Source: Candidatus Rifleibacteriota bacterium (GTDB lineage Bacteria; Vulcanimicrobiota; Xenobia; Xenobiales; Xenobiaceae). Taken from it: a stretch of DNA of 64,000 nucleotides. Location of the stretch: assembly GCA_900772775.1 (NCBI GenBank), contig CAAGRW010000043.1, positions 62-64,061 of the forward strand, written 5' to 3'. Below, in pieces: positions 1 through 64,000 of this stretch (position 1 is the stretch's first letter; every line of letters begins with the position of its first letter). The notes under the pieces are model-generated. The model made no database searches, had not been told where the DNA came from, and saw only the letters and a list, made by a program, of their open reading frames with translations. Position numbers and translations under genes: made by a program.

Positions 1-872
1 TTTTTACTGTTGTGCAATATGGCATGGATTCCTGGCGCAGCATTGAGGGACGTACCGTTACGCAAACTATGATGCGTAAAGTGGGCGTTTTTGCTATGGA
101 TGATATTAGGCGAGCCAGCTTCGGTGGTCTCGGCGTGGCCACTTACAAAAATTATAGTCCGAGCAATATAACTAAAGTGGTGACCGGTGCTGATGTAGAT
201 CAGACTAAACAGCCGCAATATGGACAAGCTATATGGATGCTTTCGGCATATAATGATAATAGCGCTATTTCTGGAGGCACAGATCCTGAGGTGGTGAGCG
301 CTTCTGAGCGCTTCTCTCGCAGTGAATCGGGTATTCCCAATTGGAATAAAAATGTAATCTACTACGCATCCACTATTGGCCCCAATTTGCACAAAGAAAA
401 ATACGGCGGAAGTATACAAGACGTTTGTGGTAATGCCGATTCTTGTCCTCATAAATGGTTAATTCGCTGTGAAGTTCCTGGCCAGGCTGCTTTATTAGAT
501 AAATCCAATATTGGCAAATATATTGTGCAACCGGAAACTAATGGCGGTAAAATCAATATCTTTAGTCAGGATCCTTTCAAGCAATGTAAAGTCCAAATTT
601 TAGCAGATTGCATTGTGGCTTTCCGAGTAGTAACTAACAAGCCGGAAGTTACTTTGGTAATTAAATCGGCCCGTTTAGCCGAATTGCGCCGCGCTCAGCA
701 GCAACGTGGTATGGCCTTGGGTAAAGAACTTAAAAACGAAGAGACTGTGACAGATATAACAAATGCTCAGGCTTTGAGAAAGCTCGATACGCTTAGCGGT
801 GCTTCTAATCGTTTAGGGGCTTATACTTTGCAATATGATATAACAGTTATTCCTCGCAATAATATGAAATAA
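1..872 (+). CDS. hypothetical protein, probably a 3'-terminal fragment of a gene that begins upstream of the window (alternative: GTG start at 12)
   Basis: The reading frame is open from the first full codon of the window. The first candidate start is a GTG at 12 with no Shine-Dalgarno ahead of it. No recognisable motifs. It is followed by a strong hairpin terminator. Confidence 0.35.
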   Translation, partial: FTVVQYGMDSWRSIEGRTVTQTMMRKVGVFAMDDIRRASFGGLGVATYKNYSPSNITKVVTGADVDQTKQPQYGQAIWMLSAYNDNSAISGGTDPEVVSASERFSRSESGIPNWNKNVIYYASTIGPNLHKEKYGGSIQDVCGNADSCPHKWLIRCEVPGQAALLDKSNIGKYIVQPETNGGKINIFSQDPFKQCKVQILADCIVAFRVVTNKPEVTLVIKSARLAELRRAQQQRGMALGKELKNEETVTDITNAQALRKLDTLSGASNRLGAYTLQYDITVIPRNNMK

Positions 873-927
873 GAGCTGGATGAGTCCTAGAAGATAGGCG
901 CAAAAAAAAAGCTCTTCTATTCTCAAA

Positions 928-966
928 ATAAAAGGAGCGGTTGTTGAAACCGCTCCTTTTATTTTG
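928..966. terminator. bidirectional rho-independent terminator (9-bp stem GGAGCGGTT/AACCGCTCC, loop GTTGA, A-run upstream, T-run downstream)
   Basis: Perfect inverted repeat at 934-942 / 948-956, flanked by aaaa and ttttatttt. It sits between convergent genes. Confidence 0.7.
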
Positions 967-985
967 TGTGGGCAAAAATTGTGCT

Positions 986-2296
986 TTAGAACATAGTGCT
1001 TTGGTAAGGACGATCTTTTTCCAACCAAGGCTTTATATGTTGGTAACAATCGCGCGGTACCATAAGTAAGCTGCGGCGAACCGGCTCGGAGAGTGCTTCG
1101 ATAGCTCTGGTGCGGCTGGCTTGAGAAATTTCTTTCCAACGATTGTTAGGCGGATTATCTAAAATGCGGATTGGCGAAGTGGCCCTTCCCGGTTGATAAA
1201 TGTCGTAGCCTAAGTTTTGAGGAGTATCTTTATGAAAATACCATTCCCAATTGGAGCCTAAACTCTTTTGCACATATTTTCTTATTCTATCGGTAATGGG
1301 GCCATCACCGGGATCGTCAAAAGCTTTGAATGGACGTCTGCCCAAGAAGCGACGGGAAAGATCGGCCATAACTTCGTCAGGACTTTGGCTCCAAAGTTTT
1401 AAGGTGTGGTAGAAATCGAAATCGTCGATTTGCAAGTAATTATCTAAGAAATTCTCTTCATCTTCTGCTTGGTTGGACTCAAAAAGAAAGCGCAAATTGC
1501 GAGGTAATTCTAAAGATTGAGGGGAGTTTTCGTACAAATAGTGCGCCCTTTTGAGAATAACACGCAATAATGTTTCGTAAGAACGCACTGTTTTATGCAA
1601 ATATACTTGCCAGTGCATAAAGTAGCGACAGAATAAATAACCTTCGACAGCTTCACAACCTTTGTGATCGACAGCACAACAGTATTTGCCTTCGCTGTCT
1701 CTAAGTGGGCGTATAGTGTAAATAATGCGATCTATATCGAAAAGTCCATATTTGGCGCCGGTATAGAGAGAATCGCGTTGCAAATAATCCATGCGATCTA
1801 CATCCAATTGGCTAGAGAGCAATTCGTGAAATACCGGCTGAGGATAAGTGCCCTTCATTATGGCAATGGTATCTTCGACATTAAGTGAATATTTAGCAAA
1901 TAAAGGAGCTAAACGGCGGACTATTCTTAAACTTAGCTCTTCGTGATTTACTTTAGAAAAAGCATTTTCTAAAGCGTGAGAAAAGGGGCCATGGCCTATA
2001 TCGTGCAACAGAGCGGCGGCTTGAGTGGCCAAGATAGTCTCGGGAGCTACTTTCAGCAAGCGATTATCATGCCAATAGGTTAAAATACGTTGCATAAGCC
2101 ACATTGTGCCTATGGAATGCTGAAAGCGAGAATGTTCGGCGCCGTGAAAAACACTGAAGCACATACCCAGCTGGCGTATGCGACGCAGCCTCTGGAACTC
2201 CATAGAGTCGATAAGTTCCAGAATTAAAGGGTGGTTTATGGCTATATTACCATAAAGCGGATCGCGCAATACTTTTTCTTTAAACTTTTTGCTCAT
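986..2296 (-). CDS. HD-domain dNTP triphosphohydrolase (SAMHD1-like / dGTPase-like HD superfamily phosphohydrolase)
   Basis: N-terminus VLRDPLYGNIAINHPLILELIDSMEFQRLRRIRQLG...VFHGAEHSRFQHSIGT closely parallels the SAMHD1/EF1143-family signature (DP.HG.I......I.D...FQRLR.IKQLG...VFPGA.H.RFEHS.G). The HD motif LLHDIGHGPFSH is present. Confidence 0.75.
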   Translation of the reverse strand: MSKKFKEKVLRDPLYGNIAINHPLILELIDSMEFQRLRRIRQLGMCFSVFHGAEHSRFQHSIGTMWLMQRILTYWHDNRLLKVAPETILATQAAALLHDIGHGPFSHALENAFSKVNHEELSLRIVRRLAPLFAKYSLNVEDTIAIMKGTYPQPVFHELLSSQLDVDRMDYLQRDSLYTGAKYGLFDIDRIIYTIRPLRDSEGKYCCAVDHKGCEAVEGYLFCRYFMHWQVYLHKTVRSYETLLRVILKRAHYLYENSPQSLELPRNLRFLFESNQAEDEENFLDNYLQIDDFDFYHTLKLWSQSPDEVMADLSRRFLGRRPFKAFDDPGDGPITDRIRKYVQKSLGSNWEWYFHKDTPQNLGYDIYQPGRATSPIRILDNPPNNRWKEISQASRTRAIEALSEPVRRSLLMVPRDCYQHIKPWLEKDRPYQSTMF

Positions 2297-2410
2297 AGTC
2301 GGCGACGGCAGCTACTTTTTGTTAATTTTTTTCTAGGTACGGTCTAAAGCAAATCGCTTTATATGTTGGTGAGGTAAGCTCTGTCACTAGAAAAATTAAA
2401 ACTGCTTTCG

Positions 2411-3028
2411 CTATATCTTGTGGTTTTCCTTAATTTTGTGATATTTATTGCGACGGCTTTGCATACGTTGAGTGCGTTTGGTAGTGGGACGGCTGCGTGG
2501 AATGGACAACTCGGCGGAATCGTTCTTGTCTACCAATTCAGGTATAGATATATCAAAATCGTCTTGTAAACTTGTGTGTAAACTGGATAAGCTGGGATTG
2601 ATAACCCCTTTAGATAAAGCTGTCCCCATAAGCATACCTACAGCTATACCGCTGGCTATAAGCATAGCGTTCATGCCATCTTGCAAAGCCAAATCGGTCT
2701 GACCTCGAATAATATTTGTCATGGCGTTGTAGGTAAGAATTCCCGGTACCAAGGGAAATATGCCTGGCAATACAAAAACGGTGGAAGGCATACGCAAAGC
2801 CCTGGCCAAACTTTCGCTACACAAAGAAATGGTAAGTGTACCGACAAAGCCACAATATATAGGGCCTATTCCCCAAGTACCCATCATATAGTTGACTTGC
2901 CAACCCAAAAGACCGGCTAAAGTACAACCAAGAATTGCTCGTACCGGAATGCGAAAAAATACGGCGCAACCGACCAAGCCCAGAATAGCTCCAAACCAAC
3001 CGATAAAGAAATCGCTCATAAGAACCAT
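2411..3028 (-). CDS. threonine/serine exporter family protein, small subunit (YjjB-like; the second half of a split ThrE pair)
   Basis: A 205-aa polytopic membrane protein that overlaps the upstream YjjP-like gene by 13 bp. Typical YjjB/ThrE_2 hydrophobic pattern. Confidence 0.6.
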   Translation of the reverse strand: MVLMSDFFIGWFGAILGLVGCAVFFRIPVRAILGCTLAGLLGWQVNYMMGTWGIGPIYCGFVGTLTISLCSESLARALRMPSTVFVLPGIFPLVPGILTYNAMTNIIRGQTDLALQDGMNAMLIASGIAVGMLMGTALSKGVINPSLSSLHTSLQDDFDISIPELVDKNDSAELSIPRSRPTTKRTQRMQSRRNKYHKIKENHKI

Positions 3029-3783
3029 TGCCCCATGCTCATGCCTACTACTGCTCCGGCTGCCAAGGCTGCGCTAGTGAGGACAGCGTCGGTAGTACGA
3101 GCAATGCCGGCCAATAACTCACCGGCCATAAGGTCGGCTATAGCGTTTGTTAGAGCTAAACCGGGCAACAGGGGCACCATTCCGGCAATCACTATAGCGC
3201 GATGTTCTACGCTGGAAAAAAATAGACACCAAATATCGGCGAAAATAGTAACGGCCAATCCGTTGAGAAATACCATTAAAAATGGTGCTAGTTTAGCGCA
3301 TTTTAGCTCTACATATTTGGCTAACAGTCCAACTAGCAGTGAAGGTATAATCGAAATTAAATTGCCGGCGATCATCATACCGAAACCAGCACAACAAATA
3401 GCCTGAAATATATACATGGTAGTTTGGCTGTATAGCGGAGCTTTGCGGATTAGTTCGTCTACGGCTTTATCGGCGCTTTGAAAAGAAATTTTGCCTGCAG
3501 CCAGATCGCGAGAAATAGAGTTGATGGCGATAACTTTGGCCAGATCGATAGTGCGATTTTTTACTCTGGTGACGATAGTGATGGTGCGCTCACGGCCCAC
3601 GGTGACGGTAATGCCGGTTGGTGTGGCGTAGCTTTCGACCGGCGTGCCGCAAGCGTGGCCAATGTGTTCTACGGTAGTTTCCACTCGATTGGTCTCTGCT
3701 CCGGAAGCCATTAGCACTTTGGCTGATTTTAGGCATAGACCGGCAATTTTACGCAGAGCATTTTTAGAACACAACTTGGCCAT
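3016..3783 (-). CDS. threonine/serine exporter family protein (YjjP-like, DUF1212/ThrE N-terminal part)
   Basis: A soluble N-terminal region followed by TM helices. It is translationally coupled with the downstream YjjB-like gene. Confidence 0.6.
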   Translation of the reverse strand: MAKLCSKNALRKIAGLCLKSAKVLMASGAETNRVETTVEHIGHACGTPVESYATPTGITVTVGRERTITIVTRVKNRTIDLAKVIAINSISRDLAAGKISFQSADKAVDELIRKAPLYSQTTMYIFQAICCAGFGMMIAGNLISIIPSLLVGLLAKYVELKCAKLAPFLMVFLNGLAVTIFADIWCLFFSSVEHRAIVIAGMVPLLPGLALTNAIADLMAGELLAGIARTTDAVLTSAALAAGAVVGMSMGQWFL

Positions 3784-3841
3784 CGATAATTGCAGCAGCC
3801 CTTTCTATATAAAGGCGTTTTTTATAATTTTTAGTTTGAAA

Positions 3842-5014
3842 CTAACGTTGAACTTCGTTCGTTTCGGCTTTGGCTTCGATTTCCTTGTAATTGGCCGGCT
3901 CGGCAAAAAGCGCATCTAAGAAAAGATCGGGATCAAACTCACGCAAATCGTCAGCTGCTTCACCTACGCCTATGTAGCGCACCGGTAAATGGAACTCTTC
4001 GCCAACGGCAATAACCACTCCGCCTTTGCCTGTTCCGTCCAACTTGCACATAACCACGCCGCTTAACTCTACGGCACGGTTAAATACTTTGGCTTGCTCT
4101 AAAGCATTTTGACCTGTGGTCGCATCGACAACTAACCAAGTTTCGTGAGGAGCACCCGGGCAAGCTTTGTCGCATACACGCCTAATTTTGCCCAACTCTT
4201 CCATAAGGTTGACCTTGTTGTGTAAGCGGCCGGCTGTATCGATAATTACTAAATCGCAACCGCGTGCTTGAGCCGCTTTTATAGCGTCGAAGACCACCGC
4301 ACTGGGATCGGAGCCTTCTTGATGGCTGACTAAATCGACTCCGATCTTATCCGCCCAAGATTGGAGTTGGTCTATGGCTGCTGCTCTAAAAGTATCGGCG
4401 GCTGCCAAAATGACTTTGTGGCCGTCAGCTTTGAATTTTGCCGCCAATTTGGCTGCTGTAGTTGTTTTGCCTACACCGTTGACGCCTACCATCATGACAA
4501 CCTTAAGCTCGCCCGGTTGCAAATCTAAACCGCACTTTTCTCCCTTGTGCTGGCGTAAAATGTCGCTCAAAATAGATTTCATTTCGGTCAACAAATCGCT
4601 AGGTCGGCTGATTTTCTTACTTTTTTGGGCTTTTTTAAGTCGGTCGAGAATATCGGCTGAGGCTGTCAGTCCCACATCTGCTGTCAATAAGATACTTTCC
4701 AGTTCATCCCAAAAATCTTCGTCAATCTTATTAGAAGAGGAAAATAAGCCACTGACTCTGTCTACAAATTGACGACGTGTTTTGTCTAACCCTTTGGCCA
4801 TTTTGTTGAACCAAGGATCGACAGGCGTTAAGGCCAACTCTTTAGCGCTGTCTAAAAAGCCGCGCAAACCTTTTTTGGTGTTTTGATCTTGAGAGGCCGT
4901 TTCCGAATTGGGCTCGGAAGATACCGGAGGCTCGGAAACTACCGGAGTAGCCTGTTCAGTATTGTTTTGAGGGGGAGCTTTTTCTTCTTTGTTGCGTTTG
5001 AACCAATTAAACAT
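3842..5014 (-). CDS. ftsY: signal recognition particle receptor FtsY
   Basis: An acidic, disordered N-terminus followed by the NG domain: GVNGVGKTTTAAKLA, DTAGR and the SRP-GTPase motifs. Confidence 0.9.
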   Translation of the reverse strand: MFNWFKRNKEEKAPPQNNTEQATPVVSEPPVSSEPNSETASQDQNTKKGLRGFLDSAKELALTPVDPWFNKMAKGLDKTRRQFVDRVSGLFSSSNKIDEDFWDELESILLTADVGLTASADILDRLKKAQKSKKISRPSDLLTEMKSILSDILRQHKGEKCGLDLQPGELKVVMMVGVNGVGKTTTAAKLAAKFKADGHKVILAAADTFRAAAIDQLQSWADKIGVDLVSHQEGSDPSAVVFDAIKAAQARGCDLVIIDTAGRLHNKVNLMEELGKIRRVCDKACPGAPHETWLVVDATTGQNALEQAKVFNRAVELSGVVMCKLDGTGKGGVVIAVGEEFHLPVRYIGVGEAADDLREFDPDLFLDALFAEPANYKEIEAKAETNEVQR

Positions 5015-5236
5015 GATATTCCTATTAAAACAGTAGTGAATCTTCTTTTAGGGAAACTCAAAACCGATTGTCATTTTTTCTTAGTGTGAGTATAAGCTGA
5101 TCTTATTAGCCCTTCTATTTTGACTAACTGCATCTTTTTGCCTTCTCTTTTTGCATAAAAGGGGGGAGACCTTCGCTTGTATGGCAAATAATGTCCACAA
5201 TTTATTACCTGTCATATCGTAGAAAGGGGCCATATT

Positions 5237-5887
5237 ATGGGCATTTTGACTCCATTAGTCTTTGTCGGAGCGGATAAAGTAGCTTTAATTAAGGAAAATA
5301 TTCTTACTCCTCCCGATCCGGCCGTATTGCCCTGGTCTCCTATGCCTCGCCTGGATGAAAAAGCCATAGAACTTAAAGAACGTCAGGAAGAAGCTAAAAA
5401 ACAACAGGAAGCCCAACGGGCTGAAGCCATCAAACGCACCTATTCACAACCAGGATTGGGTGGCCCTTCGCTGTTTGGAAATGCACTTGGCAAATCCCAT
5501 TCTACTACCGGCTCTGCAGAAGGGTTCGCTTTTTCTTCACCTGCCCCAGCTCGGAAACCAAATTTGAGTGGAGCCTTGCGCAAATTAGAAGAAGCTCGTC
5601 CGCAAACGGCTTCTATGAATTTACCTGATTCTGAGGTCCCTCCGGGATTTGCCGATCTTACCGATTCGGAAATGCCTCCTGGTTTTGCGGCTATTGAGCG
5701 TAAGGCTGAAGAGAAAAAACAAACAGAAAGCGGTATGTTCGGTCATGTAGAAGGGGTGCCCAGACGTCGTCCTCGCAATGAAGATCGAGATGAACGAGAA
5801 AAAACGTCTTCAGAGCGCCATCGTCGTGCTTCCCGCAATCAAGAAATAAACTTGAACTTCTTGAAGACTCAAATATTCGGTAATTAA
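5237..5887 (+). CDS. hypothetical low-complexity protein with tandem E[VM]PPGF motifs and an Arg-rich C-terminus
   Basis: A good SD (AAAGGGG) sits 8 nt upstream. The protein is predicted to be disordered. It carries SEVPPGFADLTDSEMPPGFAAIE. It lies 28 bp upstream of copA on the same strand. Confidence 0.5.
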   Translation: MGILTPLVFVGADKVALIKENILTPPDPAVLPWSPMPRLDEKAIELKERQEEAKKQQEAQRAEAIKRTYSQPGLGGPSLFGNALGKSHSTTGSAEGFAFSSPAPARKPNLSGALRKLEEARPQTASMNLPDSEVPPGFADLTDSEMPPGFAAIERKAEEKKQTESGMFGHVEGVPRRRPRNEDRDEREKTSSERHRRASRNQEINLNFLKTQIFGN

Positions 5888-5915
5888 TTTTTTTTGCATT
5901 TCTAAAGGGAACAAA

Positions 5916-8591
5916 TTGAATATGGCTGCCAGAGGTGACAAATTCCTTATTACCGGTATGGCTTGTGCTGCTTGTCAAGCTCATGTTAGCAAAGCTATTT
6001 CTGCTTTGGATGGAGTGGATCAAGCCGAGGTAAATTTACTTTCCGGTACAGCGCGGGTTTTTTACAAAGATAAGCCTTGTCCGGCTGAAGTAATTAAAGC
6101 TATACAAGAAGCCGGATACCAAGCCGAACTCTTAAAAGATGACAGTGTTTGGCAAGAAAATAGTCGTCAAAGGCGCTCTGAAGCCGCCAAAAGCGAACAG
6201 CATTCTCTGGCAATACGCTGTATTTGTACTTTTATACTTCTGTTGCCTCTATTAGCTTGCAGTACTTCAGTCATGTTTGGCTGGCCTATAGACATTGTGC
6301 GCATGGTTCCCGAACCGATAATTTTGTGGTTTGTGGTTTTTCAATGTGCTTTGGCCTTGCTGGCTATGCTGATAAACGTAAAAATATTTATCAGTGGCTT
6401 TAAGGGCTTAATTTCCGGAGCCCCCAATATGGATGCTCTGGTATGTATGGGAACGCTAGCTTCTTTCGCTTATAGCGTTTTCAATTTGTGGTCTATTGAC
6501 AAAATTCTGGGCTTGATATCTTCTTCTAAGTTAGATTGTGCTACTTTCTTAGCCGAAACTTTGCAGCAATACCTTTCGGCCACCTATTTTGACAGTTGCG
6601 CTTTCATATTGTTTTTTGTCACGCTGGGCAAATATTTAGAGGGGCGGGCTAAAGCTAAAACTTCTTTAGCTTTGGAAAAGCTAGCCGATTTAGCTCCTAA
6701 AACAGCACTGATAAAAAAATCCGATGGTTCGGAAGAGGAGCGCCCGGTAGGTTTAGTCTCGGTTGGCGATACTGTCATTATGAAACCTGGTCAGACTGTA
6801 CCTGTGGATGGCATTATTGTCTCTGGCTCCAGCTCTTTAGACGAATCGGCTCTAACTGGAGAAAGTTTACCGGTAGTTAAGCATGTCGGTGATGTAGCTC
6901 TTTCTGGTTCGGTAAATTGCGAAGGACGTTTTGAATTTGTAGCTTCTCAAGTTGGAGCCGATACTACTTTGGCTCAAATCATTCGTTTGGTAGACGAAGC
7001 TTCCAATTCTAAGGCGTCCAGTGCTCGCTTGGCTGATAAGGTTAGCAGCGTCTTTGTACCTGTTGTTTTTACTTTGGCGCTTATAACCGGTTTGCTTTGG
7101 TATTATGTGCCTTTGTGGCTGGACTTAGCAGAATCGGTTTATTGGGGTACCGCTTTAAAGTATGCCGTATCTGTTTTAGTAGTTGCTTGTCCCTGTGCTT
7201 TGGGGTTGGCTTCTCCGGTAGCCATTATGGTAGGCATGGGTAGAGCGGCTCAATTTGGTATTTTGGTACGCAATGCCCAAAGTTTAGAAGAGCTGAGCTC
7301 AGCTAAAGCGGTTATTTTTGACAAAACTGGTACCCTCACCGAAGGCAAACCGGCTATTATTGATTATCAGTCTTTTTGCGAAGATAAATACAGCCGAGAA
7401 CAAGTGTTGGCTTACGCTTTGTCTTTAGAGCAAAATAGTCGCCATCCTTTGGCAATAGCAGTTACAAAGGCAGCTCAAGACAAAGGTTTGAGCGCTCTTT
7501 CAGTAGACAATTTCAAAGAAGTAGTTGGCGGTGGCGTCGAAGCTCTTATAGAAAAACAAATTTGGAAAATAGGCAGTCGCGGCTACATGGCTAAAAATAT
7601 TATGGCCGATTGTAGCTCCGGAAAATTGCAGCGCATCAACGAATATGAAGCTCAGGGCTATAGCATTCTTTATTTAGCCAATCAAAAAGACAATTTGGTT
7701 GGTATTATCGTATTGGCGGATCAACTTCGCCCTGACAGCATTGAAGCTGTACAAAGTTTGCATGAATTAGGTATAAAGGCTATCGTTTTGACTGGCGATA
7801 GGCAAGCGACTGCTGAAAGAATAGCCGAAGAAGTAAAGGCCGATGCTCTCTATGCCGAGGTTTTACCTAGTCAAAAAGCTGACGTTGTCAAAAAATACAA
7901 AGACGAAGTTGGCAAAATTATTGTGGTTGGTGATGGCATCAATGATGCGCCAGCTCTGAAAATCGCCGACGTTGGCGTGGCTGTAGGTACTGGTATTGAT
8001 ATAGCAGTTGAAGCGGCCGATGTTGTCTTAATGAAAAATTCTTTGCTGGATGTTGTTAGAGCTATTGAACTAAGTCGAGCCGTTTTGAGCAATATACGCC
8101 AGAATCTGTTCTGGGCCTTTGCTTATAATGTTTTAGCTATTCCTGTGGCAGCAGGTGTATTTAGCCCTTGGGGCATTGAGCTTACCCCCTCTTTAGCCGC
8201 TTTGGCCATGAGTTTAAGTTCAGTAACTGTAGTTGGCAATGCCTTGCGTTTAAATGGTTTTTATCCTGGTCTTATAGGGAAGGTAAAGCATAAGCGCTCT
8301 GTCGCTTCCCAAAAAGCAAGCTCTACATCTTTGACCAACAAAAAACAAGAAGAAATTAAGCCGGAGGAAAAGACTATGACTAAGATTCTTTATGTTGACG
8401 GAATGATGTGCGAAAAATGTGAAATGCACGTTACCAAAGCTCTTGAAAGTATTGAAGGCGTGAAAGTCAGCCGTATTGAGCGTGCACAAAAAATAGTCGC
8501 TGTGGAGTTAAGTAGTGGAGAAATTTCCGAAGAGACGTTGCGCGAAGCGGTAGAAAAAGCTGGCTATAAAGTGGAGAATATCGTTGGCTGA
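5916..8591 (+). CDS. copA: copper-translocating P1B-type ATPase with an N-terminal and an additional C-terminal HMA metal-binding domain
   Basis: N-terminal HMA (GMACAACQ), the CPC transmembrane motif (VVACPCALGLASP), DKTGTLT, GDGINDAP, and a C-terminal HMA (DGMMCEKCE). Confidence 0.9.
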   Translation: MNMAARGDKFLITGMACAACQAHVSKAISALDGVDQAEVNLLSGTARVFYKDKPCPAEVIKAIQEAGYQAELLKDDSVWQENSRQRRSEAAKSEQHSLAIRCICTFILLLPLLACSTSVMFGWPIDIVRMVPEPIILWFVVFQCALALLAMLINVKIFISGFKGLISGAPNMDALVCMGTLASFAYSVFNLWSIDKILGLISSSKLDCATFLAETLQQYLSATYFDSCAFILFFVTLGKYLEGRAKAKTSLALEKLADLAPKTALIKKSDGSEEERPVGLVSVGDTVIMKPGQTVPVDGIIVSGSSSLDESALTGESLPVVKHVGDVALSGSVNCEGRFEFVASQVGADTTLAQIIRLVDEASNSKASSARLADKVSSVFVPVVFTLALITGLLWYYVPLWLDLAESVYWGTALKYAVSVLVVACPCALGLASPVAIMVGMGRAAQFGILVRNAQSLEELSSAKAVIFDKTGTLTEGKPAIIDYQSFCEDKYSREQVLAYALSLEQNSRHPLAIAVTKAAQDKGLSALSVDNFKEVVGGGVEALIEKQIWKIGSRGYMAKNIMADCSSGKLQRINEYEAQGYSILYLANQKDNLVGIIVLADQLRPDSIEAVQSLHELGIKAIVLTGDRQATAERIAEEVKADALYAEVLPSQKADVVKKYKDEVGKIIVVGDGINDAPALKIADVGVAVGTGIDIAVEAADVVLMKNSLLDVVRAIELSRAVLSNIRQNLFWAFAYNVLAIPVAAGVFSPWGIELTPSLAALAMSLSSVTVVGNALRLNGFYPGLIGKVKHKRSVASQKASSTSLTNKKQEEIKPEEKTMTKILYVDGMMCEKCEMHVTKALESIEGVKVSRIERAQKIVAVELSSGEISEETLREAVEKAGYKVENIVG

Positions 8592-8711
8592 CTTAGAACA
8601 TTATAAGTAGGAGTAGGTTTGCCAATTGTTTGGGCGAAAATAGGCAGGAAATCGTTTACGAACGCCCTAAAAGGTTGGCCTTTCACTTAAAATCGGAGGG
8701 TAGAGCGCTAT

Positions 8712-9983
8712 ATGTTAAAGCACGTTTGGTCAGTTGATCCTGAAGTGGCTCAGGCTATTTATAACGAAACTTGCCGTCAGGCTGAAACTTTAGAAATGAT
8801 CGCTTCGGAAAATTTTGTCAGTGAGGCTGTATTAGAAGCTCAAGGCAGCATTTTAACTAACAAATATGCCGAAGGTTATCCTGGCAAGCGCTACTACGGT
8901 GGATGCGAAAACGTCGATATTATTGAAAACTTAGCTAGAGAGCGGGCGTGTGCTATTTTTGGCGCCGATCATGCCAACGTGCAGCCCCATTCCGGATCTT
9001 CTGCCAATCTGGCAGCCTACTACTCGATTGCTTCCCATGGCGATACCATTATGGGTATGGCTTTAGCCCATGGTGGACACCTTACTCACGGACACAAAGT
9101 TAATTTTAGTGGTTCCCATTTTAATGTAGTTCAATATGGCTTAAATCCGGAAACTGAGCTTATCGACTATGAAGCGATGCGTCGCTTGGCTTTGGAAGCT
9201 AGGCCTAAAGTTATTTTGGCCGGCTCGAGTGCTTATCCCAGAGAAATAGAATTCGCTCCTTTTAGAGCTGTGGCCGATGAAGTTGGCGCCAAGCTTATGG
9301 TAGATATGGCCCACTTTGCCGGTTTGGTGGCCGCCGGTTTACACCAAAATCCTGTGCCTGTGGCTGATATCGTGACCACAACTACGCATAAAACTTTGCG
9401 TGGTCCTCGCGGCGGTATGATTTTATGTAAGGCTGAGTTGGCCAAAGCTGTCGATAAAAATGTTTTCCCCGGCTATCAGGGCGGCCCCTTGGAGCATGTT
9501 ATTGCCGGTAAGGCTGTAGCTTTTAAAGAAGCTCAACAAGACTCATTTAAAGAATATCAACGTCATATTGTGGCTAATGCCAGAGCTTTGGCCAAAGTGT
9601 TGGCCGATGGCGGAGCTCGCTTAATTTCTGGTGGTACCGATACACATCTGATTTTGGTCGACGTAACTCCTTTAGGCTTAACTGGACGTGAAGCCGAAAA
9701 TGCTTTACACAATGCTGGCATTACCGTCAACAAAAATGCCATACCTTTTGATAGCAATCCTCCTGCCATTACCAGCGGTATCCGTTTAGGTACTCCTGCC
9801 TTAACTACTCGCGGTATGGGCATTGCGCAAATGGAACGTATTGGCGCTTGGATTTTAGAGGTTTTGAACGCTCCTCAAGACGCCGATTTAGCTGCAAGGG
9901 TGCGTCGTGAAGTGGGAGAACTTTGTCAAGAGTTCCCTCTTTATGCTCAGCGTTTGCAAGATGATCGTCGTGACGATGCTTAA
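8712..9983 (+). CDS. glyA: serine hydroxymethyltransferase
   Basis: PLP-lysine motif [14 protein letters not shown]. Full-length SHMT pattern. Confidence 0.92.
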
Positions 9984-10140
9984 TTTTCTGCAAATTTAAC
10001 TTTTGATTTTTTTTACAGGGAGGCTGCTTGGAGCCATTATCTTTGTTAAAAAATGGGCAAAGGTAAAGAGGGCTTAGGGAGCAGCTTTCCGATTAAAAAG
10101 CAAACAATCTATGCTTAATATCCTTTCGGAGGTTCTTAGT

Positions 10141-11082
10141 ATGTCTTGTGTGGCCGTAGTAGCCGTAGGCGGCAACTCTTTAATTAAAGATAAACAGCAT
10201 CAAACTGTACCCGATCAGTATAACGCTGTATGTGAAACCGTTTCTCACGTAGTGAATATGATTGAAGACGGTTGGGAAGTAGTTCTTACTCATGGCAACG
10301 GCCCTCAGGTCGGCTTTATTTTATTGCGCAGCGAGACAGCTCACGAAGCTATCCACACTGTGCCCGTCGACTCTGCTGTAGCCGATACCCAAGGTGCTAT
10401 CGGTTATCAGTTCCAGATGGCTTTACACAACGAATTCTTGAAGCGTGGCTTGAATAAAGGTTGCGCTACTGTGGTTACTCAGGTTGTGGTTGGAGCCGAC
10501 GATCCCGCTTTCCACAATCCTACTAAGCCTATTGGTCCCTTCATGGACGAAGCTCAAGCCAAACAGCGTCACGAAGCTGATGGTTGGGATGTCATGGAAG
10601 ATGCCGGTCGTGGTTGGCGTCGTGTAGTGGCTTCTCCTAAGCCCCAAAAGATTGTCGAATTAGAATCTATCCGCGCTTTAATCAACGCTGGTCAAGTAGT
10701 GATCGCCGTTGGTGGCGGTGGCGTGCCTGTAGTTGAAAAAGACGGACGCTATACCGGTGTAGCGGCTGTTATCGATAAGGATTATGCTTCTGGTCTTTTA
10801 GCTGCCAACTTAGATGTAGATTCTTTCATTATTTCTACAGCTGTAGACAAGGTTTATATCAATTTTGGTAAACCCAACCAGCAAGCTCTCGACACCGTAA
10901 CCATTTCCGAAGCTAAAAAATATATGGCTGAAGGGCAGTTCGCCAAGGGCAGCATGGCTCCCAAAGTAGAAGCTGCTATCAAATTCTTGGAAGCTGGCGG
11001 CAAAGAAGCCATTATTACCAATCCTGAGAATTTGAGCAAAGCTGTTAAAGGCTTAGCCGGAACTCGCTTCGTAAAAGACTAA
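10141..11082 (+). CDS. arcC: carbamate kinase (alternative ORF start 10111)
   Basis: MSCVAVVAVGGNSL... matches the carbamate kinase N-terminus. GGAGG lies 8 nt upstream of the ATG at 10141. Confidence 0.8.
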   Translation: MSCVAVVAVGGNSLIKDKQHQTVPDQYNAVCETVSHVVNMIEDGWEVVLTHGNGPQVGFILLRSETAHEAIHTVPVDSAVADTQGAIGYQFQMALHNEFLKRGLNKGCATVVTQVVVGADDPAFHNPTKPIGPFMDEAQAKQRHEADGWDVMEDAGRGWRRVVASPKPQKIVELESIRALINAGQVVIAVGGGGVPVVEKDGRYTGVAAVIDKDYASGLLAANLDVDSFIISTAVDKVYINFGKPNQQALDTVTISEAKKYMAEGQFAKGSMAPKVEAAIKFLEAGGKEAIITNPENLSKAVKGLAGTRFVKD

Positions 11083-11104
11083 TTTATTAAGCGCTAGTTG
11101 ACAA

Positions 11105-11142
11105 AAAAGGCTATTCTGCACTGTCAGAATAGTCTTTTTTTT
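11105..11142. terminator. rho-independent terminator after arcC (stem CTATTCTG/CAGAATAG, T8 run)
   Basis: Hairpin followed by tcttttttttg. There is an A-run on the 5' side. Confidence 0.65.
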
Positions 11143-11217
11143 GATAATTTATAAGTATTTAAATAATAATAACTTTTAAGTATAATAGTCGTAGAAAATA
11201 CATAAACGGAGATCGCT

Positions 11218-11580
11218 TTGCATAATATTCATTTTTATCGTGACAAGAGTGGTCGAGAACCAGTACTTGAATATTTGGAAGAATTGGCCGCCAGAAAGGA
11301 CAAGGACAGCAGAATAAAACTAAATAAAATAAACGACTACATTGAAGTGTTAAGTAGGTACGGTACTCAAGCCGGTGAGCCTTATATGAAATATCTTGGT
11401 GATGATATTTGGGAATTGAGACCACTGCGAGATAGGATTATTTTTGTAAGTTGGATTAATGGAAGTTATGTTTTGCTTCACTGTTTTGTCAAGAAAACAC
11501 AAAAAACTCCCAAGCGAGAATTGGAAAAAGCTAAACGTGAACTTGTGGATTTAAAGGCAAGGAGTGGTCAATATGAATGA
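11218..11580 (+). CDS. higB: type II toxin-antitoxin toxin, HigB/RelE-like (phage Gp49-like, DUF891/COG4679 family)
   Basis: TTG start with GGAGA 6 nt upstream. Shows a ~120-aa Gp49-like pattern (HFYRDKSGREPVLEYL..., DDIWELRP...). The locus is AT-rich. Confidence 0.6.
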   Translation: MHNIHFYRDKSGREPVLEYLEELAARKDKDSRIKLNKINDYIEVLSRYGTQAGEPYMKYLGDDIWELRPLRDRIIFVSWINGSYVLLHCFVKKTQKTPKRELEKAKRELVDLKARSGQYE

Positions 11581-11890
11581 ACATAAAAATATTCAAGAAG
11601 AAATTAATGGTGCCATTGGAAGCAATTGGAAAGAAGTGAGAGCAAAGTTATTTACTTCAGAAGAAATTGCCGAAAGTGATTTGCGAGTATCTCTCATTGG
11701 AGAGATTATTAAAGCTAGACAAGAGAAGGGGATTAGTCAGAAAAAACTTGAGGAACTCAGCGGAGTAAAACAGCCTATTATCGCCAGAATGGAAAAGGGA
11801 ACAACTAATCCGCAGTTGGATACCATACTAAAAGTACTGGTGCCTTTAGGAAAAACTTTAGCTGTCGTTCCTTTGCAAGCGGGTTCCTAG
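11573..11890 (+). CDS. higA: HTH (XRE-family) antitoxin, HigA-like (COG5606)
   Basis: The ATG overlaps the toxin stop (ATGAATGA). It has its own SD (AGGAGTGG). The HTH is ISQKKLEELSGVKQPIIARMEKG. Confidence 0.6.
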   Translation: MNEHKNIQEEINGAIGSNWKEVRAKLFTSEEIAESDLRVSLIGEIIKARQEKGISQKKLEELSGVKQPIIARMEKGTTNPQLDTILKVLVPLGKTLAVVPLQAGS

Positions 11891-11897
11891 AGTCTTT

Positions 11898-13067
11898 TTA
11901 CAATTGGGCGGACAATTGTGAGAGCGGAAGCAAGGCAGAAATAACTACCATACCTACTACTATGCCCATAAAGAGAATAAGGCACGGCTCTAGCCAGCGG
12001 ATCATGGTTTGGCGGCGGCGGGCTAGCTCGCGCTCGTAGAAGCTGGCAGCCGAAGTGAGCATCTCATCCATGTTACCAGTTTTTTCGCCTGTTCTTAAAA
12101 ATTGTTGCAATAGTGGCGGAATAAGCTGAATGCGAGAAAGTGAATTGGACAGGCCGTCGCCACGTTCGACGGCTTGTTCTACACCGCGCAGCTCTTTATC
12201 TAAAGCAGCATTGTCTACTACTTCGCGGCTCATTTGCAAAGAGCGCACCAAAGGTACGCCGGAGCTTTGCAATAAGGCTAAAGTGCGAGCCCATCTAGCT
12301 AAAAGACCGGCCTTGATCATGCGGCCTAAAATTGGAAAGTTCATCTTAAGTTTGTCTTTAGTCAAATTGGAAAGAGAATGAGAAACTAAAAAGACAATAA
12401 TAATGGCTCCACCCAAAACTACCGGCCCCCAGCTGCGTAAGAAGGTACCAGCATTGATCATCAGTTGAGTAATGGCGGGAAGTTCGTTACCTGTAGAGTC
12501 GTACATCTCTTGGATTACAGGTGTCAAAAACATTACTAAAGCAATTAAGAGCACTATTGAAAGTGAAACTAACACTACAGGATAAGCCAAGGCTGATTGC
12601 AAGGCGCGACGGTGTTCTATTTCGTCTTGTAAAAAGTTGGCGTAACGCTCCAAAATAATGCCAGGTTGGCCGGCTTCTTCACCGGCACTGACCATACGCA
12701 CCAACATAGGAGGGAATATACTATCTTCGGTTAGGCTGCTGGATAGGCTTTCGCCTTCACGCAAACGCACTTGTACTCTGGCCAAAGCTTTGCGCAATTT
12801 GGCACTTTCAGCCGATTCGGCCAGCGAGCCCAAGGCTTCATCCATAGGAATGCCCGACTTAAGCAAAGCTGACAATTGCAACACTGTATAGGCCAAATCT
12901 TCGTCGCCGGCTTGTCCGCCTTTGGTTCCGCCGTCTTCTTCTACTTTGGTAGGGAAAATTTTGCGCTCTTTAAGCTTTTGGTGAGCTACGGCATGGGAAA
13001 CCGCCGCCACCAGGCCCTTCACTTGTTTGCCTTTACTGTCGGTACCTTCGTAAGAATAAAGAGGCAT
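11898..13067 (-). CDS. gspF: type II secretion system inner-membrane platform protein GspF (PilC-like)
   Basis: Duplicated GspF domain architecture, three TM segments, the typical N-terminus MPLYSYEGTDSKGKQVKG. Confidence 0.85.
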   Translation of the reverse strand: MPLYSYEGTDSKGKQVKGLVAAVSHAVAHQKLKERKIFPTKVEEDGGTKGGQAGDEDLAYTVLQLSALLKSGIPMDEALGSLAESAESAKLRKALARVQVRLREGESLSSSLTEDSIFPPMLVRMVSAGEEAGQPGIILERYANFLQDEIEHRRALQSALAYPVVLVSLSIVLLIALVMFLTPVIQEMYDSTGNELPAITQLMINAGTFLRSWGPVVLGGAIIIVFLVSHSLSNLTKDKLKMNFPILGRMIKAGLLARWARTLALLQSSGVPLVRSLQMSREVVDNAALDKELRGVEQAVERGDGLSNSLSRIQLIPPLLQQFLRTGEKTGNMDEMLTSAASFYERELARRRQTMIRWLEPCLILFMGIVVGMVVISALLPLSQLSAQL

Positions 13068-13107
13068 AGCGCTTTAACGTATTCTCCTTAAGTTTTGCTC
13101 CGAAAAA

Positions 13108-14550
13108 TTATAAGCGGGCGGCCCGCAGCGCTTCTTGCGGGGTAGTTAAGCCCAATTCCACTTTCTTAATGGCGTCATCTAAAAGGGTGGCCATGCCTTT
13201 GTCGCGGGCCGCCTTGCCCAAAATACGTGAGTCTTCCGAGCGAGCGATTCGGCTGCGCAAGTCTTCGTCTACGCTCATAATTTCGTAGATGCCCAAGCGG
13301 CCTTTGTAACCGGAACCGTGACATTGAGGGCAGCCGACCGGTTTATAAAATTGCGATCCGGCAGGCACTTTCTGAATGCCCAAACGATATAAATCGTTGG
13401 GATCAGGATCGCAAGGCTGCTTACAATGTGGACACAAGTTGCGCACCAAACGCTGAGCCATAGCGCCCAAAAGCGAGGAAGACAACAAATATGGCGGTAT
13501 GCCCAGATCAAGTAAACGGGTGGCGGCGGTGGGGGCGTCGTTGGTATGCAAAGTAGACAGCACCAAGTGACCTGTCAAAGCGGCGTGAATGGCAATATCG
13601 GCCGTTTCTGGGTCGCGGATTTCACCGACCATAATGACGTCAGGGTCTTGACGCAATACTGAGCGCAAACCGCTGGCAAAAGTCATGCCAATCTTTTCGT
13701 TGACTTGAATTTGACCTACACCGGCCAACTGATATTCTACAGGATCTTCAATAGTAATAATGTTGCGCTCCGGAGAGCGGATTATATCCAAAATGGCATA
13801 GAGAGTAGTTGTCTTACCTGAACCGGTAGGGCCGGTAATCAAAAATAAACCATAAGGATGGCTGACTAGATCGGTGACAACTTGGCGATCATGCTCATTG
13901 AGGCCCAATTGTTTGAGGCTAAGCATGCGCAAATTCTTTTCCAAAAGACGCATAACGACGCGCTCGCCGTGCAAAGTGGGCACAATAGAAACACGCACAT
14001 CTAACTGTCTATCACCGGAATGTACATGCAAGCGACCGTCTTGAGGATGGCGCGTTTCGGCTAAGTCCAAATTAGACATTACTTTGACGCGAGCTACCAA
14101 TTGGGGATGGCTGGAACGAGCCATTTTGTGCACTTCATGCAAAACGCCGTCGATACGCATGCGCACTACGGTTTGCTCGGCATAAGGCTCGATGTGAATG
14201 TCTGAAGTGCGCGTCTCCATGGCTTTAAGGAATAAAGTATTGAGCAAGCGCACAATAGGAGCATCGGCTGCGTCAGCTAGCAAGTCTTGGCTTATATCGA
14301 CGTCTTTGGTATCGTCAGTTTCGTCACTTTGGCCCAAGTTCTCTTCGTCGACCATCATGCGGCGCAAGCCGTTTTCCAGCTCTTCCACACTCATGACTAC
14401 AGGAATGACATCTTTATGCAAGAGCAAGCGGATATCTTCAAAGAGTTGGCGTGGAGTATCTTTATGGATACCTATCTTAATAAAGCTCTCTTCTTCTTCT
14501 AAAGGCAGAATATGGTGGCGTTGATAAAACTCGGTAGGAATTGAAGGCAC
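13108..14550 (-). CDS. gspE: type II secretion ATPase GspE
   Basis: Walker A (GPTGSGKTTTLYA), the tetracysteine CxxC...CxxC C-terminal motif, and the GspE N1 domain. Confidence 0.9.
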   Translation of the reverse strand: MPSIPTEFYQRHHILPLEEEESFIKIGIHKDTPRQLFEDIRLLLHKDVIPVVMSVEELENGLRRMMVDEENLGQSDETDDTKDVDISQDLLADAADAPIVRLLNTLFLKAMETRTSDIHIEPYAEQTVVRMRIDGVLHEVHKMARSSHPQLVARVKVMSNLDLAETRHPQDGRLHVHSGDRQLDVRVSIVPTLHGERVVMRLLEKNLRMLSLKQLGLNEHDRQVVTDLVSHPYGLFLITGPTGSGKTTTLYAILDIIRSPERNIITIEDPVEYQLAGVGQIQVNEKIGMTFASGLRSVLRQDPDVIMVGEIRDPETADIAIHAALTGHLVLSTLHTNDAPTAATRLLDLGIPPYLLSSSLLGAMAQRLVRNLCPHCKQPCDPDPNDLYRLGIQKVPAGSQFYKPVGCPQCHGSGYKGRLGIYEIMSVDEDLRSRIARSEDSRILGKAARDKGMATLLDDAIKKVELGLTTPQEALRAARL

Positions 14551-14608
14551 AGAAGTTCTCCTAGCTCAAAACAAAATGCTAAAGAGCATACTCGCGTTAA
14601 AGTCTATT

Positions 14609-17152
14609 CTATTGACGATTCTCCAAGCTGACGGGAGCGGGAAGAACCTCTCCTTCCTTAAGATCGGAAGGAGCAGTCGTCGAGCCGGAAGCCGGAGTTA
14701 TTTTTACCGTTGCTGGAGTGAGAGTCCCTTCCGCTTCGGTAGGCACTTCGGCGCTGGCTGTGCGCAATTGCTCTTGCTTAGGCAAAGGATCTTGCATATT
14801 GCTATAAACGGCATGATCGGCATCCATTTTGTCAAAAACGCGGCGCTTGGCTACATTGGCATAACGGCGGCTTTGCTTTTTGCTAAGCTTGCGGTTGCGA
14901 TTATTCTTGTTAGTATCGGCTAATTGCTTTTGGCTTTCGTCTTTATTCTCTACAGAAGAAGTTTGGCTCGACTTGCCATTTTTCTTATCAGTGGCTTTAG
15001 TGACTTTGGCTTCGGAAGAATGCTCGTCGGTAGCTTTTACTTCGGGAACGGTTTGCAAAGTGTCGCGGTTTTCGTAATTTTGATCGCCAGCTTCGCCTAT
15101 GCCGTCAAGGTAGGGAGTAATAGCACTGTCTTTGGCATCGACAGTTTCGTCCAAATCGACAATCTTGGGAGTTAAAGAAATAAAGATACTGGTCTTTTGA
15201 TCGTCTGTACTCTTATCGCGGAAGAGCCAGCCTAATAAAGGCAGATCTTTGAGAATAGGCACACCTTTTACTTGATCGGAAGTGCGCTTAGAAATTAAAC
15301 CACCAATCAGCAAAGTTTTGCCATCGGGAATAGTGACAGTAGTATCGACGCTGCGATTGGAAACTACAGGGGCACTAAACTTGACGCCGGCCATCTCTTG
15401 ATCGAGATACTCAGTGACTTCTTGAATTTCTTGCTTTACTTCCATGCGGATCTTGCCGGTACGGCTCATGTGAGGAGTTACTTCCAACTTGATACCTACT
15501 TCGCGGTAGTCAAAAGTAACGGTGGGGGAGCCGTAAGCATCAAGCTTACCTCCGGTAGCAAAAGGAACTACTTGGCCGACGTTAATGGTGGCTTTCTTGT
15601 TGTCTTGGGTAAGTACGCGAGGAGCAGAAATTAAATTGAAATCGTTGCTGGAATTGAGAGCAGACAAGTAAGCGAAAAACTCGGGAACGTCTACGCTCTG
15701 GTTGCTGACCGTAATGGTGCGGGTATTTCCTCCAACTACACCGGCGACGAAGTTGCCTCCAGCCAGGACGTTAAGTAAGCCTTCTTCAGTTAGACCGCCT
15801 TTATAAGAACCGATAACACCACCGGAAGTGAGAGCTTGCCAACCAATACCCAATTCGGCTGCTCTCTTGAGTGAAACTTCGGCTACGATAGCAGAAATTT
15901 GCACTTGACTGCGTTCGGCGTCCAATTTGGCAATGACCGCCTTAAGCTCGTCATATTCAGAAGGAGATATATAAAGAACTAGAGAGTTTGTGTCGCTGTC
16001 GGCTGAAACTTTAGAGGAAGTAAAGCCCACAGTAGCAGGGTTGTCTTTGGCTCCGGTGGGGCCGGTTACACCGTCAGAAGCACTGCGGAAATTGTTGCTG
16101 GTATTCTTGACAGCATTTTCTGTAGCCGGTACTTTGGATTCTTTGAGTTGCTCTTCAACGGCTTTTTGACGCTCGGAAAGCATATCGGAGAGGATCTTGG
16201 CTACATCTTCGGCTTGAGCAAACTGAAGGTGGTAAACGAAGAAGCGAGCCGGCTCCGTTTTGGTGGGGGCGGCCATGGGAATGTCTAACTTCTTCAAGAT
16301 CTTTTTTACATCACGCAAATCTTTAGGATAGGCGCTGATAACGACACCGTTAGAAGGGCCGAAAGCGGCAATACCAAAGGTCTTTTTCGTTTCTTTGTCG
16401 TTATAGAGAGGTTTAATGGCCGCCACAACCTTTTCGGCTTCCATATATTTAGGGAAGACTACTTCAGTCTTTAAGCTAGGCTCTAAACTATCCAAACTTT
16501 TGACAATTTGGCCGATACGATTGACTATAGAGGCTTTATCTACCACTAAAACGGCCAAACCGTCTTTGTAGGCGCTCAAAACGCCATTCTCAGACAACAA
16601 AGGTTTAACAGCGTTGACGACACTTTCGGGATCGCCTTGGCTCATAATCAAGACGGCCATTACATATTCTTCGCCAGTAGGATTGGCTTGCAAAGCTGGC
16701 ATGAAAGAACCCATGCTTCTGGCTGTACTGCCGGGCACAATTTGTACATGATCGCCACGATTGACGACTGTGAAACCGTAACGATTGACCGCTGCTTTGA
16801 AAATATCCCAAGCTTCGGGAATGCTCACTTCTCGCGAAGACAAAATCGTCAACTTGCCTTTAACTTTTTCGTCCACAATAATATTGCGTCCGGTCAACTC
16901 GCTCATTACTCGGGAGAGAACGCGAATGTCGATATTTTCAAAGTTGAGCAAAATATGGCCGTTGCGCATTGAATCTGCTATGGTCTTGCTCAGCATAGGC
17001 TTTTGCGGCTCTGTTTCGCTGTTTTTGGCCGGATCGTTTGAAAAGGCCGGTGCGACTGATACCAGCACCGTCAGCAAAGCTGTCACTATGTATACTCGAA
17101 ACTTATTCACTGCTAGCGTGCTCCTGCAAGATTCCATTCGGGATTGGCCCAA
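14609..17152 (-). CDS. gspD: type II secretion secretin GspD with a ~200-aa Lys/Asn/Ser-rich C-terminal extension
   Basis: Signal peptide, N domains, and the secretin core ...GGLISKRTSDQVKGVPILKDLPLLGWLFRD... The last ~200 aa (about 14609-15210) are low complexity. Confidence 0.88.
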   Translation of the reverse strand: MGQSRMESCRSTLAVNKFRVYIVTALLTVLVSVAPAFSNDPAKNSETEPQKPMLSKTIADSMRNGHILLNFENIDIRVLSRVMSELTGRNIIVDEKVKGKLTILSSREVSIPEAWDIFKAAVNRYGFTVVNRGDHVQIVPGSTARSMGSFMPALQANPTGEEYVMAVLIMSQGDPESVVNAVKPLLSENGVLSAYKDGLAVLVVDKASIVNRIGQIVKSLDSLEPSLKTEVVFPKYMEAEKVVAAIKPLYNDKETKKTFGIAAFGPSNGVVISAYPKDLRDVKKILKKLDIPMAAPTKTEPARFFVYHLQFAQAEDVAKILSDMLSERQKAVEEQLKESKVPATENAVKNTSNNFRSASDGVTGPTGAKDNPATVGFTSSKVSADSDTNSLVLYISPSEYDELKAVIAKLDAERSQVQISAIVAEVSLKRAAELGIGWQALTSGGVIGSYKGGLTEEGLLNVLAGGNFVAGVVGGNTRTITVSNQSVDVPEFFAYLSALNSSNDFNLISAPRVLTQDNKKATINVGQVVPFATGGKLDAYGSPTVTFDYREVGIKLEVTPHMSRTGKIRMEVKQEIQEVTEYLDQEMAGVKFSAPVVSNRSVDTTVTIPDGKTLLIGGLISKRTSDQVKGVPILKDLPLLGWLFRDKSTDDQKTSIFISLTPKIVDLDETVDAKDSAITPYLDGIGEAGDQNYENRDTLQTVPEVKATDEHSSEAKVTKATDKKNGKSSQTSSVENKDESQKQLADTNKNNRNRKLSKKQSRRYANVAKRRVFDKMDADHAVYSNMQDPLPKQEQLRTASAEVPTEAEGTLTPATVKITPASGSTTAPSDLKEGEVLPAPVSLENRQ

Positions 17153-18003
17153 GTACCGGAAATATTGACTTTGTGCGTACCAAACATTTTTGTTTTGAAG
17201 GTGAGATCGCCGTTAAGCATGGGCGAATTGCTTTGAGGGGTTGAGCGCAAGGACACGAGTCCTTCACCGGTTACATCTTGACTGTAAAGAGTGAGTCTGC
17301 TGTTTACAGAAGTGCGCTTGGGGGAATTTTCCGCTGTCTGGACTTCGGCGGAAGAACCGGCCTGGCCGCTGCGGGCGGAAGTCGAAGCTTCGTAAGGCTC
17401 AATGGTGATATTGGCGCCTATCTCCAAATCGTGTAATTCGATGGGCAAGGAACCTTTTAAAGACGGTACCTTAAGATTGAGCGTCCCTTTGCCTTTGGAA
17501 GACAAATAGTTGTAATTGAGCTGACCGCTCAGCTGAACAGCTTTCAAATCTTTGGAACCGGTGTCTAATGCCAAATTTTCACTCTTAAAGTTTAACTCGG
17601 AAGCGTTTAAGCTAAGCGAGGCTGTACCTGGAATGGCATTGTCTTTCTTTTCCGTATCTTTGGTGGCAGAAGCAGAACTTGAGTCGGTAGTATTTCCGCT
17701 GCGGGCTTCAGCCAAAACTTTAGCTGAATCGTATTGAGTGAAATTGACGCTCAAGCCTTTCAAGGAATAGCCTATAAAAGCTTTGTCGGCTGTAAAATAA
17801 CCACCAGTAGGGAGAGTAACTAAGAGCTTATTTAAGTTTACTCCCGTAAAGCCCATAGACATTTCGTCCCAAGTTATGACAATACCAGTAGCTTTTTCGG
17901 TTGAGGCTATAACCCGGCTTAATATTGTTTCGTAGGGCAAGCGTACCAGCAAGACCAAAACAAAAACAAGCAGCCAGACGCCTACTTTGGCTAAAAGTTT
18001 CAT
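17113..18003 (-). CDS. putative T2SS protein N (GspN-like): N-terminal TM anchor plus periplasmic Ser/Thr-rich domain
   Basis: It sits between gspM-like and gspD, with the right size and topology for GspN. It overlaps the gspD start. Confidence 0.45.
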   Translation of the reverse strand: MKLLAKVGVWLLVFVLVLLVRLPYETILSRVIASTEKATGIVITWDEMSMGFTGVNLNKLLVTLPTGGYFTADKAFIGYSLKGLSVNFTQYDSAKVLAEARSGNTTDSSSASATKDTEKKDNAIPGTASLSLNASELNFKSENLALDTGSKDLKAVQLSGQLNYNYLSSKGKGTLNLKVPSLKGSLPIELHDLEIGANITIEPYEASTSARSGQAGSSAEVQTAENSPKRTSVNSRLTLYSQDVTGEGLVSLRSTPQSNSPMLNGDLTFKTKMFGTHKVNISGTWANPEWNLAGAR

Positions 18004-18452
18004 GACGGCACCTCGACCATAAACTCTAAATTCCAGCGACCGTTGCCGTCACTGTCGTCAAGGCTGAAACTTTTGACAATAACGTTGGCCGTTCTCATGG
18101 AGTCGAGCAATTCGGTAATTTGTTCTGCGGTGACAGAACGCAATTTTACTTGGACACCTTGACTATTTTTGTAGGGATTGTTGCTCTCTACGTTTTTTTC
18201 AAGGTTCTTTAGTACGGAAGTGCTCATCCAAGATGCCGTGTTGGGATTGGGCACAGCTTTGGAATTTTTGGAGCGAGAGAAGTCTTGCATGGCTTGAGTA
18301 ATGCCTTTGCGCTCCAAACGCAAGCGGGAAACTCTGGCTTCGGTGGCGCTGATCGCTTTGTAACGAGGTACAGCATAAAATATCGCCCAAAGCAAAGCGG
18401 CCAACACCAAAATAACTATAAAAAGTAATTGTCTGGAAACGTTTTGGTTCAT
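18000..18452 (-). CDS. putative T2SS protein M (GspM-like)
   Basis: 150 aa with a single N-terminal TM (LLFIVILVLAALLWAIFYAV). Its position is immediately downstream of the GspL-like gene, with a 4-bp overlap. Confidence 0.5.
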   Translation of the reverse strand: MNQNVSRQLLFIVILVLAALLWAIFYAVPRYKAISATEARVSRLRLERKGITQAMQDFSRSKNSKAVPNPNTASWMSTSVLKNLEKNVESNNPYKNSQGVQVKLRSVTAEQITELLDSMRTANVIVKSFSLDDSDGNGRWNLEFMVEVPS

Positions 18453-19795
18453 GGGGCCGGCACTTCTCCTTCAATAGAGAATGAAACCACGTCTTGGCGG
18501 CCTTTTTTGTTTTCTAAAATTTCTGGCTTTTGTAAGATACCTTCAATGCCTTGGCGGAATTCTTCAACTTGCTGAACAGAGCGAGCCTGTCCTTGCAAAG
18601 TCATGGTCGGCACCTCTTTTTCGGCCGCAAAATCCATTTTCCGAATTTCCAAATTGGGCTGTTTGCTTAAAGGACGAGCCATTTGGGCCATAAGTTCCAA
18701 AATATATTCGGGAGAAGAACGCTTGTTGGCTATGTTGGTTTCGGTCAACTTATTTAAAGCGCTCTGATAATCTTCGGGATCTTGCTTAGCTAGATCTGGC
18801 AATACTTGCGCGGCGGCTTCTTGGTAGACGGCCTTTTGCTGATCTAGGCTTTTATTGGCGGTATAGTTGTGTATCTCTAAATTTAAAGTAGCTAGAGATA
18901 ACAATATGAACAGCCAGACAGCGTACTTCCAAGGAATAGTGGGCTCTTCTTCGACAATGTGGACAAGTTGTACTCCCTGAACGCCGGGCTTATTGGCTAA
19001 AGCCATACCATAGGCTACGGCGTCTGTGTAGGGACTTAAACCTGAAGGCATGGGCATAGGCTCGACCGCTTGTCCTAATAAAGACGACAATTCTTCAGGC
19101 AAGCCTTTCATTTGGGCGCCGCCGCCACAAATAAAAACTTTGTCGAAGGGAACGGGAGCGCTTAAGAGGCTGGTAGCCACTATATCTTGCAACCATTGTT
19201 GGCACTTTGGCTCCTCGGTGCCTACGGTGAGTTTAAGAGTTTCGGCTTCTTGATCGCCGAGTTTTTTTTCTAGAGAAATCTCTTTGGTAAGGCTACGTCC
19301 ACCTCGGAAAGAGACTTTGACCCAATAAATCGTGCCTTCTTTGATGGCGCACACAGTTGTTTTGGAAGCACCAAAGTCAAAAACGAGCGCTTCGTCAACT
19401 TTGGCTTCGTGACATAGGCGCAAATAAGCGAAAGGCTCGGCATCGATAATCGATTCTTCCGGAAGTTTGTGTTGCTCTTTAAATTCGGCTAACTGAGAGT
19501 TTAAGGTAATAGCAACTGTAGCGCTGTCTTCTTTAACGATCCAATCCCAAGAAGCTTCATCTATAGAGAAAGGCAAAGACAAGCGCAGCTCTTCTCTAAT
19601 AACGTTGCCTTGTATTTCGCGGCCGGAATCGGGAACATTAAGCGTCCTGATAGTCAGTTCGTCCGAAGGCATACTGACAATAGGCGACTTAAAGCTGGCG
19701 TACGAATCCAGCTTAGTAGGAGCTCCCCAGAGCAATCCTACTGATATTGCACGTGTCTCCGTATGTCCAAAGTCTAAACCCGCTGCGCGGAACAT
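18449..19795 (-). CDS. putative T2SS protein L (GspL-like; cytoplasmic actin-like domain, one TM, periplasmic domain)
   Basis: N-terminus MFRAAGLDFGHTETRAISVG (actin-like/PilM-like), a TM near residue 290, then a periplasmic region. It is the first gene of the minus-strand T2SS operon. Confidence 0.5.
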   Translation of the reverse strand: MFRAAGLDFGHTETRAISVGLLWGAPTKLDSYASFKSPIVSMPSDELTIRTLNVPDSGREIQGNVIREELRLSLPFSIDEASWDWIVKEDSATVAITLNSQLAEFKEQHKLPEESIIDAEPFAYLRLCHEAKVDEALVFDFGASKTTVCAIKEGTIYWVKVSFRGGRSLTKEISLEKKLGDQEAETLKLTVGTEEPKCQQWLQDIVATSLLSAPVPFDKVFICGGGAQMKGLPEELSSLLGQAVEPMPMPSGLSPYTDAVAYGMALANKPGVQGVQLVHIVEEEPTIPWKYAVWLFILLSLATLNLEIHNYTANKSLDQQKAVYQEAAAQVLPDLAKQDPEDYQSALNKLTETNIANKRSSPEYILELMAQMARPLSKQPNLEIRKMDFAAEKEVPTMTLQGQARSVQQVEEFRQGIEGILQKPEILENKKGRQDVVSFSIEGEVPAP

Positions 19796-19998
19796 AGTGT
19801 AACTCTTACTTAACAGGGTGTGTGCTCAAAGCTTATGTCTTTTATGGCCTACCCACCGGGCCCCAAACTTCACAACAAGCTGCTCGAACTTCTATGCCAA
19901 AGCGTCTAAACCTTCTACTTGAAGTTAGCTTCCCGAGAAGCCTGGCGCACTATTATAGCAAGAGGAATAAAACTTTTTTTGCCAAAAACGACCAAGTT

Positions 19999-20967
19999 AT
20001 GCTTAGTCCCTCTTACAGCCGTTTTCTCACTTGGGCTCTGGTTATTGGCTCGGCAGCTCTGTGCGCCGACATCAGCGCCGCTTCTTTGGACGCTTATTTT
20101 ACCAATTCTCCGGGCAGTATCGAAATAGAAAAAAGTGCTCGCGATTCTAGAGCCGACTTAACTTCCGCTCAAGCCAAAGATATCGCTTCGGCTTTGCGTC
20201 AGCCTGTGGAAAAAAAACCCACTCCCCCCAAGAAAAAACGTAAAAGTAGAGTTATTGGTGAAAAGGGCGCAGCTGAAGGCTCAGACAGCCAGGCAAAAGA
20301 TAGCAAAAAAGAGGATAAACGCGATATTAGCAAAGCCGTTTTGCAAGGTACGCTCATTTCGCCTTCTTCGCGGGCTGCCATTTTAGAATTGGCCCCCGGA
20401 ACTGTGGAAATTGTGGCCGAGGGAGAAGATATTGGCAAGTATACTTTGACCGAGGTTGGCTCTGCCTGGGCTCGCTTTGAAAATGACGAAGAAGAACTGC
20501 TCTTTGTAGCTGATAGCTTAAGTTTGTCTGATGGTCAAGAAGACAAGAGCTCCGGCCCTATTGTCAAAAAACGTCCCAAGACCGAAGACGACAAAGAAGC
20601 GGCTGAGCAAGACAAAGAAGAGACTAAAGAAGAGAGCAATGATGACGGACAGCCCAGAGTAAGTATGGCCGATGTGCGCCAGGCTCTGGATAATTCTGCC
20701 GAAATGGCCAAGCAATTGCGCGTTGTTCCCCAGGAAAAAGACGGTCAACCTTACGGTACCAGAGTCGATTTTAGAGACGCCAACAATTTGCTGGCTCGTA
20801 TGGGTGTACAAGATCGCGACATTATGCTCTCTATTAATGGTATTCCTACGCGCAGTGCCGAAGAAATGTATCGCGGCTATATGACCTTGCGCAACGCCAA
20901 TTCCTTTGAATTTGTTGTTGAGAGAAATGGCAAAGAGGAGACGATTCGCTACGAGTTAGACAAATAA
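19999..20967 (+). CDS. putative T2SS protein C (GspC-like): N-terminal TM, acidic/Lys-rich linker, C-terminal PDZ domain (alternative starts 19822/19894)
   Basis: The TM is LTWALVIGSAALCA. The C-terminal PDZ-like segment is DIMLSINGIPTRSAEEMYRGYMTLRNANSFEFVVERNGKEE. It is divergent from gspL. Confidence 0.5.
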   Translation: MLSPSYSRFLTWALVIGSAALCADISAASLDAYFTNSPGSIEIEKSARDSRADLTSAQAKDIASALRQPVEKKPTPPKKKRKSRVIGEKGAAEGSDSQAKDSKKEDKRDISKAVLQGTLISPSSRAAILELAPGTVEIVAEGEDIGKYTLTEVGSAWARFENDEEELLFVADSLSLSDGQEDKSSGPIVKKRPKTEDDKEAAEQDKEETKEESNDDGQPRVSMADVRQALDNSAEMAKQLRVVPQEKDGQPYGTRVDFRDANNLLARMGVQDRDIMLSINGIPTRSAEEMYRGYMTLRNANSFEFVVERNGKEETIRYELDK

Positions 20968-21036
20968 CCCATAAGGTTGAGCTTTTCTCCATACGATCAA
21001 GTAAGGATAAAGCTCAGGAGAGGCAGGTATCAGATT

Positions 21037-21747
21037 ATGGCAAAACCCAAAGGTATCCGTGTCGGTCAAGCTATAAATTTCGGCCGCTGCAGACAGGGGC
21101 GTTTCTTGGCCAAAGAGGAGCGCCGCGCTCTCAAATTGGAGGTTGAACAAGTTTCTAATGCCCAGGCGGAAGAAGCTGTCAGCTCACCCGATGACCTTTA
21201 TCCTATCAAACCTATTAGGTGGCGTGTTCTGGCCGTCAAGCCTGATGAAGGCATTGCTCTTTTAGTAGTTAAGAAATGTTTAGCCAGTCGTCCTTTTCAT
21301 CCTCAGCCTCCTTATCCCACTTGGGAAAAGAGCGATATGCGCACTTGGCTCAACGGAGAATTTATCGAAGCCGTCTTTACTCCGGAAGAACGCGAACTTT
21401 TGGTTTTGACCGACGTTCCTAACGATGCTTCTCAAGATTGTCGTAACGGTCGCGACGGCGGGCCCACTACTCAAGATCGAGTATTTTTGCTGAGCTATAC
21501 CGAGGCTCGTGACTATTTCAAAGATTATGAAGATAGGCGCTGCTCTTTAACGTTGGTAGCTAAAGCCCAAGGAGGATATGCCGACGATGAAGGTGATTGC
21601 TGTTGGTGGTTGCGCAGTCCCGGAAGTAGTGAAGATACGGTTGGGTTTGTCAGCTATGGTGGCAGTTATAGCTACGACAAAGTGGTCAACTTCCGTGGTA
21701 TATCTGTTCGCCCAGCTTTGTGGGTAAAATACGCTTCTTTGCTCTAA
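21037..21747 (+). CDS. hypothetical protein with a C-terminal WWLRSPG-containing domain (DUF6273-like by memory); alternative TTG start at 20977
   Basis: The ATG at 21037 is preceded by AGGAGAGG. Conserved-looking CCWWLRSPG...YSYD...GISVRPALWV block. No signal peptide. Confidence 0.45.
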   Translation: MAKPKGIRVGQAINFGRCRQGRFLAKEERRALKLEVEQVSNAQAEEAVSSPDDLYPIKPIRWRVLAVKPDEGIALLVVKKCLASRPFHPQPPYPTWEKSDMRTWLNGEFIEAVFTPEERELLVLTDVPNDASQDCRNGRDGGPTTQDRVFLLSYTEARDYFKDYEDRRCSLTLVAKAQGGYADDEGDCCWWLRSPGSSEDTVGFVSYGGSYSYDKVVNFRGISVRPALWVKYASLL

Positions 21748-21892
21748 TTAGCGCTCGCTTTTTCTACTTTTAATGTAATGCCGAAAAGGCAAAAATAAAA
21801 AGCGCAGTTCCGCTCTTTGTAAAGCTACCGTAAAGCTATACGGTTGCACCTAAAAGCGGAATTGCGCTTTTCTTTAACTTAAGAATTTTGGC

Positions 21893-22366
21893 TTACCAAA
21901 AACCTAAAGCTGCTTTGGCTTCTTCGGTGGGATTTACTTCCGGGTTCCACATGGGAGTCCAGACTAAATCGACATGGCAATCTTTAACGCCGGGCAAGCG
22001 AGTGATAGCCAAATAGGCAGCGCCAGTAATTTCCGGCCCTAAAGGACAACCAGGACTGGTTAAAGTCATATTGACTTGCACTGAACCTTTATCTTGGTCG
22101 AGAATAATATCGTATACTAGACCCAGTTCGATAATATTCATGCCTATTTCCGGATCTTTGACTTCGCAAAGCGCTTCTTTGATCTGGTCTTCGGTAGGGA
22201 AGGACTCAGCAACGGTAGTTGAGTCTGTTTCAGAAGTTGAAGCGGCAGTGGTCTTTTCTTCGATCACTTGAGGAGCTTGTGTCGCTGCGTCTTGGGCAGT
22301 ATCTTCTGTGTTGGTAAGGCACTGAGCTTGAGTGATGGGCTGTTCATCTGAGCCGGAAAATGGCAT
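21893..22366 (-). CDS. sufT: SUF-system Fe-S assembly protein SufT (DUF59/MIP18 family) with a ~60-aa disordered N-terminal extension
   Basis: DUF59 core: VKDPEIGMNIIELGLVY...NMTLTSPGCPLG...VDLVWTPMWNPE. Confidence 0.75.
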   Translation of the reverse strand: MPFSGSDEQPITQAQCLTNTEDTAQDAATQAPQVIEEKTTAASTSETDSTTVAESFPTEDQIKEALCEVKDPEIGMNIIELGLVYDIILDQDKGSVQVNMTLTSPGCPLGPEITGAAYLAITRLPGVKDCHVDLVWTPMWNPEVNPTEEAKAALGFW

Positions 22367-22380
22367 AGCGCAAAATCTCC

Positions 22381-22848
22381 TTAATTGTCTTCTTTTTTAT
22401 CCTCTAAAGCGGAAAGCAAAGTGTTCCAGCTCAAGAGAGCGCATTTTATACGTACGGGATAATCTTTAACGCCGTCGAGAGCTTCCAGTTCGCCAATATC
22501 GACACTTTCCGCTTCTTGAGCGGCTTCAGCGTCTTCGTGGCTTAAAAGTCTGGCTTTAAAAGCGTGGGCAATTTTGAGCACTTCTTCTACCGGTTTGCCT
22601 TTAATAATGTCGGCTAACATAGAAGAAGAGGCCACTGAAATGGAACAACCTTCACCCACAAAACCTACGTCGGTGACTATGCCATTTTCTACCCGCAAGT
22701 CGAGCTCGATTTCATCACCGCAAGTAGGATTGGTACCTTCGACGCTGACAGTAGGATGCTCGAGATGGCAATTGTGGCGTGGCCTGGAATAGTGGTCGAG
22801 AATTATTTGGCGATAAAGATCGTCATTGATAAGATTGTCTGAATGCAT
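22381..22848 (-). CDS. sufU: SufU-type (IscU-like, Zn-dependent) sulfur acceptor for SufS
   Basis: NPTCGDEIELDL...GEGCSISVASSSML: three conserved Cys and the SufU pattern. Confidence 0.85.
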   Translation of the reverse strand: MHSDNLINDDLYRQIILDHYSRPRHNCHLEHPTVSVEGTNPTCGDEIELDLRVENGIVTDVGFVGEGCSISVASSSMLADIIKGKPVEEVLKIAHAFKARLLSHEDAEAAQEAESVDIGELEALDGVKDYPVRIKCALLSWNTLLSALEDKKEDN

Positions 22849-22913
22849 AATTTGGTTACGTTTCCTTCTTTAATTAGACAAAACTGTGAGCCGTAGAGCA
22901 AAAGTGCTTAAAA

Positions 22914-24362
22914 TCAGCTATTGGCTTTGTGGGTCGTCAAGTCTACTTTAATGGTGGAAAAAGTGGGAGAGTAAGAGTCCATGGTATTACCCGCTTCGCG
23001 TTCAGATGGAAGTACGGTGCAAGAGTGACAAGAAGCGTTGGGACAGCAACTGGGCCAAAGCTGATGATGACCAGTTTGTACCATCACTTTGCGTTGACGT
23101 CCGGCACATTGCGGGGAACAAATAGCCTCTTTGAAAACTTCACCGGCTTTGAGTAAAGCTTCAGCCAAACGATCGATGTCGGTAAAGTTGTTATAAACGT
23201 GGAAGCTAGCTCGAGTAGTGCCCATAAAACCGATTTCGCGCATGAGCGGCTGGCAGCAATGATGGCCGGCTCTTACACAAACACCTTCACGACCGAGCAA
23301 AGTAGCAATATCGTGAGGATGGAGGCCACGGAAATAGAAAGAGAGAGCTCCGGCACGCTTTTCGGGATCGGCCGGCCCTAAAATTTCGGCGCCTTCAATA
23401 TCATTGAGTTTATCGATAGTATATCTCATGAGAGCTTGGTCGTGAGCTCTTACTTTATCCATACCTATATTGGTAAGGTAGTCGCAAGCTGCCGCTAAGC
23501 CGATAGCGCCAGTAATATTGGGAGTACCGGCTTCAAAGCGGTTGGGCAATTCGTCCCAAGAGGAGCGCTCTCTTTTTACGGAAGAAATCATGCTGCCACC
23601 AAAAAGAAAAGCAGGCATATTTTCTAAAAGTTTGCGTTTGCCCCAAAGTACGCCTATGCCAGTAGGAGCCAGCATTTTGTGGCCGGAAAAGGCCAAGAAA
23701 TCGACTCCCAAGTCGTTTACGTCGGTAGGCAAATGGGGAACACCTTGGGCTCCGTCCAAAGCAATAACGATGGGACCATGCTCCCTAGCTTTGGCCACAA
23801 TTTCTTTGACGGGATTGATAGTGCCAAAAACATTGGAAACCCAAGTAAAAGCTAAAAGCTTAGGTGAATAAGACAGGGCTTTATCTAAAGATTCTAAGTC
23901 TAAAGTACCGTCAGGCAAAACTTCAATCCAGCGCAAATTGGCTTTTTTGCGCAAAGCCAGCTGTTGCCAAGGTACCAGGTCAGAATGGTGCTCAAATACT
24001 GGCAAGGCAATACTGTCGCCCTCTTGGATATATTTCTCGCCCCAAGTATAGGCTAGTAAGTTGATCGATTCGGTAGTGTTGCGTGTAAAAATAACCGTAG
24101 GATCATCTTTGACGCCGATAAATTTGGCTACTGTCTGGCGAGCTTCGTCGTATTTTTGGGTAGAATGCTCTGACAGAGGGTACAAACCGCGATGGATATT
24201 AGCGTAGCTGGTACGAGTAAAATCGGCTACAGCATCAATAACACAATTGGGCTGCTGAGAAGAAGCTGCGCTGTCCAAATAGGCTATGGGACGGCCGTTT
24301 ACTTCTTGTTTCAAGATTGGAAAATCTTCGCGAATTTTGGCAAATAAATCTTGATCGAACAT
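22914..24362 (-). CDS. sufS: cysteine desulfurase SufS with a ~70-aa Cys/His-rich C-terminal extension
   Basis: Class V aminotransferase fold: SGHKMLAPTGIGVLWG, PLP lysine, active-site CRAGHHC. The ORF continues ~70 aa past the usual SufS end, with 7 Cys and 5 His. Confidence 0.8.
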   Translation of the reverse strand: MFDQDLFAKIREDFPILKQEVNGRPIAYLDSAASSQQPNCVIDAVADFTRTSYANIHRGLYPLSEHSTQKYDEARQTVAKFIGVKDDPTVIFTRNTTESINLLAYTWGEKYIQEGDSIALPVFEHHSDLVPWQQLALRKKANLRWIEVLPDGTLDLESLDKALSYSPKLLAFTWVSNVFGTINPVKEIVAKAREHGPIVIALDGAQGVPHLPTDVNDLGVDFLAFSGHKMLAPTGIGVLWGKRKLLENMPAFLFGGSMISSVKRERSSWDELPNRFEAGTPNITGAIGLAAACDYLTNIGMDKVRAHDQALMRYTIDKLNDIEGAEILGPADPEKRAGALSFYFRGLHPHDIATLLGREGVCVRAGHHCCQPLMREIGFMGTTRASFHVYNNFTDIDRLAEALLKAGEVFKEAICSPQCAGRQRKVMVQTGHHQLWPSCCPNASCHSCTVLPSEREAGNTMDSYSPTFSTIKVDLTTHKANS

Positions 24363-24398
24363 TCTTTTTCTTCCAATTTTAGATAAAATCTCAATAAT

Positions 24399-24704
24399 TT
24401 ATTCTGCTTCGGCGTAAACTTGACCGTTTTCAATGCTGACTGGATAAGTAGTCAAGGCACCGACAGCAGGCATACGGGTAGCACACCCAGTACGCACATC
24501 AAAACGAGCTCCATGGCGTGGGCATTCTACTTCAAAACCACATACACGGCAACGGCCCATCTCTTCACCATCGTGAGTACAATTGTCTTCATAGGCAAAA
24601 ATTTGTTCGCCTATTTTTACTACGGCTATAGAATCTAAACCGTTAGGTATTATGACAACTTGATTTTCTGGAAATTTTTCTATAGGTCCTAAAGGTATTT
24701 TCAC
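24399..24704 (-). CDS. Rieske [2Fe-2S] ferredoxin-like protein embedded in the suf operon
   Basis: CTH-x18-CPRH Rieske ligand motif. 101 aa. Confidence 0.75.
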   Translation of the reverse strand: MKIPLGPIEKFPENQVVIIPNGLDSIAVVKIGEQIFAYEDNCTHDGEEMGRCRVCGFEVECPRHGARFDVRTGCATRMPAVGALTTYPVSIENGQVYAEAE

Positions 24705-24831
24705 AGATTGCCTCCTTTTTGTGGGGGACTTGGTTAAAAGATTAAAACAGAGACAAGGCCTATTTGTTAAACAAACAGGCCGAAATCTCTGCTTTGGGTG
24801 TCAATCTAGGACACGCGTAGGACTGCAATTT

Positions 24832-26238
24832 TTAAGCTCGTCCGGCTGCGCCAAATTTTCCTTTAGCCAGAGTGGCCAACCAATTAGCTACTGTGTCGTT
24901 GTCGGCTTTTTCCACTATCTCTTGGAAGAAACCGGCAGTAAGCAAGCTCTTGGCTTCGGCTTCACTCAAACCGCGGCTTTGCATATAGAAGAGTTGCTCT
25001 TGGTTATAGTCGGTAAAGCTAGCTCCGTGGGTGCAACGTACATCGTCAGCGATAATTTCCAACTTAGGCATAGACTCGGCGCGAGCTTGAGGAGAAAGCA
25101 TTAAGTTTTGGTTCTTTTGGTAGGCGTCGGTTTGCTGGGCCACTTGGTCTACATAAATATTGCCGGCAAAAATAGAGCGGGCCTTTCCTGAAACGGCGCA
25201 ATTGAACAGCACATTGGAGTAGGTGTGGGGAGCTTTGTGGTGTACAAAAGTATCCACGTCGCTGCGGCTCTTGCCATCGGCCAGCACTACACCGTAAATT
25301 TCAGTTTTGGCTCCGGCGGCGTTGAGATCTTCGGCGAAGAAAGTTTTGCTTAAACCACTGCCAATGCCGGCATAGATAATCTTTAAAGAAGCATCCTTGC
25401 CTAAGCGAGCATGAATAGTAGTCAGGCAAGCTGTGCCTTTATTCCAATCTCCGACTAATACGTAGTTGAGATGGGCTCCGTTAGCCAAATCGAACTCTAT
25501 GAGAGAGTGAACTTTTATGGGCTCAGCGTCACTATTTTTGAAACTTTCGACTACTACTGCCTGACCGGGGCCGTTGGCACAAATCACACTGTGATTAAAG
25601 TGGCAATTTTGAGCTTCGGCTTGGGAATTGTCTTCGGTAGCAGCTTCGCCTATTTCGTGCAATACGTGGAAAGCGCGTTCGGCTTTAGCTTGCGGAGTTA
25701 CTTTTATATAGGCGCCGCCGGTACGCAAAGCGCCATTCAAAGCACTACTCAAATCTTTCTGATGGTGCTCGGCTTTAAAGAAGGAGTTTTTTAAGCTTTC
25801 TTCTTTTTGCAAAGCCTGAGTCATGGATATAATGCAAACTCCGTCTTGCTCCAAACTGTCTGCATGTTTGTTGGCCAAAGCTTGTTCTTGAGCTACGTCG
25901 ACGGCATCGGCAGCGCTATTGATACCATATTCATGTAAGCTGGCCGCAGCTTCGGAGGTAAGTTGGAATTCGTCGACGATCAATTTTTCGCCACTCAAGC
26001 GCAAAGCTTTGGCTCTTTCAGGGAAGAACCAGTCTGGGGAACTGCGCCTCCAAGTCTCTTCTTGTCTGGAAGGAGCTTCTAAAGTGCGAGCGCTTACTAA
26101 AGCGGCTTTGCGCATGTCTAAGGCCCATTGCGGCTCTTGGTTTTGCAAAGCCAATTGGGTTATATTTTCGATCACTTGCTCAAGTTGAGCATCTATGTTG
26201 ATTATCACGTTTCCTCCCGGGGATCCGAAAACTGGCAA
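24832..26238 (-). CDS. sufD: Fe-S cluster assembly protein SufD
   Basis: SufB/D beta-helix family. It sits downstream of sufB, and the C-terminal region parallels SufB. Confidence 0.8.
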   Translation of the reverse strand: MPVFGSPGGNVIINIDAQLEQVIENITQLALQNQEPQWALDMRKAALVSARTLEAPSRQEETWRRSSPDWFFPERAKALRLSGEKLIVDEFQLTSEAAASLHEYGINSAADAVDVAQEQALANKHADSLEQDGVCIISMTQALQKEESLKNSFFKAEHHQKDLSSALNGALRTGGAYIKVTPQAKAERAFHVLHEIGEAATEDNSQAEAQNCHFNHSVICANGPGQAVVVESFKNSDAEPIKVHSLIEFDLANGAHLNYVLVGDWNKGTACLTTIHARLGKDASLKIIYAGIGSGLSKTFFAEDLNAAGAKTEIYGVVLADGKSRSDVDTFVHHKAPHTYSNVLFNCAVSGKARSIFAGNIYVDQVAQQTDAYQKNQNLMLSPQARAESMPKLEIIADDVRCTHGASFTDYNQEQLFYMQSRGLSEAEAKSLLTAGFFQEIVEKADNDTVANWLATLAKGKFGAAGRA

Positions 26239-26244
26239 AAAGGG

Positions 26245-27663
26245 TTAACCTACCGAACCTTCCATCTCCATCTTAATGAGACGGTTCAGCTCGACGGCAT
26301 ATTCCATAGGCAGCTCCTTGGCGAAAGGCTCAAAGAAGCCGTTGACTATCATGGTAATAGCGTCGCTTTCGGAAAGTCCGCGGCTCATCAAATAGAAGAT
26401 TTGTTCGTCTCCAACCTTGGAAACGGTAGCTTCATGGCCGATATGGACGTCAGGATTGGCAATATCCATGGTCGGATAGGTATCGGAGCGGGAATGATCG
26501 TCTAAAAGAAGGGCGTCGCAGCGTACGTTACCGCGTACATTCTTGGCGTTGGGCTCTACTTTTACCAAGCCTCGGTAAGAGGCTTGACCGCCGTTTTTGG
26601 AAATAGATTTGGAAAGTACGTTAGAAGTGGTATTGCTGGCGGCATGAACAATCTTGGCGCCGGTATCTTGTACCTGACCTTCTCCAGCAAAAGCTACGGA
26701 AACGACTTCACCGTGAGCTCCTTCGCCCATAAGGTAGATCGCCGGATACTTCATAGAAACTTTGGAACCAATATTGCCGTCGATCCATTCAATAGTGGCA
26801 TTTTTATGGGCTACAGCACGTTTGGTTACTAAGTTGTAAACATTGGTAGACCAGTTTTGAATAGTGCTATAGCGAATCCGAGCGCCTTCCATGGCAATAA
26901 GCTCTACCACGGCTGAATGTAAGGAATCTTTAGAGTAGATGGGAGCGGTGCATCCCTCTACATAGTGCACGAAAGAGCCTTCGTCAGCGATAATGAGAGT
27001 GCGCTCAAATTGACCCATAGCTTGAGCGTTGATACGGAAATAGGCTTGTAAAGGAATTTCTACATGGACGCCCTTGGGTACGTAGATAAAGGAACCGCCG
27101 CTCCAAACTGCGGTATTAAGGGCCGCAAATTTGTTGTCATTCATGGGAATAACTGTACCGAAATATTTTTTGACAATATCAGGGTACTGGCGCAATGCGC
27201 TGTCCATATCCAAGAAGATAACGCCGTTTTTCTCAATATCAGCTCTGATAGAGTGATAAACTACCTCTGATTCGTACTGGGCAGTTAGGCCGGCTAAGTG
27301 CTTGCGCTCAGCTTCGGGAACTCCCAGTTTGTCGAAGGTATTTTTAATTTTGTCCGGTACGTCGTTCCAGTCGGTAGCGGCTTTTTCCGAAGGACGGACA
27401 TAGTAATGAATATCGTCAAAATGGACGCCGCTCAAATCTGTGCCCCAAGTGGGCATAGGCTTAGAATTGAACACTTCATAGGCCTTAAGGCGATTTTGTA
27501 ACATCCATTCCGGCTCGCCTTTAATGCGAGACATCTCGACGATAAGTTGGGGAGTAAGGCCTACTCCTGATTTGTAAACATAATCTTCGGCATCGGAAAA
27601 ACCGTATTTGTAATCGGTACCGATATTTTTTAAAGATTCTTTCTGATTGTTGGGTGCATCCAT
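26245..27663 (-). CDS. sufB: Fe-S cluster assembly protein SufB
   Basis: Highly conserved SufB sequence throughout (...[28 protein letters not shown]...). Confidence 0.9.
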
Positions 27664-27778
27664 ATAAAGCTCCTAGGAAAGCAAACGGGCCTCCCCTTCG
27701 GCGATCTTAACTGGCTAAAAAAAGTTCGACTGGCCGAAGGGGCTTTTTGCGAAGAGCCCTTCGCAGGGCGGAAGAGAC

Positions 27779-28543
27779 CTAATTGTTGACGTATTTGTTG
27801 AGAATTTCGTCGTAACCGGTCTGCTCGAGGCGCAGAGCCAATTCGGGGCCACCACTTTCGACGATGCGTCCGCCGGCCAAAATATGAATAAACTGAGGTT
27901 TGAGATAGTCGAGCAAACGCTGATAGTGAGTAATAACTAAAGCGCTAGTATGGTTCTTTTCCAGCTCTTCATGGATACCCTCAGCTACTACTTTCAGAGC
28001 GTCAATATCCAAACCGGAGTCGGTTTCGTCTAAGAGGGAAAGACTGGGACGCAGCAAGGCCATTTGTAAAATTTCGATGCGCTTTTTTTCACCGCCGGAG
28101 AAACCTTCATTTACGTAGCGGCGGGCAAATTCAGGCTTGATACCCAGCTCTTTCATCTTGGCTTGCAATTCTTTGCGGAAGGGCAGAGGCTTTACATTGT
28201 CTTCGCCACGGACGTTGCGCACGGAGGCCATCAAGAAGTTGCCTAAGGACACTCCCGGAATAGAAGTAGGATATTGGAAAGCCAAGAAAACACCGCGTTT
28301 GGCGCGCTCGTTGGCCGGCATGTCCTGGATTTCCTCACCCTTAAAGATGATCTTGCCTTCAGTCACTCTGTAGTTGGGATGGCCCATGATCGTATTGGAC
28401 AAGGTTGATTTGCCTGAGCCATTGGGGCCCATCAAGGCGTGTACTTCTCCTTGATTGATAGTTAAATTTAAACCTTTGAGAATCTCTTTTTCCCCAACCG
28501 AAACGTGCAAATTCTTAACTTCAAGTAATAAAGAATTGGACAT
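27779..28543 (-). CDS. sufC: Fe-S cluster assembly ATPase SufC
   Basis: ABC ATPase with Walker [10 protein letters not shown], the LSGGEKKR signature and the SufC length. First gene of the operon. Confidence 0.9.
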
Positions 28544-28908
28544 AATTGCCTCACTTGCTTATTCTAATGCGCTCGGTTTATTCACACCTTTTCTTCTTTA
28601 CCCTGCCAAGTAAGCTGTCTTGTTAAAAAAATGTTCTTAAAAAGGAGGAATTTTGTTAAAAATCTAGGCTCTTGTTTATAAAAAGACGAGTAAAATAGTA
28701 GTATTTATTGCTTGCCACGATTTTTTTTATAGTTTTTCTAGGGAAAAAGTGCCGAAAAATCGAGTAAGACGCTTTCTAGTTGTCGATTATTTTGACTTTA
28801 GTTTGCATGCCCTTTTTTTTTTCGTTAAAATGGAGACCTTCGTGCAATTTGGCTAAAAAGGTGGCAGACTTGAAACAAGAGGATACTATTTTGCAAGAAC
28901 AGAGTTTT

Positions 28909-30213
28909 ATGGCCAAGTGTGTTGAGTTATTGGAAAAATTTGCCAATCAGCGCCATGTTTTGGCCTTAAGAGACGGAATGCTCGGTTCTGTGCCAATTAT
29001 TTTGGTGGGCAGCACTTTTTTACTTTTAGGAGCTCAGGGCGAAGTTCTGACTCAGTATTTTGGTGGGGAAGTAGCTTGGTTGCCCAACTTAGTCGATACG
29101 GCTTTAGGCCAATGGTATTTGGCTAATTCTGCCGATTTTTATATCCCTTACCGCTTAACTATGGGTCTCCTGGGGTTATATATCGCCTTCACTATAGCTA
29201 CAGCTTTAGCTAAACAATATAATATGGCTCCCATACCTCAGGGATTGGGAGCTGTGGCAGCTCTTTTAGTGACCAAAGCTCCGAGTAAGGTAGTTTTTGC
29301 CGAGGGTGAGGGAGCACAATGGGCCATTCCTCTCAAACCGTTTGGGCCTGAAGGCATATTCTTAGGCATTATTGTGGCCATTTCTATGGTAGAGTTGTCG
29401 CGCCTTTTTTTGCGTCCCGATCGTCCTCAGGCTGAGCAAGATGAAGTTAGCAAAAGTATTCCGCCAGCGGTGACGGAGGCTTTTGCCGGCTTTTTACCTA
29501 TGTTGGTTGCTGTAAGTATTATTTGGCTTGTCAGCCACGTGTGCGACTTTAATATAAATGAAGGCGTCCTTTGGTTGATGTCTCCTTTAGCCGGTATGGG
29601 TGATACTCTAACGGCTGTAGAAGCTAGCAACTTTTTTCTACATCTTTTTGCCGTGGCTGGCATTCATGGCATTTCTGTCATCAATGCTGTTATGTTGCCT
29701 CTCTGGCAACAGTTTGTGGCTGCCAATGCCGAAGCGCATAGTGCTGGCTTACCTCTACCTCATGTTACCGCTTATCCTTTTTACCAATGGTTTATCTGGA
29801 TTGGCGGCTCCGGAGCTACTTTAGCCCCAACTTGTTTGCTTTTTTTCTTTAAGAACGGCCACTTTCGCAAAGTGGGTAAAATAGCTATTGTGCCGGCTCT
29901 ATTCAATGTAAACGAACCTTTTTTATTCGGCTTACCCGTGATAGCCAATCCTATTTTAGCTATTCCTTGTATTGTGGCTCCTATGATTTGTGGCCTTATC
30001 GCTTGGTGTGCCGTGAGTTGGGGTTTGGTCGGTGCTCCCTTTATTGAAGTGCCGTGGGTAATGCCCGGCTTTTTGGGAGCAATTCTCTCTACGCAAGATT
30101 GGCGCAGCTTGCTGCTCTTTGCCGTTAATTTTTGTGTTAGCGGTATAGTGTGGTTGCCTTTTTTGCGCTATACCGATAAACATGCTGATTTAGGTAAGCA
30201 AGCTAAGAAGTAG
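28909..30213 (+). CDS. PTS EIIC permease, lactose/cellobiose family (orphan: no IIA/IIB/HPr/EI in the window); alternative start 28780
   Basis: The N-terminus ...QRHVLALRDGMLGSVPIILVGSTFLLLG matches the EIIC-cellobiose N-terminal motif. ~10 TM segments. Confidence 0.65.
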   Translation: MAKCVELLEKFANQRHVLALRDGMLGSVPIILVGSTFLLLGAQGEVLTQYFGGEVAWLPNLVDTALGQWYLANSADFYIPYRLTMGLLGLYIAFTIATALAKQYNMAPIPQGLGAVAALLVTKAPSKVVFAEGEGAQWAIPLKPFGPEGIFLGIIVAISMVELSRLFLRPDRPQAEQDEVSKSIPPAVTEAFAGFLPMLVAVSIIWLVSHVCDFNINEGVLWLMSPLAGMGDTLTAVEASNFFLHLFAVAGIHGISVINAVMLPLWQQFVAANAEAHSAGLPLPHVTAYPFYQWFIWIGGSGATLAPTCLLFFFKNGHFRKVGKIAIVPALFNVNEPFLFGLPVIANPILAIPCIVAPMICGLIAWCAVSWGLVGAPFIEVPWVMPGFLGAILSTQDWRSLLLFAVNFCVSGIVWLPFLRYTDKHADLGKQAKK

Positions 30214-31756
30214 GCAAAGAACACAAATTGACCCAGCGGCAAAGCGTATCTCTAGTGAGTTCGCCGCGCCGCAACATTTGCCAGGCCAAAAGGGCCAATT
30301 TACTAAAATTTAAAGCTTGAGCCAAGTAGCGTATCTGAGTCGGATGGCTTTGCAAATATGGGGAAGAAGCCAAAAATTTTATAAAGCTAAGCGGCACTGG
30401 CTTGGATAAAAGTGTATAAATTGAATACCAAAAAGTATCTTCTGCCGGGCGTGGCCAGGAAAGAGAAACGCGAAATTGTTTAAGACATTTATCGTTGCGA
30501 CCTTCTACTTGATCGGGGGTAATGGTGCCGTCAGCTAGATAGTGCTCGGTAATATCTGTCTGTGGCCAATAAGACAAAGAAAAGAGATAAAGATCGTAAG
30601 GCCTGGGCAATTGAGCCAAAAGCTCAAAAAGCTGTCTCTTTTCTTGGCTAGTGACGTGCGGATCGTCCAAAAGTATCTGGTAACAAACTTTTAAATCAAG
30701 TTCATGCAATATGCGTCCAGCTTCCAATACTTTTTGATCGCTTACTTCGCGATTGTATAGGCGTTTATTGACTGCGCTAATATGCTGAATGCCCATCATA
30801 ACTGTGTCTAAACCGACGTCTTTTAGTTGTTGCAATATTTCTTTTTGCACTACACGCGGATCAGTTAAAATTTCAAAAGGCAAATCAATTTTTTGTTGTC
30901 GATAAAGGTGGCAAAATTTTTTAACCCATTCCGGACGTAAGCAAAAAAGCTCATCATCAAAACGGAAACGGCGCAGATTGGGAAAATTTTGCTTGGCATA
31001 TACGCACTCTTCCACTGTGCGCTCTGGACTCATAACGCGATAGAATTGTCCCAGATCTTTATAACTTTTGCGCAAAGCACTGATGTCGCAATACGAACAA
31101 TTAAAAAGACAGCCCCGCGCCGACATCATCAGGTATATAGTTTGATCTATGTAAGGATCGCCTGAGGTTAGGTGGTTATTGTTTATATAATATTTGCTTT
31201 CATGAGAGTGAAAATCGCGAAAAGGCAAATCGTCCAAGTTGTTGTGTAGGCGGCGCGGGGCATTGCGCACTATTGTACCGTCGGCTTCTTTGTACCACAA
31301 ACCGTCAATGCCTTGCCAAGAGCGCTGTTGCTCTAAAGCTTCCATAAGTTCAACGATAGTGTCTTCACCTTCGCCTATAATAATGCCTTGGCAAGAATTT
31401 AAAGCACTTTCGGGATCCATGGTGACGTGCATTCCGCCCCATATTATTGGTAAGTTAAATTCTTGCCTGAGCTTTTTACTTAAACTTTGGGCCAATTTGC
31501 TATAGCCGCCAGCTCGTACCGATAAGCCAATAAGATCTACTTTTTCGCGATGTAAGGTCTCAGAAAGCAGAGTATATTCCTTATCGCTGGGTTCGGTAAA
31601 ATGGTGATGCTGATAATCTTTAAAGTAAATTTCGATTACGCGCCAACCTTGAGAGCGCAAGGAAGAAGCCAAAAAACGTATACCATTGTTTTCGACTATA
31701 TAGAGAGAAATAAGAGCGATAGCTTTACGCTTGGGGCAAGCGTCCGATGTGGCCAC
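30203..31756 (-). CDS. cobalamin (B12)-binding radical SAM protein (class B)
   Basis: N-terminal B12-binding Rossmann-like region and the radical SAM cysteine triad CLFNCSYC (Cx3Cx2C). It is the last gene of the pgpH-ybeY-Nudix operon. Confidence 0.7.
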   Translation of the reverse strand: MATSDACPKRKAIALISLYIVENNGIRFLASSLRSQGWRVIEIYFKDYQHHHFTEPSDKEYTLLSETLHREKVDLIGLSVRAGGYSKLAQSLSKKLRQEFNLPIIWGGMHVTMDPESALNSCQGIIIGEGEDTIVELMEALEQQRSWQGIDGLWYKEADGTIVRNAPRRLHNNLDDLPFRDFHSHESKYYINNNHLTSGDPYIDQTIYLMMSARGCLFNCSYCDISALRKSYKDLGQFYRVMSPERTVEECVYAKQNFPNLRRFRFDDELFCLRPEWVKKFCHLYRQQKIDLPFEILTDPRVVQKEILQQLKDVGLDTVMMGIQHISAVNKRLYNREVSDQKVLEAGRILHELDLKVCYQILLDDPHVTSQEKRQLFELLAQLPRPYDLYLFSLSYWPQTDITEHYLADGTITPDQVEGRNDKCLKQFRVSLSWPRPAEDTFWYSIYTLLSKPVPLSFIKFLASSPYLQSHPTQIRYLAQALNFSKLALLAWQMLRRGELTRDTLCRWVNLCSLPTS

Positions 31757-31781
31757 AGACTGACTCCTACTTGAAATAAAG

Positions 31782-32669
31782 CTAAATCAGCTTGGCAGTA
31801 TGTAAAATATGCTTGGCTTGCTGTAAAATGTTCTTTTCGCTCTGATAATAGAGCTTGCGCCAAGCTTCACCAAAATCGAACCAGGCCACTTCAGAAGCTT
31901 CTCCATCTGGCACAGAGGCATTTTCTTGAATTAAAGGCATAAGGAAGAAAGTGACCATCTTATAATAGAGAGTGCGATTATCTCGCCAATAGAAGTAGTA
32001 TTCTATCTGGTCGATACGTTCGGCAATGGTGGCTAAATGGCCAGTTTCTTCCAGCACTTCTCTGGTGGCTGTCATTTCCCAAGTTTCGCCACTCTGTACT
32101 CTGCCTTTGGGTAAAGCCCAAACGGCGCCTCCTTTTTTAGCAATAAGGCACACTTTTAATTTGTCTCCTTCTTGCTTGTAAAGGACGCCGCCGGCTGATT
32201 GCTGGATGGCATGATGGCTTTTGGCTTCTTGTTTGTCTTTTTCCTCGGCGCTCACGATTGTAGTATCGGCCGGAGGGCGCAAACTTGCTTCCAAAGCTAA
32301 AGTGATAACTTTATTTGGTTTTAAGCTGTCGTATAAAGCAAAGTTTACTTTCAGAGAGCGAGCCAAGCGACGGGCTCTTTTGTGCAATCCCAAAATGCTC
32401 AAATCGTCTATTGTGGGATTATGCAACAGACTGCGGATCATCTTGGCATTATTTAAGAGTATTTTAACTTGCGTATATTTGTGCTCGGAAGCCCACAACA
32501 AAGCCATAATTACCGCTTGGTACTGTGCTTGTGCGGTAGTGGCAATGCCTATATTTTCGGATACAAGCACTCGACTGCCGTCTGGAGTTTCGATAACCAG
32601 ACCGACGCCGGCGCTTCCCGGATTGTTGCGGGCTGTTCCGCAAGTATGTATTACTAGACTCTGTGTCAC
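31782..32669 (-). CDS. fusion protein: N-terminal RNase H-like (RVT_3-type) domain with all catalytic acidic residues substituted, plus a C-terminal Nudix hydrolase domain with an intact Nudix box
   Basis: N-terminus IHTCGTARNNPGSAGVGL...AQAQYQAVIMAL...KILLNNAK versus the RNase HI pattern TDGS...NNRMELMA...STDSQ. Canonical Nudix box GRVQSGETWEMTATREVLEETGH (Gx5Ex7REUxEExGU). Confidence 0.65.
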   Translation of the reverse strand: MTQSLVIHTCGTARNNPGSAGVGLVIETPDGSRVLVSENIGIATTAQAQYQAVIMALLWASEHKYTQVKILLNNAKMIRSLLHNPTIDDLSILGLHKRARRLARSLKVNFALYDSLKPNKVITLALEASLRPPADTTIVSAEEKDKQEAKSHHAIQQSAGGVLYKQEGDKLKVCLIAKKGGAVWALPKGRVQSGETWEMTATREVLEETGHLATIAERIDQIEYYFYWRDNRTLYYKMVTFFLMPLIQENASVPDGEASEVAWFDFGEAWRKLYYQSEKNILQQAKHILHTAKLI

Positions 32670-32675
32670 TTTAGC

Positions 32676-33329
32676 TTATTTTGTGTAGACTTCAGCTGCC
32701 ATTTTGGGAATTGAATTAAAGCCCATAGCTTCCACTATGGCCAATTCATAAGTGCGCATAACTTGGCGGGTTTCTTCTGTAGGATGATCAAAACCTACTA
32801 AATGAAGCATAGCGTGGGCGACCAACCAGGCGATCATGTGGCGCAAACTAATGCCGTCTTCTTTAGCTTGGCGTTTAGCTGTGTCTAGGCTGATAACAAT
32901 TTCACCTAAATAAAGGTGTACATCAGGATAAATAAGCAAAGCGGGCTCGTCTTCCCAAGCGGGAAAGCTCAAAACATCGGTAGGGGAATCGACTTGACGA
33001 AATTCTTTATTGAGAGTGTGAATGGCCGAATCAGTAACAATAGAGAGCTCAACTTCAAATTTTCGTTGATCGATAGTTGGGGCCGCTTCGTCTTCATTGA
33101 CCATTTTGCCTAAGCATTTAAATAAGCCTATCTTTTGATCGATTACGCGTACGGCTTCGTAAACGGCTTGGCGATAGAAGTTCTTGGAAACTTCGGCAAA
33201 ATTTTCTTTTGTTTTATTGAAAAGTTCTGTTCTGACTTTTAATGAACGTCCACGCATTTTTAGGCTGCTCCTCATAGCAAAAAAAATCTCGGCCCTATTT
33301 TCGATTTTGACCGCTATATTTTCTCGCAA
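32676..33329 (-). CDS. ybeY: rRNA maturation endoribonuclease YbeY (N-terminal start uncertain; the ORF is longer than typical)
   Basis: Zn-binding motif HAMLHLVGFDH and the NVLSFP block. Confidence 0.85.
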   Translation of the reverse strand: MRENIAVKIENRAEIFFAMRSSLKMRGRSLKVRTELFNKTKENFAEVSKNFYRQAVYEAVRVIDQKIGLFKCLGKMVNEDEAAPTIDQRKFEVELSIVTDSAIHTLNKEFRQVDSPTDVLSFPAWEDEPALLIYPDVHLYLGEIVISLDTAKRQAKEDGISLRHMIAWLVAHAMLHLVGFDHPTEETRQVMRTYELAIVEAMGFNSIPKMAAEVYTK

Positions 33330-33377
33330 AACGCTTTATCAAAGGTATTTTCTCTTGTCGCCCCGGCTAAACCCTCC

Positions 33378-35558
33378 CTAAGCATCTTTCTTTTTTATTT
33401 CTGCTGCCGTTTTAGCTTGAGAAGCTTCTGAGGGAGCTGAAGCTGGTTGGGAGGGAGTGGGCGCAGGCGCAGCGGACTGTTTACCCATGGTCTTAGAATC
33501 GGGATAAGCTACGCGATTATGATAATGGCTAGTCAGAGAACGCAAAATTGAGGCTTTTACCGTATTTATATCGCGCATTGACAGGGGACATTCGTCCAAT
33601 TGGCGGTTGTTGATAATACCACCCACAATTTTATCAATTAAATTCTTTAAATTCTCTCTGTTGGGCACAGGCAGAGTGCGTGAAGCGGCCTCGATACCGT
33701 CGCACATCATAACAATGGCCGTTTCTTTGGATTGTGGACGCGGCCCCGGATAGCGGAAGTCTTCGGCAAAGACTGGTTCGTCGTCTTGCATCTTGGCTTT
33801 CTGATAGAAGAAAGAGGCCAAATTGGTACCATGATGTTCAGGAATAAATTTAGCTATTTCCGGAGGTAACTTGTACTTTTTGGCCATTTCTTGGCCGAGC
33901 TTAATATGGGAAATTACTATCATTGCTGACAAAGCCGGAGGCAACTTGTCGTGAGGATTCTCGTGGCCGGTTTGATTTTCGACGAACATGTTGGGCTGTC
34001 TCATCTTTCCCAAATCGTGATAGTAGGCACCGGCTCGGCACAACATGCTGTCGGCGCCTATAGCTTGGGCGGCTGCTTCGGCCAAATTGGCTACCATAAT
34101 AGAGTGCATGTAAGTTCCTGGAGCTCTGTTAAGCAATTCATGCAAAGCTGGCTCATTAGGATTGGCCAATTCCAAGAGGCGAATATGGGTAGTTACTTTG
34201 CAAGCGCCTTCTAAGAAAGGCAGAGCTCCGGAGGCGATTAAAGCCGGCAACAAACCGTTAAGGCCTCCGTAGAAGAGGGCACACACAGCCAATTCTTCAA
34301 AACTGTCACAGTTGCTTAAAGCAAAAATAGCTACGACCAATACATTTATGGCCCAGACCCAAAGAGAAGCCGTTACTACGTTCCAGCGTTTGTTGGCATT
34401 TTGTACAGCTAAAGCGCCAACCATGCCCGTAATGAGTACGGAAACGGCAGCTTCCAGAGTGTTGGTCATTATACCCGAGTAAATCCCCAACATGCTGACA
34501 ATCATTAAAGACAAACGAGGATCGGCCAAAATTGAAATCAGCATACTGGTGAAGGCAATAGGTAACAAATAAGGCGAGATCATGGTCGTATAGCGAGAAA
34601 CAACCACAAAAGCGACACAAAGAAAAGCTACGCCGAATACCAAACGCAAATTATTGTAAAATTTTGGTATATAAAGCTTTATATAGTAGTTGGCCAAAAT
34701 TTGCATGACCAACACCATAGTGCAATATATGAAGAGAGCGCTCCAAGTGATGCCTTTTTTGTATACGCCTAAAGCCTCTAAAACAGGCACGTCATGTTCG
34801 CCTACAATGTCGCCTTCGCGAATGACAATCTGTCCGGGGAGGATAGTTTTAGTGATAGGCTCTACTTTATCGCTGGCTTGGATTTTGGCTTGTTGAGTGG
34901 CATTGTAGTCAATAAATTTGTTGGGGACGAGGGCTGCTCTAGCTAGTTCTGCATCTATAGAGGCGTTGGCTTCGGTAAGGCCGGGTAAAGCTCTGGCTTC
35001 TTGTTCAATACGTTTGTAGGCAGCATCTATTTCATCTTCGCGTACACCGGTTTGCATAACTACGCCGAGAATATGCTCGCTATTTGTATAGTATTGCTCT
35101 AAGGCGGGAACACTGGCGCTAAGTAAAGTTTTGACGGTAGCTAAGCCCAAATCCAAGGGCACTTGTGCGGATACGTCGGCTACTTCTTTGTCGGTAAATT
35201 TACCAGAAGCATGTCCTCTCTGAGCTTCACGAATGATATTGAAAGTTTGGCTGATCTTATTTTTGCTTATCTCTAAAGATTGAGGGCTGATATTTTCGAT
35301 AGAAGCAACTTGGGAAGCGGCTTGTTCTTTGGCTTTATGCCAACGCTGTTCGTCTACAATTTGCACTGAACGTGAAGCTTTTATATCCCAGGGAGCAGGT
35401 TTACCTACTTCTACTCTATTGATGTTGGGCAAATCGGTCACTATGAGCATAGCCACGGAAATTACATAAACAAAAATGCCTATGCCTAAGCAAATAAGTT
35501 TGTTCCGATCATACATAGATTGGAATATGTCTTTTATTCTAGCCAAAAAATTCGCCAT
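33378..35558 (-). CDS. pgpH: 7TM receptor with intracellular HD hydrolase domain (PgpH/YqfF-like HDIG phosphodiesterase)
   Basis: An extracellular N-terminal domain, 7 TM helices, a C-terminal HD domain (YYHDLGK), and the conserved pgpH-ybeY gene order. Confidence 0.8.
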   Translation of the reverse strand: MANFLARIKDIFQSMYDRNKLICLGIGIFVYVISVAMLIVTDLPNINRVEVGKPAPWDIKASRSVQIVDEQRWHKAKEQAASQVASIENISPQSLEISKNKISQTFNIIREAQRGHASGKFTDKEVADVSAQVPLDLGLATVKTLLSASVPALEQYYTNSEHILGVVMQTGVREDEIDAAYKRIEQEARALPGLTEANASIDAELARAALVPNKFIDYNATQQAKIQASDKVEPITKTILPGQIVIREGDIVGEHDVPVLEALGVYKKGITWSALFIYCTMVLVMQILANYYIKLYIPKFYNNLRLVFGVAFLCVAFVVVSRYTTMISPYLLPIAFTSMLISILADPRLSLMIVSMLGIYSGIMTNTLEAAVSVLITGMVGALAVQNANKRWNVVTASLWVWAINVLVVAIFALSNCDSFEELAVCALFYGGLNGLLPALIASGALPFLEGACKVTTHIRLLELANPNEPALHELLNRAPGTYMHSIMVANLAEAAAQAIGADSMLCRAGAYYHDLGKMRQPNMFVENQTGHENPHDKLPPALSAMIVISHIKLGQEMAKKYKLPPEIAKFIPEHHGTNLASFFYQKAKMQDDEPVFAEDFRYPGPRPQSKETAIVMMCDGIEAASRTLPVPNRENLKNLIDKIVGGIINNRQLDECPLSMRDINTVKASILRSLTSHYHNRVAYPDSKTMGKQSAAPAPTPSQPASAPSEASQAKTAAEIKKKDA

Positions 35559-35658
35559 TATGATACTCTCGCTCGTTATGCTGCCTACTTAGTTCTAGTC
35601 ATTATGATTAAAGCCTTGCTTATAATTGTGAGGTTGGGAAGGCTTATCTTGGCAAAAA

Positions 35659-36447
35659 ATGGCAAGATGCAGCGTCGGCGAGCGCACAAAAGGTGCCCTT
35701 CGTTCGAGAATAGGCGAAATGTTGCATGGCCAAGAAAAAGGTTTGAAATTCCGATATGGCGAAAGTTCCGGCATGAGTGAACTTCAAAACAATCCCTGCG
35801 AATGCAAAAAAGATGAATTGCTTGAGATCTTCTTGGGTGGCGATTTAGCCTCTGCCGAGACTCAGGAAAAAGCGGCAACCGATTCCGAAAGAGCCGAACG
35901 TGAAAAGCTCGGATTAGCCAAAGTTGCTGAAGAATTGAGTGCCAATCCTAAGTCTTTAGAGGGAATTGCCTTCGAGTTGTTGGGCAATTTGCTGCTGGGC
36001 GGCGTCAGTGTTGTTGACAAAGTGGCTGAGCTGATGATGGATAAAAATCCGGCCGGCTACGTCAATGCCATATTTAAAGCTGCCGACAGATGTACTGTCC
36101 CCTATGTAAAATTTACTTTAGTCCGTGCTGTTTTCAGACGTTATCCCGGTCGTTATCGTCCCTATATCATGGCTTTAGGGCGAGAACTTATTTCTGGAAC
36201 GTTTGATGAACACACTATAGATGTAACTTTATGGCTGTTGCAAAAATTTGGCGCCGAATTGCTTCCCGATTTGGTCACTTTTATGCGTGCCGAAGGTCAC
36301 GGCCAGGAGAAAATTAAAGTTTTGACTGATGCCGTGCAAATGTTGGGCGGGGCAGCTCTGCCTGTAGTCACCGCTGCTGCCGACAGCGCCGACGCCGAGT
36401 TGGCTCAGGCTGGTACCGAAGCACTTAAACGTATTGGTCAAGCTTAA
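35659..36447 (+). CDS. hypothetical HEAT/ARM-like repeat protein (start ambiguous: 35659/35719/35773)
   Basis: Helical repeat-like sequence with a PBS-lyase/HEAT-like C-terminus (AELAQAGTEALKRIG). No SD is clear for any candidate start. Confidence 0.35.
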   Translation: MARCSVGERTKGALRSRIGEMLHGQEKGLKFRYGESSGMSELQNNPCECKKDELLEIFLGGDLASAETQEKAATDSERAEREKLGLAKVAEELSANPKSLEGIAFELLGNLLLGGVSVVDKVAELMMDKNPAGYVNAIFKAADRCTVPYVKFTLVRAVFRRYPGRYRPYIMALGRELISGTFDEHTIDVTLWLLQKFGAELLPDLVTFMRAEGHGQEKIKVLTDAVQMLGGAALPVVTAAADSADAELAQAGTEALKRIGQA

Positions 36448-36543
36448 TATGCGCTTGTTGTTATAGCCATTTTTTGAAAAAGGGCAGCTCCGTTTGGGGC
36501 CGCCCGGTTTTTTTTCTAAAGAATTTATTCTTGGTGAGAGAAG

Positions 36544-37527
36544 TTGAACAATTACGAAAACGGATCAGGCAATTCTTCCCTTCGCCCCATTCATTTGGCT
36601 GTCGTTTTGGCAATAGTCTTTCATTTGATGGCCCTGACCGCTTTGGCTTGGTATAGCCCCAAAAAGGATAACGATGAAGACAGTTTGCGTATTGTAGCGC
36701 AAGTTTCTTTAGCTGATTCTATCAAGCTGCCTGAGGCTGTGCGCAAGCCTGTGAAAGCTCCTCCGGTAAAGCCCAAGAAAATAAAACCGTACGATCCCGA
36801 GCTTTACAAAAATGTGCCCAAAACGAGCATGGATAAGTATGGAGTAGCTCCTGGCAAGATAGGACGCCCCGGCAAGCCTGGAGCTCCAGGTGATCCTGCC
36901 CAAAAAATAGGCAAAGGCTCAGGACGTTCGGGTTTACGTACAGCTATCGATCCTGATATGCCCAAATTGGGAGTTTCTGCTATGGGCAATCCCGGTTATC
37001 CCACAGGCCACGGCTATGGCAAAGACGGCTCAAAGTTTGGCAAGCATTCCGGCTTCGGTGAAGATGGCGGAGGCCAAGGCGGTGAAGGGGGAGATGGCGG
37101 TGAAGGTGGTCAAGGCGGTGTAATCGTCAAAGATCTTATCTACGTTATCGAGCCCGATCAGACTATCTCTGTCTACGAAAAACAAGTAGATCCAGCTCAC
37201 TATATGTCTGATAAAGCTCGTATTACCAACGAAATAGGACAGTTCGTATGTGTCTATTTGGCTTCCAGATTTAATGTTACTGTTATCAACAATAGTGATG
37301 AACGGCTCAATTTCCGTTTTGAAGGCGAAATACACCGCGGCGAAAGCTACAACGGATTGAATCGCATTCTCGATCCCTATTTGTGGGGCGATTTGGCTCC
37401 TGGTGAATCTCGTTGCATAAACGATTTAACTGTAGCTAGTGGCTATCGCGATGTATCTATTTCCCATTTGGAAGATCCCGTAGGGACGTTTTTTAATATT
37501 GAGCATATGCTCTTTATTCCGCAATAA
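36544..37527 (+). CDS. hypothetical membrane-anchored protein with a Pro/Lys-rich linker, collagen-like Gly-X-Y / GGxGG low-complexity region and a C-terminal ~130-aa globular domain
   Basis: TTG start. The TM is LAVVLAIVFHLMALTALAWY, followed by PVKAPPVKPKKIKP, then GRPGKPGAPGDP and GGGQGGEGGDGGEGGQGG. Confidence 0.4.
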   Translation: MNNYENGSGNSSLRPIHLAVVLAIVFHLMALTALAWYSPKKDNDEDSLRIVAQVSLADSIKLPEAVRKPVKAPPVKPKKIKPYDPELYKNVPKTSMDKYGVAPGKIGRPGKPGAPGDPAQKIGKGSGRSGLRTAIDPDMPKLGVSAMGNPGYPTGHGYGKDGSKFGKHSGFGEDGGGQGGEGGDGGEGGQGGVIVKDLIYVIEPDQTISVYEKQVDPAHYMSDKARITNEIGQFVCVYLASRFNVTVINNSDERLNFRFEGEIHRGESYNGLNRILDPYLWGDLAPGESRCINDLTVASGYRDVSISHLEDPVGTFFNIEHMLFIPQ

Positions 37528-37614
37528 TGTATAAGTAATAAAGGGCTGGATAGGCTTTTTTATCAATAAAGACTGCTTTCCTGAGCAAAATGGGAAAGTG
37601 GTCTTTTTTTTACT

Positions 37615-39540
37615 TCACATTTTGTGCAAGGAATAGAGCATAACTTTATATTCCTTAGTTTGAATTGCTGTAGCAAAGTATATCGGAGCGGATCCGTCAT
37701 TAGTTAGCAAGCGCCTAATTTTTGCTGGTTCGGTAGGAGTAAAGCCGAGGGGAGTTACGTCTATAACGTAATCGTAGCGATAATCTTGTCTATTATCCAT
37801 AATATCAATTAGTTTCTCAGCTTGTTCTGGATAGAAGGGCTTGAGGTTTAAAATATTGCGATATTGCTCCAGGCGTACTGTTTCCTTAGTGTGGAAATCT
37901 TCGTAGCTAACTAAAACAGGTACAACTGAGCCTCGGTGAAAATTGGCCCAAGTTTGCAAACCGATTTTAAAAGATTCAGCTGGATTGGCGTTTATAACAG
38001 TCTCGTGAATAAAAATAGCCGCCAGCTTGGGAGGACAATTGGCATTATAATAAGTTGGTGTGATCAATTTTTGGCCTAATTGCCAACCGCCGGAAAAAGG
38101 AAGAGTTGCCGTCGATGGATACATGGACAAACTTGTGCACATTGTTAAAGTGCCACATTGGGTGTTGCTATGGACTGTCTGTTGGTATTGCGGATTGAGT
38201 ATTGAATACATAATATTGCACCAAAACATTAGGCTAGCTAAAGCTAAGGCTAAAGCATAGCCATAAGGAATACGGCGGAAGAAAGCGGTATAAAAGCAGC
38301 AACCGAAGGCTACAGCCGGTAAAATATAGCGTACAGCCGGGCTGAGCATAACTATAGATATTAAGCTGGCCAGCAAACAGGAGATGAAAGTGAGGCGCTC
38401 TTCCAGAGTGCCTTGCTGGCGCCAGCAATAAAGGGCGCCTAACAGAGTAATTATTGTAACCGGTAAGCCAACGTAGCCTTCGGCTAAACCGTGAATATAT
38501 TGGTTTAAACTCAGAGTAGATAAATTATTGAAAGTTTGCCAGCCCAAGTGATGAGAGCGCCAAAACATGGTAGCGGCGTTGGCGGAAGCCCAAGGGAAAA
38601 AGAGCAAATAAAAACCGGCAAAGGCCAAGTTTAGATTGAGCATCAGGCGGCCAATTCCGTCACTAGCAGCTTTGTCTATTTCCGGCTTCCATAGATAATA
38701 AGCCTCCAAAGTTAAGCCAATAGCCCAAGCTACAGCACTACCAATTAAAATAATTTTATAGGTGGGAAAAAAACTGCTATAGTCGACGGTGCAAGGTGGC
38801 CACAGGTGGGTGCGGCAAGCTGCCACAATAGGAAAAAGTGAAGCGGCGCATATAGTTAAAACTGAAATAAAAACTTTGCTTTTGTAAGGCCAAAGTTGGG
38901 GAAGTTTTAAAATAAAAAGCAAAAATAGAGGCGGGGCAGCGAAAAAAACAGTAGTTGGTTTACCAAGACAGCCTAATCCTAGAGCCAAACCGAAGGCCAC
39001 GGCATAGTTAGTCTTTTGCATTAGGCTGGAATTGAAAAACAGGCATAAGCAAAGCGCTGTGAAGGCTGTTGAGGGATAATCAACCACATAGCTGTTCGAG
39101 CCCAAAGCCAAAAAAGGAGTAGAGGCGCAGATCGCAGCCGTGGCAGCGGCGGCCATTAAACCGTACTTGGGGCGCACTGTGTAATAAAGCGAGGCTACAA
39201 GTATGGGAAAGTAGAGCATTTGACTCATCATAGCTGACATCAGGCCGCGCCCTATGAAAAACGAACTTAAATAAGCTGACCAATACATGCCCGGAGGATA
39301 AGAACTGGGCCAAAAAAGAAAGGTCAGTATCTTTTCCATTAAGCTGGAGCAATTTTGTAAACGCAATTCCATGGCCGAAGCTTCCAAGAAATGGTGCGCG
39401 TAATCGGCATGAGGTGGATAAGCGTAATTTATTTGCCAAATCAAGTTGGCTTCTATCACGACGCCACTTATAAATGCGATAATCAATAAATCGGCCAGCC
39501 AGCCCCATTCCAAATTGTTGATTTTTTTCAAAAAGGCCAT
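37615..39540 (-). CDS. large polytopic membrane protein, GT-C-type glycosyltransferase-like (ArnT/PMT-like); the longer ORF runs to 39726
   Basis: About 12 or more TM helices and a C-terminal soluble domain. The ATG at 39540 is preferred because the upstream TTG at 39726 lacks an SD and would overlap the divergent lipoprotein gene by 41 bp. Confidence 0.4.
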   Translation of the reverse strand: MAFLKKINNLEWGWLADLLIIAFISGVVIEANLIWQINYAYPPHADYAHHFLEASAMELRLQNCSSLMEKILTFLFWPSSYPPGMYWSAYLSSFFIGRGLMSAMMSQMLYFPILVASLYYTVRPKYGLMAAAATAAICASTPFLALGSNSYVVDYPSTAFTALCLCLFFNSSLMQKTNYAVAFGLALGLGCLGKPTTVFFAAPPLFLLFILKLPQLWPYKSKVFISVLTICAASLFPIVAACRTHLWPPCTVDYSSFFPTYKIILIGSAVAWAIGLTLEAYYLWKPEIDKAASDGIGRLMLNLNLAFAGFYLLFFPWASANAATMFWRSHHLGWQTFNNLSTLSLNQYIHGLAEGYVGLPVTIITLLGALYCWRQQGTLEERLTFISCLLASLISIVMLSPAVRYILPAVAFGCCFYTAFFRRIPYGYALALALASLMFWCNIMYSILNPQYQQTVHSNTQCGTLTMCTSLSMYPSTATLPFSGGWQLGQKLITPTYYNANCPPKLAAIFIHETVINANPAESFKIGLQTWANFHRGSVVPVLVSYEDFHTKETVRLEQYRNILNLKPFYPEQAEKLIDIMDNRQDYRYDYVIDVTPLGFTPTEPAKIRRLLTNDGSAPIYFATAIQTKEYKVMLYSLHKM

Positions 39541-39685
39541 TTGTTCGTCTACTCCATGCCCACAATTGGGCAAAAGTTTGTCGCTTCGCTTTTCCTTATC
39601 CTTTTTTGTAAATGCAATAATGTAGCCGATTTTAGCTTGTTTGGCAGGTAACTTGTCAGTTTGGTGCTGAATGGGGACGCTAGCT

Positions 39686-40192
39686 ATGAAACGCCTCGGA
39701 ATTGTCTGTCTGCTTTTAATTATCAATTTATTGCTGCCCGGATGCCGTAAATACGATGTCGATCGTGATGTATTGCCGCCCGGTACTCCTTATACACGTG
39801 AAAATAACGCCGCTTCGCTGTGGCTTTATATATATTCGGATAGAATTGAAAAGCGTTTGGATGGCAAAATTGCAGACAACCAAGGGGTAATCTTTAATAT
39901 GGATTGCTATATTAAGGCTGTAAATTTAAGTTCCGAACGGTGCCTATTATGGATCGAAAATGACGATCCTAAAACTGAAGTTTTTTCTGGATTTGAACCT
40001 TTATCTGCTAGGAGCGATCTTGCGGAAAAAATTACTTTTATGTCCGGTGAAACGCGCACTTTACGTATACCCATGCAATCTTCTTTTACTATTGCTTTAC
40101 AAATTGGCGAAGTTGTCAAACGTGAGCGTTGGCATGTGAAACAAATAGGCGGCCAATGTTTGGATGATCACAAGCAAAAAAGTGTACCTTAA
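39686..40192 (+). CDS. hypothetical lipoprotein
   Basis: Signal peptide MKRLGIVCLLLIINLLLPGC with a Cys lipobox-like site. GGGGA lies 7 nt upstream of the ATG. Confidence 0.45.
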   Translation: MKRLGIVCLLLIINLLLPGCRKYDVDRDVLPPGTPYTRENNAASLWLYIYSDRIEKRLDGKIADNQGVIFNMDCYIKAVNLSSERCLLWIENDDPKTEVFSGFEPLSARSDLAEKITFMSGETRTLRIPMQSSFTIALQIGEVVKRERWHVKQIGGQCLDDHKQKSVP

Positions 40193-40246
40193 CAATTAAA
40201 GTGCGCTGTCAGTTACATTGGCTTTAATTATGCTTTCCGCGTTTGG

Positions 40247-40924
40247 TTAGCTTTGGCAATCATGTAAGCGCGGGTTGGTGCTAAGATCCATCACTAATGT
40301 ATACATATTTTTACCGTAAAAATTGAAGCGCTCCTCAATAGCAAAGCCCCAGTGGCCGAGCTGGCGCAAACTAGCTTCGTTGTCAGTTTCGGTGGTGATT
40401 TTTATATAACGGCAACCTGCGCTCAAGAAATGTTTAAAAAGCACTCTGTTGATGTGGCCGGCCGCTCTGGTGCCGCGCAAATTAGGCTTAAAAGAGCAAA
40501 AGAGTGATTCTGCTTTTATGGCTTCGATCCGTTGGGAAGGGGCGCTGCGCTTAAAATAAAAAGGTGTGCTTATAAGCGAGCCTATTAAGCGGGGGCAATG
40601 GGCCAACCCAGTCAAGGTAGGTAGAAGAAGTTGCCACCAATGTTGACGCCACAACCTGCTAAAGGTGCGCGGCACATCTAAACTGCCGGCCACAAAGCCT
40701 TGCACTTCTTTTCCCTCAGCATATACGTAAGCCACAAAGAGCGGATCTTGCAATAAACTTGTGTAGAGAGCTTGCAAAAAAGGCTTGCCCAATTGAGCCC
40801 ACAAGCTATGGCCCATAGCTCGATAGTGTTGCTCGGCCACTTGCTCAATATCAGTATTGCGCATCGGGCGTATGTGGCTCATCATCTCTTCATTTATAGG
40901 AAAAGGTGTGATGGTTGTTGTCAT
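40247..40924 (-). CDS. GNAT-family N-acetyltransferase (putative)
   Basis: Motif A-like segment LRGTRAAGHINRVLFKHFLSAGCRYIKITT. About 225 aa. Confidence 0.4.
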   Translation of the reverse strand: MTTTITPFPINEEMMSHIRPMRNTDIEQVAEQHYRAMGHSLWAQLGKPFLQALYTSLLQDPLFVAYVYAEGKEVQGFVAGSLDVPRTFSRLWRQHWWQLLLPTLTGLAHCPRLIGSLISTPFYFKRSAPSQRIEAIKAESLFCSFKPNLRGTRAAGHINRVLFKHFLSAGCRYIKITTETDNEASLRQLGHWGFAIEERFNFYGKNMYTLVMDLSTNPRLHDCQS

Positions 40925-40934
40925 GCCTAAGCTC

Positions 40935-41639
40935 TTATATGTTCACGACTTGGGCAAGCGCGGCCAGATAGGCGCCTAAATGGTTTTCGCGCAAGGAGGC
41001 CGCGCTTTCGGTAAGGAGGCGGCGCGAACTTAGGTAGGCTTGGCGGGGCATGGAGCCAAACTTGCGCATAAGGGCCTGGCCTTCAGAGTCGTCTTCATCA
41101 ATTAAGCGATCTGTCAAACCAAGATTGTAAGCAAGAGAAGCGTCCCAAGTTTCTTGGCCCAGAATTAAGCGTTTGGCCCAAGTTTGGCCGACCGTTTTGG
41201 GAAGTAGCCAACTGCTTAGGCCTGGAGGTACACCTTGAGAAGCATCGGCGCTGCCAAATTGAGCTTTAGAAGTTGCCCAGCGCCAGTCGCAGCTTAAAGC
41301 TAAACTTAATCCCCAACCCTGACATAAAGAGTGTATCCTGGCTATGGTAGGGCAGGGCAATTGCAATAGTAAAGCCAGATCTTTTTCCAATTTGGCGCAC
41401 CAAGAAAGTGAGCATTTAGGGGAAGTACGCAATTCCTCTAAGCTCCAGGCCTGCCAAAAATGGTGAGCGCCGCTGCACACGAGCAAGCAACCTGAAGGGG
41501 GATCGTCATCGAGGCGTTTGACGGCTTCATCGAAGTCTAAGACAAATTGTTCGGAGAGCTTGTCGCAATTAAGCTTGAGAATAGCGTTGTCTAAATTTGA
41601 TTCGGCATCCTTTTGGTAGAATAGCTCTACAGAAATCAT
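40935..41639 (-). CDS. enoyl-CoA hydratase/isomerase (crotonase) superfamily protein (putative)
   Basis: CQGWGLSLALSCDWRWA resembles the crotonase oxyanion-hole segment G.G.ELAL.CD.R.A. Confidence 0.4.
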   Translation of the reverse strand: MISVELFYQKDAESNLDNAILKLNCDKLSEQFVLDFDEAVKRLDDDPPSGCLLVCSGAHHFWQAWSLEELRTSPKCSLSWCAKLEKDLALLLQLPCPTIARIHSLCQGWGLSLALSCDWRWATSKAQFGSADASQGVPPGLSSWLLPKTVGQTWAKRLILGQETWDASLAYNLGLTDRLIDEDDSEGQALMRKFGSMPRQAYLSSRRLLTESAASLRENHLGAYLAALAQVVNI

Positions 41640-41853
41640 ATCTTTTAGGCTCTGAACAATAAAAATGAAGTGGCGCCTCGTTCTGCTCGGCGCTCTCTTC
41701 TTCCTTCCAATTCGGCTTTAACGAAGCAAAACAAGCATTTTTTTGCAGATTTGGGGGCGGTCTAAGCTTAAAAAGGATATTAGGGTGGCTGTTGGTGAAG
41801 TCAGCTGGCGACAGTATTGATAACCTTCGTTTTTTTATGGAGGGCTTTTTTTT

Positions 41854-43266
41854 ATGCCTTTAATTGCTGAAGGCGGCCAGGCGCGTCCCAAGCCGCTCGT
41901 AATACCTCAATATTGCAAAGGCTGCGGTCGTTGTGCAGCAGCTTGTCCTAAGCATTGCATCGCTCCTACTGGCGAAGTCAATCCAGAGACCGGTTATGTT
42001 CCGGTATCTATAGATTACAGTAAATGCATCAGTTGCGGCATTTGCTGTAGCTCTTGTCCTGAGCCTTACGCACTTCATTTTGATAATGTAAAGTATTTTT
42101 GGGAACTTCCCGCTAAAGAGCAGGCAAATGCCGAATGTGAAAAATTGCCTGTAGCCGAAAATGTGGCTGATAAGCGCATTCCTTTGCCCAATACCGAACC
42201 TCTCATGATTAAGGGCACTTACGCTTCAGCTATCGGTGCTCTTTTGGCTGGTTGCCGTCATTTCTTCGGCTATCCTATTACGCCCTCAACCGAAGGTGCC
42301 GAATTGATGGCCAAGATTTTGCCTCATATTCAAGGTGTTTTTATTCAAGCTGTCAGTGAAGTAGCCACCGTAAATTACATGTACGGTTGTGGTGGCGCTG
42401 GCCGTCCTTGTATGACTTTTACTTCTTCTCCGGGCTTTAGCCTTATGTTAGAAGGTATTTCTTACATGATTGGCGCTGAAGTGCCCGGTGTTATTGTTAA
42501 TGTTATGCGCGGCGGCCCCGGCTTAGGCAATATCGGCCCCGAACAATCCGACATAAAATTGGTTTGTCGCGGTTTGGGCCATGGCAATACTCATGCTTTG
42601 GCTTTAGCACCGGCCGATCCCCAAGAAATGCTAGATTTAACTATGGAAGCTTTCCGTTTAGCGTTTAAGTATCGCCAGCCGGTAATTATTTTAGGAGACG
42701 GCTATTTGGGGCAAGTGACTAGCAAAGTGAAGTTGCCGCAATATATGATTGAACCGGGCATTCCTGCTTGGGCAGCCGCTGGTGATCGTGAACACCGCGC
42801 CAATTTAATCACTTCCATCAGACTTACCGAAGCTGATTTAGAAAAGCTCAATCATCACCTTAATGATATTTATGCAGAAATTACCGAAAACGAGCAAAGA
42901 GCTGATTTATTTAAAACTGATGATTGTGAAGTGCTCTTTGTAGCTGCTAATACTCCGGCTCGCATGACCAAAGGCGCCATCCGTACTTTACGTGCTAAGG
43001 GCATCAAAGCCGGTTTGTTCCGCCCTATTAGTTTATGGCCTTTCCCTATAAAAGCTTTAACAAAGCTCTTGCGAGAAAAATCGATCCGTCGCCTTGTGGT
43101 TGTGGAAGCTTCTCATGGACAGTTAGAAGATGAAATGCGCTTAGCTTTGAGTCATGCTGGAGTATACGAACTTCCGCCTATAGCCCATGTGCAACATTCC
43201 GGTGGCATTTTGCCTCAAAGTGCCGAAATAGTTGAAGCTGTGCTGAAAATGGAGGTAGCGGAATGA
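41854..43266 (+). CDS. korA: 2-oxoacid:ferredoxin oxidoreductase, fused delta (2x[4Fe-4S] ferredoxin) + alpha subunit
   Basis: N-terminal CKGCGRCAAACP and CISCGICCSSCP motifs, then a KorA/PorA-like domain. Overlaps the beta gene by 4 bp. Confidence 0.75.
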   Translation: MPLIAEGGQARPKPLVIPQYCKGCGRCAAACPKHCIAPTGEVNPETGYVPVSIDYSKCISCGICCSSCPEPYALHFDNVKYFWELPAKEQANAECEKLPVAENVADKRIPLPNTEPLMIKGTYASAIGALLAGCRHFFGYPITPSTEGAELMAKILPHIQGVFIQAVSEVATVNYMYGCGGAGRPCMTFTSSPGFSLMLEGISYMIGAEVPGVIVNVMRGGPGLGNIGPEQSDIKLVCRGLGHGNTHALALAPADPQEMLDLTMEAFRLAFKYRQPVIILGDGYLGQVTSKVKLPQYMIEPGIPAWAAAGDREHRANLITSIRLTEADLEKLNHHLNDIYAEITENEQRADLFKTDDCEVLFVAANTPARMTKGAIRTLRAKGIKAGLFRPISLWPFPIKALTKLLREKSIRRLVVVEASHGQLEDEMRLALSHAGVYELPPIAHVQHSGGILPQSAEIVEAVLKMEVAE

Positions 43267-44702
43267 ACCACGTCTTTTATGAAACTTTCGAACGCCATGC
43301 TCACGGTGAAGGTGTAAAGGCTCACGCTACCCACTATTGCCCTGGTTGTGGTCACGGTTTAATCCACAAATATTTGTCTGAATCTATCGCCGAATTGGGC
43401 ATTCAGGATCGCACAGTAGCCATTTCTCCGGTAGGTTGCGGCGTGTTTTTGTATTACTACATGAATGTTGGCAACATCCAAGCTGCTCACGGCCGTGCTT
43501 CTGTGGTGGCCGCAGGTGTGAAAACTGCTCGTCCCGATTCAGTAGTAGTGGCTTATCAAGGCGATGGCGACTTAGCTTCTATCGGTTTAGCTGAAATTAT
43601 TTCTGCTGCTCAAATGGGCTTGCCTATAAGCATAATCTTTGTCAACAATAGCACTTATGGAATGACTGGCGGCCAAATGGCGCCCACCACTTTAATAGGC
43701 CAAAAAATGGCTACTTGTCCGGATGGACGTACTGTATCTATGGGCTTACCCATGAAAGTAGCGGAAATGATCGCCGGCCTAGATGGCCCGGTTTATGTAG
43801 AGCGCGTAGCTCTTTTCGATCATAAAAACCGAGTTAAGGCTAAAAAAGCTATCAAAAAAGCTTTGCAAGTACAAATAGACGGAATCGGTTTTTCCTTTAT
43901 TGAGGTTGTCTCCGAATGTCCGGTGCAAATGAAACTAGATCCGGTTAAGGCGTGCGAATGGGTGCGCGACAATATGATTCCGGTGTATCCTTTGGGAGTA
44001 AAGAAAGACATCACCGAAGAGAGACGAGAGCGCCCCCATATCAATTGTCCGCATTATGAAGCGGAAGGGCTGCTCAGAGAAATTGGCGCTGCTCACGAAG
44101 CTGTGCCAAAATTCGCTTCAGGGTTCCCCGTTCACCTCGATCAAGATGATATTGGCATAAAATTTGCTGGAGCAGGTGGAGATGGCGCCCAAACCGCTGC
44201 TTTGTTGCTAGCTCGCGCCGCTTTACAAGAAGGGTTTGACGCTACCCATATTCCCAGCTACGGTCCCGAGTCCAGAGGCGGCACTTCCTATGCCGATGTG
44301 CATGTCGCTCGCGAGGTACTTTCTCCAGCGGTGCCTAACCCCCAAATTTTGGTAGCTTTCAATGCTCCCAGTTTGGTCAAGTTTGCGCCTTCCGTGCAAC
44401 CTGGAGGCATTATTATTTATGATAGCGCTGTCATTTTTGAAGTGCCGCCGGTACCTGAAGGTGTCAAAGTCTATGGTTTGCCTTTTGCGGAAATCGCTCA
44501 AAATTTAGGCTCGCGCATTTTGAAAAATGTAGTCTGTTTGGGCGCTTTTTGTGCGGCTACTCGAATCTTCCCTGAAGCTACTTTCTTGGAAGCTTTGAAG
44601 CATGGCTTAAAGAAAAATGTCCAAATACAGGAAATTAACCGTCAAGCTTTTGCTGAAGGAGTTAAGGCTTTCCACTCTTTATACGCTAATATTCCCGCTT
44701 AA
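43263..44702 (+). CDS. korB: 2-oxoacid:ferredoxin oxidoreductase, fused beta (TPP-binding) + gamma subunit
   Basis: TPP-binding GDGD...NN region. The C-terminal ~180 aa (GAGGDGAQTAALLLARAA...) matches the POR gamma domain. Confidence 0.75.
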   Translation: MNHVFYETFERHAHGEGVKAHATHYCPGCGHGLIHKYLSESIAELGIQDRTVAISPVGCGVFLYYYMNVGNIQAAHGRASVVAAGVKTARPDSVVVAYQGDGDLASIGLAEIISAAQMGLPISIIFVNNSTYGMTGGQMAPTTLIGQKMATCPDGRTVSMGLPMKVAEMIAGLDGPVYVERVALFDHKNRVKAKKAIKKALQVQIDGIGFSFIEVVSECPVQMKLDPVKACEWVRDNMIPVYPLGVKKDITEERRERPHINCPHYEAEGLLREIGAAHEAVPKFASGFPVHLDQDDIGIKFAGAGGDGAQTAALLLARAALQEGFDATHIPSYGPESRGGTSYADVHVAREVLSPAVPNPQILVAFNAPSLVKFAPSVQPGGIIIYDSAVIFEVPPVPEGVKVYGLPFAEIAQNLGSRILKNVVCLGAFCAATRIFPEATFLEALKHGLKKNVQIQEINRQAFAEGVKAFHSLYANIPA

Positions 44703-44744
44703 GTTTAGGTTAGGCCCTTTGGGCCAAATAGTGCTCTAGGGTGG

Positions 44745-44782
44745 GCCAAAAAAATCCAGTTCTTATCGAGCTGGAATTTTTT
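44745..44782. terminator. bidirectional hairpin terminator after korB (A7-CCAG...CTGG-T7)
   Basis: aaaaaaatccagttcttatcgagctggaattttttt. Confidence 0.55.
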
Positions 44783-44870
44783 TATATGTTTAATGAAAGG
44801 TTTAATTGAGTGTAGAGCCAAACTTTTTATACGCTGATTGGTCGGCAAGAAAGTTTGAGGAGTTGTTACT

Positions 44871-46325
44871 ATGGATTCTGCTGCTGATAAAAAATCAAAG
44901 CCCCGTGCCAAATTGCCCTCTTGGATGATAGAAGAAGAGCCTGAAGTACAAGAGGAAGTGGTACTTTCACCCAAAGTGGCTGAGGCGGCCCCCTCTGTCG
45001 CTTCTGTGGAGAATGAAGATGTACTTTTGGGAGCTCCTAACGCTTCTTACGCTGCCGAATCTGATGATTTTTGCACGCCTTCGTCTCCTCTGGGAACTCT
45101 GAATGAAGTTGAGGTGCCGCCTGGTTTTACCTCGATAGCCGACCATGAAATAAAGGAAGCTCCCCTGAGCGCTGCTCCAAAGGCCTCTGAAGCAAAAGAG
45201 GCGACCGAGTCTACCAAAGAAGCTGCTAAAGAATCTGCTGTTCCGCAGAGCCAAGAAGAAACAAATGACGATCCCAAAGTGGCCAGAATCAAAGCTGATA
45301 TGGCCGAATTGGAGAAAGTTGTCAACAGTTTAGAATTTTTGTCTTATCTCAAACCTCGTTTAAACCGTATTCGCAAAAGCGGCTGTGAGGTCGGCGACTT
45401 AGTGGGGCTTTATCGTATGGCCTCTCAAGTTATGCTGGAAAATATGCAACGCCAGACAGAGATAATGAAGCGCAATAAAGCCGAGTACGAACGCCAAATG
45501 CGTCAGCTTCAAGAAGAGGTTCTTTTTGAGCAATCTAGTGCTCTAGTTACAGGTAAAGCTCCCACGAAAAAATCTTATGCTTCCCAGCGTTTGGCTGCTG
45601 CCGCCGAAGCGGCTGGTGTGTGTGTTAGCGCCGCAACTGGACAAAGCGCCCCAACTTCAGCTCCCGAACAGCCGAAGCCGACTTCTGAAGCTAAGCCTGA
45701 AGAAAACGCTCCGGATAATAACGCTATAGCTGCTTTGCGCCGACAAATGGAATATAAGGACAGCTTGTTGCTCAAAGCTCGCTTGGAAGCTGAAGATGCC
45801 GAAAAGCGTTGCGAAAAGATGGCTCAGGATGTCGCCAATATTAAGGCTCGTCTGGAAAAAGATCTTAAACTTAAGAGCCAGAAGGCCAAAGAAGCACTTT
45901 TTAATCGTTTGTTGCCGGTCATGGACAGCTTTGATGGCGCCTTGAAGTCGGCTTCTGATACGCAAGATTCGTCCAGTTTATTGGCTGGCTTAAAACAAAT
46001 TCACAGTCAATTGCTCGATTGCTGCCAAGCTGAAGGTTTAGAAGCTATAGAAACTGATGGCCGTCCCTTTGATCCCAACTTCCATGAAGCTATGGGCCAT
46101 GTAAAAACTAACGCTGTGCCCGAAGATTGTATCTATGATGAGTTGCGTCGCGGTTATATGCTTGATGGCAAGTTGTTGCGCGCTTCCATGGTACGTTTAG
46201 CTAGCCCAGATCCTGATGCTCCATCATCAACTGAAGTTGAAGCCAACTCTGCTTCGGTTGAAGCAGAACCTACCGAAGCCGAAGCAAAGCCTGCTGAATC
46301 TGAAGCTGAAGTTGAATCCAAGTAG
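44871..46325 (+). CDS. grpE: nucleotide exchange factor GrpE with a ~280-aa N-terminal extension (acidic/disordered plus coiled coil; contains an EVPPGF motif)
   Basis: C-terminal GrpE core LLPVMDSFDGAL...ETDGRPFDPNFHEAMGHV...RRGYMLDGKLLRASMV. It is followed by dnaK and dnaJ. Confidence 0.8.
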   Translation: MDSAADKKSKPRAKLPSWMIEEEPEVQEEVVLSPKVAEAAPSVASVENEDVLLGAPNASYAAESDDFCTPSSPLGTLNEVEVPPGFTSIADHEIKEAPLSAAPKASEAKEATESTKEAAKESAVPQSQEETNDDPKVARIKADMAELEKVVNSLEFLSYLKPRLNRIRKSGCEVGDLVGLYRMASQVMLENMQRQTEIMKRNKAEYERQMRQLQEEVLFEQSSALVTGKAPTKKSYASQRLAAAAEAAGVCVSAATGQSAPTSAPEQPKPTSEAKPEENAPDNNAIAALRRQMEYKDSLLLKARLEAEDAEKRCEKMAQDVANIKARLEKDLKLKSQKAKEALFNRLLPVMDSFDGALKSASDTQDSSSLLAGLKQIHSQLLDCCQAEGLEAIETDGRPFDPNFHEAMGHVKTNAVPEDCIYDELRRGYMLDGKLLRASMVRLASPDPDAPSSTEVEANSASVEAEPTEAEAKPAESEAEVESK

Positions 46326-46712
46326 GTAAAGTGCTTTTGCCTAGCTAGATTGTTAATAAAACATAACAATCTAGTCAATTTATCGTCAAAAGGCCAAGAT
46401 CTGGGCTATCTGGTTTAGAATGTGGCAAAGGTAAAAGCTAGGTTCTGTTGAACGGCAGGAGAGCTGTAGGCGTCGTGTTTTGTTCTTATAGGTGCGCGGC
46501 TGCAGCTTTCGGCGACAAATTTGAGTGGATGCGGATTGGAAGTTTCCCTTGCGGGAAGGCTCAAGTGTGGTATTGCTTTTGCAAAAGCAAAAAGCTTAGG
46601 CCTCCGTGGTTCGGAGTACGTTCACGCCGGAGAAATACATCAAAATTATAAAAAACTCTGCGTCTAAGCGCGGAGTTATTGTACGCTTGTATTCGGAGGT
46701 TCCGGAAAGAAT

Positions 46713-48584
46713 ATGGCAGGCAAGATTGTCGGTATTGACCTGGGTACGACCAACTCAGTAGTATCTATCGTTGAGGGTGGTCAACCTATTGTTATCCCCA
46801 GTGCAGAAGGGGATTATCTTTTCCCATCAGTAGTAGGTTTTTCCAAGACCGGCGAGCGCTTGGTCGGCTCTGTCGCTAAGCGTCAGGCTGTTTCTAACCC
46901 AGATCGCACGATTATTTCAATTAAGCGTTATATGGGCACCGATCATAAAACGATAATTGACGACAAGCAGTACAGCCCTCAAGAAATATCGGCCATGATT
47001 TTGCAAAAGATCAAAGCCGACGCCGAAGCTTATTTGGGCTTCCCCATTGAGCAAGCTGTCATTACGGTTCCGGCTTATTTCTCTGACTCAGAACGCCAGG
47101 CCACTAAAGATGCAGGTACTATTGCCGGTTTAGAAGTTTTGCGTATTATCAACGAGCCTACAGCTTCTTGTATGGCTTATGGTTTGACTAAAAATGACGA
47201 CGATTCTTCCGACAAAACCGAAACTGTTTTGGTATGGGACTTAGGCGGCGGAACGTTCGATGTTTCCATCGTAGAAATCGGCGGCGGCTTAGTAGAAGTA
47301 AAAGCTACGGCCGGTGACTCCCACTTAGGTGGTGACGACTGGGACCAGCGCATTATGGATTGGCTGGCTGAAGAGTTTAAGAACCAGAACAACATCGACT
47401 TGCGCACCGATCGTTTGGCTATGCAACGCTTAAAAGAAGCTTCCGAAAATGCCAAAATTAAGCTCTCCACCGATACAACTACCCGTATCAATTTGCCCTT
47501 TATCGCTGCTGACGCTACCGGCCCCAAACACCTTGACGTCGAACTCACCCGCGTGAAGTTCCAAGAGCTGACCGCCGATTTGGTAGCTAGATGCGAAGAA
47601 CCGGCCAAGAGAGCTTTGACCGACTCCGGTTTAGGCATCCATCAGATTAACAAAGTTTTGTTAGTCGGTGGTTCTACGCGTATGCCCGCCGTACAAGACA
47701 AAGTTCGTTCTCTCTTTAACAAAGAGCCTTCCCGCGAAATTGACCCGGACAAGGTTGTGGCTATGGGTGCAGCCATTCAGGGCGCTGTTTTAGCCGGCGA
47801 AGTAAAAGATATGGTTCTTTTGGACGTAACTTCGCTTTCTCTGGGTATTGAAACTGTAGGTGGCGTCTTCACTAAATTGATTGAGCGCAACTCTCATATC
47901 CCTTGCTCCAAAACCAGAATCTTTACTACAGCAGCCGATGGCCAAACGGTAGTAGAAGTGCATTGCTTGCAAGGCGAGCGCGAATTGGCAGCTCACAACA
48001 AGTCTTTGGGCCGCTTCGAATTGCGCAACATTCCTCCGGCTCCACGTGGTGTGCCTCAGATCGAAGTTACTTTCGACCTCGACGCCAACGGCATCGTCAA
48101 TGTCTCTGCCAAAGATTTGGCTACTGGCAACAAACAAAAGATTACTATTCAATCTCCGACCAATCTTTCTCGCGAAGAAATCGACCACATGGTCAAAGAA
48201 GCTGCCGTCTATGCTGAAGAAGACGGTCGCCGTCGTGAAGAATCTACTATTCGCAATAAGGCCAATATCGAAATCGATACTGCCGAACATACTATGCGCG
48301 ATTTGGGCGAGCGTATTACTCCCGAGCATCAGAGAGCTTTGCGCGACGCTATCGATCGTTTACGTATGTCTATGCAAGCTTTCGACTTACCCAAGATCTC
48401 TGCCGATACGAAAGCTTTATCCGATCAGCTCTTTAGTATCTCTACCGACGCCTACTATGCCCTGGAGACCGGCCGCGTAGGAGCCGAAGCCAAGAAGCCT
48501 GAAGAAACTTTGCAGGCAGAAGTTGAGGATGAACCCGCCGATGAAGATCTCTTCGGTTGGTTCGATAAAGAAGGATCTAAGTAA
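46713..48584 (+). CDS. dnaK: molecular chaperone DnaK (Hsp70)
   Basis: [16 protein letters not shown], and the full Hsp70 pattern. Confidence 0.95.
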
Positions 48585-48696
48585 AACAGAAGACGGCAGC
48601 TTTCGGGCTGCCGCAGTGCATAACGTCGGCGTCGAGGGCATTTTTCTTTTGCAATATACCTTCGAGTCGGCGTTTTTTTGAGGAGTACCATATTTT

Positions 48697-49839
48697 ATGG
48701 CAACAAGCATCGACTATTACGAAGTATTGAACGTTTCTCGCAATGCTTCCGACCAAGAAATAAAACAAGCCTACCGCCGTTTGGTACGCAAATATCATCC
48801 TGACGTAGCCGAAGATAAAGAAAAAGCTCAGGAGGAAATGATCAAGGTCAATGAAGCCTATGGCATTTTGTCCGATCCTGACAAACGCGCTTATTATGAT
48901 AATTATGGAGAAGCTCCGGGAGCTTCCTCGGCTCGCGGAGGAGGGGGAGGCTTCGGTGGCTTTGGAGGTTTTGGCGGTTTCGGCGGCTTAGGCGACATTT
49001 TTGAAAGCTTTATGAATATGGGCGGCGGCCGTGACGATCGTCAACCCAGAAGAGGACGCGATATACGGTTAGGCGTCAAAATCAGTTTGCAAGAAGCCTA
49101 TACCGGTTGCAAACGCGATATAGAATTTACCGTTCATGAAACTTGTTTAACTTGCCGTGGTAAACTGACCACCGAGCCGGATGGTATAGAGGTCTGTCCT
49201 ACTTGTCACGGCGCCGGTCGGGTGCAAAAACAAATAAACATCGGTTTTGGTACTGTGGCTCAAGTAGTAGAGTGTCCTAATTGTGGCGGTTTAGGCAAAA
49301 AAGTTAAGAAACCGTGTCCAGAGTGCAAAGGCACCGGCTTGGTGGAAAATAAAAAACATGTTGAAATTGATATCCCAGCTGGCATAGACACCGGAAACGG
49401 TTTGCGTGTGCCCGAATGTGGAGAACCAGGCACTAATGGCGGCCCCAGAGGCAGCGTAATAGTCATGGTTGAAGTAGAGGACGATCCTCGTTTTATTCGT
49501 GAAGGGGCCGATTTAATTTACAAAAAAGACATTACCTTTACGGAAGCAGCCCTGGGCGACAATGTTGATATCGAACAAGTTGTCGGCAAATCGGAAAAAT
49601 TGGCTATACCTCCGGGCACGCAGAGTGGCTCCACTTTCAGAATCCGTGGTCGCGGTATGCCCGAATTTGGAGGCAGTCACTTCGGCGATTTGCATGTAGT
49701 AGTTCAGGTAATTGTGCCTACTAAACTTAACGACAAACAAAAACAGCTTCTGCAAGAGTTCGCTCAAGCCGGCCCTCAAGAAGCCAAAGAACCCACTAAA
49801 GGATTTTTTAGGAGGATCCATGATGCAATCTTCGGCTAG
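48697..49839 (+). CDS. dnaJ: molecular chaperone DnaJ (J domain, G/F region, 4x CxxCxGxG zinc finger, C-terminal domain)
   Basis: HPD motif (YHPD), GGFGGFGG, CLTCRG/CPTCHGAG/CPNCGG/CPECKG. Confidence 0.95.
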   Translation: MATSIDYYEVLNVSRNASDQEIKQAYRRLVRKYHPDVAEDKEKAQEEMIKVNEAYGILSDPDKRAYYDNYGEAPGASSARGGGGGFGGFGGFGGFGGLGDIFESFMNMGGGRDDRQPRRGRDIRLGVKISLQEAYTGCKRDIEFTVHETCLTCRGKLTTEPDGIEVCPTCHGAGRVQKQINIGFGTVAQVVECPNCGGLGKKVKKPCPECKGTGLVENKKHVEIDIPAGIDTGNGLRVPECGEPGTNGGPRGSVIVMVEVEDDPRFIREGADLIYKKDITFTEAALGDNVDIEQVVGKSEKLAIPPGTQSGSTFRIRGRGMPEFGGSHFGDLHVVVQVIVPTKLNDKQKQLLQEFAQAGPQEAKEPTKGFFRRIHDAIFG

Positions 49840-50701
49840 CCTGCGCGGCCTTACTTGGCAGGAATTAGAAATAACTGGCAATCCCGATATCGCTTGTGAA
49901 CTCGACGCCTTCCTTACTTCGTGTCAACTGGGTGGCTGGGTAGTAGAAGCAGAAGAGCCCCAACTCTGTTGGGTAGTTTATTTACCTTGTACCGGCAATT
50001 GGGAAGAGCGCTTTAGTAAAATACTCAATGGCGTTCGCGAATTGGGTGGCGATTGCCAGTTCCGTAAAAATATTGTAGACGAAGATTGGGCCAACTGCTG
50101 GAAGCAATTCTATCATCCTATGCGCTTTGGACAGCATATTGTTGTCTGCCCCTCCTGGGAAGAATTTAAGCCCGAAGCTGGCGATAAAGTGATCACTTTG
50201 GATCCCGGTATGGCTTTTGGCACCGGCGCTCACGCCAGCACAGCTATGTGCTTAGAAATGCTGGAACGCGTCTATGCTAAAAATGTGCCGGATCGTATCC
50301 TTGATGTCGGTACCGGTTCTGGCATTTTGGCTATTGCCGCTCGCCTTTTGGGTAGTCGCATTATTGTCGCTTCCGATAGCGATCCTGTAGCTGTCAAAGC
50401 TGCTCGTGAAAACTTTGTGGCTAACCATTTAACTGAAGATTGCGATCTGTTTGAATATGTCGGCGTACCTTTGGAAAAAGGACGTTTCCCTTTGGTTTGC
50501 GCCAATTTAGTGGCTTCCTTGCTCTGTCGTTTAGCGGCCGATTTGGTAAAAGCTACTTTGCCAGGCGGGCAATTGGTCTTGAGTGGTATAGTTCAGGAGC
50601 GAGCTGACGAAGTTATTGAGGCTTTTGCCGACGAAGGCGCCGAAGTTGTTGATCGTATCGATAAAGATGACTGGGTATGTCTCTTAGTGCAAGCAAAGTA
50701 G
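49820..50701 (+). CDS. prmA: ribosomal protein L11 methyltransferase PrmA (the ORF track extends to 49712, overlapping the dnaJ 3' end)
   Basis: ITLDPGMAFGTGAHASTAMCLE...ILDVGTGSGILAIAA. GGAGG lies 4-7 nt upstream of ATGATG at 49820. Confidence 0.8.
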   Translation: MMQSSASLRGLTWQELEITGNPDIACELDAFLTSCQLGGWVVEAEEPQLCWVVYLPCTGNWEERFSKILNGVRELGGDCQFRKNIVDEDWANCWKQFYHPMRFGQHIVVCPSWEEFKPEAGDKVITLDPGMAFGTGAHASTAMCLEMLERVYAKNVPDRILDVGTGSGILAIAARLLGSRIIVASDSDPVAVKAARENFVANHLTEDCDLFEYVGVPLEKGRFPLVCANLVASLLCRLAADLVKATLPGGQLVLSGIVQERADEVIEAFADEGAEVVDRIDKDDWVCLLVQAK

Positions 50702-50711
50702 AGTAAACGAT

Positions 50712-51419
50712 ATGCGCATAACTAGAGTTTTTTCTCCGCAAAAATTGAGCGTAAACTCATCTTTCGCTCTGGACAGCGATACAGGTAAGCATCTGACTCG
50801 AGTTATGCGCTTGCGCATAGGACAGGAATTTGCAGCTTTTGACAACTCCGGCGCTGAGTTCTCCTGTAGGCTTACCGAAATTGCCCGCAATGGCTCAATT
50901 AAAGCTGAGGTTCTGTCGGCTTCTTATCCCGATGTAGAATTGTCCTGTCGCTTACGTATTTGTCTTTCTATAGTTAAAGGTGAACGCTTTGATTGGGCTG
51001 TAGAAAAGCTGACCGAACTTGGAGTGGCTGAAATTGTGCCTATCCAAACTGAATTTACGCAAGTAATAGCTCCAGCAGACAATAAGCGTGAGCGCTGGCA
51101 ACGTCTGGCCGCTGGAGCCGCCGGTCAAAGTGGACGTGTCATAGTGCCGGAGATAGTTGCTCCAATGGGTTTTGCCGAAGCTTTAGCCAAATATGCTGCT
51201 GAAGAAACGTGCATTATGTTTAATTGTGGGGCTGAGTCTTTCGATCTTAAAGGTGAAGCTCTTTCGGCTTGTACAGTATTTATTGGCCCTGAAGGTGGCT
51301 TCTCTCCAGCTGAATTGCAAGAAGCTGAAGCTTGTGGTTGTCGCTTTTACAGCTTAGGCAAACGTATTTTGCGTGTAGAAACGGCGGCTCTAGCGGCTGC
51401 TTCACGCTTTGCTGTATAA
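50712..51419 (+). CDS. rsmE: 16S rRNA (uracil1498-N3)-methyltransferase RsmE
   Basis: RsmE length and the C-terminal SPOUT pattern (IGPEGGFSPAEL...). Confidence 0.75.
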   Translation: MRITRVFSPQKLSVNSSFALDSDTGKHLTRVMRLRIGQEFAAFDNSGAEFSCRLTEIARNGSIKAEVLSASYPDVELSCRLRICLSIVKGERFDWAVEKLTELGVAEIVPIQTEFTQVIAPADNKRERWQRLAAGAAGQSGRVIVPEIVAPMGFAEALAKYAAEETCIMFNCGAESFDLKGEALSACTVFIGPEGGFSPAELQEAEACGCRFYSLGKRILRVETAALAAASRFAV

Positions 51420-51488
51420 TTTTTTTGTAAAAAGTTCGGTCAGCTCTTGACATGAGCGATTCTGATCGATAAAATACCTTTGTCCCGA

Positions 51489-51565
51489 GGGCGAATAGCT
51501 CAGTTGGCTAGAGCACCTGCGTCACATGCAGGGGGTCACAGGTTCGAGTCCTGTTCCGCCCACCA
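51489..51565 (+). tRNA. tRNA-Val (anticodon CAC)
   Basis: Cloverleaf by eye: D-stem GCTC/GAGC, anticodon stem CCTGC/GCAGG with loop GTCACAT, T-arm ACAGG-TTCGAGT-CCTGT, 3' CCA encoded. Confidence 0.7.
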
Positions 51566-51604
51566 TTATGTGAGGGACTAAGGCAAAAGAAGAATATGCG
51601 GTAT

Positions 51605-51681
51605 GGGGGAGTGGCCTAGAGGCTTAGGGCGCTGGCCTGTCACGCCGGAGGTCGCGGGTTCGAATCCCGTCTCTCCCGCCA
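51605..51681 (+). tRNA. tRNA-Asp (anticodon GTC), copy 1
   Basis: Acceptor GGGGGAG/CTCTCCC, anticodon stem CTGGC/GCCGG with loop CTGTCAC, T-loop TTCGAAT, GCCA end. Confidence 0.75.
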
Positions 51682-51702
51682 AATATCTTCTTCTTTTTGT
51701 CT

Positions 51703-51778
51703 GCCGGGGTAGCTCAGTTGGTAGAGCATGCGACTGAAAATTGCAGTGTCCCCAGTCCGAATCTGGGCCTCGGCACCA
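51703..51778 (+). tRNA. tRNA-Phe (anticodon GAA)
   Basis: GCCGGGGTAGCTCAGTTGGTAGAGC...ACTGAAAAT...TTCGAATC...CACCA. Classic Phe tRNA. Confidence 0.8.
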
Positions 51779-51820
51779 CCAAAATGGGCGCAAGCTTGTT
51801 TTGAAAGAACGCAGCGGTAT

Positions 51821-51897
51821 GGGGGAGTGGCCTAGAGGCTTAGGGCGCTGGCCTGTCACGCCGGAGGTCGCGGGTTCGAATCCCGTCTCTCCCGCCA
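51821..51897 (+). tRNA. tRNA-Asp (anticodon GTC), copy 2 (identical to copy 1, including 7 nt of 5' flank)
   Basis: Exact repeat of 51598-51681. Confidence 0.75.
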
Positions 51898-51904
51898 AGT
51901 ATAT

Positions 51905-51950
51905 ATGCGAATAAAGAACGCTTAGCATTCGTGCTGGGCGTTTTTTTTAT
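51905..51950 (+). terminator. rho-independent terminator after the tRNA cluster
   Basis: acgcttagcattcgtgctgggcg followed by a T8 run. Confidence 0.5.
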
Positions 51951-52085
51951 TTTTATATTTTTGTCTACCTGACTGCTTGGGGTTAATTGTGTTCTTAGGC
52001 AGGAAGCCTCTTTTTAAGCAAAGAAGGGGAAGGGGTTGTTTTTGCTAATTGATAAGATTAGTAACTAATCGGAGGAATGTTTAAC

Positions 52086-52457
52086 GTGACTTTATCGAGT
52101 GGACTCAGACAGATAACCGAACACACGCCGGTTATTGCAGTAATACGTCACATCCTTAAGAAGCAGGAAGCTCCCATTACAGTGCGCGATCTCACTGCTC
52201 AGGTAATAGATGCTTGGGGACGCGATTTCCCTCAGAATCCCTATGTAGACTACTGCTTAGTTTATAAATTAGCCGTCGGTATCTTAAACTGTCAGGAGAA
52301 ATACGATAATTTGCCTAACGGAGCTCCGATTTTCTTAGAGCGCGAGCAAGCTGACAGCGATCCTATCATGGTCAATCCTCGTATGAATAGCATTATTCTT
52401 AATGAAATTGCCGATGATTTAGCCGACATTATGCTTGTCTACAAGGAGCGCTTCTAG
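52086..52457 (+). CDS. hypothetical protein (the GTG start is preferred over the ATG at 52077 because the SD GGAGGA at 52071-52076 is only 1 nt from that ATG)
   Basis: No recognisable motifs. It is preceded by a perfect 15-bp palindrome and lies upstream of recA. Confidence 0.4.
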   Translation: MTLSSGLRQITEHTPVIAVIRHILKKQEAPITVRDLTAQVIDAWGRDFPQNPYVDYCLVYKLAVGILNCQEKYDNLPNGAPIFLEREQADSDPIMVNPRMNSIILNEIADDLADIMLVYKERF

Positions 52458-52550
52458 TCAATAGGACTTCTCTCTGGTTCTTAAATTGTTCCATTTTTTG
52501 GGATAATTGAAATTGGGGGGATTATAAAAAATATACGGAGGGGTCTTTAT

Positions 52551-53579
52551 ATGGATAAATTAAAAGCTTTAGATGCTGCTGTAGGGCAGATCGAAAAAGC
52601 CTTCGGCAAGGGCTCAATTATGAAATTGGGCGAAGCTGGCAATCGTTTCGAAGTGCCGGTTATTCCTACCGGAGCCATGTCCTTAGACTTAGCTTTGGGC
52701 ATTGGTGGCGTTCCTCGCGGTCGTGTTTGTGAAATTTACGGCCCGGAATCTTCTGGTAAGACTACTTTGGCCTTGCAAATTATTGCCGAAGCTCAGCGCA
52801 GCGGCGGCGTGGCGGCCTTTATCGATGTCGAACATGCCTTAGATCCGGTTTATGCTCATAATTTGGGTGTAAATACCGACGAGCTCTATGTCTCTCAGCC
52901 CGATACCGGCGAGCAAGGCTTAGAGATTGTTGAAATGTTGGTCAGATCCAACGCTGTCGATGTTGTAGTGGTAGACTCTATCGCTGCTATGGTTCCCAAA
53001 GCTGAAATTGAGGGCGATATGGGCGATTCTCATATGGGATTGCAAGCTCGTCTCATGTCTCAAGCTTTGCGCAAATTGACGGCGGTTATTTCCAAATCTC
53101 GCACTGCGGTTATCTTTATTAACCAAATTCGCGAAAAGATCGGCGTTATGTTTGGCAATCCCGAGACGACTCCCGGCGGCAGAGCTATGAAGTTCTATGC
53201 TTCTGTGCGCATGGACGTTCGCAAAGGCGATGCTATCAAGTCTGGTTCAGACAATGTCGGTCACAGAGTCAAAGTCAAGATTGTTAAGAACAAGTTGGCT
53301 CCGCCCTTTAAGACTGCCGAGTTTGATATTCTGTTCGGTCGTGGCATCTCTCGCGAGGGAAGCTTAATCGATGTCGGTACAGAAAAAGGCGTTATTCAAA
53401 AAGCTGGCGCCTACTACTCTTTTGGCGATATTCGTTTAGGCCAGGGGCGTGACAATGCTCGTGCCTATTTAGAGCAAAACCCTGATTTGGCTGATGAAAT
53501 TGACGATCAAATAAGAGAAAAGCTTTTAGCTGATCGTGCTCCTGCTGAAGAAGCTTCTGCCGACGAGGATAAAGCTTAA
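52551..53579 (+). CDS. recA: recombinase RecA
   Basis: GPESSGKTT Walker A and the full RecA pattern. Confidence 0.95.
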
Positions 53580-53581
53580 GC

Positions 53582-54055
53582 GTGAGCTCTTCTGACGCTG
53601 ACGAACGCGCTTTTCTCGAGCGGGCTTTGCATATGCTCTCTCTGCGAGATCACTCTTGCCAAGAACTAAAGCAAAAGTTAGTCTCGAAGGGATGCCCGCT
53701 CGAAGTAGCACAGCGCATTATTGAGCGCTGTTTAGGATGGAAATATCTTGATGATGAGCGTTATGCAGAGCGCTTTGTCAAGAGTAAAGCTTTGGGGGGC
53801 TGGGGCAGCAGGCGCATTTATGGCGAATTGCTTCGGCGTGGTGTGGAAGCTGAAGTTGCTCGTCTGGCTTGTGCCTCTATTCAAGAAGATGGAGAAAGCG
53901 AGTTGGCTTCGGCTCTGGAATTGGCTGCCAAAAAAGCTGCTTGTGGTCGCAGTTATGCGGCAATTTGCCGCTTTTTGGCTTCCCGCGGTTTCCCTGTCGA
54001 AATAGTATTGAAGGCCGCCTCTCAAGTTTCTAAACAGGAACTATCAGAAGAGTAA
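53582..54055 (+). CDS. recX: RecA regulator RecX
   Basis: It lies 2 bp after recA. Three-helix-repeat RecX pattern (LSLRDHSCQELKQKL...). Confidence 0.8.
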   Translation: MSSSDADERAFLERALHMLSLRDHSCQELKQKLVSKGCPLEVAQRIIERCLGWKYLDDERYAERFVKSKALGGWGSRRIYGELLRRGVEAEVARLACASIQEDGESELASALELAAKKAACGRSYAAICRFLASRGFPVEIVLKAASQVSKQELSEE

Positions 54056-54282
54056 GGGGCTGTTGATACTTTTTTAGATACTGAGAAGTCGGCTCTTGAG
54101 AGGAGGGGAGGGGCCGACCTCTTTTTTTTCTTGCCAGAGCATATTTGCTTAAAGAACGCCTTGGAGGCGTTTTGCCATGTTCACGTAGGTTATTTTTGGT
54201 TTTATCAGATTGTTCGGAAAGTGTCTTTTTAGTGGCACTATCAATTCTGCGGGCAATCATAGAGAAGGAAGTTATATTTGTT

Positions 54283-55875
54283 ATGCCGGCTATGTTAACC
54301 GTTTTAGATCAACTAATGGTTATTGTGGCTAGTTTACTGTTTTTGGCTGTTGGATGGGCAATTGGAGTTAGAATAGAGATCCGCAGACAGCAAGCGGCAA
54401 AGTTAGCGGCTGATGATATTAGAGCAGAGGCGGAAAACTACGCCGACTCTGTCAAAAAAGAGCGTATTCAAGAAGCTTCGGATACTATCGAAAAAATGCG
54501 AACCGAAGCTAAGCGTGAAGCTGACGAAAATCGTCTGGCTCAGCAAAGGATTAAAGAAGAACTTGATAAGCGTGAAAGCAACTTAGAAGCCAAAGAACGT
54601 CAGCTTATCGAGCGTGAACGCATGTTGGCTAATCAACAGGGCCATCTAGATTCTAAAGAGGAGCGTTTGTCTGCTTTAGAATCGGAACTTACTAGTCGCA
54701 ACCAAGCTTTGAGTGAAGGGGAGACTGCTTTGCAAGCTTCGTTGGAGCGTCAAGCCGGTATGACTGGTGAAGAAGCCAAAGTAGCTCTTTTTGAAAAAAT
54801 TGAGAACGAAAATCGCTTAGCTTTAGCCCGTCGCGTACGTCAGGCCGAAGTGGTTGCCAAAGAAGATGCCGCCCGCAAGGCCAGGCGCATTATCACTTTG
54901 GCTATCCAAAAATATGCTTCTGAGCAAGTTGTCGAGTCAACCATCAATGTAGTAAATCTTCCTTCGGAAGAGATGAAAGGGCGCATTATTGGTCGCGAAG
55001 GGCGCAACATTCGCTTAATTGAAAACTTGACCGGCGTCGATCTCATAGTCGATGATACTCCGGAAACTGTATTGCTCTCTTGCTTCGATCCAGTTAGACG
55101 TGAGCTTTCTCGCCGAGCTGTAGAAAAGTTAGTTGCCGATGGGCGTATTCGTCCCACCAAAATTGAAGAAGTTGTGGCCGCTTCGAAGAGTGAGCTTGAT
55201 GAAATGATCACCAATGCTGGCGACAAAGCTGCTTTGGAAGCTGGCGTTATCGGACTCGATCCTGAGCTTATTCGTATGTTAGGCCGCTTAAGCTTCCGCA
55301 CTTCTTATGGCCAAAATATGCTGAAGCATTCTTTAGAAGTGAGCTTTTTGGCTGCTCAAATGGCCGCCGAATTGGGCGCCGATGTGCAAGTTGCTACTAG
55401 GGCTGGCTTGCTGCACGATATAGGCAAGGCTGTGACCGGCACTATGGAAGGGCCTCACGCTATTGTAGGCGGCCGTTATTGTGAAAAATATGGCGAAAGT
55501 CCACAAGTAGTGCATTGTGTAGAAGCTCACCATGAAGATGTAGAGCAAAAAACTATTGAGGCTATGTTAGTGCAAGCCGCCGACGCTATTTCGGCTGCTC
55601 GTCCTGGAGCTAGACGCGAAAATGTAGAAGAGTACATTAAGCGTTTGGAAAATATCGAGAAGATTGGTCACAGTTTTGAAGGCGTCGATCAAGTTTATGC
55701 TGTGCAAGCTGGCCGAGAAGTGCGCGTCTTTGTCAATCCTAGTGTAGTTGACGATCTGGAAGCGGCTCGCTTAGCCAACAAAATTGCTGCCCGCATAGAC
55801 GAAGAAATTAAGTCGCCCGGCATGGTTTTGGTAACAGTGGTGCGTGAAAGTCGCCATCAAGCCAAAGTGCCTTAA
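54283..55875 (+). CDS. rny: ribonuclease Y (the ORF track extends to 54145)
   Basis: N-terminal TM, coiled coil, KH (GRIIGREGRNIR) and HD (LLHDIGK) domains. Confidence 0.85.
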   Translation: MPAMLTVLDQLMVIVASLLFLAVGWAIGVRIEIRRQQAAKLAADDIRAEAENYADSVKKERIQEASDTIEKMRTEAKREADENRLAQQRIKEELDKRESNLEAKERQLIERERMLANQQGHLDSKEERLSALESELTSRNQALSEGETALQASLERQAGMTGEEAKVALFEKIENENRLALARRVRQAEVVAKEDAARKARRIITLAIQKYASEQVVESTINVVNLPSEEMKGRIIGREGRNIRLIENLTGVDLIVDDTPETVLLSCFDPVRRELSRRAVEKLVADGRIRPTKIEEVVAASKSELDEMITNAGDKAALEAGVIGLDPELIRMLGRLSFRTSYGQNMLKHSLEVSFLAAQMAAELGADVQVATRAGLLHDIGKAVTGTMEGPHAIVGGRYCEKYGESPQVVHCVEAHHEDVEQKTIEAMLVQAADAISAARPGARRENVEEYIKRLENIEKIGHSFEGVDQVYAVQAGREVRVFVNPSVVDDLEAARLANKIAARIDEEIKSPGMVLVTVVRESRHQAKVP

Positions 55876-55932
55876 ATCGCCCTTTTGATAGGGGTGTGGG
55901 CAAAACCTAGACAAGGAGCCAAGTTTACGCAT

Positions 55933-57051
55933 ATGAGACGGATTTACACTTTTTTCTTAACTTTGTGTTTATTGTTAAGTTGCTCTGGCGTGGGTTTTGC
56001 CCAGCATGTTAGCGCGGTGCAAGAATATCAGCAAGCTCGCACTTATGCTTCCGGTAAGCATTGGAAAGAGGCGCTGCCTTTTTTGGAGCGAGCTTTAAAA
56101 ATCGATCCTGGCTATGCCGATGCCCTTTACATGAAAGCTATTTGCCATATGTCTTTGGAAGAATATGACAAAGCTGTGCCTCTTTTAAAGCGGCTTACCG
56201 GTTTGCGCCCCGAATTTGTCAACGGTTGGGGCTTGCTCAGCCAGTGCTATGTCCAATTAAATCAGCTTGACAACGCCAAAAATGCTATTGGCGAACTTAG
56301 TAAAGCGCCGGGCGGCGGGCCTGAGTCTCGTTATATGTCCGGTGTACTTTGTTGGATCAAGGGCGATTTAACCAAAGCCGAATCGGAGTGGCTCGAAGCT
56401 ATTCGCCTGCGCCCAGAAATGGCTAAAGCTCACTACAATTTGGGTATGCTTTATCGCTTAAAAGGCGACCGAGTGCGAGCTTCTTCCTTCCTTAACGATG
56501 CTGTGCGCCACAATCCCGATAATCCCAACTATCGCTTGGGCTTGGGCATTTTGCAATATGAAATGGGCCATAAAGTAAATGGTGCTGGCAATTTAGATAA
56601 AGTGCGTGCCCAAATGGAGCGCACCGATTTGTCCGCCTTGGCTTTAGCTTACCAAATGTATGTTAATAAGCGCTATGAAGCAGCCGAAAAAGCAGCGGCC
56701 CGAGCTTATAAAGAAAACGGCGAACTTACCGAAGCTTACCTTCTGCGCGGCAAATGTTTACTTGAGCTTGGCCAAGATAAAGAAGCCAAAGAAATGTTCC
56801 TTAAAGTAAGCAAAATGGATAAAAACATTAAGGAAGCCAAGCAAGCCTTAGATAAAATTGCCGCCAAAGAAAAGGCTGCCCGGGAGAAGGCTGAGCGTGA
56901 AAAAGCCGAGGCTGAAGCTAAAGCCAAAGCTGCAGCCGCTGAACAAGGAGAAGCGGCCGCGCCCGCAGCTGAACCTACCCAAGGCGCGGCTAACGAAAGC
57001 AAGGAAGTTAAGGCCGGATCCGGAGCCAAACCGGAGCAAAAAGTCTTTTAA
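55933..57051 (+). CDS. secreted tetratricopeptide-repeat protein with a Lys/Ala/Glu-rich C-terminal tail (the ORF track starts at 55885)
   Basis: Signal peptide MRRIYTFFLTLCLLLSCSGVGFA. Multiple TPR-like repeats. C-terminus KAAREKAEREKAEAEAKAKAAAA. Confidence 0.55.
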   Translation: MRRIYTFFLTLCLLLSCSGVGFAQHVSAVQEYQQARTYASGKHWKEALPFLERALKIDPGYADALYMKAICHMSLEEYDKAVPLLKRLTGLRPEFVNGWGLLSQCYVQLNQLDNAKNAIGELSKAPGGGPESRYMSGVLCWIKGDLTKAESEWLEAIRLRPEMAKAHYNLGMLYRLKGDRVRASSFLNDAVRHNPDNPNYRLGLGILQYEMGHKVNGAGNLDKVRAQMERTDLSALALAYQMYVNKRYEAAEKAAARAYKENGELTEAYLLRGKCLLELGQDKEAKEMFLKVSKMDKNIKEAKQALDKIAAKEKAAREKAEREKAEAEAKAKAAAAEQGEAAAPAAEPTQGAANESKEVKAGSGAKPEQKVF

Positions 57052-57054
57052 ATT

Positions 57055-58353
57055 ATGCGCTCTTATGCTGTAGGTTTGGCTTTAGGGATAGCTTTTTTGC
57101 TTGTCTGTTGGTTCAGCGGCTGCTGGCGTAGCCCAGCACCAGAAGCTCCCGGGCAGCAACACTTAGAGGTGTGGACTATAGCGCTTAAGCCTAAGTTCAC
57201 CTCTTACATGGAAGGGCTTTTCCACGAATTTGAAGAGGCCAACCCGCAAGTAAAAATAGACTGGATCGACTTGCCCCAGCAAAACATTATGCAAAAGCTG
57301 ATGGCTTCCATTGCTGGCGGCGTGCCTCCGGATGTGGTCAATTTAACTACCGGCAACGCTTTATTTTTAGCGCAAAATATGAGCTTGGCGCCCATTTCTC
57401 AATATGTTAGCACCGAAGAAGCCGATGAGTATTATCCCGGTTTATGGTCTTCGGCTTCTTTAAATGGGCAAATATATGCTGTACCTTGGTATGTTTCGGC
57501 GCGAGTACTTATTTTTAATCGTCAACTTTTGCAAGAGGCGGGTTGGCCTAATGCACGTGCGCCGCGCAGCAGAGCCGAAGTAGCTGAGCTGGCCGCCGCC
57601 ATAAAACAGCGCAACCCCCAAAGCTGGGGCTATTATCCTGTAGTGCGTATTATGGATGATTGGCGTTTAGCCAATTTGCCCATTTACGATAAACGCACAG
57701 GTCTGGCCTTGTTTAGGGAAAAGCCCTACGTACAGGCGTTGGAGTGGTATGCACAATTATATAAGCGCCAGCTTGTGCCGCAAGAATTTTTGTTAGATGG
57801 CTACCAGGGCGCTTTGGAGCGTTATAAGCAAGGCAATTTAGCTTTATTGGAAGCTGGGCCGCAATTGCTTTTGCAAATAAAAGCCGACGCTCCGCAAGTA
57901 TATGCCCAAACCGATATTGCGCCTTTGCCTTGGTCTAAAGAAGGCAAAGTACCGGCAGCTTTAATGAATTTGGCGGTACCTCAATCCTCTCCAAATAAAG
58001 AACTGGCCGTCAAATTGGCACTTTTTATCACTAATTGGCAAAATCAATTAAAGTTCGCCCAAGAAGTACCTTTGCTTACTTCCACTTGGCGCAGTACGCA
58101 AGATCCTTTCTTTACCCGCAGTAATGGCGATCCTTTGCAAGATAAAGCTGTGCGCGTTTCTTTAAAGCAATTGCCTAAAGCTAACGATTTTTCCTTAAGT
58201 TCGCCCCACGCGCGTGATTTAGAGCGTCTATTAAATAAGGCGGTGGAATCAGCAATTTACGGAGACAAAAGCAGTAGCCAAGCTTTAAACGAAGCGGCTC
58301 AAGCTTGGGATAAAATTATCGAAGCTTCTGGCTATGGAGAAAAAAATGACTGA
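57055..58353 (+). CDS. ABC transporter substrate-binding lipoprotein (carbohydrate, family 1 SBP-like)
   Basis: Lipoprotein signal (...LLVCWFSGC). Size and pattern of sugar-binding SBPs. Confidence 0.6.
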   Translation: MRSYAVGLALGIAFLLVCWFSGCWRSPAPEAPGQQHLEVWTIALKPKFTSYMEGLFHEFEEANPQVKIDWIDLPQQNIMQKLMASIAGGVPPDVVNLTTGNALFLAQNMSLAPISQYVSTEEADEYYPGLWSSASLNGQIYAVPWYVSARVLIFNRQLLQEAGWPNARAPRSRAEVAELAAAIKQRNPQSWGYYPVVRIMDDWRLANLPIYDKRTGLALFREKPYVQALEWYAQLYKRQLVPQEFLLDGYQGALERYKQGNLALLEAGPQLLLQIKADAPQVYAQTDIAPLPWSKEGKVPAALMNLAVPQSSPNKELAVKLALFITNWQNQLKFAQEVPLLTSTWRSTQDPFFTRSNGDPLQDKAVRVSLKQLPKANDFSLSSPHARDLERLLNKAVESAIYGDKSSSQALNEAAQAWDKIIEASGYGEKND

Positions 58354-58729
58354 AACTAAACAATATAATGACCAAAATACCACAGTAGCTCAATTGCGCG
58401 ATCAAGTGATCGCTTTTCGCGACGCTCGCGATTGGAAACAATTCCATAATCCCAAAGATTTAGCTATAGCTATGTCTATAGAAGCTTCCGAAGTACTGGA
58501 GTTGTGCCGTTTTAAAAGTAGCGAAGAAATAATCGAAGCGGTTAAGAGTGGGCGCAATAAAGAATTTGCTTACGAAATGGCTGACGTTTTATCTTATTTA
58601 TTGACGCTTTCCGATTGTTTAGGCGTAGATTTAGCTCAAGCTATGCAAGAAAAAGCCAAAATAAATGAAGCTCATTACCCTGTAGAATTAGCCAAGGGAA
58701 AGAAGGCTAAGTATACAGAACTTAAATAG
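58346..58729 (+). CDS. MazG-like nucleoside triphosphate pyrophosphohydrolase (small all-alpha NTP-PPase)
   Basis: FRDARDWKQFHNPKDLAIAMSIEASEVLE...EMADVLSYLL: the EExxE/D motifs of MazG-type NTP-PPases. The start overlaps the SBP stop (ATGACTGA) and has GGAG 6 nt upstream. Confidence 0.6.
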   Translation: MTETKQYNDQNTTVAQLRDQVIAFRDARDWKQFHNPKDLAIAMSIEASEVLELCRFKSSEEIIEAVKSGRNKEFAYEMADVLSYLLTLSDCLGVDLAQAMQEKAKINEAHYPVELAKGKKAKYTELK

Positions 58730-58774
58730 TAGCTTAAGTTTTTTTGGGGCAATTGCAAAAAGGGGGTATCGGTA

Positions 58775-60058
58775 ATGAACAAAAACGCAAAATTATTGGC
58801 TTTAACTTTGTCTTTTATGCTTATAGGACTAACTTGTGCTTGCACTTCTGGAGATAAAGCCGAGAATCACTTGGCGGCTTCTCAAGGGCAAAAAGCCAAA
58901 GCTCTTTCTACCGATGTAGAGGAAGCAGAAGACAGCGATTATGAAACCAATTATGAAGCCGATGAAGACGAAGACGGAGAGGCTATAGAGCGAGCCGCCT
59001 CTGAATTTGCCCAATCTGGCCGCAGTAGCAAATTACGCAAAAATTCGTTAGTTAATCAAAAGAGTCGTTCAGCTTCTTTGGCTCCGCGTGGTTTTGGACA
59101 ATACCAAATTTACGATCAACAAGCCAATATGCCGGTAGTTACTTTGCAAGTGCCGCGCGGTTGGCAAGCTAGCAGTCAAGTAAAATGGGGCCAATTTGGC
59201 TACTCTTTATGTATTTATGAAGCTTTATTTAGCGATCCTGGTTCCGGAGCTGGAGTAGGCTACTGCTCTGGTATCACTGTCGCCTGTCAAAATGGCATAC
59301 AAAGTTCAGAGTTGCTCAACAATCCCAAGAAATACGGGCAAATTTTTGCTAATGACATTAAAAAATATGCTCATATCAATCAAAATGTGAAGTTAGTCTC
59401 TGCCGAGCTGGTCCCTGGCTCTGCTGAAGCTAACCAATTAGCCTCTCAACTTAAAAATCAAGGTGGCAATTGTTTGGCCAGACAATTTGTAGCTAAATAT
59501 GATTTCCAGAACAATAATCAGCCTTGGGGAGCTATGCTTACTGCCGACGTCATTTTGCAAGAAGTTAGCTTTGCTTATGGCCCGACTAGTCATAATGAAT
59601 GGATTCTCAATTTAGTTTATCATATTTACCCTAAGAATAATGCTGAATCTGTTATCAAAATTGGTAAACAGATTATTGCTAGTGCCGTGCCTAATCCTCA
59701 ATGGCAGCAATATTTGGCTAATGTAACTAATGGTACTGTGGCTCAGCATAATAATCAGTTCCAGCAACAGCAACAAGCGGTGCGTCAAAATCAACAGGAT
59801 ATAAGCGATATGCTTAGCGATAGCTATCAGCAGCGCTCAGCTTCTCAAGATAGAATTAGTCAAGGCTGGAGTGAGGCTATTCGCGGTGAAAGTTCTCACT
59901 CTAATCCTTACGATAGCTCTTCTACGGTAACTACTTCCAATAACTATAATCATGGCTGGGCTAATAGTAATGGTGAAGTTATCAATACTGACGATAGCAA
60001 CTTTAACCCCAACACTTCGTCAGATTATAACAGCACTGAGTGGACACAAATTAAATAA
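58775..60058 (+). CDS. hypothetical secreted/lipoprotein with an acidic N-terminal region and a Gln/Asn/Ser-rich C-terminal tail
   Basis: Signal peptide MNKNAKLLALTLSFMLIGLTCAC. No recognisable catalytic motifs. Confidence 0.4.
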   Translation: MNKNAKLLALTLSFMLIGLTCACTSGDKAENHLAASQGQKAKALSTDVEEAEDSDYETNYEADEDEDGEAIERAASEFAQSGRSSKLRKNSLVNQKSRSASLAPRGFGQYQIYDQQANMPVVTLQVPRGWQASSQVKWGQFGYSLCIYEALFSDPGSGAGVGYCSGITVACQNGIQSSELLNNPKKYGQIFANDIKKYAHINQNVKLVSAELVPGSAEANQLASQLKNQGGNCLARQFVAKYDFQNNNQPWGAMLTADVILQEVSFAYGPTSHNEWILNLVYHIYPKNNAESVIKIGKQIIASAVPNPQWQQYLANVTNGTVAQHNNQFQQQQQAVRQNQQDISDMLSDSYQQRSASQDRISQGWSEAIRGESSHSNPYDSSSTVTTSNNYNHGWANSNGEVINTDDSNFNPNTSSDYNSTEWTQIK

Positions 60059-60084
60059 GAAAAAATGGCGGCGCTCAAAATAAA

Positions 60085-60987
60085 ATGCGTAAATGCAATA
60101 ATCCTTTAATTCCTTGGCTTTTTTTGGCTCCTGCGCTTTTGATTCTGGGAGTATTTGTAGTTTACCCAATTTTGTGTGGCGCTGCTTTAGCTTTTTTCGA
60201 TTTTAATATGTTGCGCTACGACAGCGCAGGCCATTTGTTAAGCCCCAAATGGGTCGGTTTAGCTAATTTTAAGCGTTTAGCCTCCGACCCTTACTTGGCT
60301 GTAGCTTTGAAAAATTCGCTGCTTTATGTGCTCTTGGTGCCCTTTTTACAAGCCGGCTCTTTGCTTTTGGCTTGGTTGCTGCGCGGCGAAACTCTCAAAG
60401 AGCGCTTAGCTAGAACCGCTCTTTATGTACCGGTAGTAACTTCTGCTGTAGTAGTAGGTATTACTTGGAAATGGATCTTGCGCAGTGATGGATTGCTCAA
60501 TCAAGCTTTGGGCTGGTTTAGCTTTGGCTTAATTGAGCCTGTACCTTGGCTTACCGATTCAAAGTTAGCTATTTTTTCTCTTATGATGGTGACAGCTTGG
60601 CAAGGCTTAGGTTATTACCTGATTTTGTATTTGGCCGGCTTGCAAGCTATTCCCAAAGAATTAGAGGAGCATGCTTCTTTAGAAGGGGCCTCGGTAGGTC
60701 AGATTTTACTTAAAATTGTAGTGCCTTTACTCAAGCCTACTATGGCTGTTTGTACGTTGCTTTCAGTTATTTCGGCCCTTAAAGTATTTACGGAAGTTTT
60801 TATTATTACTGGCGGCGGCCCCCAAAATTCAACTATTACGGCCTCTTACTACATTTATATGACCGCTTTTGAAAATTTTGATATGGGTTACGCCTCGGCT
60901 TTAGCTTTAATTCTGGCTATAATTATTGGCTTTGCTTCATTAATTCATTATTTATTGTTTAAAAAAGATGGTTGGGAACTGAATTAA
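60085..60987 (+). CDS. carbohydrate ABC transporter permease (MalF/UgpA-like); no second permease or ATPase in the window
   Basis: Six TM helices and the EAA loop LEGASVGQILLKIVVPLLKP. Confidence 0.7.
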   Translation: MRKCNNPLIPWLFLAPALLILGVFVVYPILCGAALAFFDFNMLRYDSAGHLLSPKWVGLANFKRLASDPYLAVALKNSLLYVLLVPFLQAGSLLLAWLLRGETLKERLARTALYVPVVTSAVVVGITWKWILRSDGLLNQALGWFSFGLIEPVPWLTDSKLAIFSLMMVTAWQGLGYYLILYLAGLQAIPKELEEHASLEGASVGQILLKIVVPLLKPTMAVCTLLSVISALKVFTEVFIITGGGPQNSTITASYYIYMTAFENFDMGYASALALILAIIIGFASLIHYLLFKKDGWELN

Positions 60988-61064
60988 AACAAAAAAAGAA
61001 TCCGTCGACCTATTTTTTTGCTAGGCGCGGATCCTTTTTAGGGAGCGGACAATATTGACTATTT

Positions 61065-62066
61065 TTATTTTATACTGACAATTTGTTCTGGAGCTACCGA
61101 TTTATTGTACAGCTTAATAATTTTGCCTGGATAGTGAGCTACTTCGCGATATTTCCCTAAGGCGCCGCCTTTGAAAATATCTACGCAAGCTAAATAAAGA
61201 GGCGTATTGTGTGGGTTGTCCATATCGCCTACTAAATTGCTCCATTGGCGCGGATCGAGGCCGCGATCGGAAGCTATGGCCATAGCGCGAAGAATAGTAC
61301 CGCCGCCGCCATTATAAGCGGCCAACATAAGGCACCAATATTGCTCAGTGCTAGGATTGCCATATTTTTGGTAAGCAGCAGCTACTTTTTGGGCATATTG
61401 GCAGCGCTCGGGAGGTAAGCCCATCATTTTATGATAATTGCCTGGATCAATAATTACTTTGGCTTTTTCGGCCAGTACTTTTACGCCGGCGGGAATAGCT
61501 TGATTGGGATCGCGACTAGCTGACCAACCTAAGCCAAAGCGGCGGGCCGTTTCTGGAGTAAGTTGAGCAATGCCCACAGCGCCGGTATAGCTGACCGCTT
61601 CGGGGTTGAAGCCACTTTCGCAAGCTAAAAGAGATTTCATGAGCAGAGGATGTAAAGGCACTACATCTTTGTGAGGCCAAGCATTGTTGACAGCACTGAA
61701 AATGTAGGAATTGTAGCTGTTTTCTCTAGCTCCGTAGCCCCAAGAAGTGCGCAAATCTTCGTGAGAGCGCACAGCAGGCATAGAAAAAGTAGGTATTTCT
61801 TCAGCCTTAGGCAAGACAGTTTGAGTTTCAGTGTAGCGGCGCACCGTTGTCAATTGAGTGCTCTGCACTTTGCCGCTAGGGGGCTCTATTGAGGGAGTAA
61901 TTTCTCTTTCCGGCCAAATTTCGTCAATCTGGAATAGGGGAGAAGAAATGCGAATTTCCTCGGCTGTATCGTTGGCTAGAGCAATTCCGGTCGGAACAAA
62001 AGCAAGAGCCAAGCTTAAACTTACTAAAAAAGCCGCCTGGCCGAATTTTTGACTAAAATTTATCAC
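61065..62066 (-). CDS. lytic transglycosylase (SLT domain) with signal peptide
   Basis: Catalytic block LLACESGFNPEAVSYTGAVGIAQLTPETA and the AYNGG motif. Confidence 0.7.
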   Translation of the reverse strand: MINFSQKFGQAAFLVSLSLALAFVPTGIALANDTAEEIRISSPLFQIDEIWPEREITPSIEPPSGKVQSTQLTTVRRYTETQTVLPKAEEIPTFSMPAVRSHEDLRTSWGYGARENSYNSYIFSAVNNAWPHKDVVPLHPLLMKSLLACESGFNPEAVSYTGAVGIAQLTPETARRFGLGWSASRDPNQAIPAGVKVLAEKAKVIIDPGNYHKMMGLPPERCQYAQKVAAAYQKYGNPSTEQYWCLMLAAYNGGGGTILRAMAIASDRGLDPRQWSNLVGDMDNPHNTPLYLACVDIFKGGALGKYREVAHYPGKIIKLYNKSVAPEQIVSIK

Positions 62067-62147
62067 AGATTCCCACCACTAAAACTTCAATTTGGAACTC
62101 GGGGAGTTTCTGCCCCTCGGCGCTGACTTCCTGTACAATAAATAAAA

Positions 62148-62178
62148 AGCCAGACAAAAATGTCTGGCTTATTTTATT
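62148..62178 (-). terminator. rho-independent terminator (stem AGCCAGACA/TGTCTGGCT, loop AAAA), bidirectional by flanking A/T runs
   Basis: Perfect 9-bp stem followed by tattttatt. It lies downstream of the 62194-62649 minus-strand gene. Confidence 0.65.
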
Positions 62179-62193
62179 GATTATTGTTGCTCA

Positions 62194-62649
62194 CTAATGA
62201 GCTTCGGAGTGCTTGTGTAAAAAACGATGATTGCAAAGGTGAGCGCTAATCAATATACAACCGCCCAGAGCTCCGACAATTTCCGAGCCCAAGTGGCCGA
62301 TCACTTCATGCAAAGGATGAGCGCCCAAAATCATAGTTAGGGAAATAATTCCCAAAGCGATAACCAAGTTTTTTCTATGTCTGAGCCAACCGGTAACTAA
62401 AGCGATACAAGCTACCGGAACGATCAGAGCCGTAATATAAAAGTGCCAGCGCTCGTCTAAGTGGAATTGGTTGCCTAATAAAGGCAAAAGGGCCAACACT
62501 GCCGGCAAAAGGGTGCAGTGGATCAAGCAAGCAGAAGATAAAACCACGCCCAACAAGTCCAACCCGCGCAACCCTTCAGGCTTAGCGGCGATATTCTCTT
62601 TGCTATGACATTGACATGTAGAAGAAACAGCAGTCATAATTTTCCCCAC
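62194..62649 (-). CDS. small 4-TM membrane protein, MerC-domain-like (putative)
   Basis: 151 aa with four hydrophobic helices and Cys/His residues in the loops and helices (CQCH, LIHCTLLP, HLCNHRFLHKH). Confidence 0.3.
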   Translation of the reverse strand: MGKIMTAVSSTCQCHSKENIAAKPEGLRGLDLLGVVLSSACLIHCTLLPAVLALLPLLGNQFHLDERWHFYITALIVPVACIALVTGWLRHRKNLVIALGIISLTMILGAHPLHEVIGHLGSEIVGALGGCILISAHLCNHRFLHKHSEAH

Positions 62650-62846
62650 AAAAAAGAGTCCGCTTTATTGGGACTCACTACTATTCAGTTTAATTTTTAC
62701 TTTGGTGATAATAGTTTATCATTAGCAGAATGTCAAGAGCGATATGCTTTATTGCCATACGTTTTTTACTTTAGCAATATTGAAAGCTATGGTAAAATGA
62801 TAAACAAACTTATTGCAGGATTTTCTTTGATAATATGCCCCATAAA

Positions 62847-64000
62847 ATGACTTTGAAAGAAATTTGCCACGAAGTTGAATCATCGTATTTCGACCGCAAA
62901 AGTGCCAGGATCGACGCTAAGGCTTTGGCTGTGCTTTTTATAGCTTTTGCCAATGCCGACGGAGGGACTGTCGCCATTGGTGTTGAGGATGATGGCACTA
63001 TAACTGGCATTGACAATTATAAAGAAAATATCAATAAATTGCTAAATGTGCCTTTTGATTTTTGTAAACCATCAATAAGCAATTTTACTACCGAAGAGAT
63101 TAAGTGTAAAAATAATAAAGGCGTCACTGATCATATCCTTTTAATCCATATCGCTCCTAGCACTTTATTGCATACAAATCAAACTGATGAGGCTTTTTTT
63201 AGAGTTGGAGACAGATCAAAAAAATTAAATTTTGAAGAGCGTTTACAGCTAATGTATTCCAAAGGCACGCGATATTTTGAAGATTCGCCTGTTCCTGACG
63301 CCGATTTAGAAGATTTGGATCTTAGCTTTGTGAAAAAATACATTGCCAAAATCGGCTATAAGAGAAAAAGTGCTCAAAAATATTTAGAAGAGAACAAAGA
63401 TTTCGTTATTACAAAAAATGGCAAAAGAGAAATAAGCGCAGCGGCTATACTTTTGTTTGGTAAAAATCCTGGTAGATTTTTCCCTCGTGCTAGAGTTAGA
63501 GTTGTAAAATACGAAGGTACTGAAGCTAAAGTCGGAGCGGCTATGAATGTGATTAAGGATGTCTCTTTTACTGGTCGCATTCTTGAAGTTGTGGAAAAAT
63601 CGCTTGATTTTATGCGTAGTCAAATTAAAGAATATACTTATTTAGGCCCTGATACCAAATTTGTTACTGAGCCTGAATATCCGGAGTTTGCTTGGCAAGA
63701 AATTATTATAAATGCTATAGCTCATCGCGATTACAGTATCAAAGGCACTGATATTCAGGTAAAAATTTTTGATGATAAAATCGTCGTTGAAAGTCCCGGC
63801 ACACTGCCCGGCATTGTGCGCTTAAACAATATGCGCAGTGTCCATTTTTCACGTAATCCTAAGCTGGCGCAATTTCTTCACGAGTACGAATATGTAAAAG
63901 AGTTTGGTGAAGGTGTAGACAGACTTTATGAAGTTATGAAAGATGCCGGCTTGCCAAAGCCCGAATATAAGGTCGATTCTTTTATGCTTTATGCCACAAT
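62847..64000 (+). CDS. AlbA_2 (Schlafen-like divergent AAA) + HATPase_c_4 domain protein, often annotated as a RecG-like / putative transcriptional regulator; 3' end truncated by the window
   Basis: The N-terminal LAVLFIAFANADGGTVAIGVEDDGTITGID and the C-terminal ESPGTLPGIVRLNNMRSVHFSRNPKLAQFL...GEGVDRLYE are hallmark blocks of this family. The region is AT-rich. The ORF is not in the supplied track because it has no in-window stop. Confidence 0.65.
   Translation, partial: MTLKEICHEVESSYFDRKSARIDAKALAVLFIAFANADGGTVAIGVEDDGTITGIDNYKENINKLLNVPFDFCKPSISNFTTEEIKCKNNKGVTDHILLIHIAPSTLLHTNQTDEAFFRVGDRSKKLNFEERLQLMYSKGTRYFEDSPVPDADLEDLDLSFVKKYIAKIGYKRKSAQKYLEENKDFVITKNGKREISAAAILLFGKNPGRFFPRARVRVVKYEGTEAKVGAAMNVIKDVSFTGRILEVVEKSLDFMRSQIKEYTYLGPDTKFVTEPEYPEFAWQEIIINAIAHRDYSIKGTDIQVKIFDDKIVVESPGTLPGIVRLNNMRSVHFSRNPKLAQFLHEYEYVKEFGEGVDRLYEVMKDAGLPKPEYKVDSFMLYAT

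Follow-up and report, generated by a model that had tools for sequence, protein, structure and literature searches.

A Lineage-Specific pgpH-ybeY Locus in Gut Vulcanimicrobiota with an RNase H-like/Nudix Fusion Gene and a Putatively Accessory Radical SAM Gene

The locus described here is the ordinary pgpH-ybeY housekeeping operon in a form particular to one lineage, and not an evident four-gene pathway. The reading that we favor, and hold to be probable, is that it is a clade-specific derivative of this widespread operon in which a Nudix gene has become fixed and a radical SAM (rSAM) gene is carried as an accessory passenger, with expression shared and pathway not. The stretch of DNA analyzed (64,000 nucleotides, herein referred to as the window) comes from a gut member of Vulcanimicrobiota, class Xenobia, near Candidatus Bruticola, as placed by its matches to Bruticola.

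Gene Content and Layout of the Locus

Four open reading frames stand in a row on the minus strand (35558..33378, 726 aa; 33329..32676, 217 aa with a TTG start; 32669..31782, 295 aa; and 31756..30203, 517 aa). The initial annotation identified them as a PgpH-like 7TM-HD protein, YbeY, an RNase H-like/Nudix fusion, and a radical SAM enzyme with a B12 domain, and domain calls with Pfam and NCBIfam bear out all four identities:

28780..30213, plus strand: convergent PTS EIIC gene (lactose/cellobiose family), a context gene (TIGR00410, 276 bits against a cutoff of 236)
30203..31756, minus strand: class-B-type radical SAM gene, 517 aa, with a B12-binding-like N-terminal domain, a radical SAM core, and a family-specific helical C-terminal region (PF02310, 53.6 bits; PF04055, 58.5 bits)
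31782..32204, minus strand: Nudix hydrolase domain at the C terminus of the fusion, spanning residues 156-295 and the stop codon, with the Nudix box at 32037-32105 (PF00293, 60 bits)
32295..32669, minus strand: RNase H-like (RVT_3-type) domain at the N terminus of the fusion, spanning residues 1-125 (PF13456, 28.9 bits against a cutoff of 21.6)
32676..33257, minus strand: ybeY with corrected start, 193 aa, zinc motif HAMLHLVGFDH (PF02130, 118 bits; TIGR00043, 119 bits against a cutoff of 45)
33258..33377, minus strand: pgpH-ybeY spacer, 120 nt, with a T8 run (33279-33286) and an AGGAG Shine-Dalgarno motif (33268-33272), from sequence and comparison with relatives
33378..35558, minus strand: pgpH-like gene, 726 aa, with an extracellular 7TMR-HDED domain, a 7TM domain, and a cytoplasmic HD/HDIG phosphohydrolase domain (PF07697, 128 bits; PF07698, 93 bits; PF01966, 60 bits; TIGR00277 HDIG, 88 bits)
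35560..35587, minus strand: sigma-70-like hexamer pair TAGGCA-16-TATCAT directly 5′ of the pgpH ATG, a consensus match only

The gaps of 48, 6, and 25 nt originally listed are exact from ORF to ORF, but the first changes once the ybeY start is corrected. The ATG at 33257 (MRGRSLKV), which has the AGGAG motif 10 nt to its 5′ side, is the YbeY start common to five relatives (L001, L004-L006, and L008), which shortens YbeY to 193 aa and widens the pgpH-ybeY gap from 48 to 120 nt. At the other end, the stop of the EIIC gene overlaps that of the rSAM gene by 11 nt, so that no intergenic terminator could fit between them. Short gaps between four genes on one strand would by themselves mean little; the locus stands out from chance because relatives with differing flanking genes share its gene order.

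Conservation among Relatives and the Probable Ancestral State

Orthologues of pgpH lie upstream of ybeY at every related locus, and each of the 13 related lineages examined has the trio pgpH-ybeY-Nudix, with at least four kinds of downstream context among them. In every one of these lineages the Nudix gene adjoins ybeY, at a spacing that ranges from -23 to 116 nt and is 6 nt in the window. The order of all four genes, with an intact rSAM, is found in nine lineages, down to ~48-50% PgpH identity, and in three downstream contexts (EIIC/suf; aminotransferase; unknown genes plus T2SS), and the synteny is therefore not unique to the window genome. Co-conservation thus holds for the trio and is weak for the rSAM: three nested lineages (L084, L168, and L174-176) lack it, and in a further one (L177/L178 and L009) an insertion interrupts it. 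Indeed, L084 lacks the rSAM and has the same EIIC flank as the window, and L168 lacks it within the aminotransferase/Exo_endo_phos/RsfS flank that the rSAM-positive L167 also has; in the PgpH+YbeY+Nudix tree (like all trees here, a simple neighbor-joining tree without bootstrap support), the rSAM-negative lineages nest separately. With the rSAM an optional add-on, there is little to suggest that all four genes belong to a single pathway.

Three deeper relatives (L164, L165, and L170) carry pgpH-ybeY-dgkA-corC at the equivalent place, followed by an opposite-strand gene of 121 aa and then the RNase H/Nudix gene, which agrees with the initial proposal that dgkA-type downstream genes have been replaced in the window. 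Pfam scans of nearly all window ORFs of at least 150 aa and of the focal-region genes, which a short cdd may escape, found no dgkA, corC, or era. We infer that pgpH-ybeY-dgkA(-corC) is the older state, and with it the direction of the rearrangements.

Two further observations concern retention at the locus. The four-gene block is kept across three downstream contexts, which is more retention than expected of a neutral passenger and counts against reading the rSAM as one. The Nudix gene is never apart from ybeY in the clade, which could reflect real functional coupling instead of inertia.

A Degenerate RNase H-like Domain Joined to an Intact Nudix Domain

In a PDB profile search, the N-terminal domain of the fusion protein matched LC11-RNase H1 (3u3g) and the N-terminal domain of Rv2228c (E=1e-24 to 1e-21). 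Aligned to E. coli RNase HI, the window protein keeps none of the four catalytic residues: C, Q, N, and I/T stand in place of D10, E48, D70, and D134. The earlier description of the RNase H as dead stands. The decay is stepwise: the fusion proteins of L164, L165, and L170 have D-E-D-N or D-D-D-D at the four positions, L167-L169-type proteins keep D70 only, and the window clade keeps none. The fusion is nevertheless the most constrained of the four proteins (dN/dS 0.005-0.04), the dead domain included (0-0.07; Nudix domain, 0-0.02). Since the RNase H domain is dead yet under strong purifying selection, it is probably a non-catalytic (binding) module.

The Nudix box (GRVQSGETWEMTATREVLEETGH) is intact; its G-x5-E-x7-RE-x2-EE-x-G pattern is invariant over 21 family members, and V205 and L206 within the box vary. 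The best solved relatives of the domain are the Aquifex Ap4A hydrolase 3i7u (93 bits), CT771 (68 bits), and the Nudix domain of MutT1. In this family Y224, F226, Y227, and W228 are invariant 13-17 residues past the box, and a Tyr at about this distance is also found in Ap(n)A hydrolases, a lead that hints at Ap(n)A-hydrolase likeness. The Ap4A-hydrolase-type Nudix subgroup takes in RppH-type RNA pyrophosphohydrolases. The RNase H-like/Nudix combination is rare (24 representatives at E<=1e-30 among 1.84 billion proteins). Four more distant fusion lineages (L166, labelled Chloroflexi, and the unplaced L171-L173) adjoin clpB, adenine deaminase/tldD, hsp20, or ileS-lspA, and ybeY is never nearby.

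The Radical SAM Gene and Its Wider Family

The rSAM gene starts with GTG, 7 nt 3′ of an AGGAG motif (31764-31768), and the CLFNCSYC motif noted in the initial annotation is located in the radical SAM core at 31088-31111. The TIGRFAM-type family assignment that had been proposed was run with NCBIfam and yielded no equivalog at cutoff: scores fell 5- to 10-fold short, the best being HpnJ (77 vs 577 bits), and none of the curated families or solved structures gives the protein a function. Foldseek of an AlphaFold2 model (pLDDT 92) returned MgmA, TsrM, OxsB, AprD4, CysS, and TokK at TM ~0.6, and identity to every solved enzyme is 12-17%; the top PDB sequence match is AprD4, which contains a B12 domain and is cobalamin-independent. 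By sequence or fold, the protein's nearest counterparts are enzymes that act on small molecules, lipids, or peptides (HpnJ, HpnR, the ladderane-type lipid rSAM, AprD4, TsrM, and MgmA), all matched far below family cutoffs. Where present, the gene is under purifying selection, with a dN/dS of 0.09-0.11 that is 2.5-4 times that of its neighbors in the better-resolved comparisons (L005 and L006).

The ybeY-linked rSAMs are monophyletic, with a sister group (L010 and L011) in SPASM-rSAM or GT2 context, consistent with a single gain at the locus. None of ~70 homologues at <=44% identity has PgpH, YbeY, or Nudix within 8 kb, and 29 of these loci hold a SPASM rSAM, often adjacent and overlapping; further neighbors are membrane or redox genes, and LPG_synthase_TM, FAD/NAD oxidoreductase, RmlD, and GT2 genes are among the company kept. 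A lipid or small-molecule role may be read from this, although the neighbors are those of paralogues only 37-55% identical, whose substrates may differ.

The window rSAM resembles class B enzymes (TsrM, MgmA, OxsB, TokK, CysS, and the B12-domain AprD4) in its N-terminal Rossmann-like B12-binding domain and CX3CX2C core, and is related at HMM level to HpnJ, HpnR, BchE, and the ladderane-type lipid rSAM; it differs from the named class B enzymes in its family-specific C-terminal helical region, and its cobalamin use is putative. In the archaeal lipid-modifying pair, gms (SPASM/Twitch rSAM, GMGT synthase) lies beside gmm/grs (B12-binding rSAM, methylase or ring synthase) (PMC11214058). Distant homologues of the window rSAM directly adjoin a SPASM rSAM in an arrangement, and in arrangement only, reminiscent of this pair, whereas the window copy has no SPASM partner.

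Proposed Origin of the Locus and Competing Readings

We hypothesize that an ancestral RNase H/Nudix fusion, with most or all of its catalytic positions still acidic, formed a separate unit just 3′ of pgpH-ybeY-dgkA-corC, and that loss of dgkA-corC would have brought it directly behind ybeY. The RNase H catalytic residues would then have been lost, leaving a binding module on an intact Ap4A-hydrolase/RppH-like Nudix domain, and a class-B-type rSAM would have been captured once at the 3′ end from an uncharacterized family elsewhere paired with SPASM rSAM and membrane/redox genes. The genes ybeY, Nudix, and rSAM, separated by 6 and 25 nt with a Shine-Dalgarno motif in or close to each gap, would share one transcript, which probably begins upstream of pgpH, with attenuation or a second start possible in the 120-nt spacer; all four genes are thus predicted to be co-transcribed. 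The biochemical activities are likewise predicted: 16S rRNA maturation for YbeY, a membrane HD phosphodiesterase for PgpH, and hydrolysis of dinucleoside polyphosphates or of 5′-polyphosphate or Np4-capped RNA ends for the Nudix protein, with the rSAM a functional, dispensable passenger that would act on a small-molecule, glycan, or lipid substrate and not on RNA. What ties the genes would be joint expression, much as ybeY and era are accompanied elsewhere among bacteria by the "satellites" cdd, dgkA, and pdxJ.

The initial annotation instead proposed one RNA/nucleotide modification-and-turnover module, in which the rSAM methylates or modifies RNA or a signaling nucleotide later turned over by PgpH or the Nudix protein. 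Tight spacing on a shared strand, an order kept in nine lineages and three downstream contexts, and purifying selection on the rSAM speak for it, but the rSAM has been lost three times and disrupted once with the other three genes intact, its wider family keeps other company and is never found with ybeY, pgpH, or Nudix, and none of its nearest enzymes by sequence or fold acts on RNA; no tie to RNA or nucleotides emerged among its homologues, neighbors, and fold matches. We know of no class B radical SAM enzyme that acts on RNA. This module is thus unsupported for the rSAM and, for all four genes, highly improbable; for the Nudix protein, the RNA/nucleotide idea is weakly plausible. A further reading is an RNA-end surveillance trio: the dead RNase H-like domain would bind structured RNA or RNA:DNA hybrid and present 5′ ends to the RppH-like Nudix domain for pyrophosphate or Np4-cap removal, alongside YbeY in rRNA maturation and ribosome quality control, with PgpH and the rSAM as bystanders. 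The invariable ybeY-Nudix adjacency (13/13 lineages), the constraint on the fusion protein, dead domain too, and the nearness of its Nudix domain to Ap4A-hydrolase-type enzymes (3i7u, CT771, MutT1) are consistent with such a trio, and the binding of the nucleotide pyrophosphatase MazG to Era, YbeY's partner, offers a precedent (PMC10582724). However, the distant fusions never adjoin ybeY, and in the deeper relatives a gene on the other strand sets the RNase H/Nudix gene apart as its own unit, so that the adjacency can be explained by a single deletion and inheritance; we consider the trio unlikely.

The favored, jointly expressed operon must also be weighed against two separate units, with pgpH transcribed alone, ybeY-Nudix(-rSAM) driven from the spacer, and the "operon" a mere row of neighbors. 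The spacer measures 120 nt after start correction and spans 33-394 nt in relatives, and the window's own holds the T8 run; in Bruticola, at an equivalent position, it holds a terminator-like hairpin with six G-C pairs and a T-rich tail, which could set pgpH apart from the tight ybeY-Nudix-rSAM unit. Against this, the window's spacer has neither a promoter-like hexamer pair nor a stable hairpin (fold z-score +0.85), pgpH and ybeY overlap by 4 nt in the deeper relatives, and pgpH-ybeY co-transcription is the rule in Firmicutes. We therefore regard two units as distinctly unlikely; the spacer is a possible internal attenuator or promoter, and an Rfam search of its 120 nt matched nothing. Upstream of pgpH, the 100-nt divergent intergenic region holds TAGGCA-16-TATCAT and no other promoter-like match, and such pairs are not enriched in the region as a whole (9 found vs 11.3 expected).

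Comparison with Known Systems

The Firmicute-type era/ybeY operon (Bacillus, Listeria, Staphylococcus) runs phoH(ybeZ)-pgpH(yqfF)-ybeY(yqfG)-dgkA-cdd-era-recO. Like it, the window has pgpH directly 5′ of ybeY on one strand and places a ribosome-maturation RNase among membrane or metabolic genes unrelated to it, and the organism's deeper relatives keep dgkA after ybeY; unlike it, the window has a functionally unassigned divergent gene and no phoH upstream of pgpH, and the RNase H-like/Nudix fusion and class-B-type rSAM fill the downstream positions. The make-up of the S. aureus operon has been described (PMC6738653). Metabolic "satellite" genes that accompany ybeY and era without evident explanation have already been noted (PMC10582724; PMC6738653) and have been discussed as "enigmatic" (PMC10582724).

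The Nudix domain shares its intact box with Ap4A-hydrolase/RppH-type enzymes (Aquifex aeolicus 3i7u, Chlamydia CT771); these are single-domain proteins of ~135-155 aa, whereas the window protein adds the N-terminal pseudo-RNase H domain and a variable linker. Two mycobacterial two-domain enzymes each share one domain with the fusion in sequence: the N-terminal domain (3hst) of RnhC/Rv2228c (RNase HI plus CobC-type acid phosphatase) matches the window RNase H domain (E=2e-21), and MutT1 (Nudix plus histidine phosphatase) matches the Nudix domain (9cxx and 5gg5, E=1e-16 to 5e-15; NF052459, 62 bits). The window fusion lies far under both NCBIfam equivalog cutoffs (62 vs 475 bits; 38 vs 326 bits) and differs from both proteins in combining RNase H-like with Nudix and in the abolished RNase H active site of its clade; all three alike join a nucleic-acid or nucleotide hydrolase to a second phosphohydrolase.

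Structure of the four-gene locus

Four consecutive minus-strand genes make up the locus, and the ORF listing, Pfam and NCBIfam agree on the identities that the initial annotation had given them:

35558..33378, minus strand: pgpH-like gene, 726 aa; 7TMR-HDED, 7TM-7TMR_HD and HD/HDIG domains
33329..32676, minus strand: ybeY, longest ORF, 217 aa, TTG start
32669..31782, minus strand: fusion gene, 295 aa; RVT_3/RNase H-like and NUDIX domains
31756..30203, minus strand: radical SAM (rSAM) gene, 517 aa; B12-binding and Radical_SAM domains

The PgpH-like protein has the three-part architecture of its family (PF07697 at residues 50–266, PF07698 at 274–457 and PF01966 at 482–624) and matches TIGR00277 (HDIG) at 88 bits. 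Hydrolysis of c-di-AMP is the activity of Listeria PgpH, of which the window protein is a putative counterpart assigned by its domain architecture; no diadenylate cyclase was seen among window ORFs of at least 150 aa. YbeY scores 119.4 bits against its equivalog TIGR00043 (cutoff 45), and the zinc motif H-x3-H-x5-H reads HAMLHLVGFDH in the translation. The longest ybeY ORF opens with 24 codons that lack conservation in relatives, and five of five relatives begin YbeY at MRG(R/H)SLKV, with AGGAG just before it; the window counterpart of this conserved start is ATG 33257, and YbeY is therefore 193 aa long and the pgpH–ybeY spacer 120 nt. The gaps of 48, 6 and 25 nt reported initially hence hold as ORF-to-ORF distances, the first giving way to 120 nt once the ybeY start is corrected. 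A six-nucleotide gap lies between the ybeY stop and the GTG that starts the fusion gene; the 25 nt between the fusion stop and the GTG of rSAM contain AGGAG 7 nt ahead of that GTG.

A signal scan found no promoter- or terminator-like site in the window's three intergenic gaps, with matches at or below shuffle expectation, although such a scan says little in a phylum whose promoter rules are not established; the sole intergenic promoter-like match lies just upstream of pgpH (35587–35560). Gaps of 6 and 25 nt are too small for transcription signals, and this tight spacing, together with the lack of signal sites, makes it very likely that ybeY, the fusion gene and rSAM are co-transcribed; pgpH is likely to share the transcript, as judged from the sequence. 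The 120-nt spacer contains a T8 run (33279–33286) and no stable hairpin (z = +0.85 against shuffles; +0.16 for the corresponding spacer of Candidatus Bruticola). A riboswitch or leader RNA in this spacer was considered and rejected, given that Rfam returned nothing over 30000–36000 at E ≤ 1 and that folding is no better than in shuffles. In the Bruticola locus (L001), the stretch from pgpH to ybeY holds a terminator-like hairpin (8426–8441) of six G–C pairs and a T-rich tail. At the far end of the locus, the stop codons of rSAM and the convergent PTS gene EIIC, on opposite strands, overlap by 11 nt (30203–30213), as they likewise do in L001 (11538–11548).

A clade-specific derivative of the pgpH–ybeY–dgkA operon

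The locus represents a derivative of a pgpH–ybeY–dgkA-type operon that is specific to its clade. As in the Firmicute-type phoH–pgpH–ybeY–dgkA–cdd–era operon, pgpH is followed directly by ybeY on the same strand, an order kept in all relatives; however, a divergent gene without a Pfam match stands upstream where the Firmicute-type operon has phoH, and the fusion gene, with its Nudix domain, and rSAM stand downstream of ybeY where that operon continues with dgkA, cdd and era. The scanned window ORFs yielded no match to a DAGK_prokar, CorC or Era domain, whereas dgkA–corC does follow ybeY in three relatives (L164, L165 and L170), which bears out the proposal that dgkA-type downstream genes were replaced. 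The fusion proteins of these three are 46–49% identical to that of the window and carry DEDN or DDDD at the catalytic positions of RNase H. Deletion of dgkA–corC would have drawn the neighboring fusion gene into the operon. The operon type is already known, and the window version is built with two uncharacterized protein families. Our search for literature on an operon of pgpH and ybeY found nothing; an era/ybeY operon of Staphylococcus aureus is described (PMC6738653).

Gene order around the fusion gene in relatives of the window
L164, L165, L170: pgpH-ybeY-dgkA-corC overlapping by 4 nt, followed by an opposite-strand 121-aa gene and, after it, the fusion; no rSAM
L169: pgpH-ybeY-fusion-rSAM; next come unknown genes and T2SSF
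L167: pgpH-ybeY-fusion-rSAM; downstream of these, aminotransferase, Exo_endo_phos and RsfS
L168: flanks as in L167; rSAM absent
L174–L176 (one species, 21 contigs): pgpH-ybeY-fusion, T2SS genes directly after; rSAM absent
L084 (1035-nt metagenome contig, 901–936): EIIC 3′ end about 20 nt past the fusion stop; rSAM absent
L177/L178 (7941–8045) and L009 (1–640): rSAM codons 1 to about 35 after the fusion, then foreign DNA
L166 (Chloroflexi): distant fusion beside clpB
L171: distant fusion beside adenine deaminase/tldD
L172: distant fusion beside hsp20
L173: distant fusion beside ileS-lspA

The pgpH–ybeY–fusion trio is invariant within the clade, and ybeY adjoins none of the four distant fusions (L166, L171, L172 and L173). 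The four-gene order highlighted initially does recur in other lineages, but within one clade. Scanning metagenomes with the fusion alignment brought up mainly single-domain Nudix genes and hence little synteny information; it gave two loci, L084 and L085.

Origin, loss and disruption of the radical SAM gene

Seen from rSAM (213 relatives at one genome per species; 80 loci fetched; tblastn with the window proteins), the PgpH–YbeY–Nudix–rSAM order is confined to close relatives, namely L004–L008, in which rSAM is 75–95% identical and the EIIC and suf flanks are shared with the window, and L012 (goat rumen), in which rSAM is 61% and PgpH 48% identical. The closest rSAM loci belong to human (Hadza) gut and goat rumen MAGs. 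No PgpH, YbeY or Nudix gene occurs within 8 kb in about 70 loci whose rSAM is ≤44% identical, which are labelled Myxococcota, Lentisphaerae, Kiritimatiellia, Chloroflexota and others. The commonest neighbor in these distant loci is a SPASM radical SAM gene of about 370 aa (29 loci), which often adjoins the distant rSAM directly with an overlap of 4–11 nt; LPG_synthase_TM, a large membrane protein, FAD and NAD oxidoreductases and RmlD also recur. The window neighbor that recurs best near distant rSAMs does so in 3 of about 70 loci; it is a 225-aa gene of unknown function. A shared partner gene was sought and the idea abandoned: the window's PMT_2 glycosyltransferase, divergent unknowns, EIIC and suf genes are not consistently found beside distant rSAMs.

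Pairs of SPASM rSAM and rSAM at 37–44% identity, among L013–L083, include those at L018 (6719–7882), L021 (6853–7899) and L055 (6243–7316). NCBIfam gave generic matches only, far under cutoffs, for the SPASM partner and other neighbors of distant rSAMs, and the two-rSAM cassette appears uncharacterized. By analogy only, its arrangement recalls that of the archaeal gms–gmm/grs genes (PMC11214058). Two goat-rumen Xenobia-like MAGs carry a second rSAM paralogue elsewhere (39–40% identical; L028 3642–6427 and L035 6745–9518); in both, an aldo-keto reductase gene that includes a ferredoxin domain immediately precedes it.

The ybeY-linked rSAM copies form one clade in a neighbor-joining (NJ) tree; their sister group is made up of L010, in which a PP-loop-like gene and a SPASM rSAM flank the copy, and L011, in which a GT2 glycosyltransferase gene runs divergently from it. 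The rSAM gene is a single-origin, dispensable addition to the operon, and its wider family lives in quite different neighborhoods. Among lineages with pgpH, ybeY and the dead fusion, rSAM is intact in nine, absent in three and disrupted in one, and the three rSAM-negative lineages nest separately among rSAM-positive ones in NJ trees of the fusion alone and of PgpH, YbeY and the fusion together; a single gain with at least three later losses and one disruption explains this most simply. The position of EIIC in L084, whose fusion is 94% identical to that of the window in protein and 84% in nucleotides, means that rSAM is wholly absent in the same genomic frame. We rejected this junction as a scar proving deletion, since the residual similarity there is the EIIC C-terminus, and loss of rSAM is therefore argued from phylogenetic nesting.

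The disrupted copy is split by an insertion, as rSAM codons 1 to about 35 lie in L177/L178 and L009 opens with a DNA methyltransferase and picks rSAM up again at residue 28 (residues 28–517). The insert has an XRE-type HTH gene at one end and the DNA methyltransferase (DPFCGSGTT) at the other; L178 and L009 are separate contigs of one goat-rumen MAG (GCA_017458675.1), and L177, from another metagenome, has the same junction. Where rSAM is kept, its dN/dS of 0.09–0.11 indicates purifying selection, 2.5–4 times more relaxed than on neighboring genes in the better-resolved comparisons (L005 and L006).

A conserved pseudo-RNase H domain joined to an intact Nudix domain

The Nudix box G-x5-E-x7-R-E-U-x-E-E-x-G-U is intact in the fusion protein (GRVQSGETWEMTATREVLEETGH, 32037–32105), and its residues G189, E195, R203, E204, E207, E208 and G210 do not vary among 21 homologues. 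Although the protein scores far under every cutoff of the NCBIfam equivalogs MutT1, RppH and MutT, the closest solved relatives by family profile against the PDB are Aquifex Ap4A hydrolase (3i7u), Chlamydia CT771 and the mycobacterial MutT1 Nudix domain, from which we infer a putative Ap4A-hydrolase/RppH-like domain. The N-terminal domain belongs to the RNase H fold and sequence family: it matches PF13456 (28.9 against a cutoff of 21.6), and its nearest solved relatives by family profile are LC11-RNase H1, the Rv2228c N-domain and Halobacterium RNase HI (E = 1e-24 to 1e-19).

In alignment with E. coli RNase HI, the catalytic columns D10/E48/D70/D134 read C, Q, N and I/T in the window protein, which thus lacks the tetrad. 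Intermediate relatives (P0080, P0083 and P0089) keep D70 alone of the four positions, and deeper ones have DEDD (P0105 and P0108), DDDD (P0095) or DEDN (P0092). The earlier description of a dead RNase H is therefore correct for the window's clade, with none of four catalytic residues, while deeper relatives keep acidic residues; the predicted dead state is derived within the family, and on these residues the window fusion should not be classed as an RNase H enzyme. The dead domain shows no decay: its dN/dS is 0–0.07, against 0–0.02 for the Nudix domain (comparisons with L004, L005, L006, L008 and L084), and of the four genes the fusion is under the tightest constraint (whole-protein dN/dS 0.005–0.04).

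The architecture is rare, with 24 cluster representatives at E ≤ 1e-30 among 1.84 billion proteins, about half of them full-length fusions. Three homologues (P0106, P0107 and P0111) are 162-aa stand-alone Nudix proteins, 56–67% identical to the window Nudix domain and without the RNase H-like domain, which may be truncated gene calls or come from lineages that shed the dead domain. In the RNase H/Nudix literature consulted, the sole mention of Nudix found concerns DUF429-NUDIX, an RNase H-like clade unrelated to the fusion.

A class B-type radical SAM protein outside assigned families

The rSAM protein carries the CX3CX2C motif as CLFNCSYC (31088–31111), with C216, C220 and C223 invariant across 26 homologues, in a core that matches PF04055 at 58.5 bits. 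An N-terminal B12-binding domain (PF02310, 53.6 against a cutoff of 32.1) suggests that it may use cobalamin; AprD4 has such a domain but not the cobalamin cofactor. We had been pointed toward a TIGRFAM assignment, and none could be made: the protein reaches no NCBIfam cutoff among the named class B subfamilies (HpnJ, HpnR, BchE, ladderane lipid rSAM, ApyD, BzaD, PhpK and others).

NCBIfam scores of the rSAM protein
HpnJ: 77.0 bits, cutoff 577.6
rSAM_ladder_B12 (ladderane-type lipid rSAM): 69.3 bits, cutoff 360
HpnR: 68.6 bits, cutoff 650
BchE: 64.3 bits, cutoff 481

A profile search of the PDB found no close relative by sequence, with weak matches only (AprD4 at 41 bits; TokK and TsrM at about 27 bits). 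In an AlphaFold2 model built from 26 homologues (pLDDT 92), Foldseek superposes MgmA, TsrM, OxsB, AprD4, CysS and TokK at a TM of about 0.6 and 12–17% identity (E = 1e-22 to 1e-14 for MgmA, TsrM, OxsB, CysS and TokK). A functional assignment attempted through NCBIfam, the PDB profile and AlphaFold2 with Foldseek thus ended at the generic class B fold; with no equivalog near its cutoff and a class B fold in the model, the protein is therefore a class-B-type rSAM outside the assigned families.

Functional readings of the locus

Around both ybeY and era stand metabolically unrelated "satellite" genes (cdd, dagK, pdxJ and acpS) of "enigmatic" meaning (PMC10582724), which makes co-expression without a common pathway the default reading of the locus. 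We hypothesize that the dead RNase H fold may serve as a binding module for the Nudix domain and that the rSAM substrate would be a small molecule, glycan or lipid rather than RNA, a reading suggested by the nearest HMMs (HpnJ and lipid rSAMs), AprD4, and the SPASM and membrane-gene neighbors of relatives.

A real functional link between YbeY and the Nudix protein is a reasonable minority view, although one we consider doubtful; the two genes stay together throughout the clade and Era binds the nucleotide pyrophosphatase MazG (PMC10582724), and distant fusions lie away from ybeY. We regard as improbable the more elaborate possibility that ybeY and the pseudo-RNase H/Nudix gene would encode an undescribed RNA-end surveillance pair, in which the dead fold would recognize structured pre-rRNA or an RNA:DNA hybrid, the Nudix domain would strip 5′-pyrophosphate or Np4N caps and so license YbeY-dependent maturation or decay, and rSAM would be the first class B rSAM to act on an RNA/nucleotide substrate of the pathway in rSAM-positive strains. 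The initial proposal, a four-gene RNA/nucleotide modification-and-turnover module that includes rSAM, has close spacing and recurrence of the gene order on its side and is nonetheless very unlikely, because rSAM is dispensable in the clade and its wider family sits in quite different neighborhoods.

The direct importance of the locus is modest: it documents the remodelling of a deeply conserved housekeeping operon (pgpH–ybeY–dgkA) in an uncultured gut lineage, and cautions that spacing and strand in the ybeY/era neighborhood are a poor guide to pathway membership. One branch of the fusion family made its RNase H domain a strongly conserved pseudoenzyme welded to ybeY, which makes it an accessible system for testing a bacterial RNA 5′-end or Ap4A-linked function near ribosome maturation. 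In the rSAM family, near-identical backgrounds differ naturally in whether the gene is present, absent or disrupted, which makes the family ideal for comparative metabolomics or RNA-modification mapping.

Genomic surroundings

The nearest named proteins are those of Candidatus Bruticola (class Xenobia, Vulcanimicrobiota, formerly Eremiobacterota), and the remaining window is ordinary chromosome, with ftsY, copA, glyA, a T2SS cluster, the suf operon, PFOR, grpE–dnaK–dnaJ–prmA–rsmE, four tRNAs and recA–recX–rny. Upstream of pgpH lie two genes without a Pfam match (35659–37527, plus strand, and 37615–39726, minus strand), one of them Gly-rich (GGxGG), accompanied by a PMT_2 (GT-C) glycosyltransferase; this block is kept in Bruticola L001 and L177/L178 and is unrelated to the neighbors of distant rSAM homologues. 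The GrpE ORF (44871–46325) encodes 484 aa, of which the GrpE domain covers only residues 278–444, leaving an N-terminal extension of about 277 aa that matches nothing in Pfam, provided that translation does not start internally. Downstream of prmA–rsmE, the four tRNAs form a tight array at 51489–51897 (Val-CAC, Asp-GTC, Phe-GAA and Asp-GTC).

What the first reader, a model, noticed from the sequence alone, without database searches (positions are those of the whole stretch)
31782..32669. Pseudo-RNase H domain fused to an intact Nudix hydrolase
The N-terminal ~130 aa have the RNase HI / RVT_3 fold signature (..NPG..G.G.., A.Y.A...AL).

All four carboxylates of the DEDD catalytic set appear replaced:
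- TDGS -> TCGT
- MELMA -> QYQA
- TDSQ -> LNNAK
- CDELA -> ARRLA

The C-terminal half has a textbook Nudix box, GRVQSGETWEMTATREVLEETGH.

A catalytically dead RNase H fold would still be suited to binding RNA:DNA hybrids or other nucleic acids. Joined to an active pyrophosphohydrolase, this suggests a targeting/sensor domain delivering Nudix chemistry (for example decapping or nucleotide-derivative hydrolysis) to a nucleic-acid substrate. I do not recognise this architecture as a characterised family.
Basis: partly seen in the sequence, partly recalled or inferred. Interest (0 to 1): 0.7.

Follow-up and report, generated by a model that had tools for sequence, protein, structure and literature searches.

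The report
Dead RNase H fused to Nudix
This gene encodes an apparently working Nudix pyrophosphatase joined to an RNase H domain that has lost all four catalytic residues; relatives still keep an intact RNase H, so it is a derived, uncharacterised variant of two well-known enzyme folds.

Summary
Window 31782..32669 on the minus strand encodes a 295-aa protein with three parts: an N-terminal RNase HI/RVT_3 fold (residues 1-131), a disordered linker (132-152) and a C-terminal Nudix domain (153-295) with a complete Nudix box.

All four DEDD carboxylates are replaced: C10, Q49, N73 and I122. 'ARRLA' lies in helix alpha-D; the D134 equivalent is I122 in 'KVITLALEA'.

The architecture is not unique to this window. 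It is a small family (about 16 clusters at 50% identity among 1.84 billion representatives), mostly labelled Vulcanimicrobiota/Eremiobacterota. Thirteen of the 54 members scored for these residues keep intact DEDD. On a rough tree, catalytic residues were lost once at the base of the window's clade and apparently several more times elsewhere. The Nudix box is complete in all 53 members that include it.

The dead domain is under purifying selection. Across the main clade the gene lies in or just after the pgpH-ybeY operon.

The Nudix domain is closest to Ap4A/Ap6A hydrolases and the MutT1 N-terminal domain.

Best reading: an ApnA-type Nudix hydrolase with a non-catalytic RNase H-derived accessory module. 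Whether that module targets nucleic acid is plausible but not shown. No paper on this fusion was found.

The parts
31782..32669 (-). Whole gene: 295-aa RNase H-like/Nudix fusion protein. GTG start; stop codon at 31782..31784.
32277..32669 (-). N-terminal RNase HI (RVT_3/archaeal-type) fold, residues 1-131, with all four DEDD positions replaced.
   Evidence: Pfam RVT_3 at 28.9 bits. AF2 topology. Foldseek matches to 4e19, 3hst and 4h8k. hhalign against E. coli RNase HI.
32640..32642 (-). C10, the equivalent of catalytic D10.
32523..32525 (-). Q49, the equivalent of catalytic E48. Q is invariant in the window's core subclade.
32451..32453 (-). N73, the equivalent of catalytic D70. Most close relatives still have D here.
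32304..32306 (-). I122, the equivalent of catalytic D134, in helix alpha-E ('KVITLALEA').
32214..32276 (-). Interdomain linker, residues 132-152. It is low-confidence or disordered in the model, evolves fast, and varies from 0 to 94 residues across the family.
31785..32213 (-). C-terminal Nudix domain, residues 153-295, of the Ap4A/Ap6A hydrolase / MutT1 N-terminal-domain subgroup.
   Evidence: Pfam NUDIX at 60.5 bits. phmmer against PDB: 3i7u at 7e-16. Foldseek: 3i7u TM 0.89-0.91, plus 5gg5, 9cxx, 4mpo and 1vc8.
32037..32105 (-). Nudix box GRVQSGETWEMTATREVLEETGH, residues 189-211.
   Evidence: G189, E195, R203, E204, E207, E208 and G210 are invariant in alignment A1.
32676..33329 (-). Upstream gene ybeY (endoribonuclease YbeY). 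Its stop codon lies 6 nt before the fusion gene's start, so the two are probably co-transcribed and translationally coupled.
   Evidence: synteny
33378..35558 (-). First gene of the cluster: a 7TM receptor with an HD hydrolase domain (PgpH-like).
   Evidence: synteny
30203..31756 (-). Downstream co-directional B12-binding radical SAM gene, 25 nt after the fusion gene. This neighbour is seen only in the two Bruticola loci.

Best explanation
The gene encodes a two-domain cytoplasmic protein expressed from the pgpH-ybeY gene cluster.

**Catalytic part.** The C-terminal Nudix domain is the working enzyme. It is most likely a Mg2+-dependent pyrophosphohydrolase of the Ap4A/Ap6A-hydrolase / MutT1 N-terminal-domain type. 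Its substrates would be dinucleoside polyphosphates or closely related nucleoside-polyphosphate compounds. Cleavage of polyphosphate 5' ends of RNA is not excluded.

**Dead part.** The N-terminal domain descends from an active archaeal-type (RVT_3) RNase HI that was already fused to this Nudix module in the ancestor of the family. In the window's lineage it has lost all four metal-binding carboxylates (C10, Q49, N73, I122). It therefore cannot carry out two-metal-ion hydrolysis of RNA:DNA hybrids.

**Why the dead part is kept.** It is retained under purifying selection as a non-catalytic accessory module, tethered by a flexible linker. In this subclade it is very basic and has gained a conserved HKRxRR helix, so it probably still binds a polyanion such as nucleic acid.

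**Shown:** domain identities, the folds, loss of the catalytic residues, family history, selection and synteny.

**Inferred:** Nudix activity and substrate class, and any binding role for the dead domain.
For: **Fold and family.**
- Pfam RVT_3 plus NUDIX.
- AF2 model with pLDDT 89.6 and RNase H topology.
- Foldseek places the N-domain with 4e19, 3hst and 4h8k (TM 0.79-0.87). It places the Nudix domain with Ap4A hydrolase 3i7u (TM 0.89-0.91), MutT1 5gg5, Rv2985 9cxx (described as a 'diadenosine polyphosphatase'), CT771 bound to Ap4A products, and the Ap6A hydrolase 1vc8.
- phmmer against PDB gives the same ranking.

**Dead active site.** C10, Q49, N73 and I122 align with D10, E48, D70 and D134.

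**Derived state.**
- DEDD is intact in 9 of the 40 aligned members (P0012, 19, 25, 27, 28, 29, 33, 36, 39) and in P0053, P0055, P0056 and P0076.
- A neighbour-joining tree puts the window in one large degenerate clade. Further partial or complete losses are scattered elsewhere: P0023, P0024, P0030, P0034, P0040, P0041/44 and P0046.

**Nudix as the core function.**
- The Nudix box and about 38 positions are invariant across the family, nearly all of them in the Nudix half.
- Stand-alone 162-166-aa orthologues exist.

**Selection on the dead domain.**
- Window versus Bruticola: pN is 0.126 (N-domain), 0.305 (linker) and 0.043 (Nudix), with pS about 0.77-0.80.
- The ratio of N-domain to Nudix divergence is 1.45-1.85 in degenerate clades and 1.82 in the DEDD-type clade.
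- 31 positions are invariant in the core subclade, including Q47-A52 and H96, K97, R100, R101.

**Charge.** The window N-domain has pI 10.0 and net charge +7.

**Operon.** There is a 6-nt gap after ybeY. The order pgpH-ybeY-[dgkA-corC]-fusion is conserved in 10 loci.
Against: - No biochemical data exist for any member, and no paper was found.
- The substrate class rests on about 30% identity to characterised enzymes. Nudix specificity is known to be hard to predict from similarity at that level.
- The NCBIfam MutT1 equivalog score is 61.8 bits against a cut-off of 475, so the protein is not an orthologue of MutT1.
- A binding role for the dead domain is not supported uniformly. Sister degenerate subclades have acidic N-domains (P0009 -4, P0011 -10, P0013-16 -1 to -5).
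- The TNN substrate-contact motif is changed to TTA.
- pTM 0.58 and the variable linker give no defined interdomain geometry.
- The synteny with ybeY could simply be inherited gene order. It is absent in P0036, P0039, P0040 and P0044.
Confidence: 0.6

Rival explanations
1. The dead RNase H domain still recognises RNA:DNA hybrids or structured RNA. It delivers the Nudix domain to a nucleic-acid 5' end, for example by removing pyrophosphate or an Np4 cap from 5'-triphosphorylated or capped RNA. Possible targets include primer RNA annealed to DNA, or rRNA precursors handled by YbeY.
For: - The RNase H fold is fully preserved and under purifying selection.
- The window N-domain has net charge +7 and a conserved basic helix, LGLHKRARRLARS.
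- The gene sits immediately after the RNA-processing gene ybeY.
- Enzymes with ApnA-hydrolase activity, such as RppH, also decap Np4-capped RNA in E. coli (abstracts of PMC7044304 and PMC8833179, listed).
Against: - Scores against the RppH, YtkD and NudC models are far below their cut-offs: 12-22 bits against 116-259.
- N-domains in sister degenerate subclades are acidic.
- The linker length is unconstrained, from 0 to 94 residues.
- Stand-alone Nudix orthologues do without the domain.
- No nucleic-acid binding was tested.
Confidence: 0.25
2. The dead RNase H domain has no nucleic-acid role. It serves as a structural, oligomerisation, regulatory or protein-protein interaction module for a small-molecule Nudix hydrolase, for example one that clears the Ap4A alarmone.
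For: - RNase H catalytic residues appear to have been lost repeatedly while the Nudix box stayed constant.
- N-domain charge ranges from -10 to +13 across the family.
- The substrate-contact TNN motif is not conserved, even in DEDD-intact members (ATGN, ATGH, ATRS).
- The closest characterised Nudix relatives act on small molecules.
- In two distant members the gene lies directly upstream of clpB or hsp20. That fits a stress-alarmone context, but the link is my own inference.
Against: - Why an intact DEDD set persists in many members is left unexplained.
- AF2 predicts no confident interdomain interface (pTM 0.58).
- No partner protein has been identified.
Confidence: 0.3
3. The Nudix domain is a MutT-type sanitiser of oxidised nucleotides (8-oxo-(d)GTP), as the automatic JGI names suggest. 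The fusion originally coupled two genome-maintenance activities: RNase H and nucleotide-pool cleaning.
For: - The best NCBIfam hit for the Nudix half is MutT1 (5.4e-17), and MutT models also hit weakly.
- MutT1 structures are among the top structural matches.
- JGI names two family members 'ribonuclease HI/8-oxo-dGTP pyrophosphatase MutT' and '8-oxo-dGTP diphosphatase'.
Against: - All of these scores are far below the equivalog cut-offs: 61.8 against 475, 26.6 against 148 and 24.2 against 97.9.
- The single best sequence and structure match is an Ap4A hydrolase.
- The PDB entry for M. tuberculosis MutT1 itself calls it a diadenosine polyphosphatase (9cxx).
- The histidine-phosphatase partner domain of MutT1 is absent.
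Confidence: 0.15
4. The N-domain is still an active nuclease that uses other acidic residues, so the domain is not dead.
For: - E38 is nearly invariant across the family.
- D88, D89 and E127 lie within the domain.
Against: - Three independent alignments and the fold topology place non-acidic residues at all four metal-ligand positions.
- E38 is equally conserved in DEDD-intact members, so it is not a compensating replacement.
- From established RNase H enzymology, single substitutions of D10, E48 or D70 abolish E. coli RNase HI activity.
Confidence: 0.04

Closest known systems
Aquifex aeolicus Ap4A hydrolase aq_158 (PDB 3i7u), with T. thermophilus Ap6A hydrolase Ndx1 (1vc8) and Chlamydia CT771 (4ilq/4mpo)
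   Same: - Best sequence match (E 7e-16, residues 157-289) and best structural match (TM 0.89-0.91, rmsd about 2 A, 32-33% identity) to the C-terminal domain.
- Motifs shared outside the Nudix box: SAGGV, W-x-[FL]-PKG, K-x-V-x-[FY]-[FY]-LM and L-x-Y-x-x-[DE]K.
   Different: - Those enzymes are single-domain proteins of 126-153 aa with no RNase H module.
- Identity is only about 30%, so the same substrate is not assured.
Mycobacterial MutT1 (Rv2985 / MSMEG MutT1; PDB 9cxx, 5gg5)
   Same: - Its Nudix N-terminal domain is the best NCBIfam hit (5.4e-17) and is among the top structural matches.
- It is also a two-domain protein in which this Nudix subtype is fused to a second hydrolase fold.
   Different: - The partner domain in MutT1 is a C-terminal histidine phosphatase, not an N-terminal RNase H.
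- The score of 61.8 bits against the equivalog cut-off of 475 shows this protein is not an orthologue.
Rv2228c / RnhC (MSMEG_4305), a bifunctional RNase HI / CobC-type acid phosphatase (PDB 3hst)
   Same: - Its N-terminal RVT_3-type RNase HI domain is the best PDB sequence match to the window's N-domain (1.4e-7) and a close structural match (TM 0.82-0.87).
- It is likewise an RNase HI fused to a phosphohydrolase.
   Different: - RnhC has an intact DEDD set and is an active RNase H1 (abstracts of PMC5224475 and PMC7466739, listed).
- Its partner domain is a histidine acid phosphatase rather than a Nudix domain.
- The window protein lacks all four carboxylates.
Archaeal-type RNase HI without a basic protrusion: Halobacterium RNase H1 (4e19) and metagenomic LC11-RNase H1 (3u3g/4h8k)
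   Same: - Same fold and size, with shared GNPG and A-T-x-x-x-A-x-Y-x-A-L motifs.
- TM 0.79-0.86.
   Different: - Those are active single-domain enzymes with a DEDD set.
- Here the four positions are C, Q, N and I, and a Nudix domain is attached.
E. coli RppH (RNA pyrophosphohydrolase / Np4 decapping enzyme)
   Same: It is a Nudix enzyme with ApnA-hydrolase activity that acts on RNA 5' ends (abstracts of PMC7044304 and PMC8833179, listed). It is the functional model for the 'targeted Nudix' reading.
   Different: - The sequence relationship is weak: 14-22 bits against cut-offs of 116-259.
- RppH has no RNase H domain.
DUF429 (RNase H-like) - Nudix fusions noted by Majorek et al. 2014 (PMC3985635)
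   Same: It is a precedent for an RNase H-like superfamily domain occurring together with a Nudix hydrolase domain.
   Different: DUF429 is a different clade of the RNase H-like superfamily. It is not type 1 RNase H/RVT_3, and it occurs in other taxa (Alphaproteobacteria, Clostridia, Spirochaetes).

Membership tests
Type 1 RNase H (RNase HI), RVT_3 / archaeal-type subgroup | RNase H fold: five-stranded mixed sheet with helices, in the order b1-b2-b3-aA-b4-aB-aD-b5-aE. | tested here: met
   AF2 secondary-structure elements are E4-13, E18-27, E33-43, H45-62, E67-72, H75-82, H90-104, E107-112 and H120-130, with pLDDT mostly above 90. Foldseek gives TM 0.79-0.87 to 4e19, 3hst and 4h8k.
Type 1 RNase H (RNase HI), RVT_3 / archaeal-type subgroup | Profile match above the curated threshold. 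| tested here: met
   RVT_3 PF13456 scores 28.9 bits against a cut-off of 21.6. The classical RNase_H PF00075 scores only 17 bits against 25.8, so it is not met.
Type 1 RNase H (RNase HI), RVT_3 / archaeal-type subgroup | DEDD catalytic carboxylates (E. coli D10, E48, D70, D134) that bind two metal ions. | tested here: not met
   C10, Q49, N73 and I122 occupy these positions. The protein is a structural member of the fold but not a catalytic member.
Type 1 RNase H (RNase HI), RVT_3 / archaeal-type subgroup | Cleavage of the RNA strand of RNA:DNA hybrids. | not testable with these tools
   This needs an enzyme assay.
Nudix hydrolase superfamily | Nudix box GX5EX7REUXEEXGU. | tested here: met
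   Residues 189-211 read G-RVQSG-E-TWEMTAT-RE-V-L-EE-T-G-H. Only the final U position is H. The box residues are invariant across the 40 aligned family members.
Nudix hydrolase superfamily | Pfam NUDIX match above threshold, and the alpha/beta/alpha Nudix fold. | tested here: met
   60.5 bits against a cut-off of 21.1. TM 0.89-0.91 to 3i7u.
Nudix hydrolase superfamily | Pyrophosphohydrolase activity. | not testable with these tools
   This needs an enzyme assay.
Ap4A/Ap6A hydrolase - MutT1 N-terminal-domain Nudix subgroup | Closest sequence and structural neighbours are characterised ApnA hydrolases, with shared motifs outside the Nudix box. | tested here: met
   The top hits are 3i7u, 9cxx, 4ilq, 5gg5 and 1vc8, and the alignment shows the shared motifs. 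This is similarity only; the substrate was not tested.
Mycobacterial MutT1 (NCBIfam NF052459 equivalog) | Equivalog score cut-off, and a C-terminal histidine-phosphatase domain. | tested here: not met
   61.8 bits against a cut-off of 475, covering only profile positions 3-127 of 292. No His_Phos domain was found.
RppH / YtkD RNA pyrophosphohydrolases | NCBIfam equivalog cut-offs. | tested here: not met
   14-22 bits against cut-offs of 116-259.
Bifunctional RNase H/acid phosphatase (Rv2228c/RnhC, NF005567) | RNase HI domain plus a CobC-type phosphatase domain, and the equivalog cut-off. | tested here: not met
   38.3 bits against a cut-off of 326, matching the RNase H part only. No phosphatase domain was found.
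Uncharacterised RNase H(RVT_3)-Nudix fusion family (databases label members 'NUDIX domain-containing protein') | Colinear full-length homology across both domains. | tested here: met
   - About 40 near-full-length (>=93% of the query) homologues at 35-84% identity.
- About 16 clusters at 50% identity among the top hits from 1.84 billion representatives.

The most novel reading that the evidence does not exclude
The RNase H-derived pseudo-enzyme domain is a dedicated reader of RNA:DNA hybrids or structured RNA. It recruits an ApnA/RppH-like Nudix activity to the 5'-polyphosphate or Np4-capped ends of specific RNAs, such as primer RNA on DNA or rRNA precursors processed by the co-transcribed YbeY. 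This would be a previously undescribed, hybrid-guided RNA 5'-end processing enzyme. The DEDD-intact relatives would then couple 5'-end conversion with endonucleolytic removal of the same RNA.
Probability: 0.15. Interest if true: 0.65.

Novelty: new variant of a known kind. Interest (0 to 1): 0.42.

Why it matters
Both folds are textbook, and databases already label family members 'NUDIX domain-containing protein'. The gene is therefore not a new kind of system.

What is new in this analysis is the evolutionary picture:
- It is a rare RNase HI-Nudix fusion, seen mostly in MAGs labelled Vulcanimicrobiota/Eremiobacterota.
- The RNase H active site seems to have been lost repeatedly, completely so in the window's clade, whose closest members come from gut and rumen MAGs.
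- Despite that loss, the fold stays under purifying selection and the Nudix site never changes.

This makes the family a clean natural example of pseudo-enzyme evolution within a bifunctional protein.

If the dead domain proves to bind nucleic acid, the family would add a new way of targeting Nudix chemistry to RNA ends. It would also offer a hybrid-binding module that cannot cleave.

If it does not bind nucleic acid, this is an ordinary ApnA-type Nudix hydrolase carrying a vestigial but structurally needed appendage.

Tried and rejected
- **AlphaFold database search.** A Foldseek search against afdb50, meant to find named proteins with the same architecture, could not run because the library was unavailable.
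- **dN/dS per domain.** Synonymous sites are saturated (pS 0.71-0.89 in all but one short linker comparison), so no ratio could be computed. Only the contrast between pN and pS, and between domains, is usable.
- **Literature.** Searches for an RNase H-Nudix fusion found only a DUF429-Nudix mention and nothing on this family.
- **Anti-phage defence role.** PADLOC gave only a weak generic Nudix hit (21.9 bits), so this was rejected.
- **RNA elements near the gene.** Rfam and tRNA scans found only a tRNA cluster about 19 kb away.
- **Operon boundaries.** The promoter/terminator scan gave nothing above shuffle expectation that would separate the gene from ybeY.
The mapping of D134 to 'ARRLA' was rejected on topology and on three alignments.
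- **A second RNase H or Nudix gene in the window.** None was found. The rest of the genome could not be examined.
- **A conserved functional partner outside the main clade.** The neighbours differ from locus to locus: clpB, hsp20, ileS-lspA and adenine deaminase.
Full report
**1. What is at the coordinates**

Window 31782..32669 holds one ORF on the minus strand. It is 295 aa long with a GTG start. The ybeY stop codon lies 6 nt upstream, and a co-directional radical SAM gene starts 25 nt downstream.

Pfam gives two domains above their curated cut-offs:
- RVT_3 at residues 11-106, 28.9 bits against 21.6.
- NUDIX at residues 157-283, 60.5 bits against 21.1.

The classical RNase_H model scores below its threshold (17 bits against 25.8).

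**2. Fold**

An AlphaFold2 model built on a 40-sequence family alignment has mean pLDDT 89.6.
- Residues 4-130 form the RNase H topology b1-b2-b3-aA-b4-aB-aD-b5-aE.
- Residues 132-152 are low-confidence.
- Residues 153-291 form a Nudix fold.
- pTM is only 0.58, so the mutual orientation of the two domains is not defined.

Foldseek against the PDB matches the N-domain to:
- Halobacterium RNase H1 4e19 (TM 0.86, rmsd 1.9 A);
- the RNase H domain of Rv2228c, 3hst (TM 0.82-0.87);
- LC11-RNase H1 4h8k.

It matches the C-domain to:
- Aquifex Ap4A hydrolase 3i7u (TM 0.89-0.91);
- MutT1 5gg5 and Rv2985 9cxx (described as a 'Nudix diadenosine polyphosphatase');
- CT771 bound to Ap4A products;
- Ap6A hydrolase Ndx1.

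Sequence search of the PDB gives the same neighbours.

**3. The catalytic residues**

Three independent mappings agree: phmmer alignments to 3hst, 4h8k and 4e19; the family alignment with DEDD-intact homologues; and hhalign of the family profile against E. coli RNase HI at 95.8% probability.

| E. coli RNase HI | Window protein |
|---|---|
| D10 | C10 |
| E48 | Q49 |
| D70 | N73 |
| D134 | I122 |

That segment is helix alpha-D, which precedes strand b5. D134 lies in the helix after b5, and the equivalent here is I122 in 'KVITLALEA'. The conclusion that no carboxylate remains at any of the four metal-ligand positions still holds.

By established RNase H enzymology (two-metal-ion catalysis, with loss of activity on substitution of D10, E48 or D70), this domain should be catalytically dead.

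The Nudix box GRVQSGETWEMTATREVLEETGH (residues 189-211) is complete.

**4. It belongs to a family, and the dead domain is a derived state**

A search of 5.8 billion proteins found about 40 near-full-length homologues (at least 93% of the query) at 35-84% identity. The closest named one is from Candidatus Bruticola (Vulcanimicrobiota, class Xenobia).

A profile search of 1.84 billion 50%-identity representatives found about 16 clusters with both domains among the top 150 hits. The architecture is therefore rare but real.

Catalytic columns were scored in 54 proteins: the 40 of alignment A1 plus 14 further representatives.
- A full DEDD set is present in nine members of the alignment (P0012, 19, 25, 27, 28, 29, 33, 36, 39) and in P0053, P0055, P0056 and P0076.
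- DDDD or DEED variants occur in four more.
- The remainder have one to four positions replaced.
- The Nudix box is complete in all 53 scored proteins that include it.

On neighbour-joining trees the window falls in one large degenerate clade, made up of the window, P0002-11, P0013-18, P0020 and P0022. All of these lack D10 and E48. This clade is sister to a clade that mostly retains DEDD-type residues.

Other partial or complete losses are scattered across the tree: P0023, P0024, P0030, P0034, P0040, P0041/44 and P0046. DEDD-intact members sit on deep branches (P0036, P0039, P0033). The ancestral state was therefore most likely an active RNase H-Nudix fusion. RNase H catalysis appears to have been lost several times. 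The tree is a simple distance tree, so the count of losses is approximate.

Species-representative genomes with the full fusion are labelled as follows:
- Eremiobacteraeota or Vulcanimicrobiota;
- rumen bacteria;
- one MAG labelled 'Burkholderiales', which shares the pgpH-ybeY synteny and may be mislabelled.

P0039 is labelled Chloroflexi.

**5. The dead domain is kept by selection**

- Between the window and the Bruticola orthologue, the non-synonymous difference per site is 0.126 in the N-domain, 0.305 in the linker and 0.043 in the Nudix domain. Synonymous sites are saturated at pS 0.77-0.80. A dN/dS ratio cannot be computed, but it is clearly well below 1 for the N-domain.
- The ratio of N-domain to Nudix-domain divergence is 1.45-1.85 in the degenerate clades and 1.82 in the DEDD-type clade. 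Losing the catalytic residues did not release the domain from constraint.
- 31 N-domain positions are invariant in the window's core subclade. They include the remodelled former active-site helix (Q47-A-Q49-Y-Q-A52) and a basic stretch, H96, K97, R100 and R101.
- The window's N-domain has pI 10.0 and net charge +7.
- However, N-domains of sister degenerate subclades are acidic (net -1 to -10), and the linker ranges from 0 to 94 residues.
- Stand-alone 162-166-aa orthologues of the Nudix module exist, including one in a Vulcanimicrobiota MAG.

Taken together, the Nudix module is the constant functional core and the RNase H module is an accessory.

**6. Genomic context**

In the window the order is pgpH-like 7TM-HD gene, ybeY, the fusion gene, then a B12-binding radical SAM gene. 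All are on the minus strand with short gaps.

| Arrangement | Loci |
|---|---|
| pgpH-ybeY-fusion, directly adjacent | degenerate-clade loci L003, L004, L006, L007, L008, L087 |
| pgpH-ybeY-dgkA-corC-fusion, with a small unannotated ORF on the opposite strand before the fusion in three of the four loci | DEDD-type loci L001, L002, L009, L086 |

More distant members have unrelated neighbours: clpB, hsp20, ileS-lspA and adenine deaminase.

The link to the ybeY operon is therefore conserved across the main clade. It could reflect inherited gene order as much as functional coupling. I give it modest weight as a hint towards RNA metabolism.

**7. Mechanism**

*Most likely (confidence about 0.6 for the package).*
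- The protein is a Nudix pyrophosphohydrolase of the ApnA-hydrolase/MutT1 N-terminal-domain subgroup.
- Its RNase H-derived N-domain no longer cleaves anything but is retained as a non-catalytic module.

*Sub-claims.*

| Claim | Confidence |
|---|---|
| The RNase H domain is catalytically dead | about 0.9 |
| The Nudix domain is catalytically competent | about 0.85 |
| The substrate is of the dinucleoside/nucleoside polyphosphate class | about 0.5 |

*What the dead domain does is open.*
In its favour are the basic surface in this subclade, the preserved fold and the ybeY linkage.
- A structural, regulatory or protein-interaction role has a probability of about 0.3. In its favour are the variable charge, the variable linker and the repeated dispensability of catalysis.

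*Other options.*
- A MutT-type 8-oxo-GTPase function remains possible (about 0.15).
- Residual nuclease activity through alternative residues is unlikely (about 0.04).

**8. Comparison with known proteins**

The closest characterised relatives are:
- single-domain Ap4A/Ap6A hydrolases (3i7u, 1vc8, CT771), for the Nudix half;
- archaeal-type RNase HI and the RNase H domain of Rv2228c/RnhC, for the N-terminal half.

Two mycobacterial proteins each share one domain type, fused to a histidine phosphatase: MutT1 (Nudix plus phosphatase) and RnhC (RNase H plus phosphatase). The protein is an orthologue of neither, because NCBIfam scores are far below the equivalog cut-offs. RppH-type models are also far below their cut-offs.

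Majorek et al. 2014 mention Nudix fusions with DUF429, which is a different RNase H-like clade. I found no paper describing an RNase HI/RVT_3-Nudix fusion. That is absence of evidence within the searchable library only.

**9. Verdict**

- The feature is a new variant of known kinds: an uncharacterised fusion family with a derived pseudo-RNase H domain. It is not a categorically new system.
- Interest is moderate (0.42). The repeated loss of RNase H catalysis, with the fold retained next to an invariant Nudix site, is a tidy and testable pseudo-enzyme case.
- There is an outside chance (about 0.15) that it is a hybrid-guided or RNA-guided 5'-end processing enzyme.

Noticed in passing
Proteins P0065, P0068, P0069, P0072-74, P0077, P0083, P0089, P0096, P0097, P0099, P0100, P0102, P0130, P0141, P0145, P0158, P0172, P0173, P0180 (not in the window): The profile search pulled out many proteins with two or three tandem RVT_3/RNase H-like domains and no Nudix domain (269-931 aa). 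I did not examine their catalytic residues or origin.
   Followed up: no
Protein P0176 (not in the window): This 279-aa protein has the reverse order: a partial Nudix match at residues 14-104, then a DEDD-intact RNase H domain at 149-275. The two folds may therefore have been joined more than once.
   Followed up: partly
L005 6001-6885 next to 6900-9452; L090 2380-3297 next to 3472-3942: In two distant family members (P0039, labelled Chloroflexi, and P0040) the fusion gene sits directly upstream of a heat-shock gene on the same strand: clpB in one and hsp20 in the other. This may be relevant because Ap4A is known as a heat-shock alarmone (my own knowledge, not tested here).
   Followed up: no
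window 32676..33329 (-): The mechanically called ybeY ORF is 217 aa with a TTG start, but the Pfam YbeY match covers only residues 88-200. The Bruticola homologue is called at 194 aa. The real start is probably further downstream.
   Followed up: no
window 30203..31756 (-): A B12-binding radical SAM gene lies 25 nt downstream of the fusion gene on the same strand. This neighbour is shared only with the Bruticola loci L003 and L004, and its function is unknown.
   Followed up: partly
window 51489..51897 (+): A tight tRNA cluster: Val(cac), Asp(gtc), Phe(gaa), Asp(gtc).
   Followed up: no
L001 5580-5945, L002 5580-5945, L086 5581-5946 (minus strand): In the DEDD-type loci a conserved 121-aa ORF with no Pfam match lies on the opposite strand, between corC and the fusion gene. 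It could be a real small gene or an artefact of gene calling.
   Followed up: no
Loci L003/L004 (Ca. Bruticola), L006 (goat rumen MAG), L008 (rumen MAG RUG807): The closest members of the fully degenerate subclade come from gut or rumen MAGs. The habitats of the DEDD-type loci were not determined, so a link between host association and loss of RNase H catalysis was not tested.
   Followed up: no
window 35659..36447 (+): A 262-aa ORF divergent from the pgpH cluster has no Pfam match at E <= 0.001.
   Followed up: no
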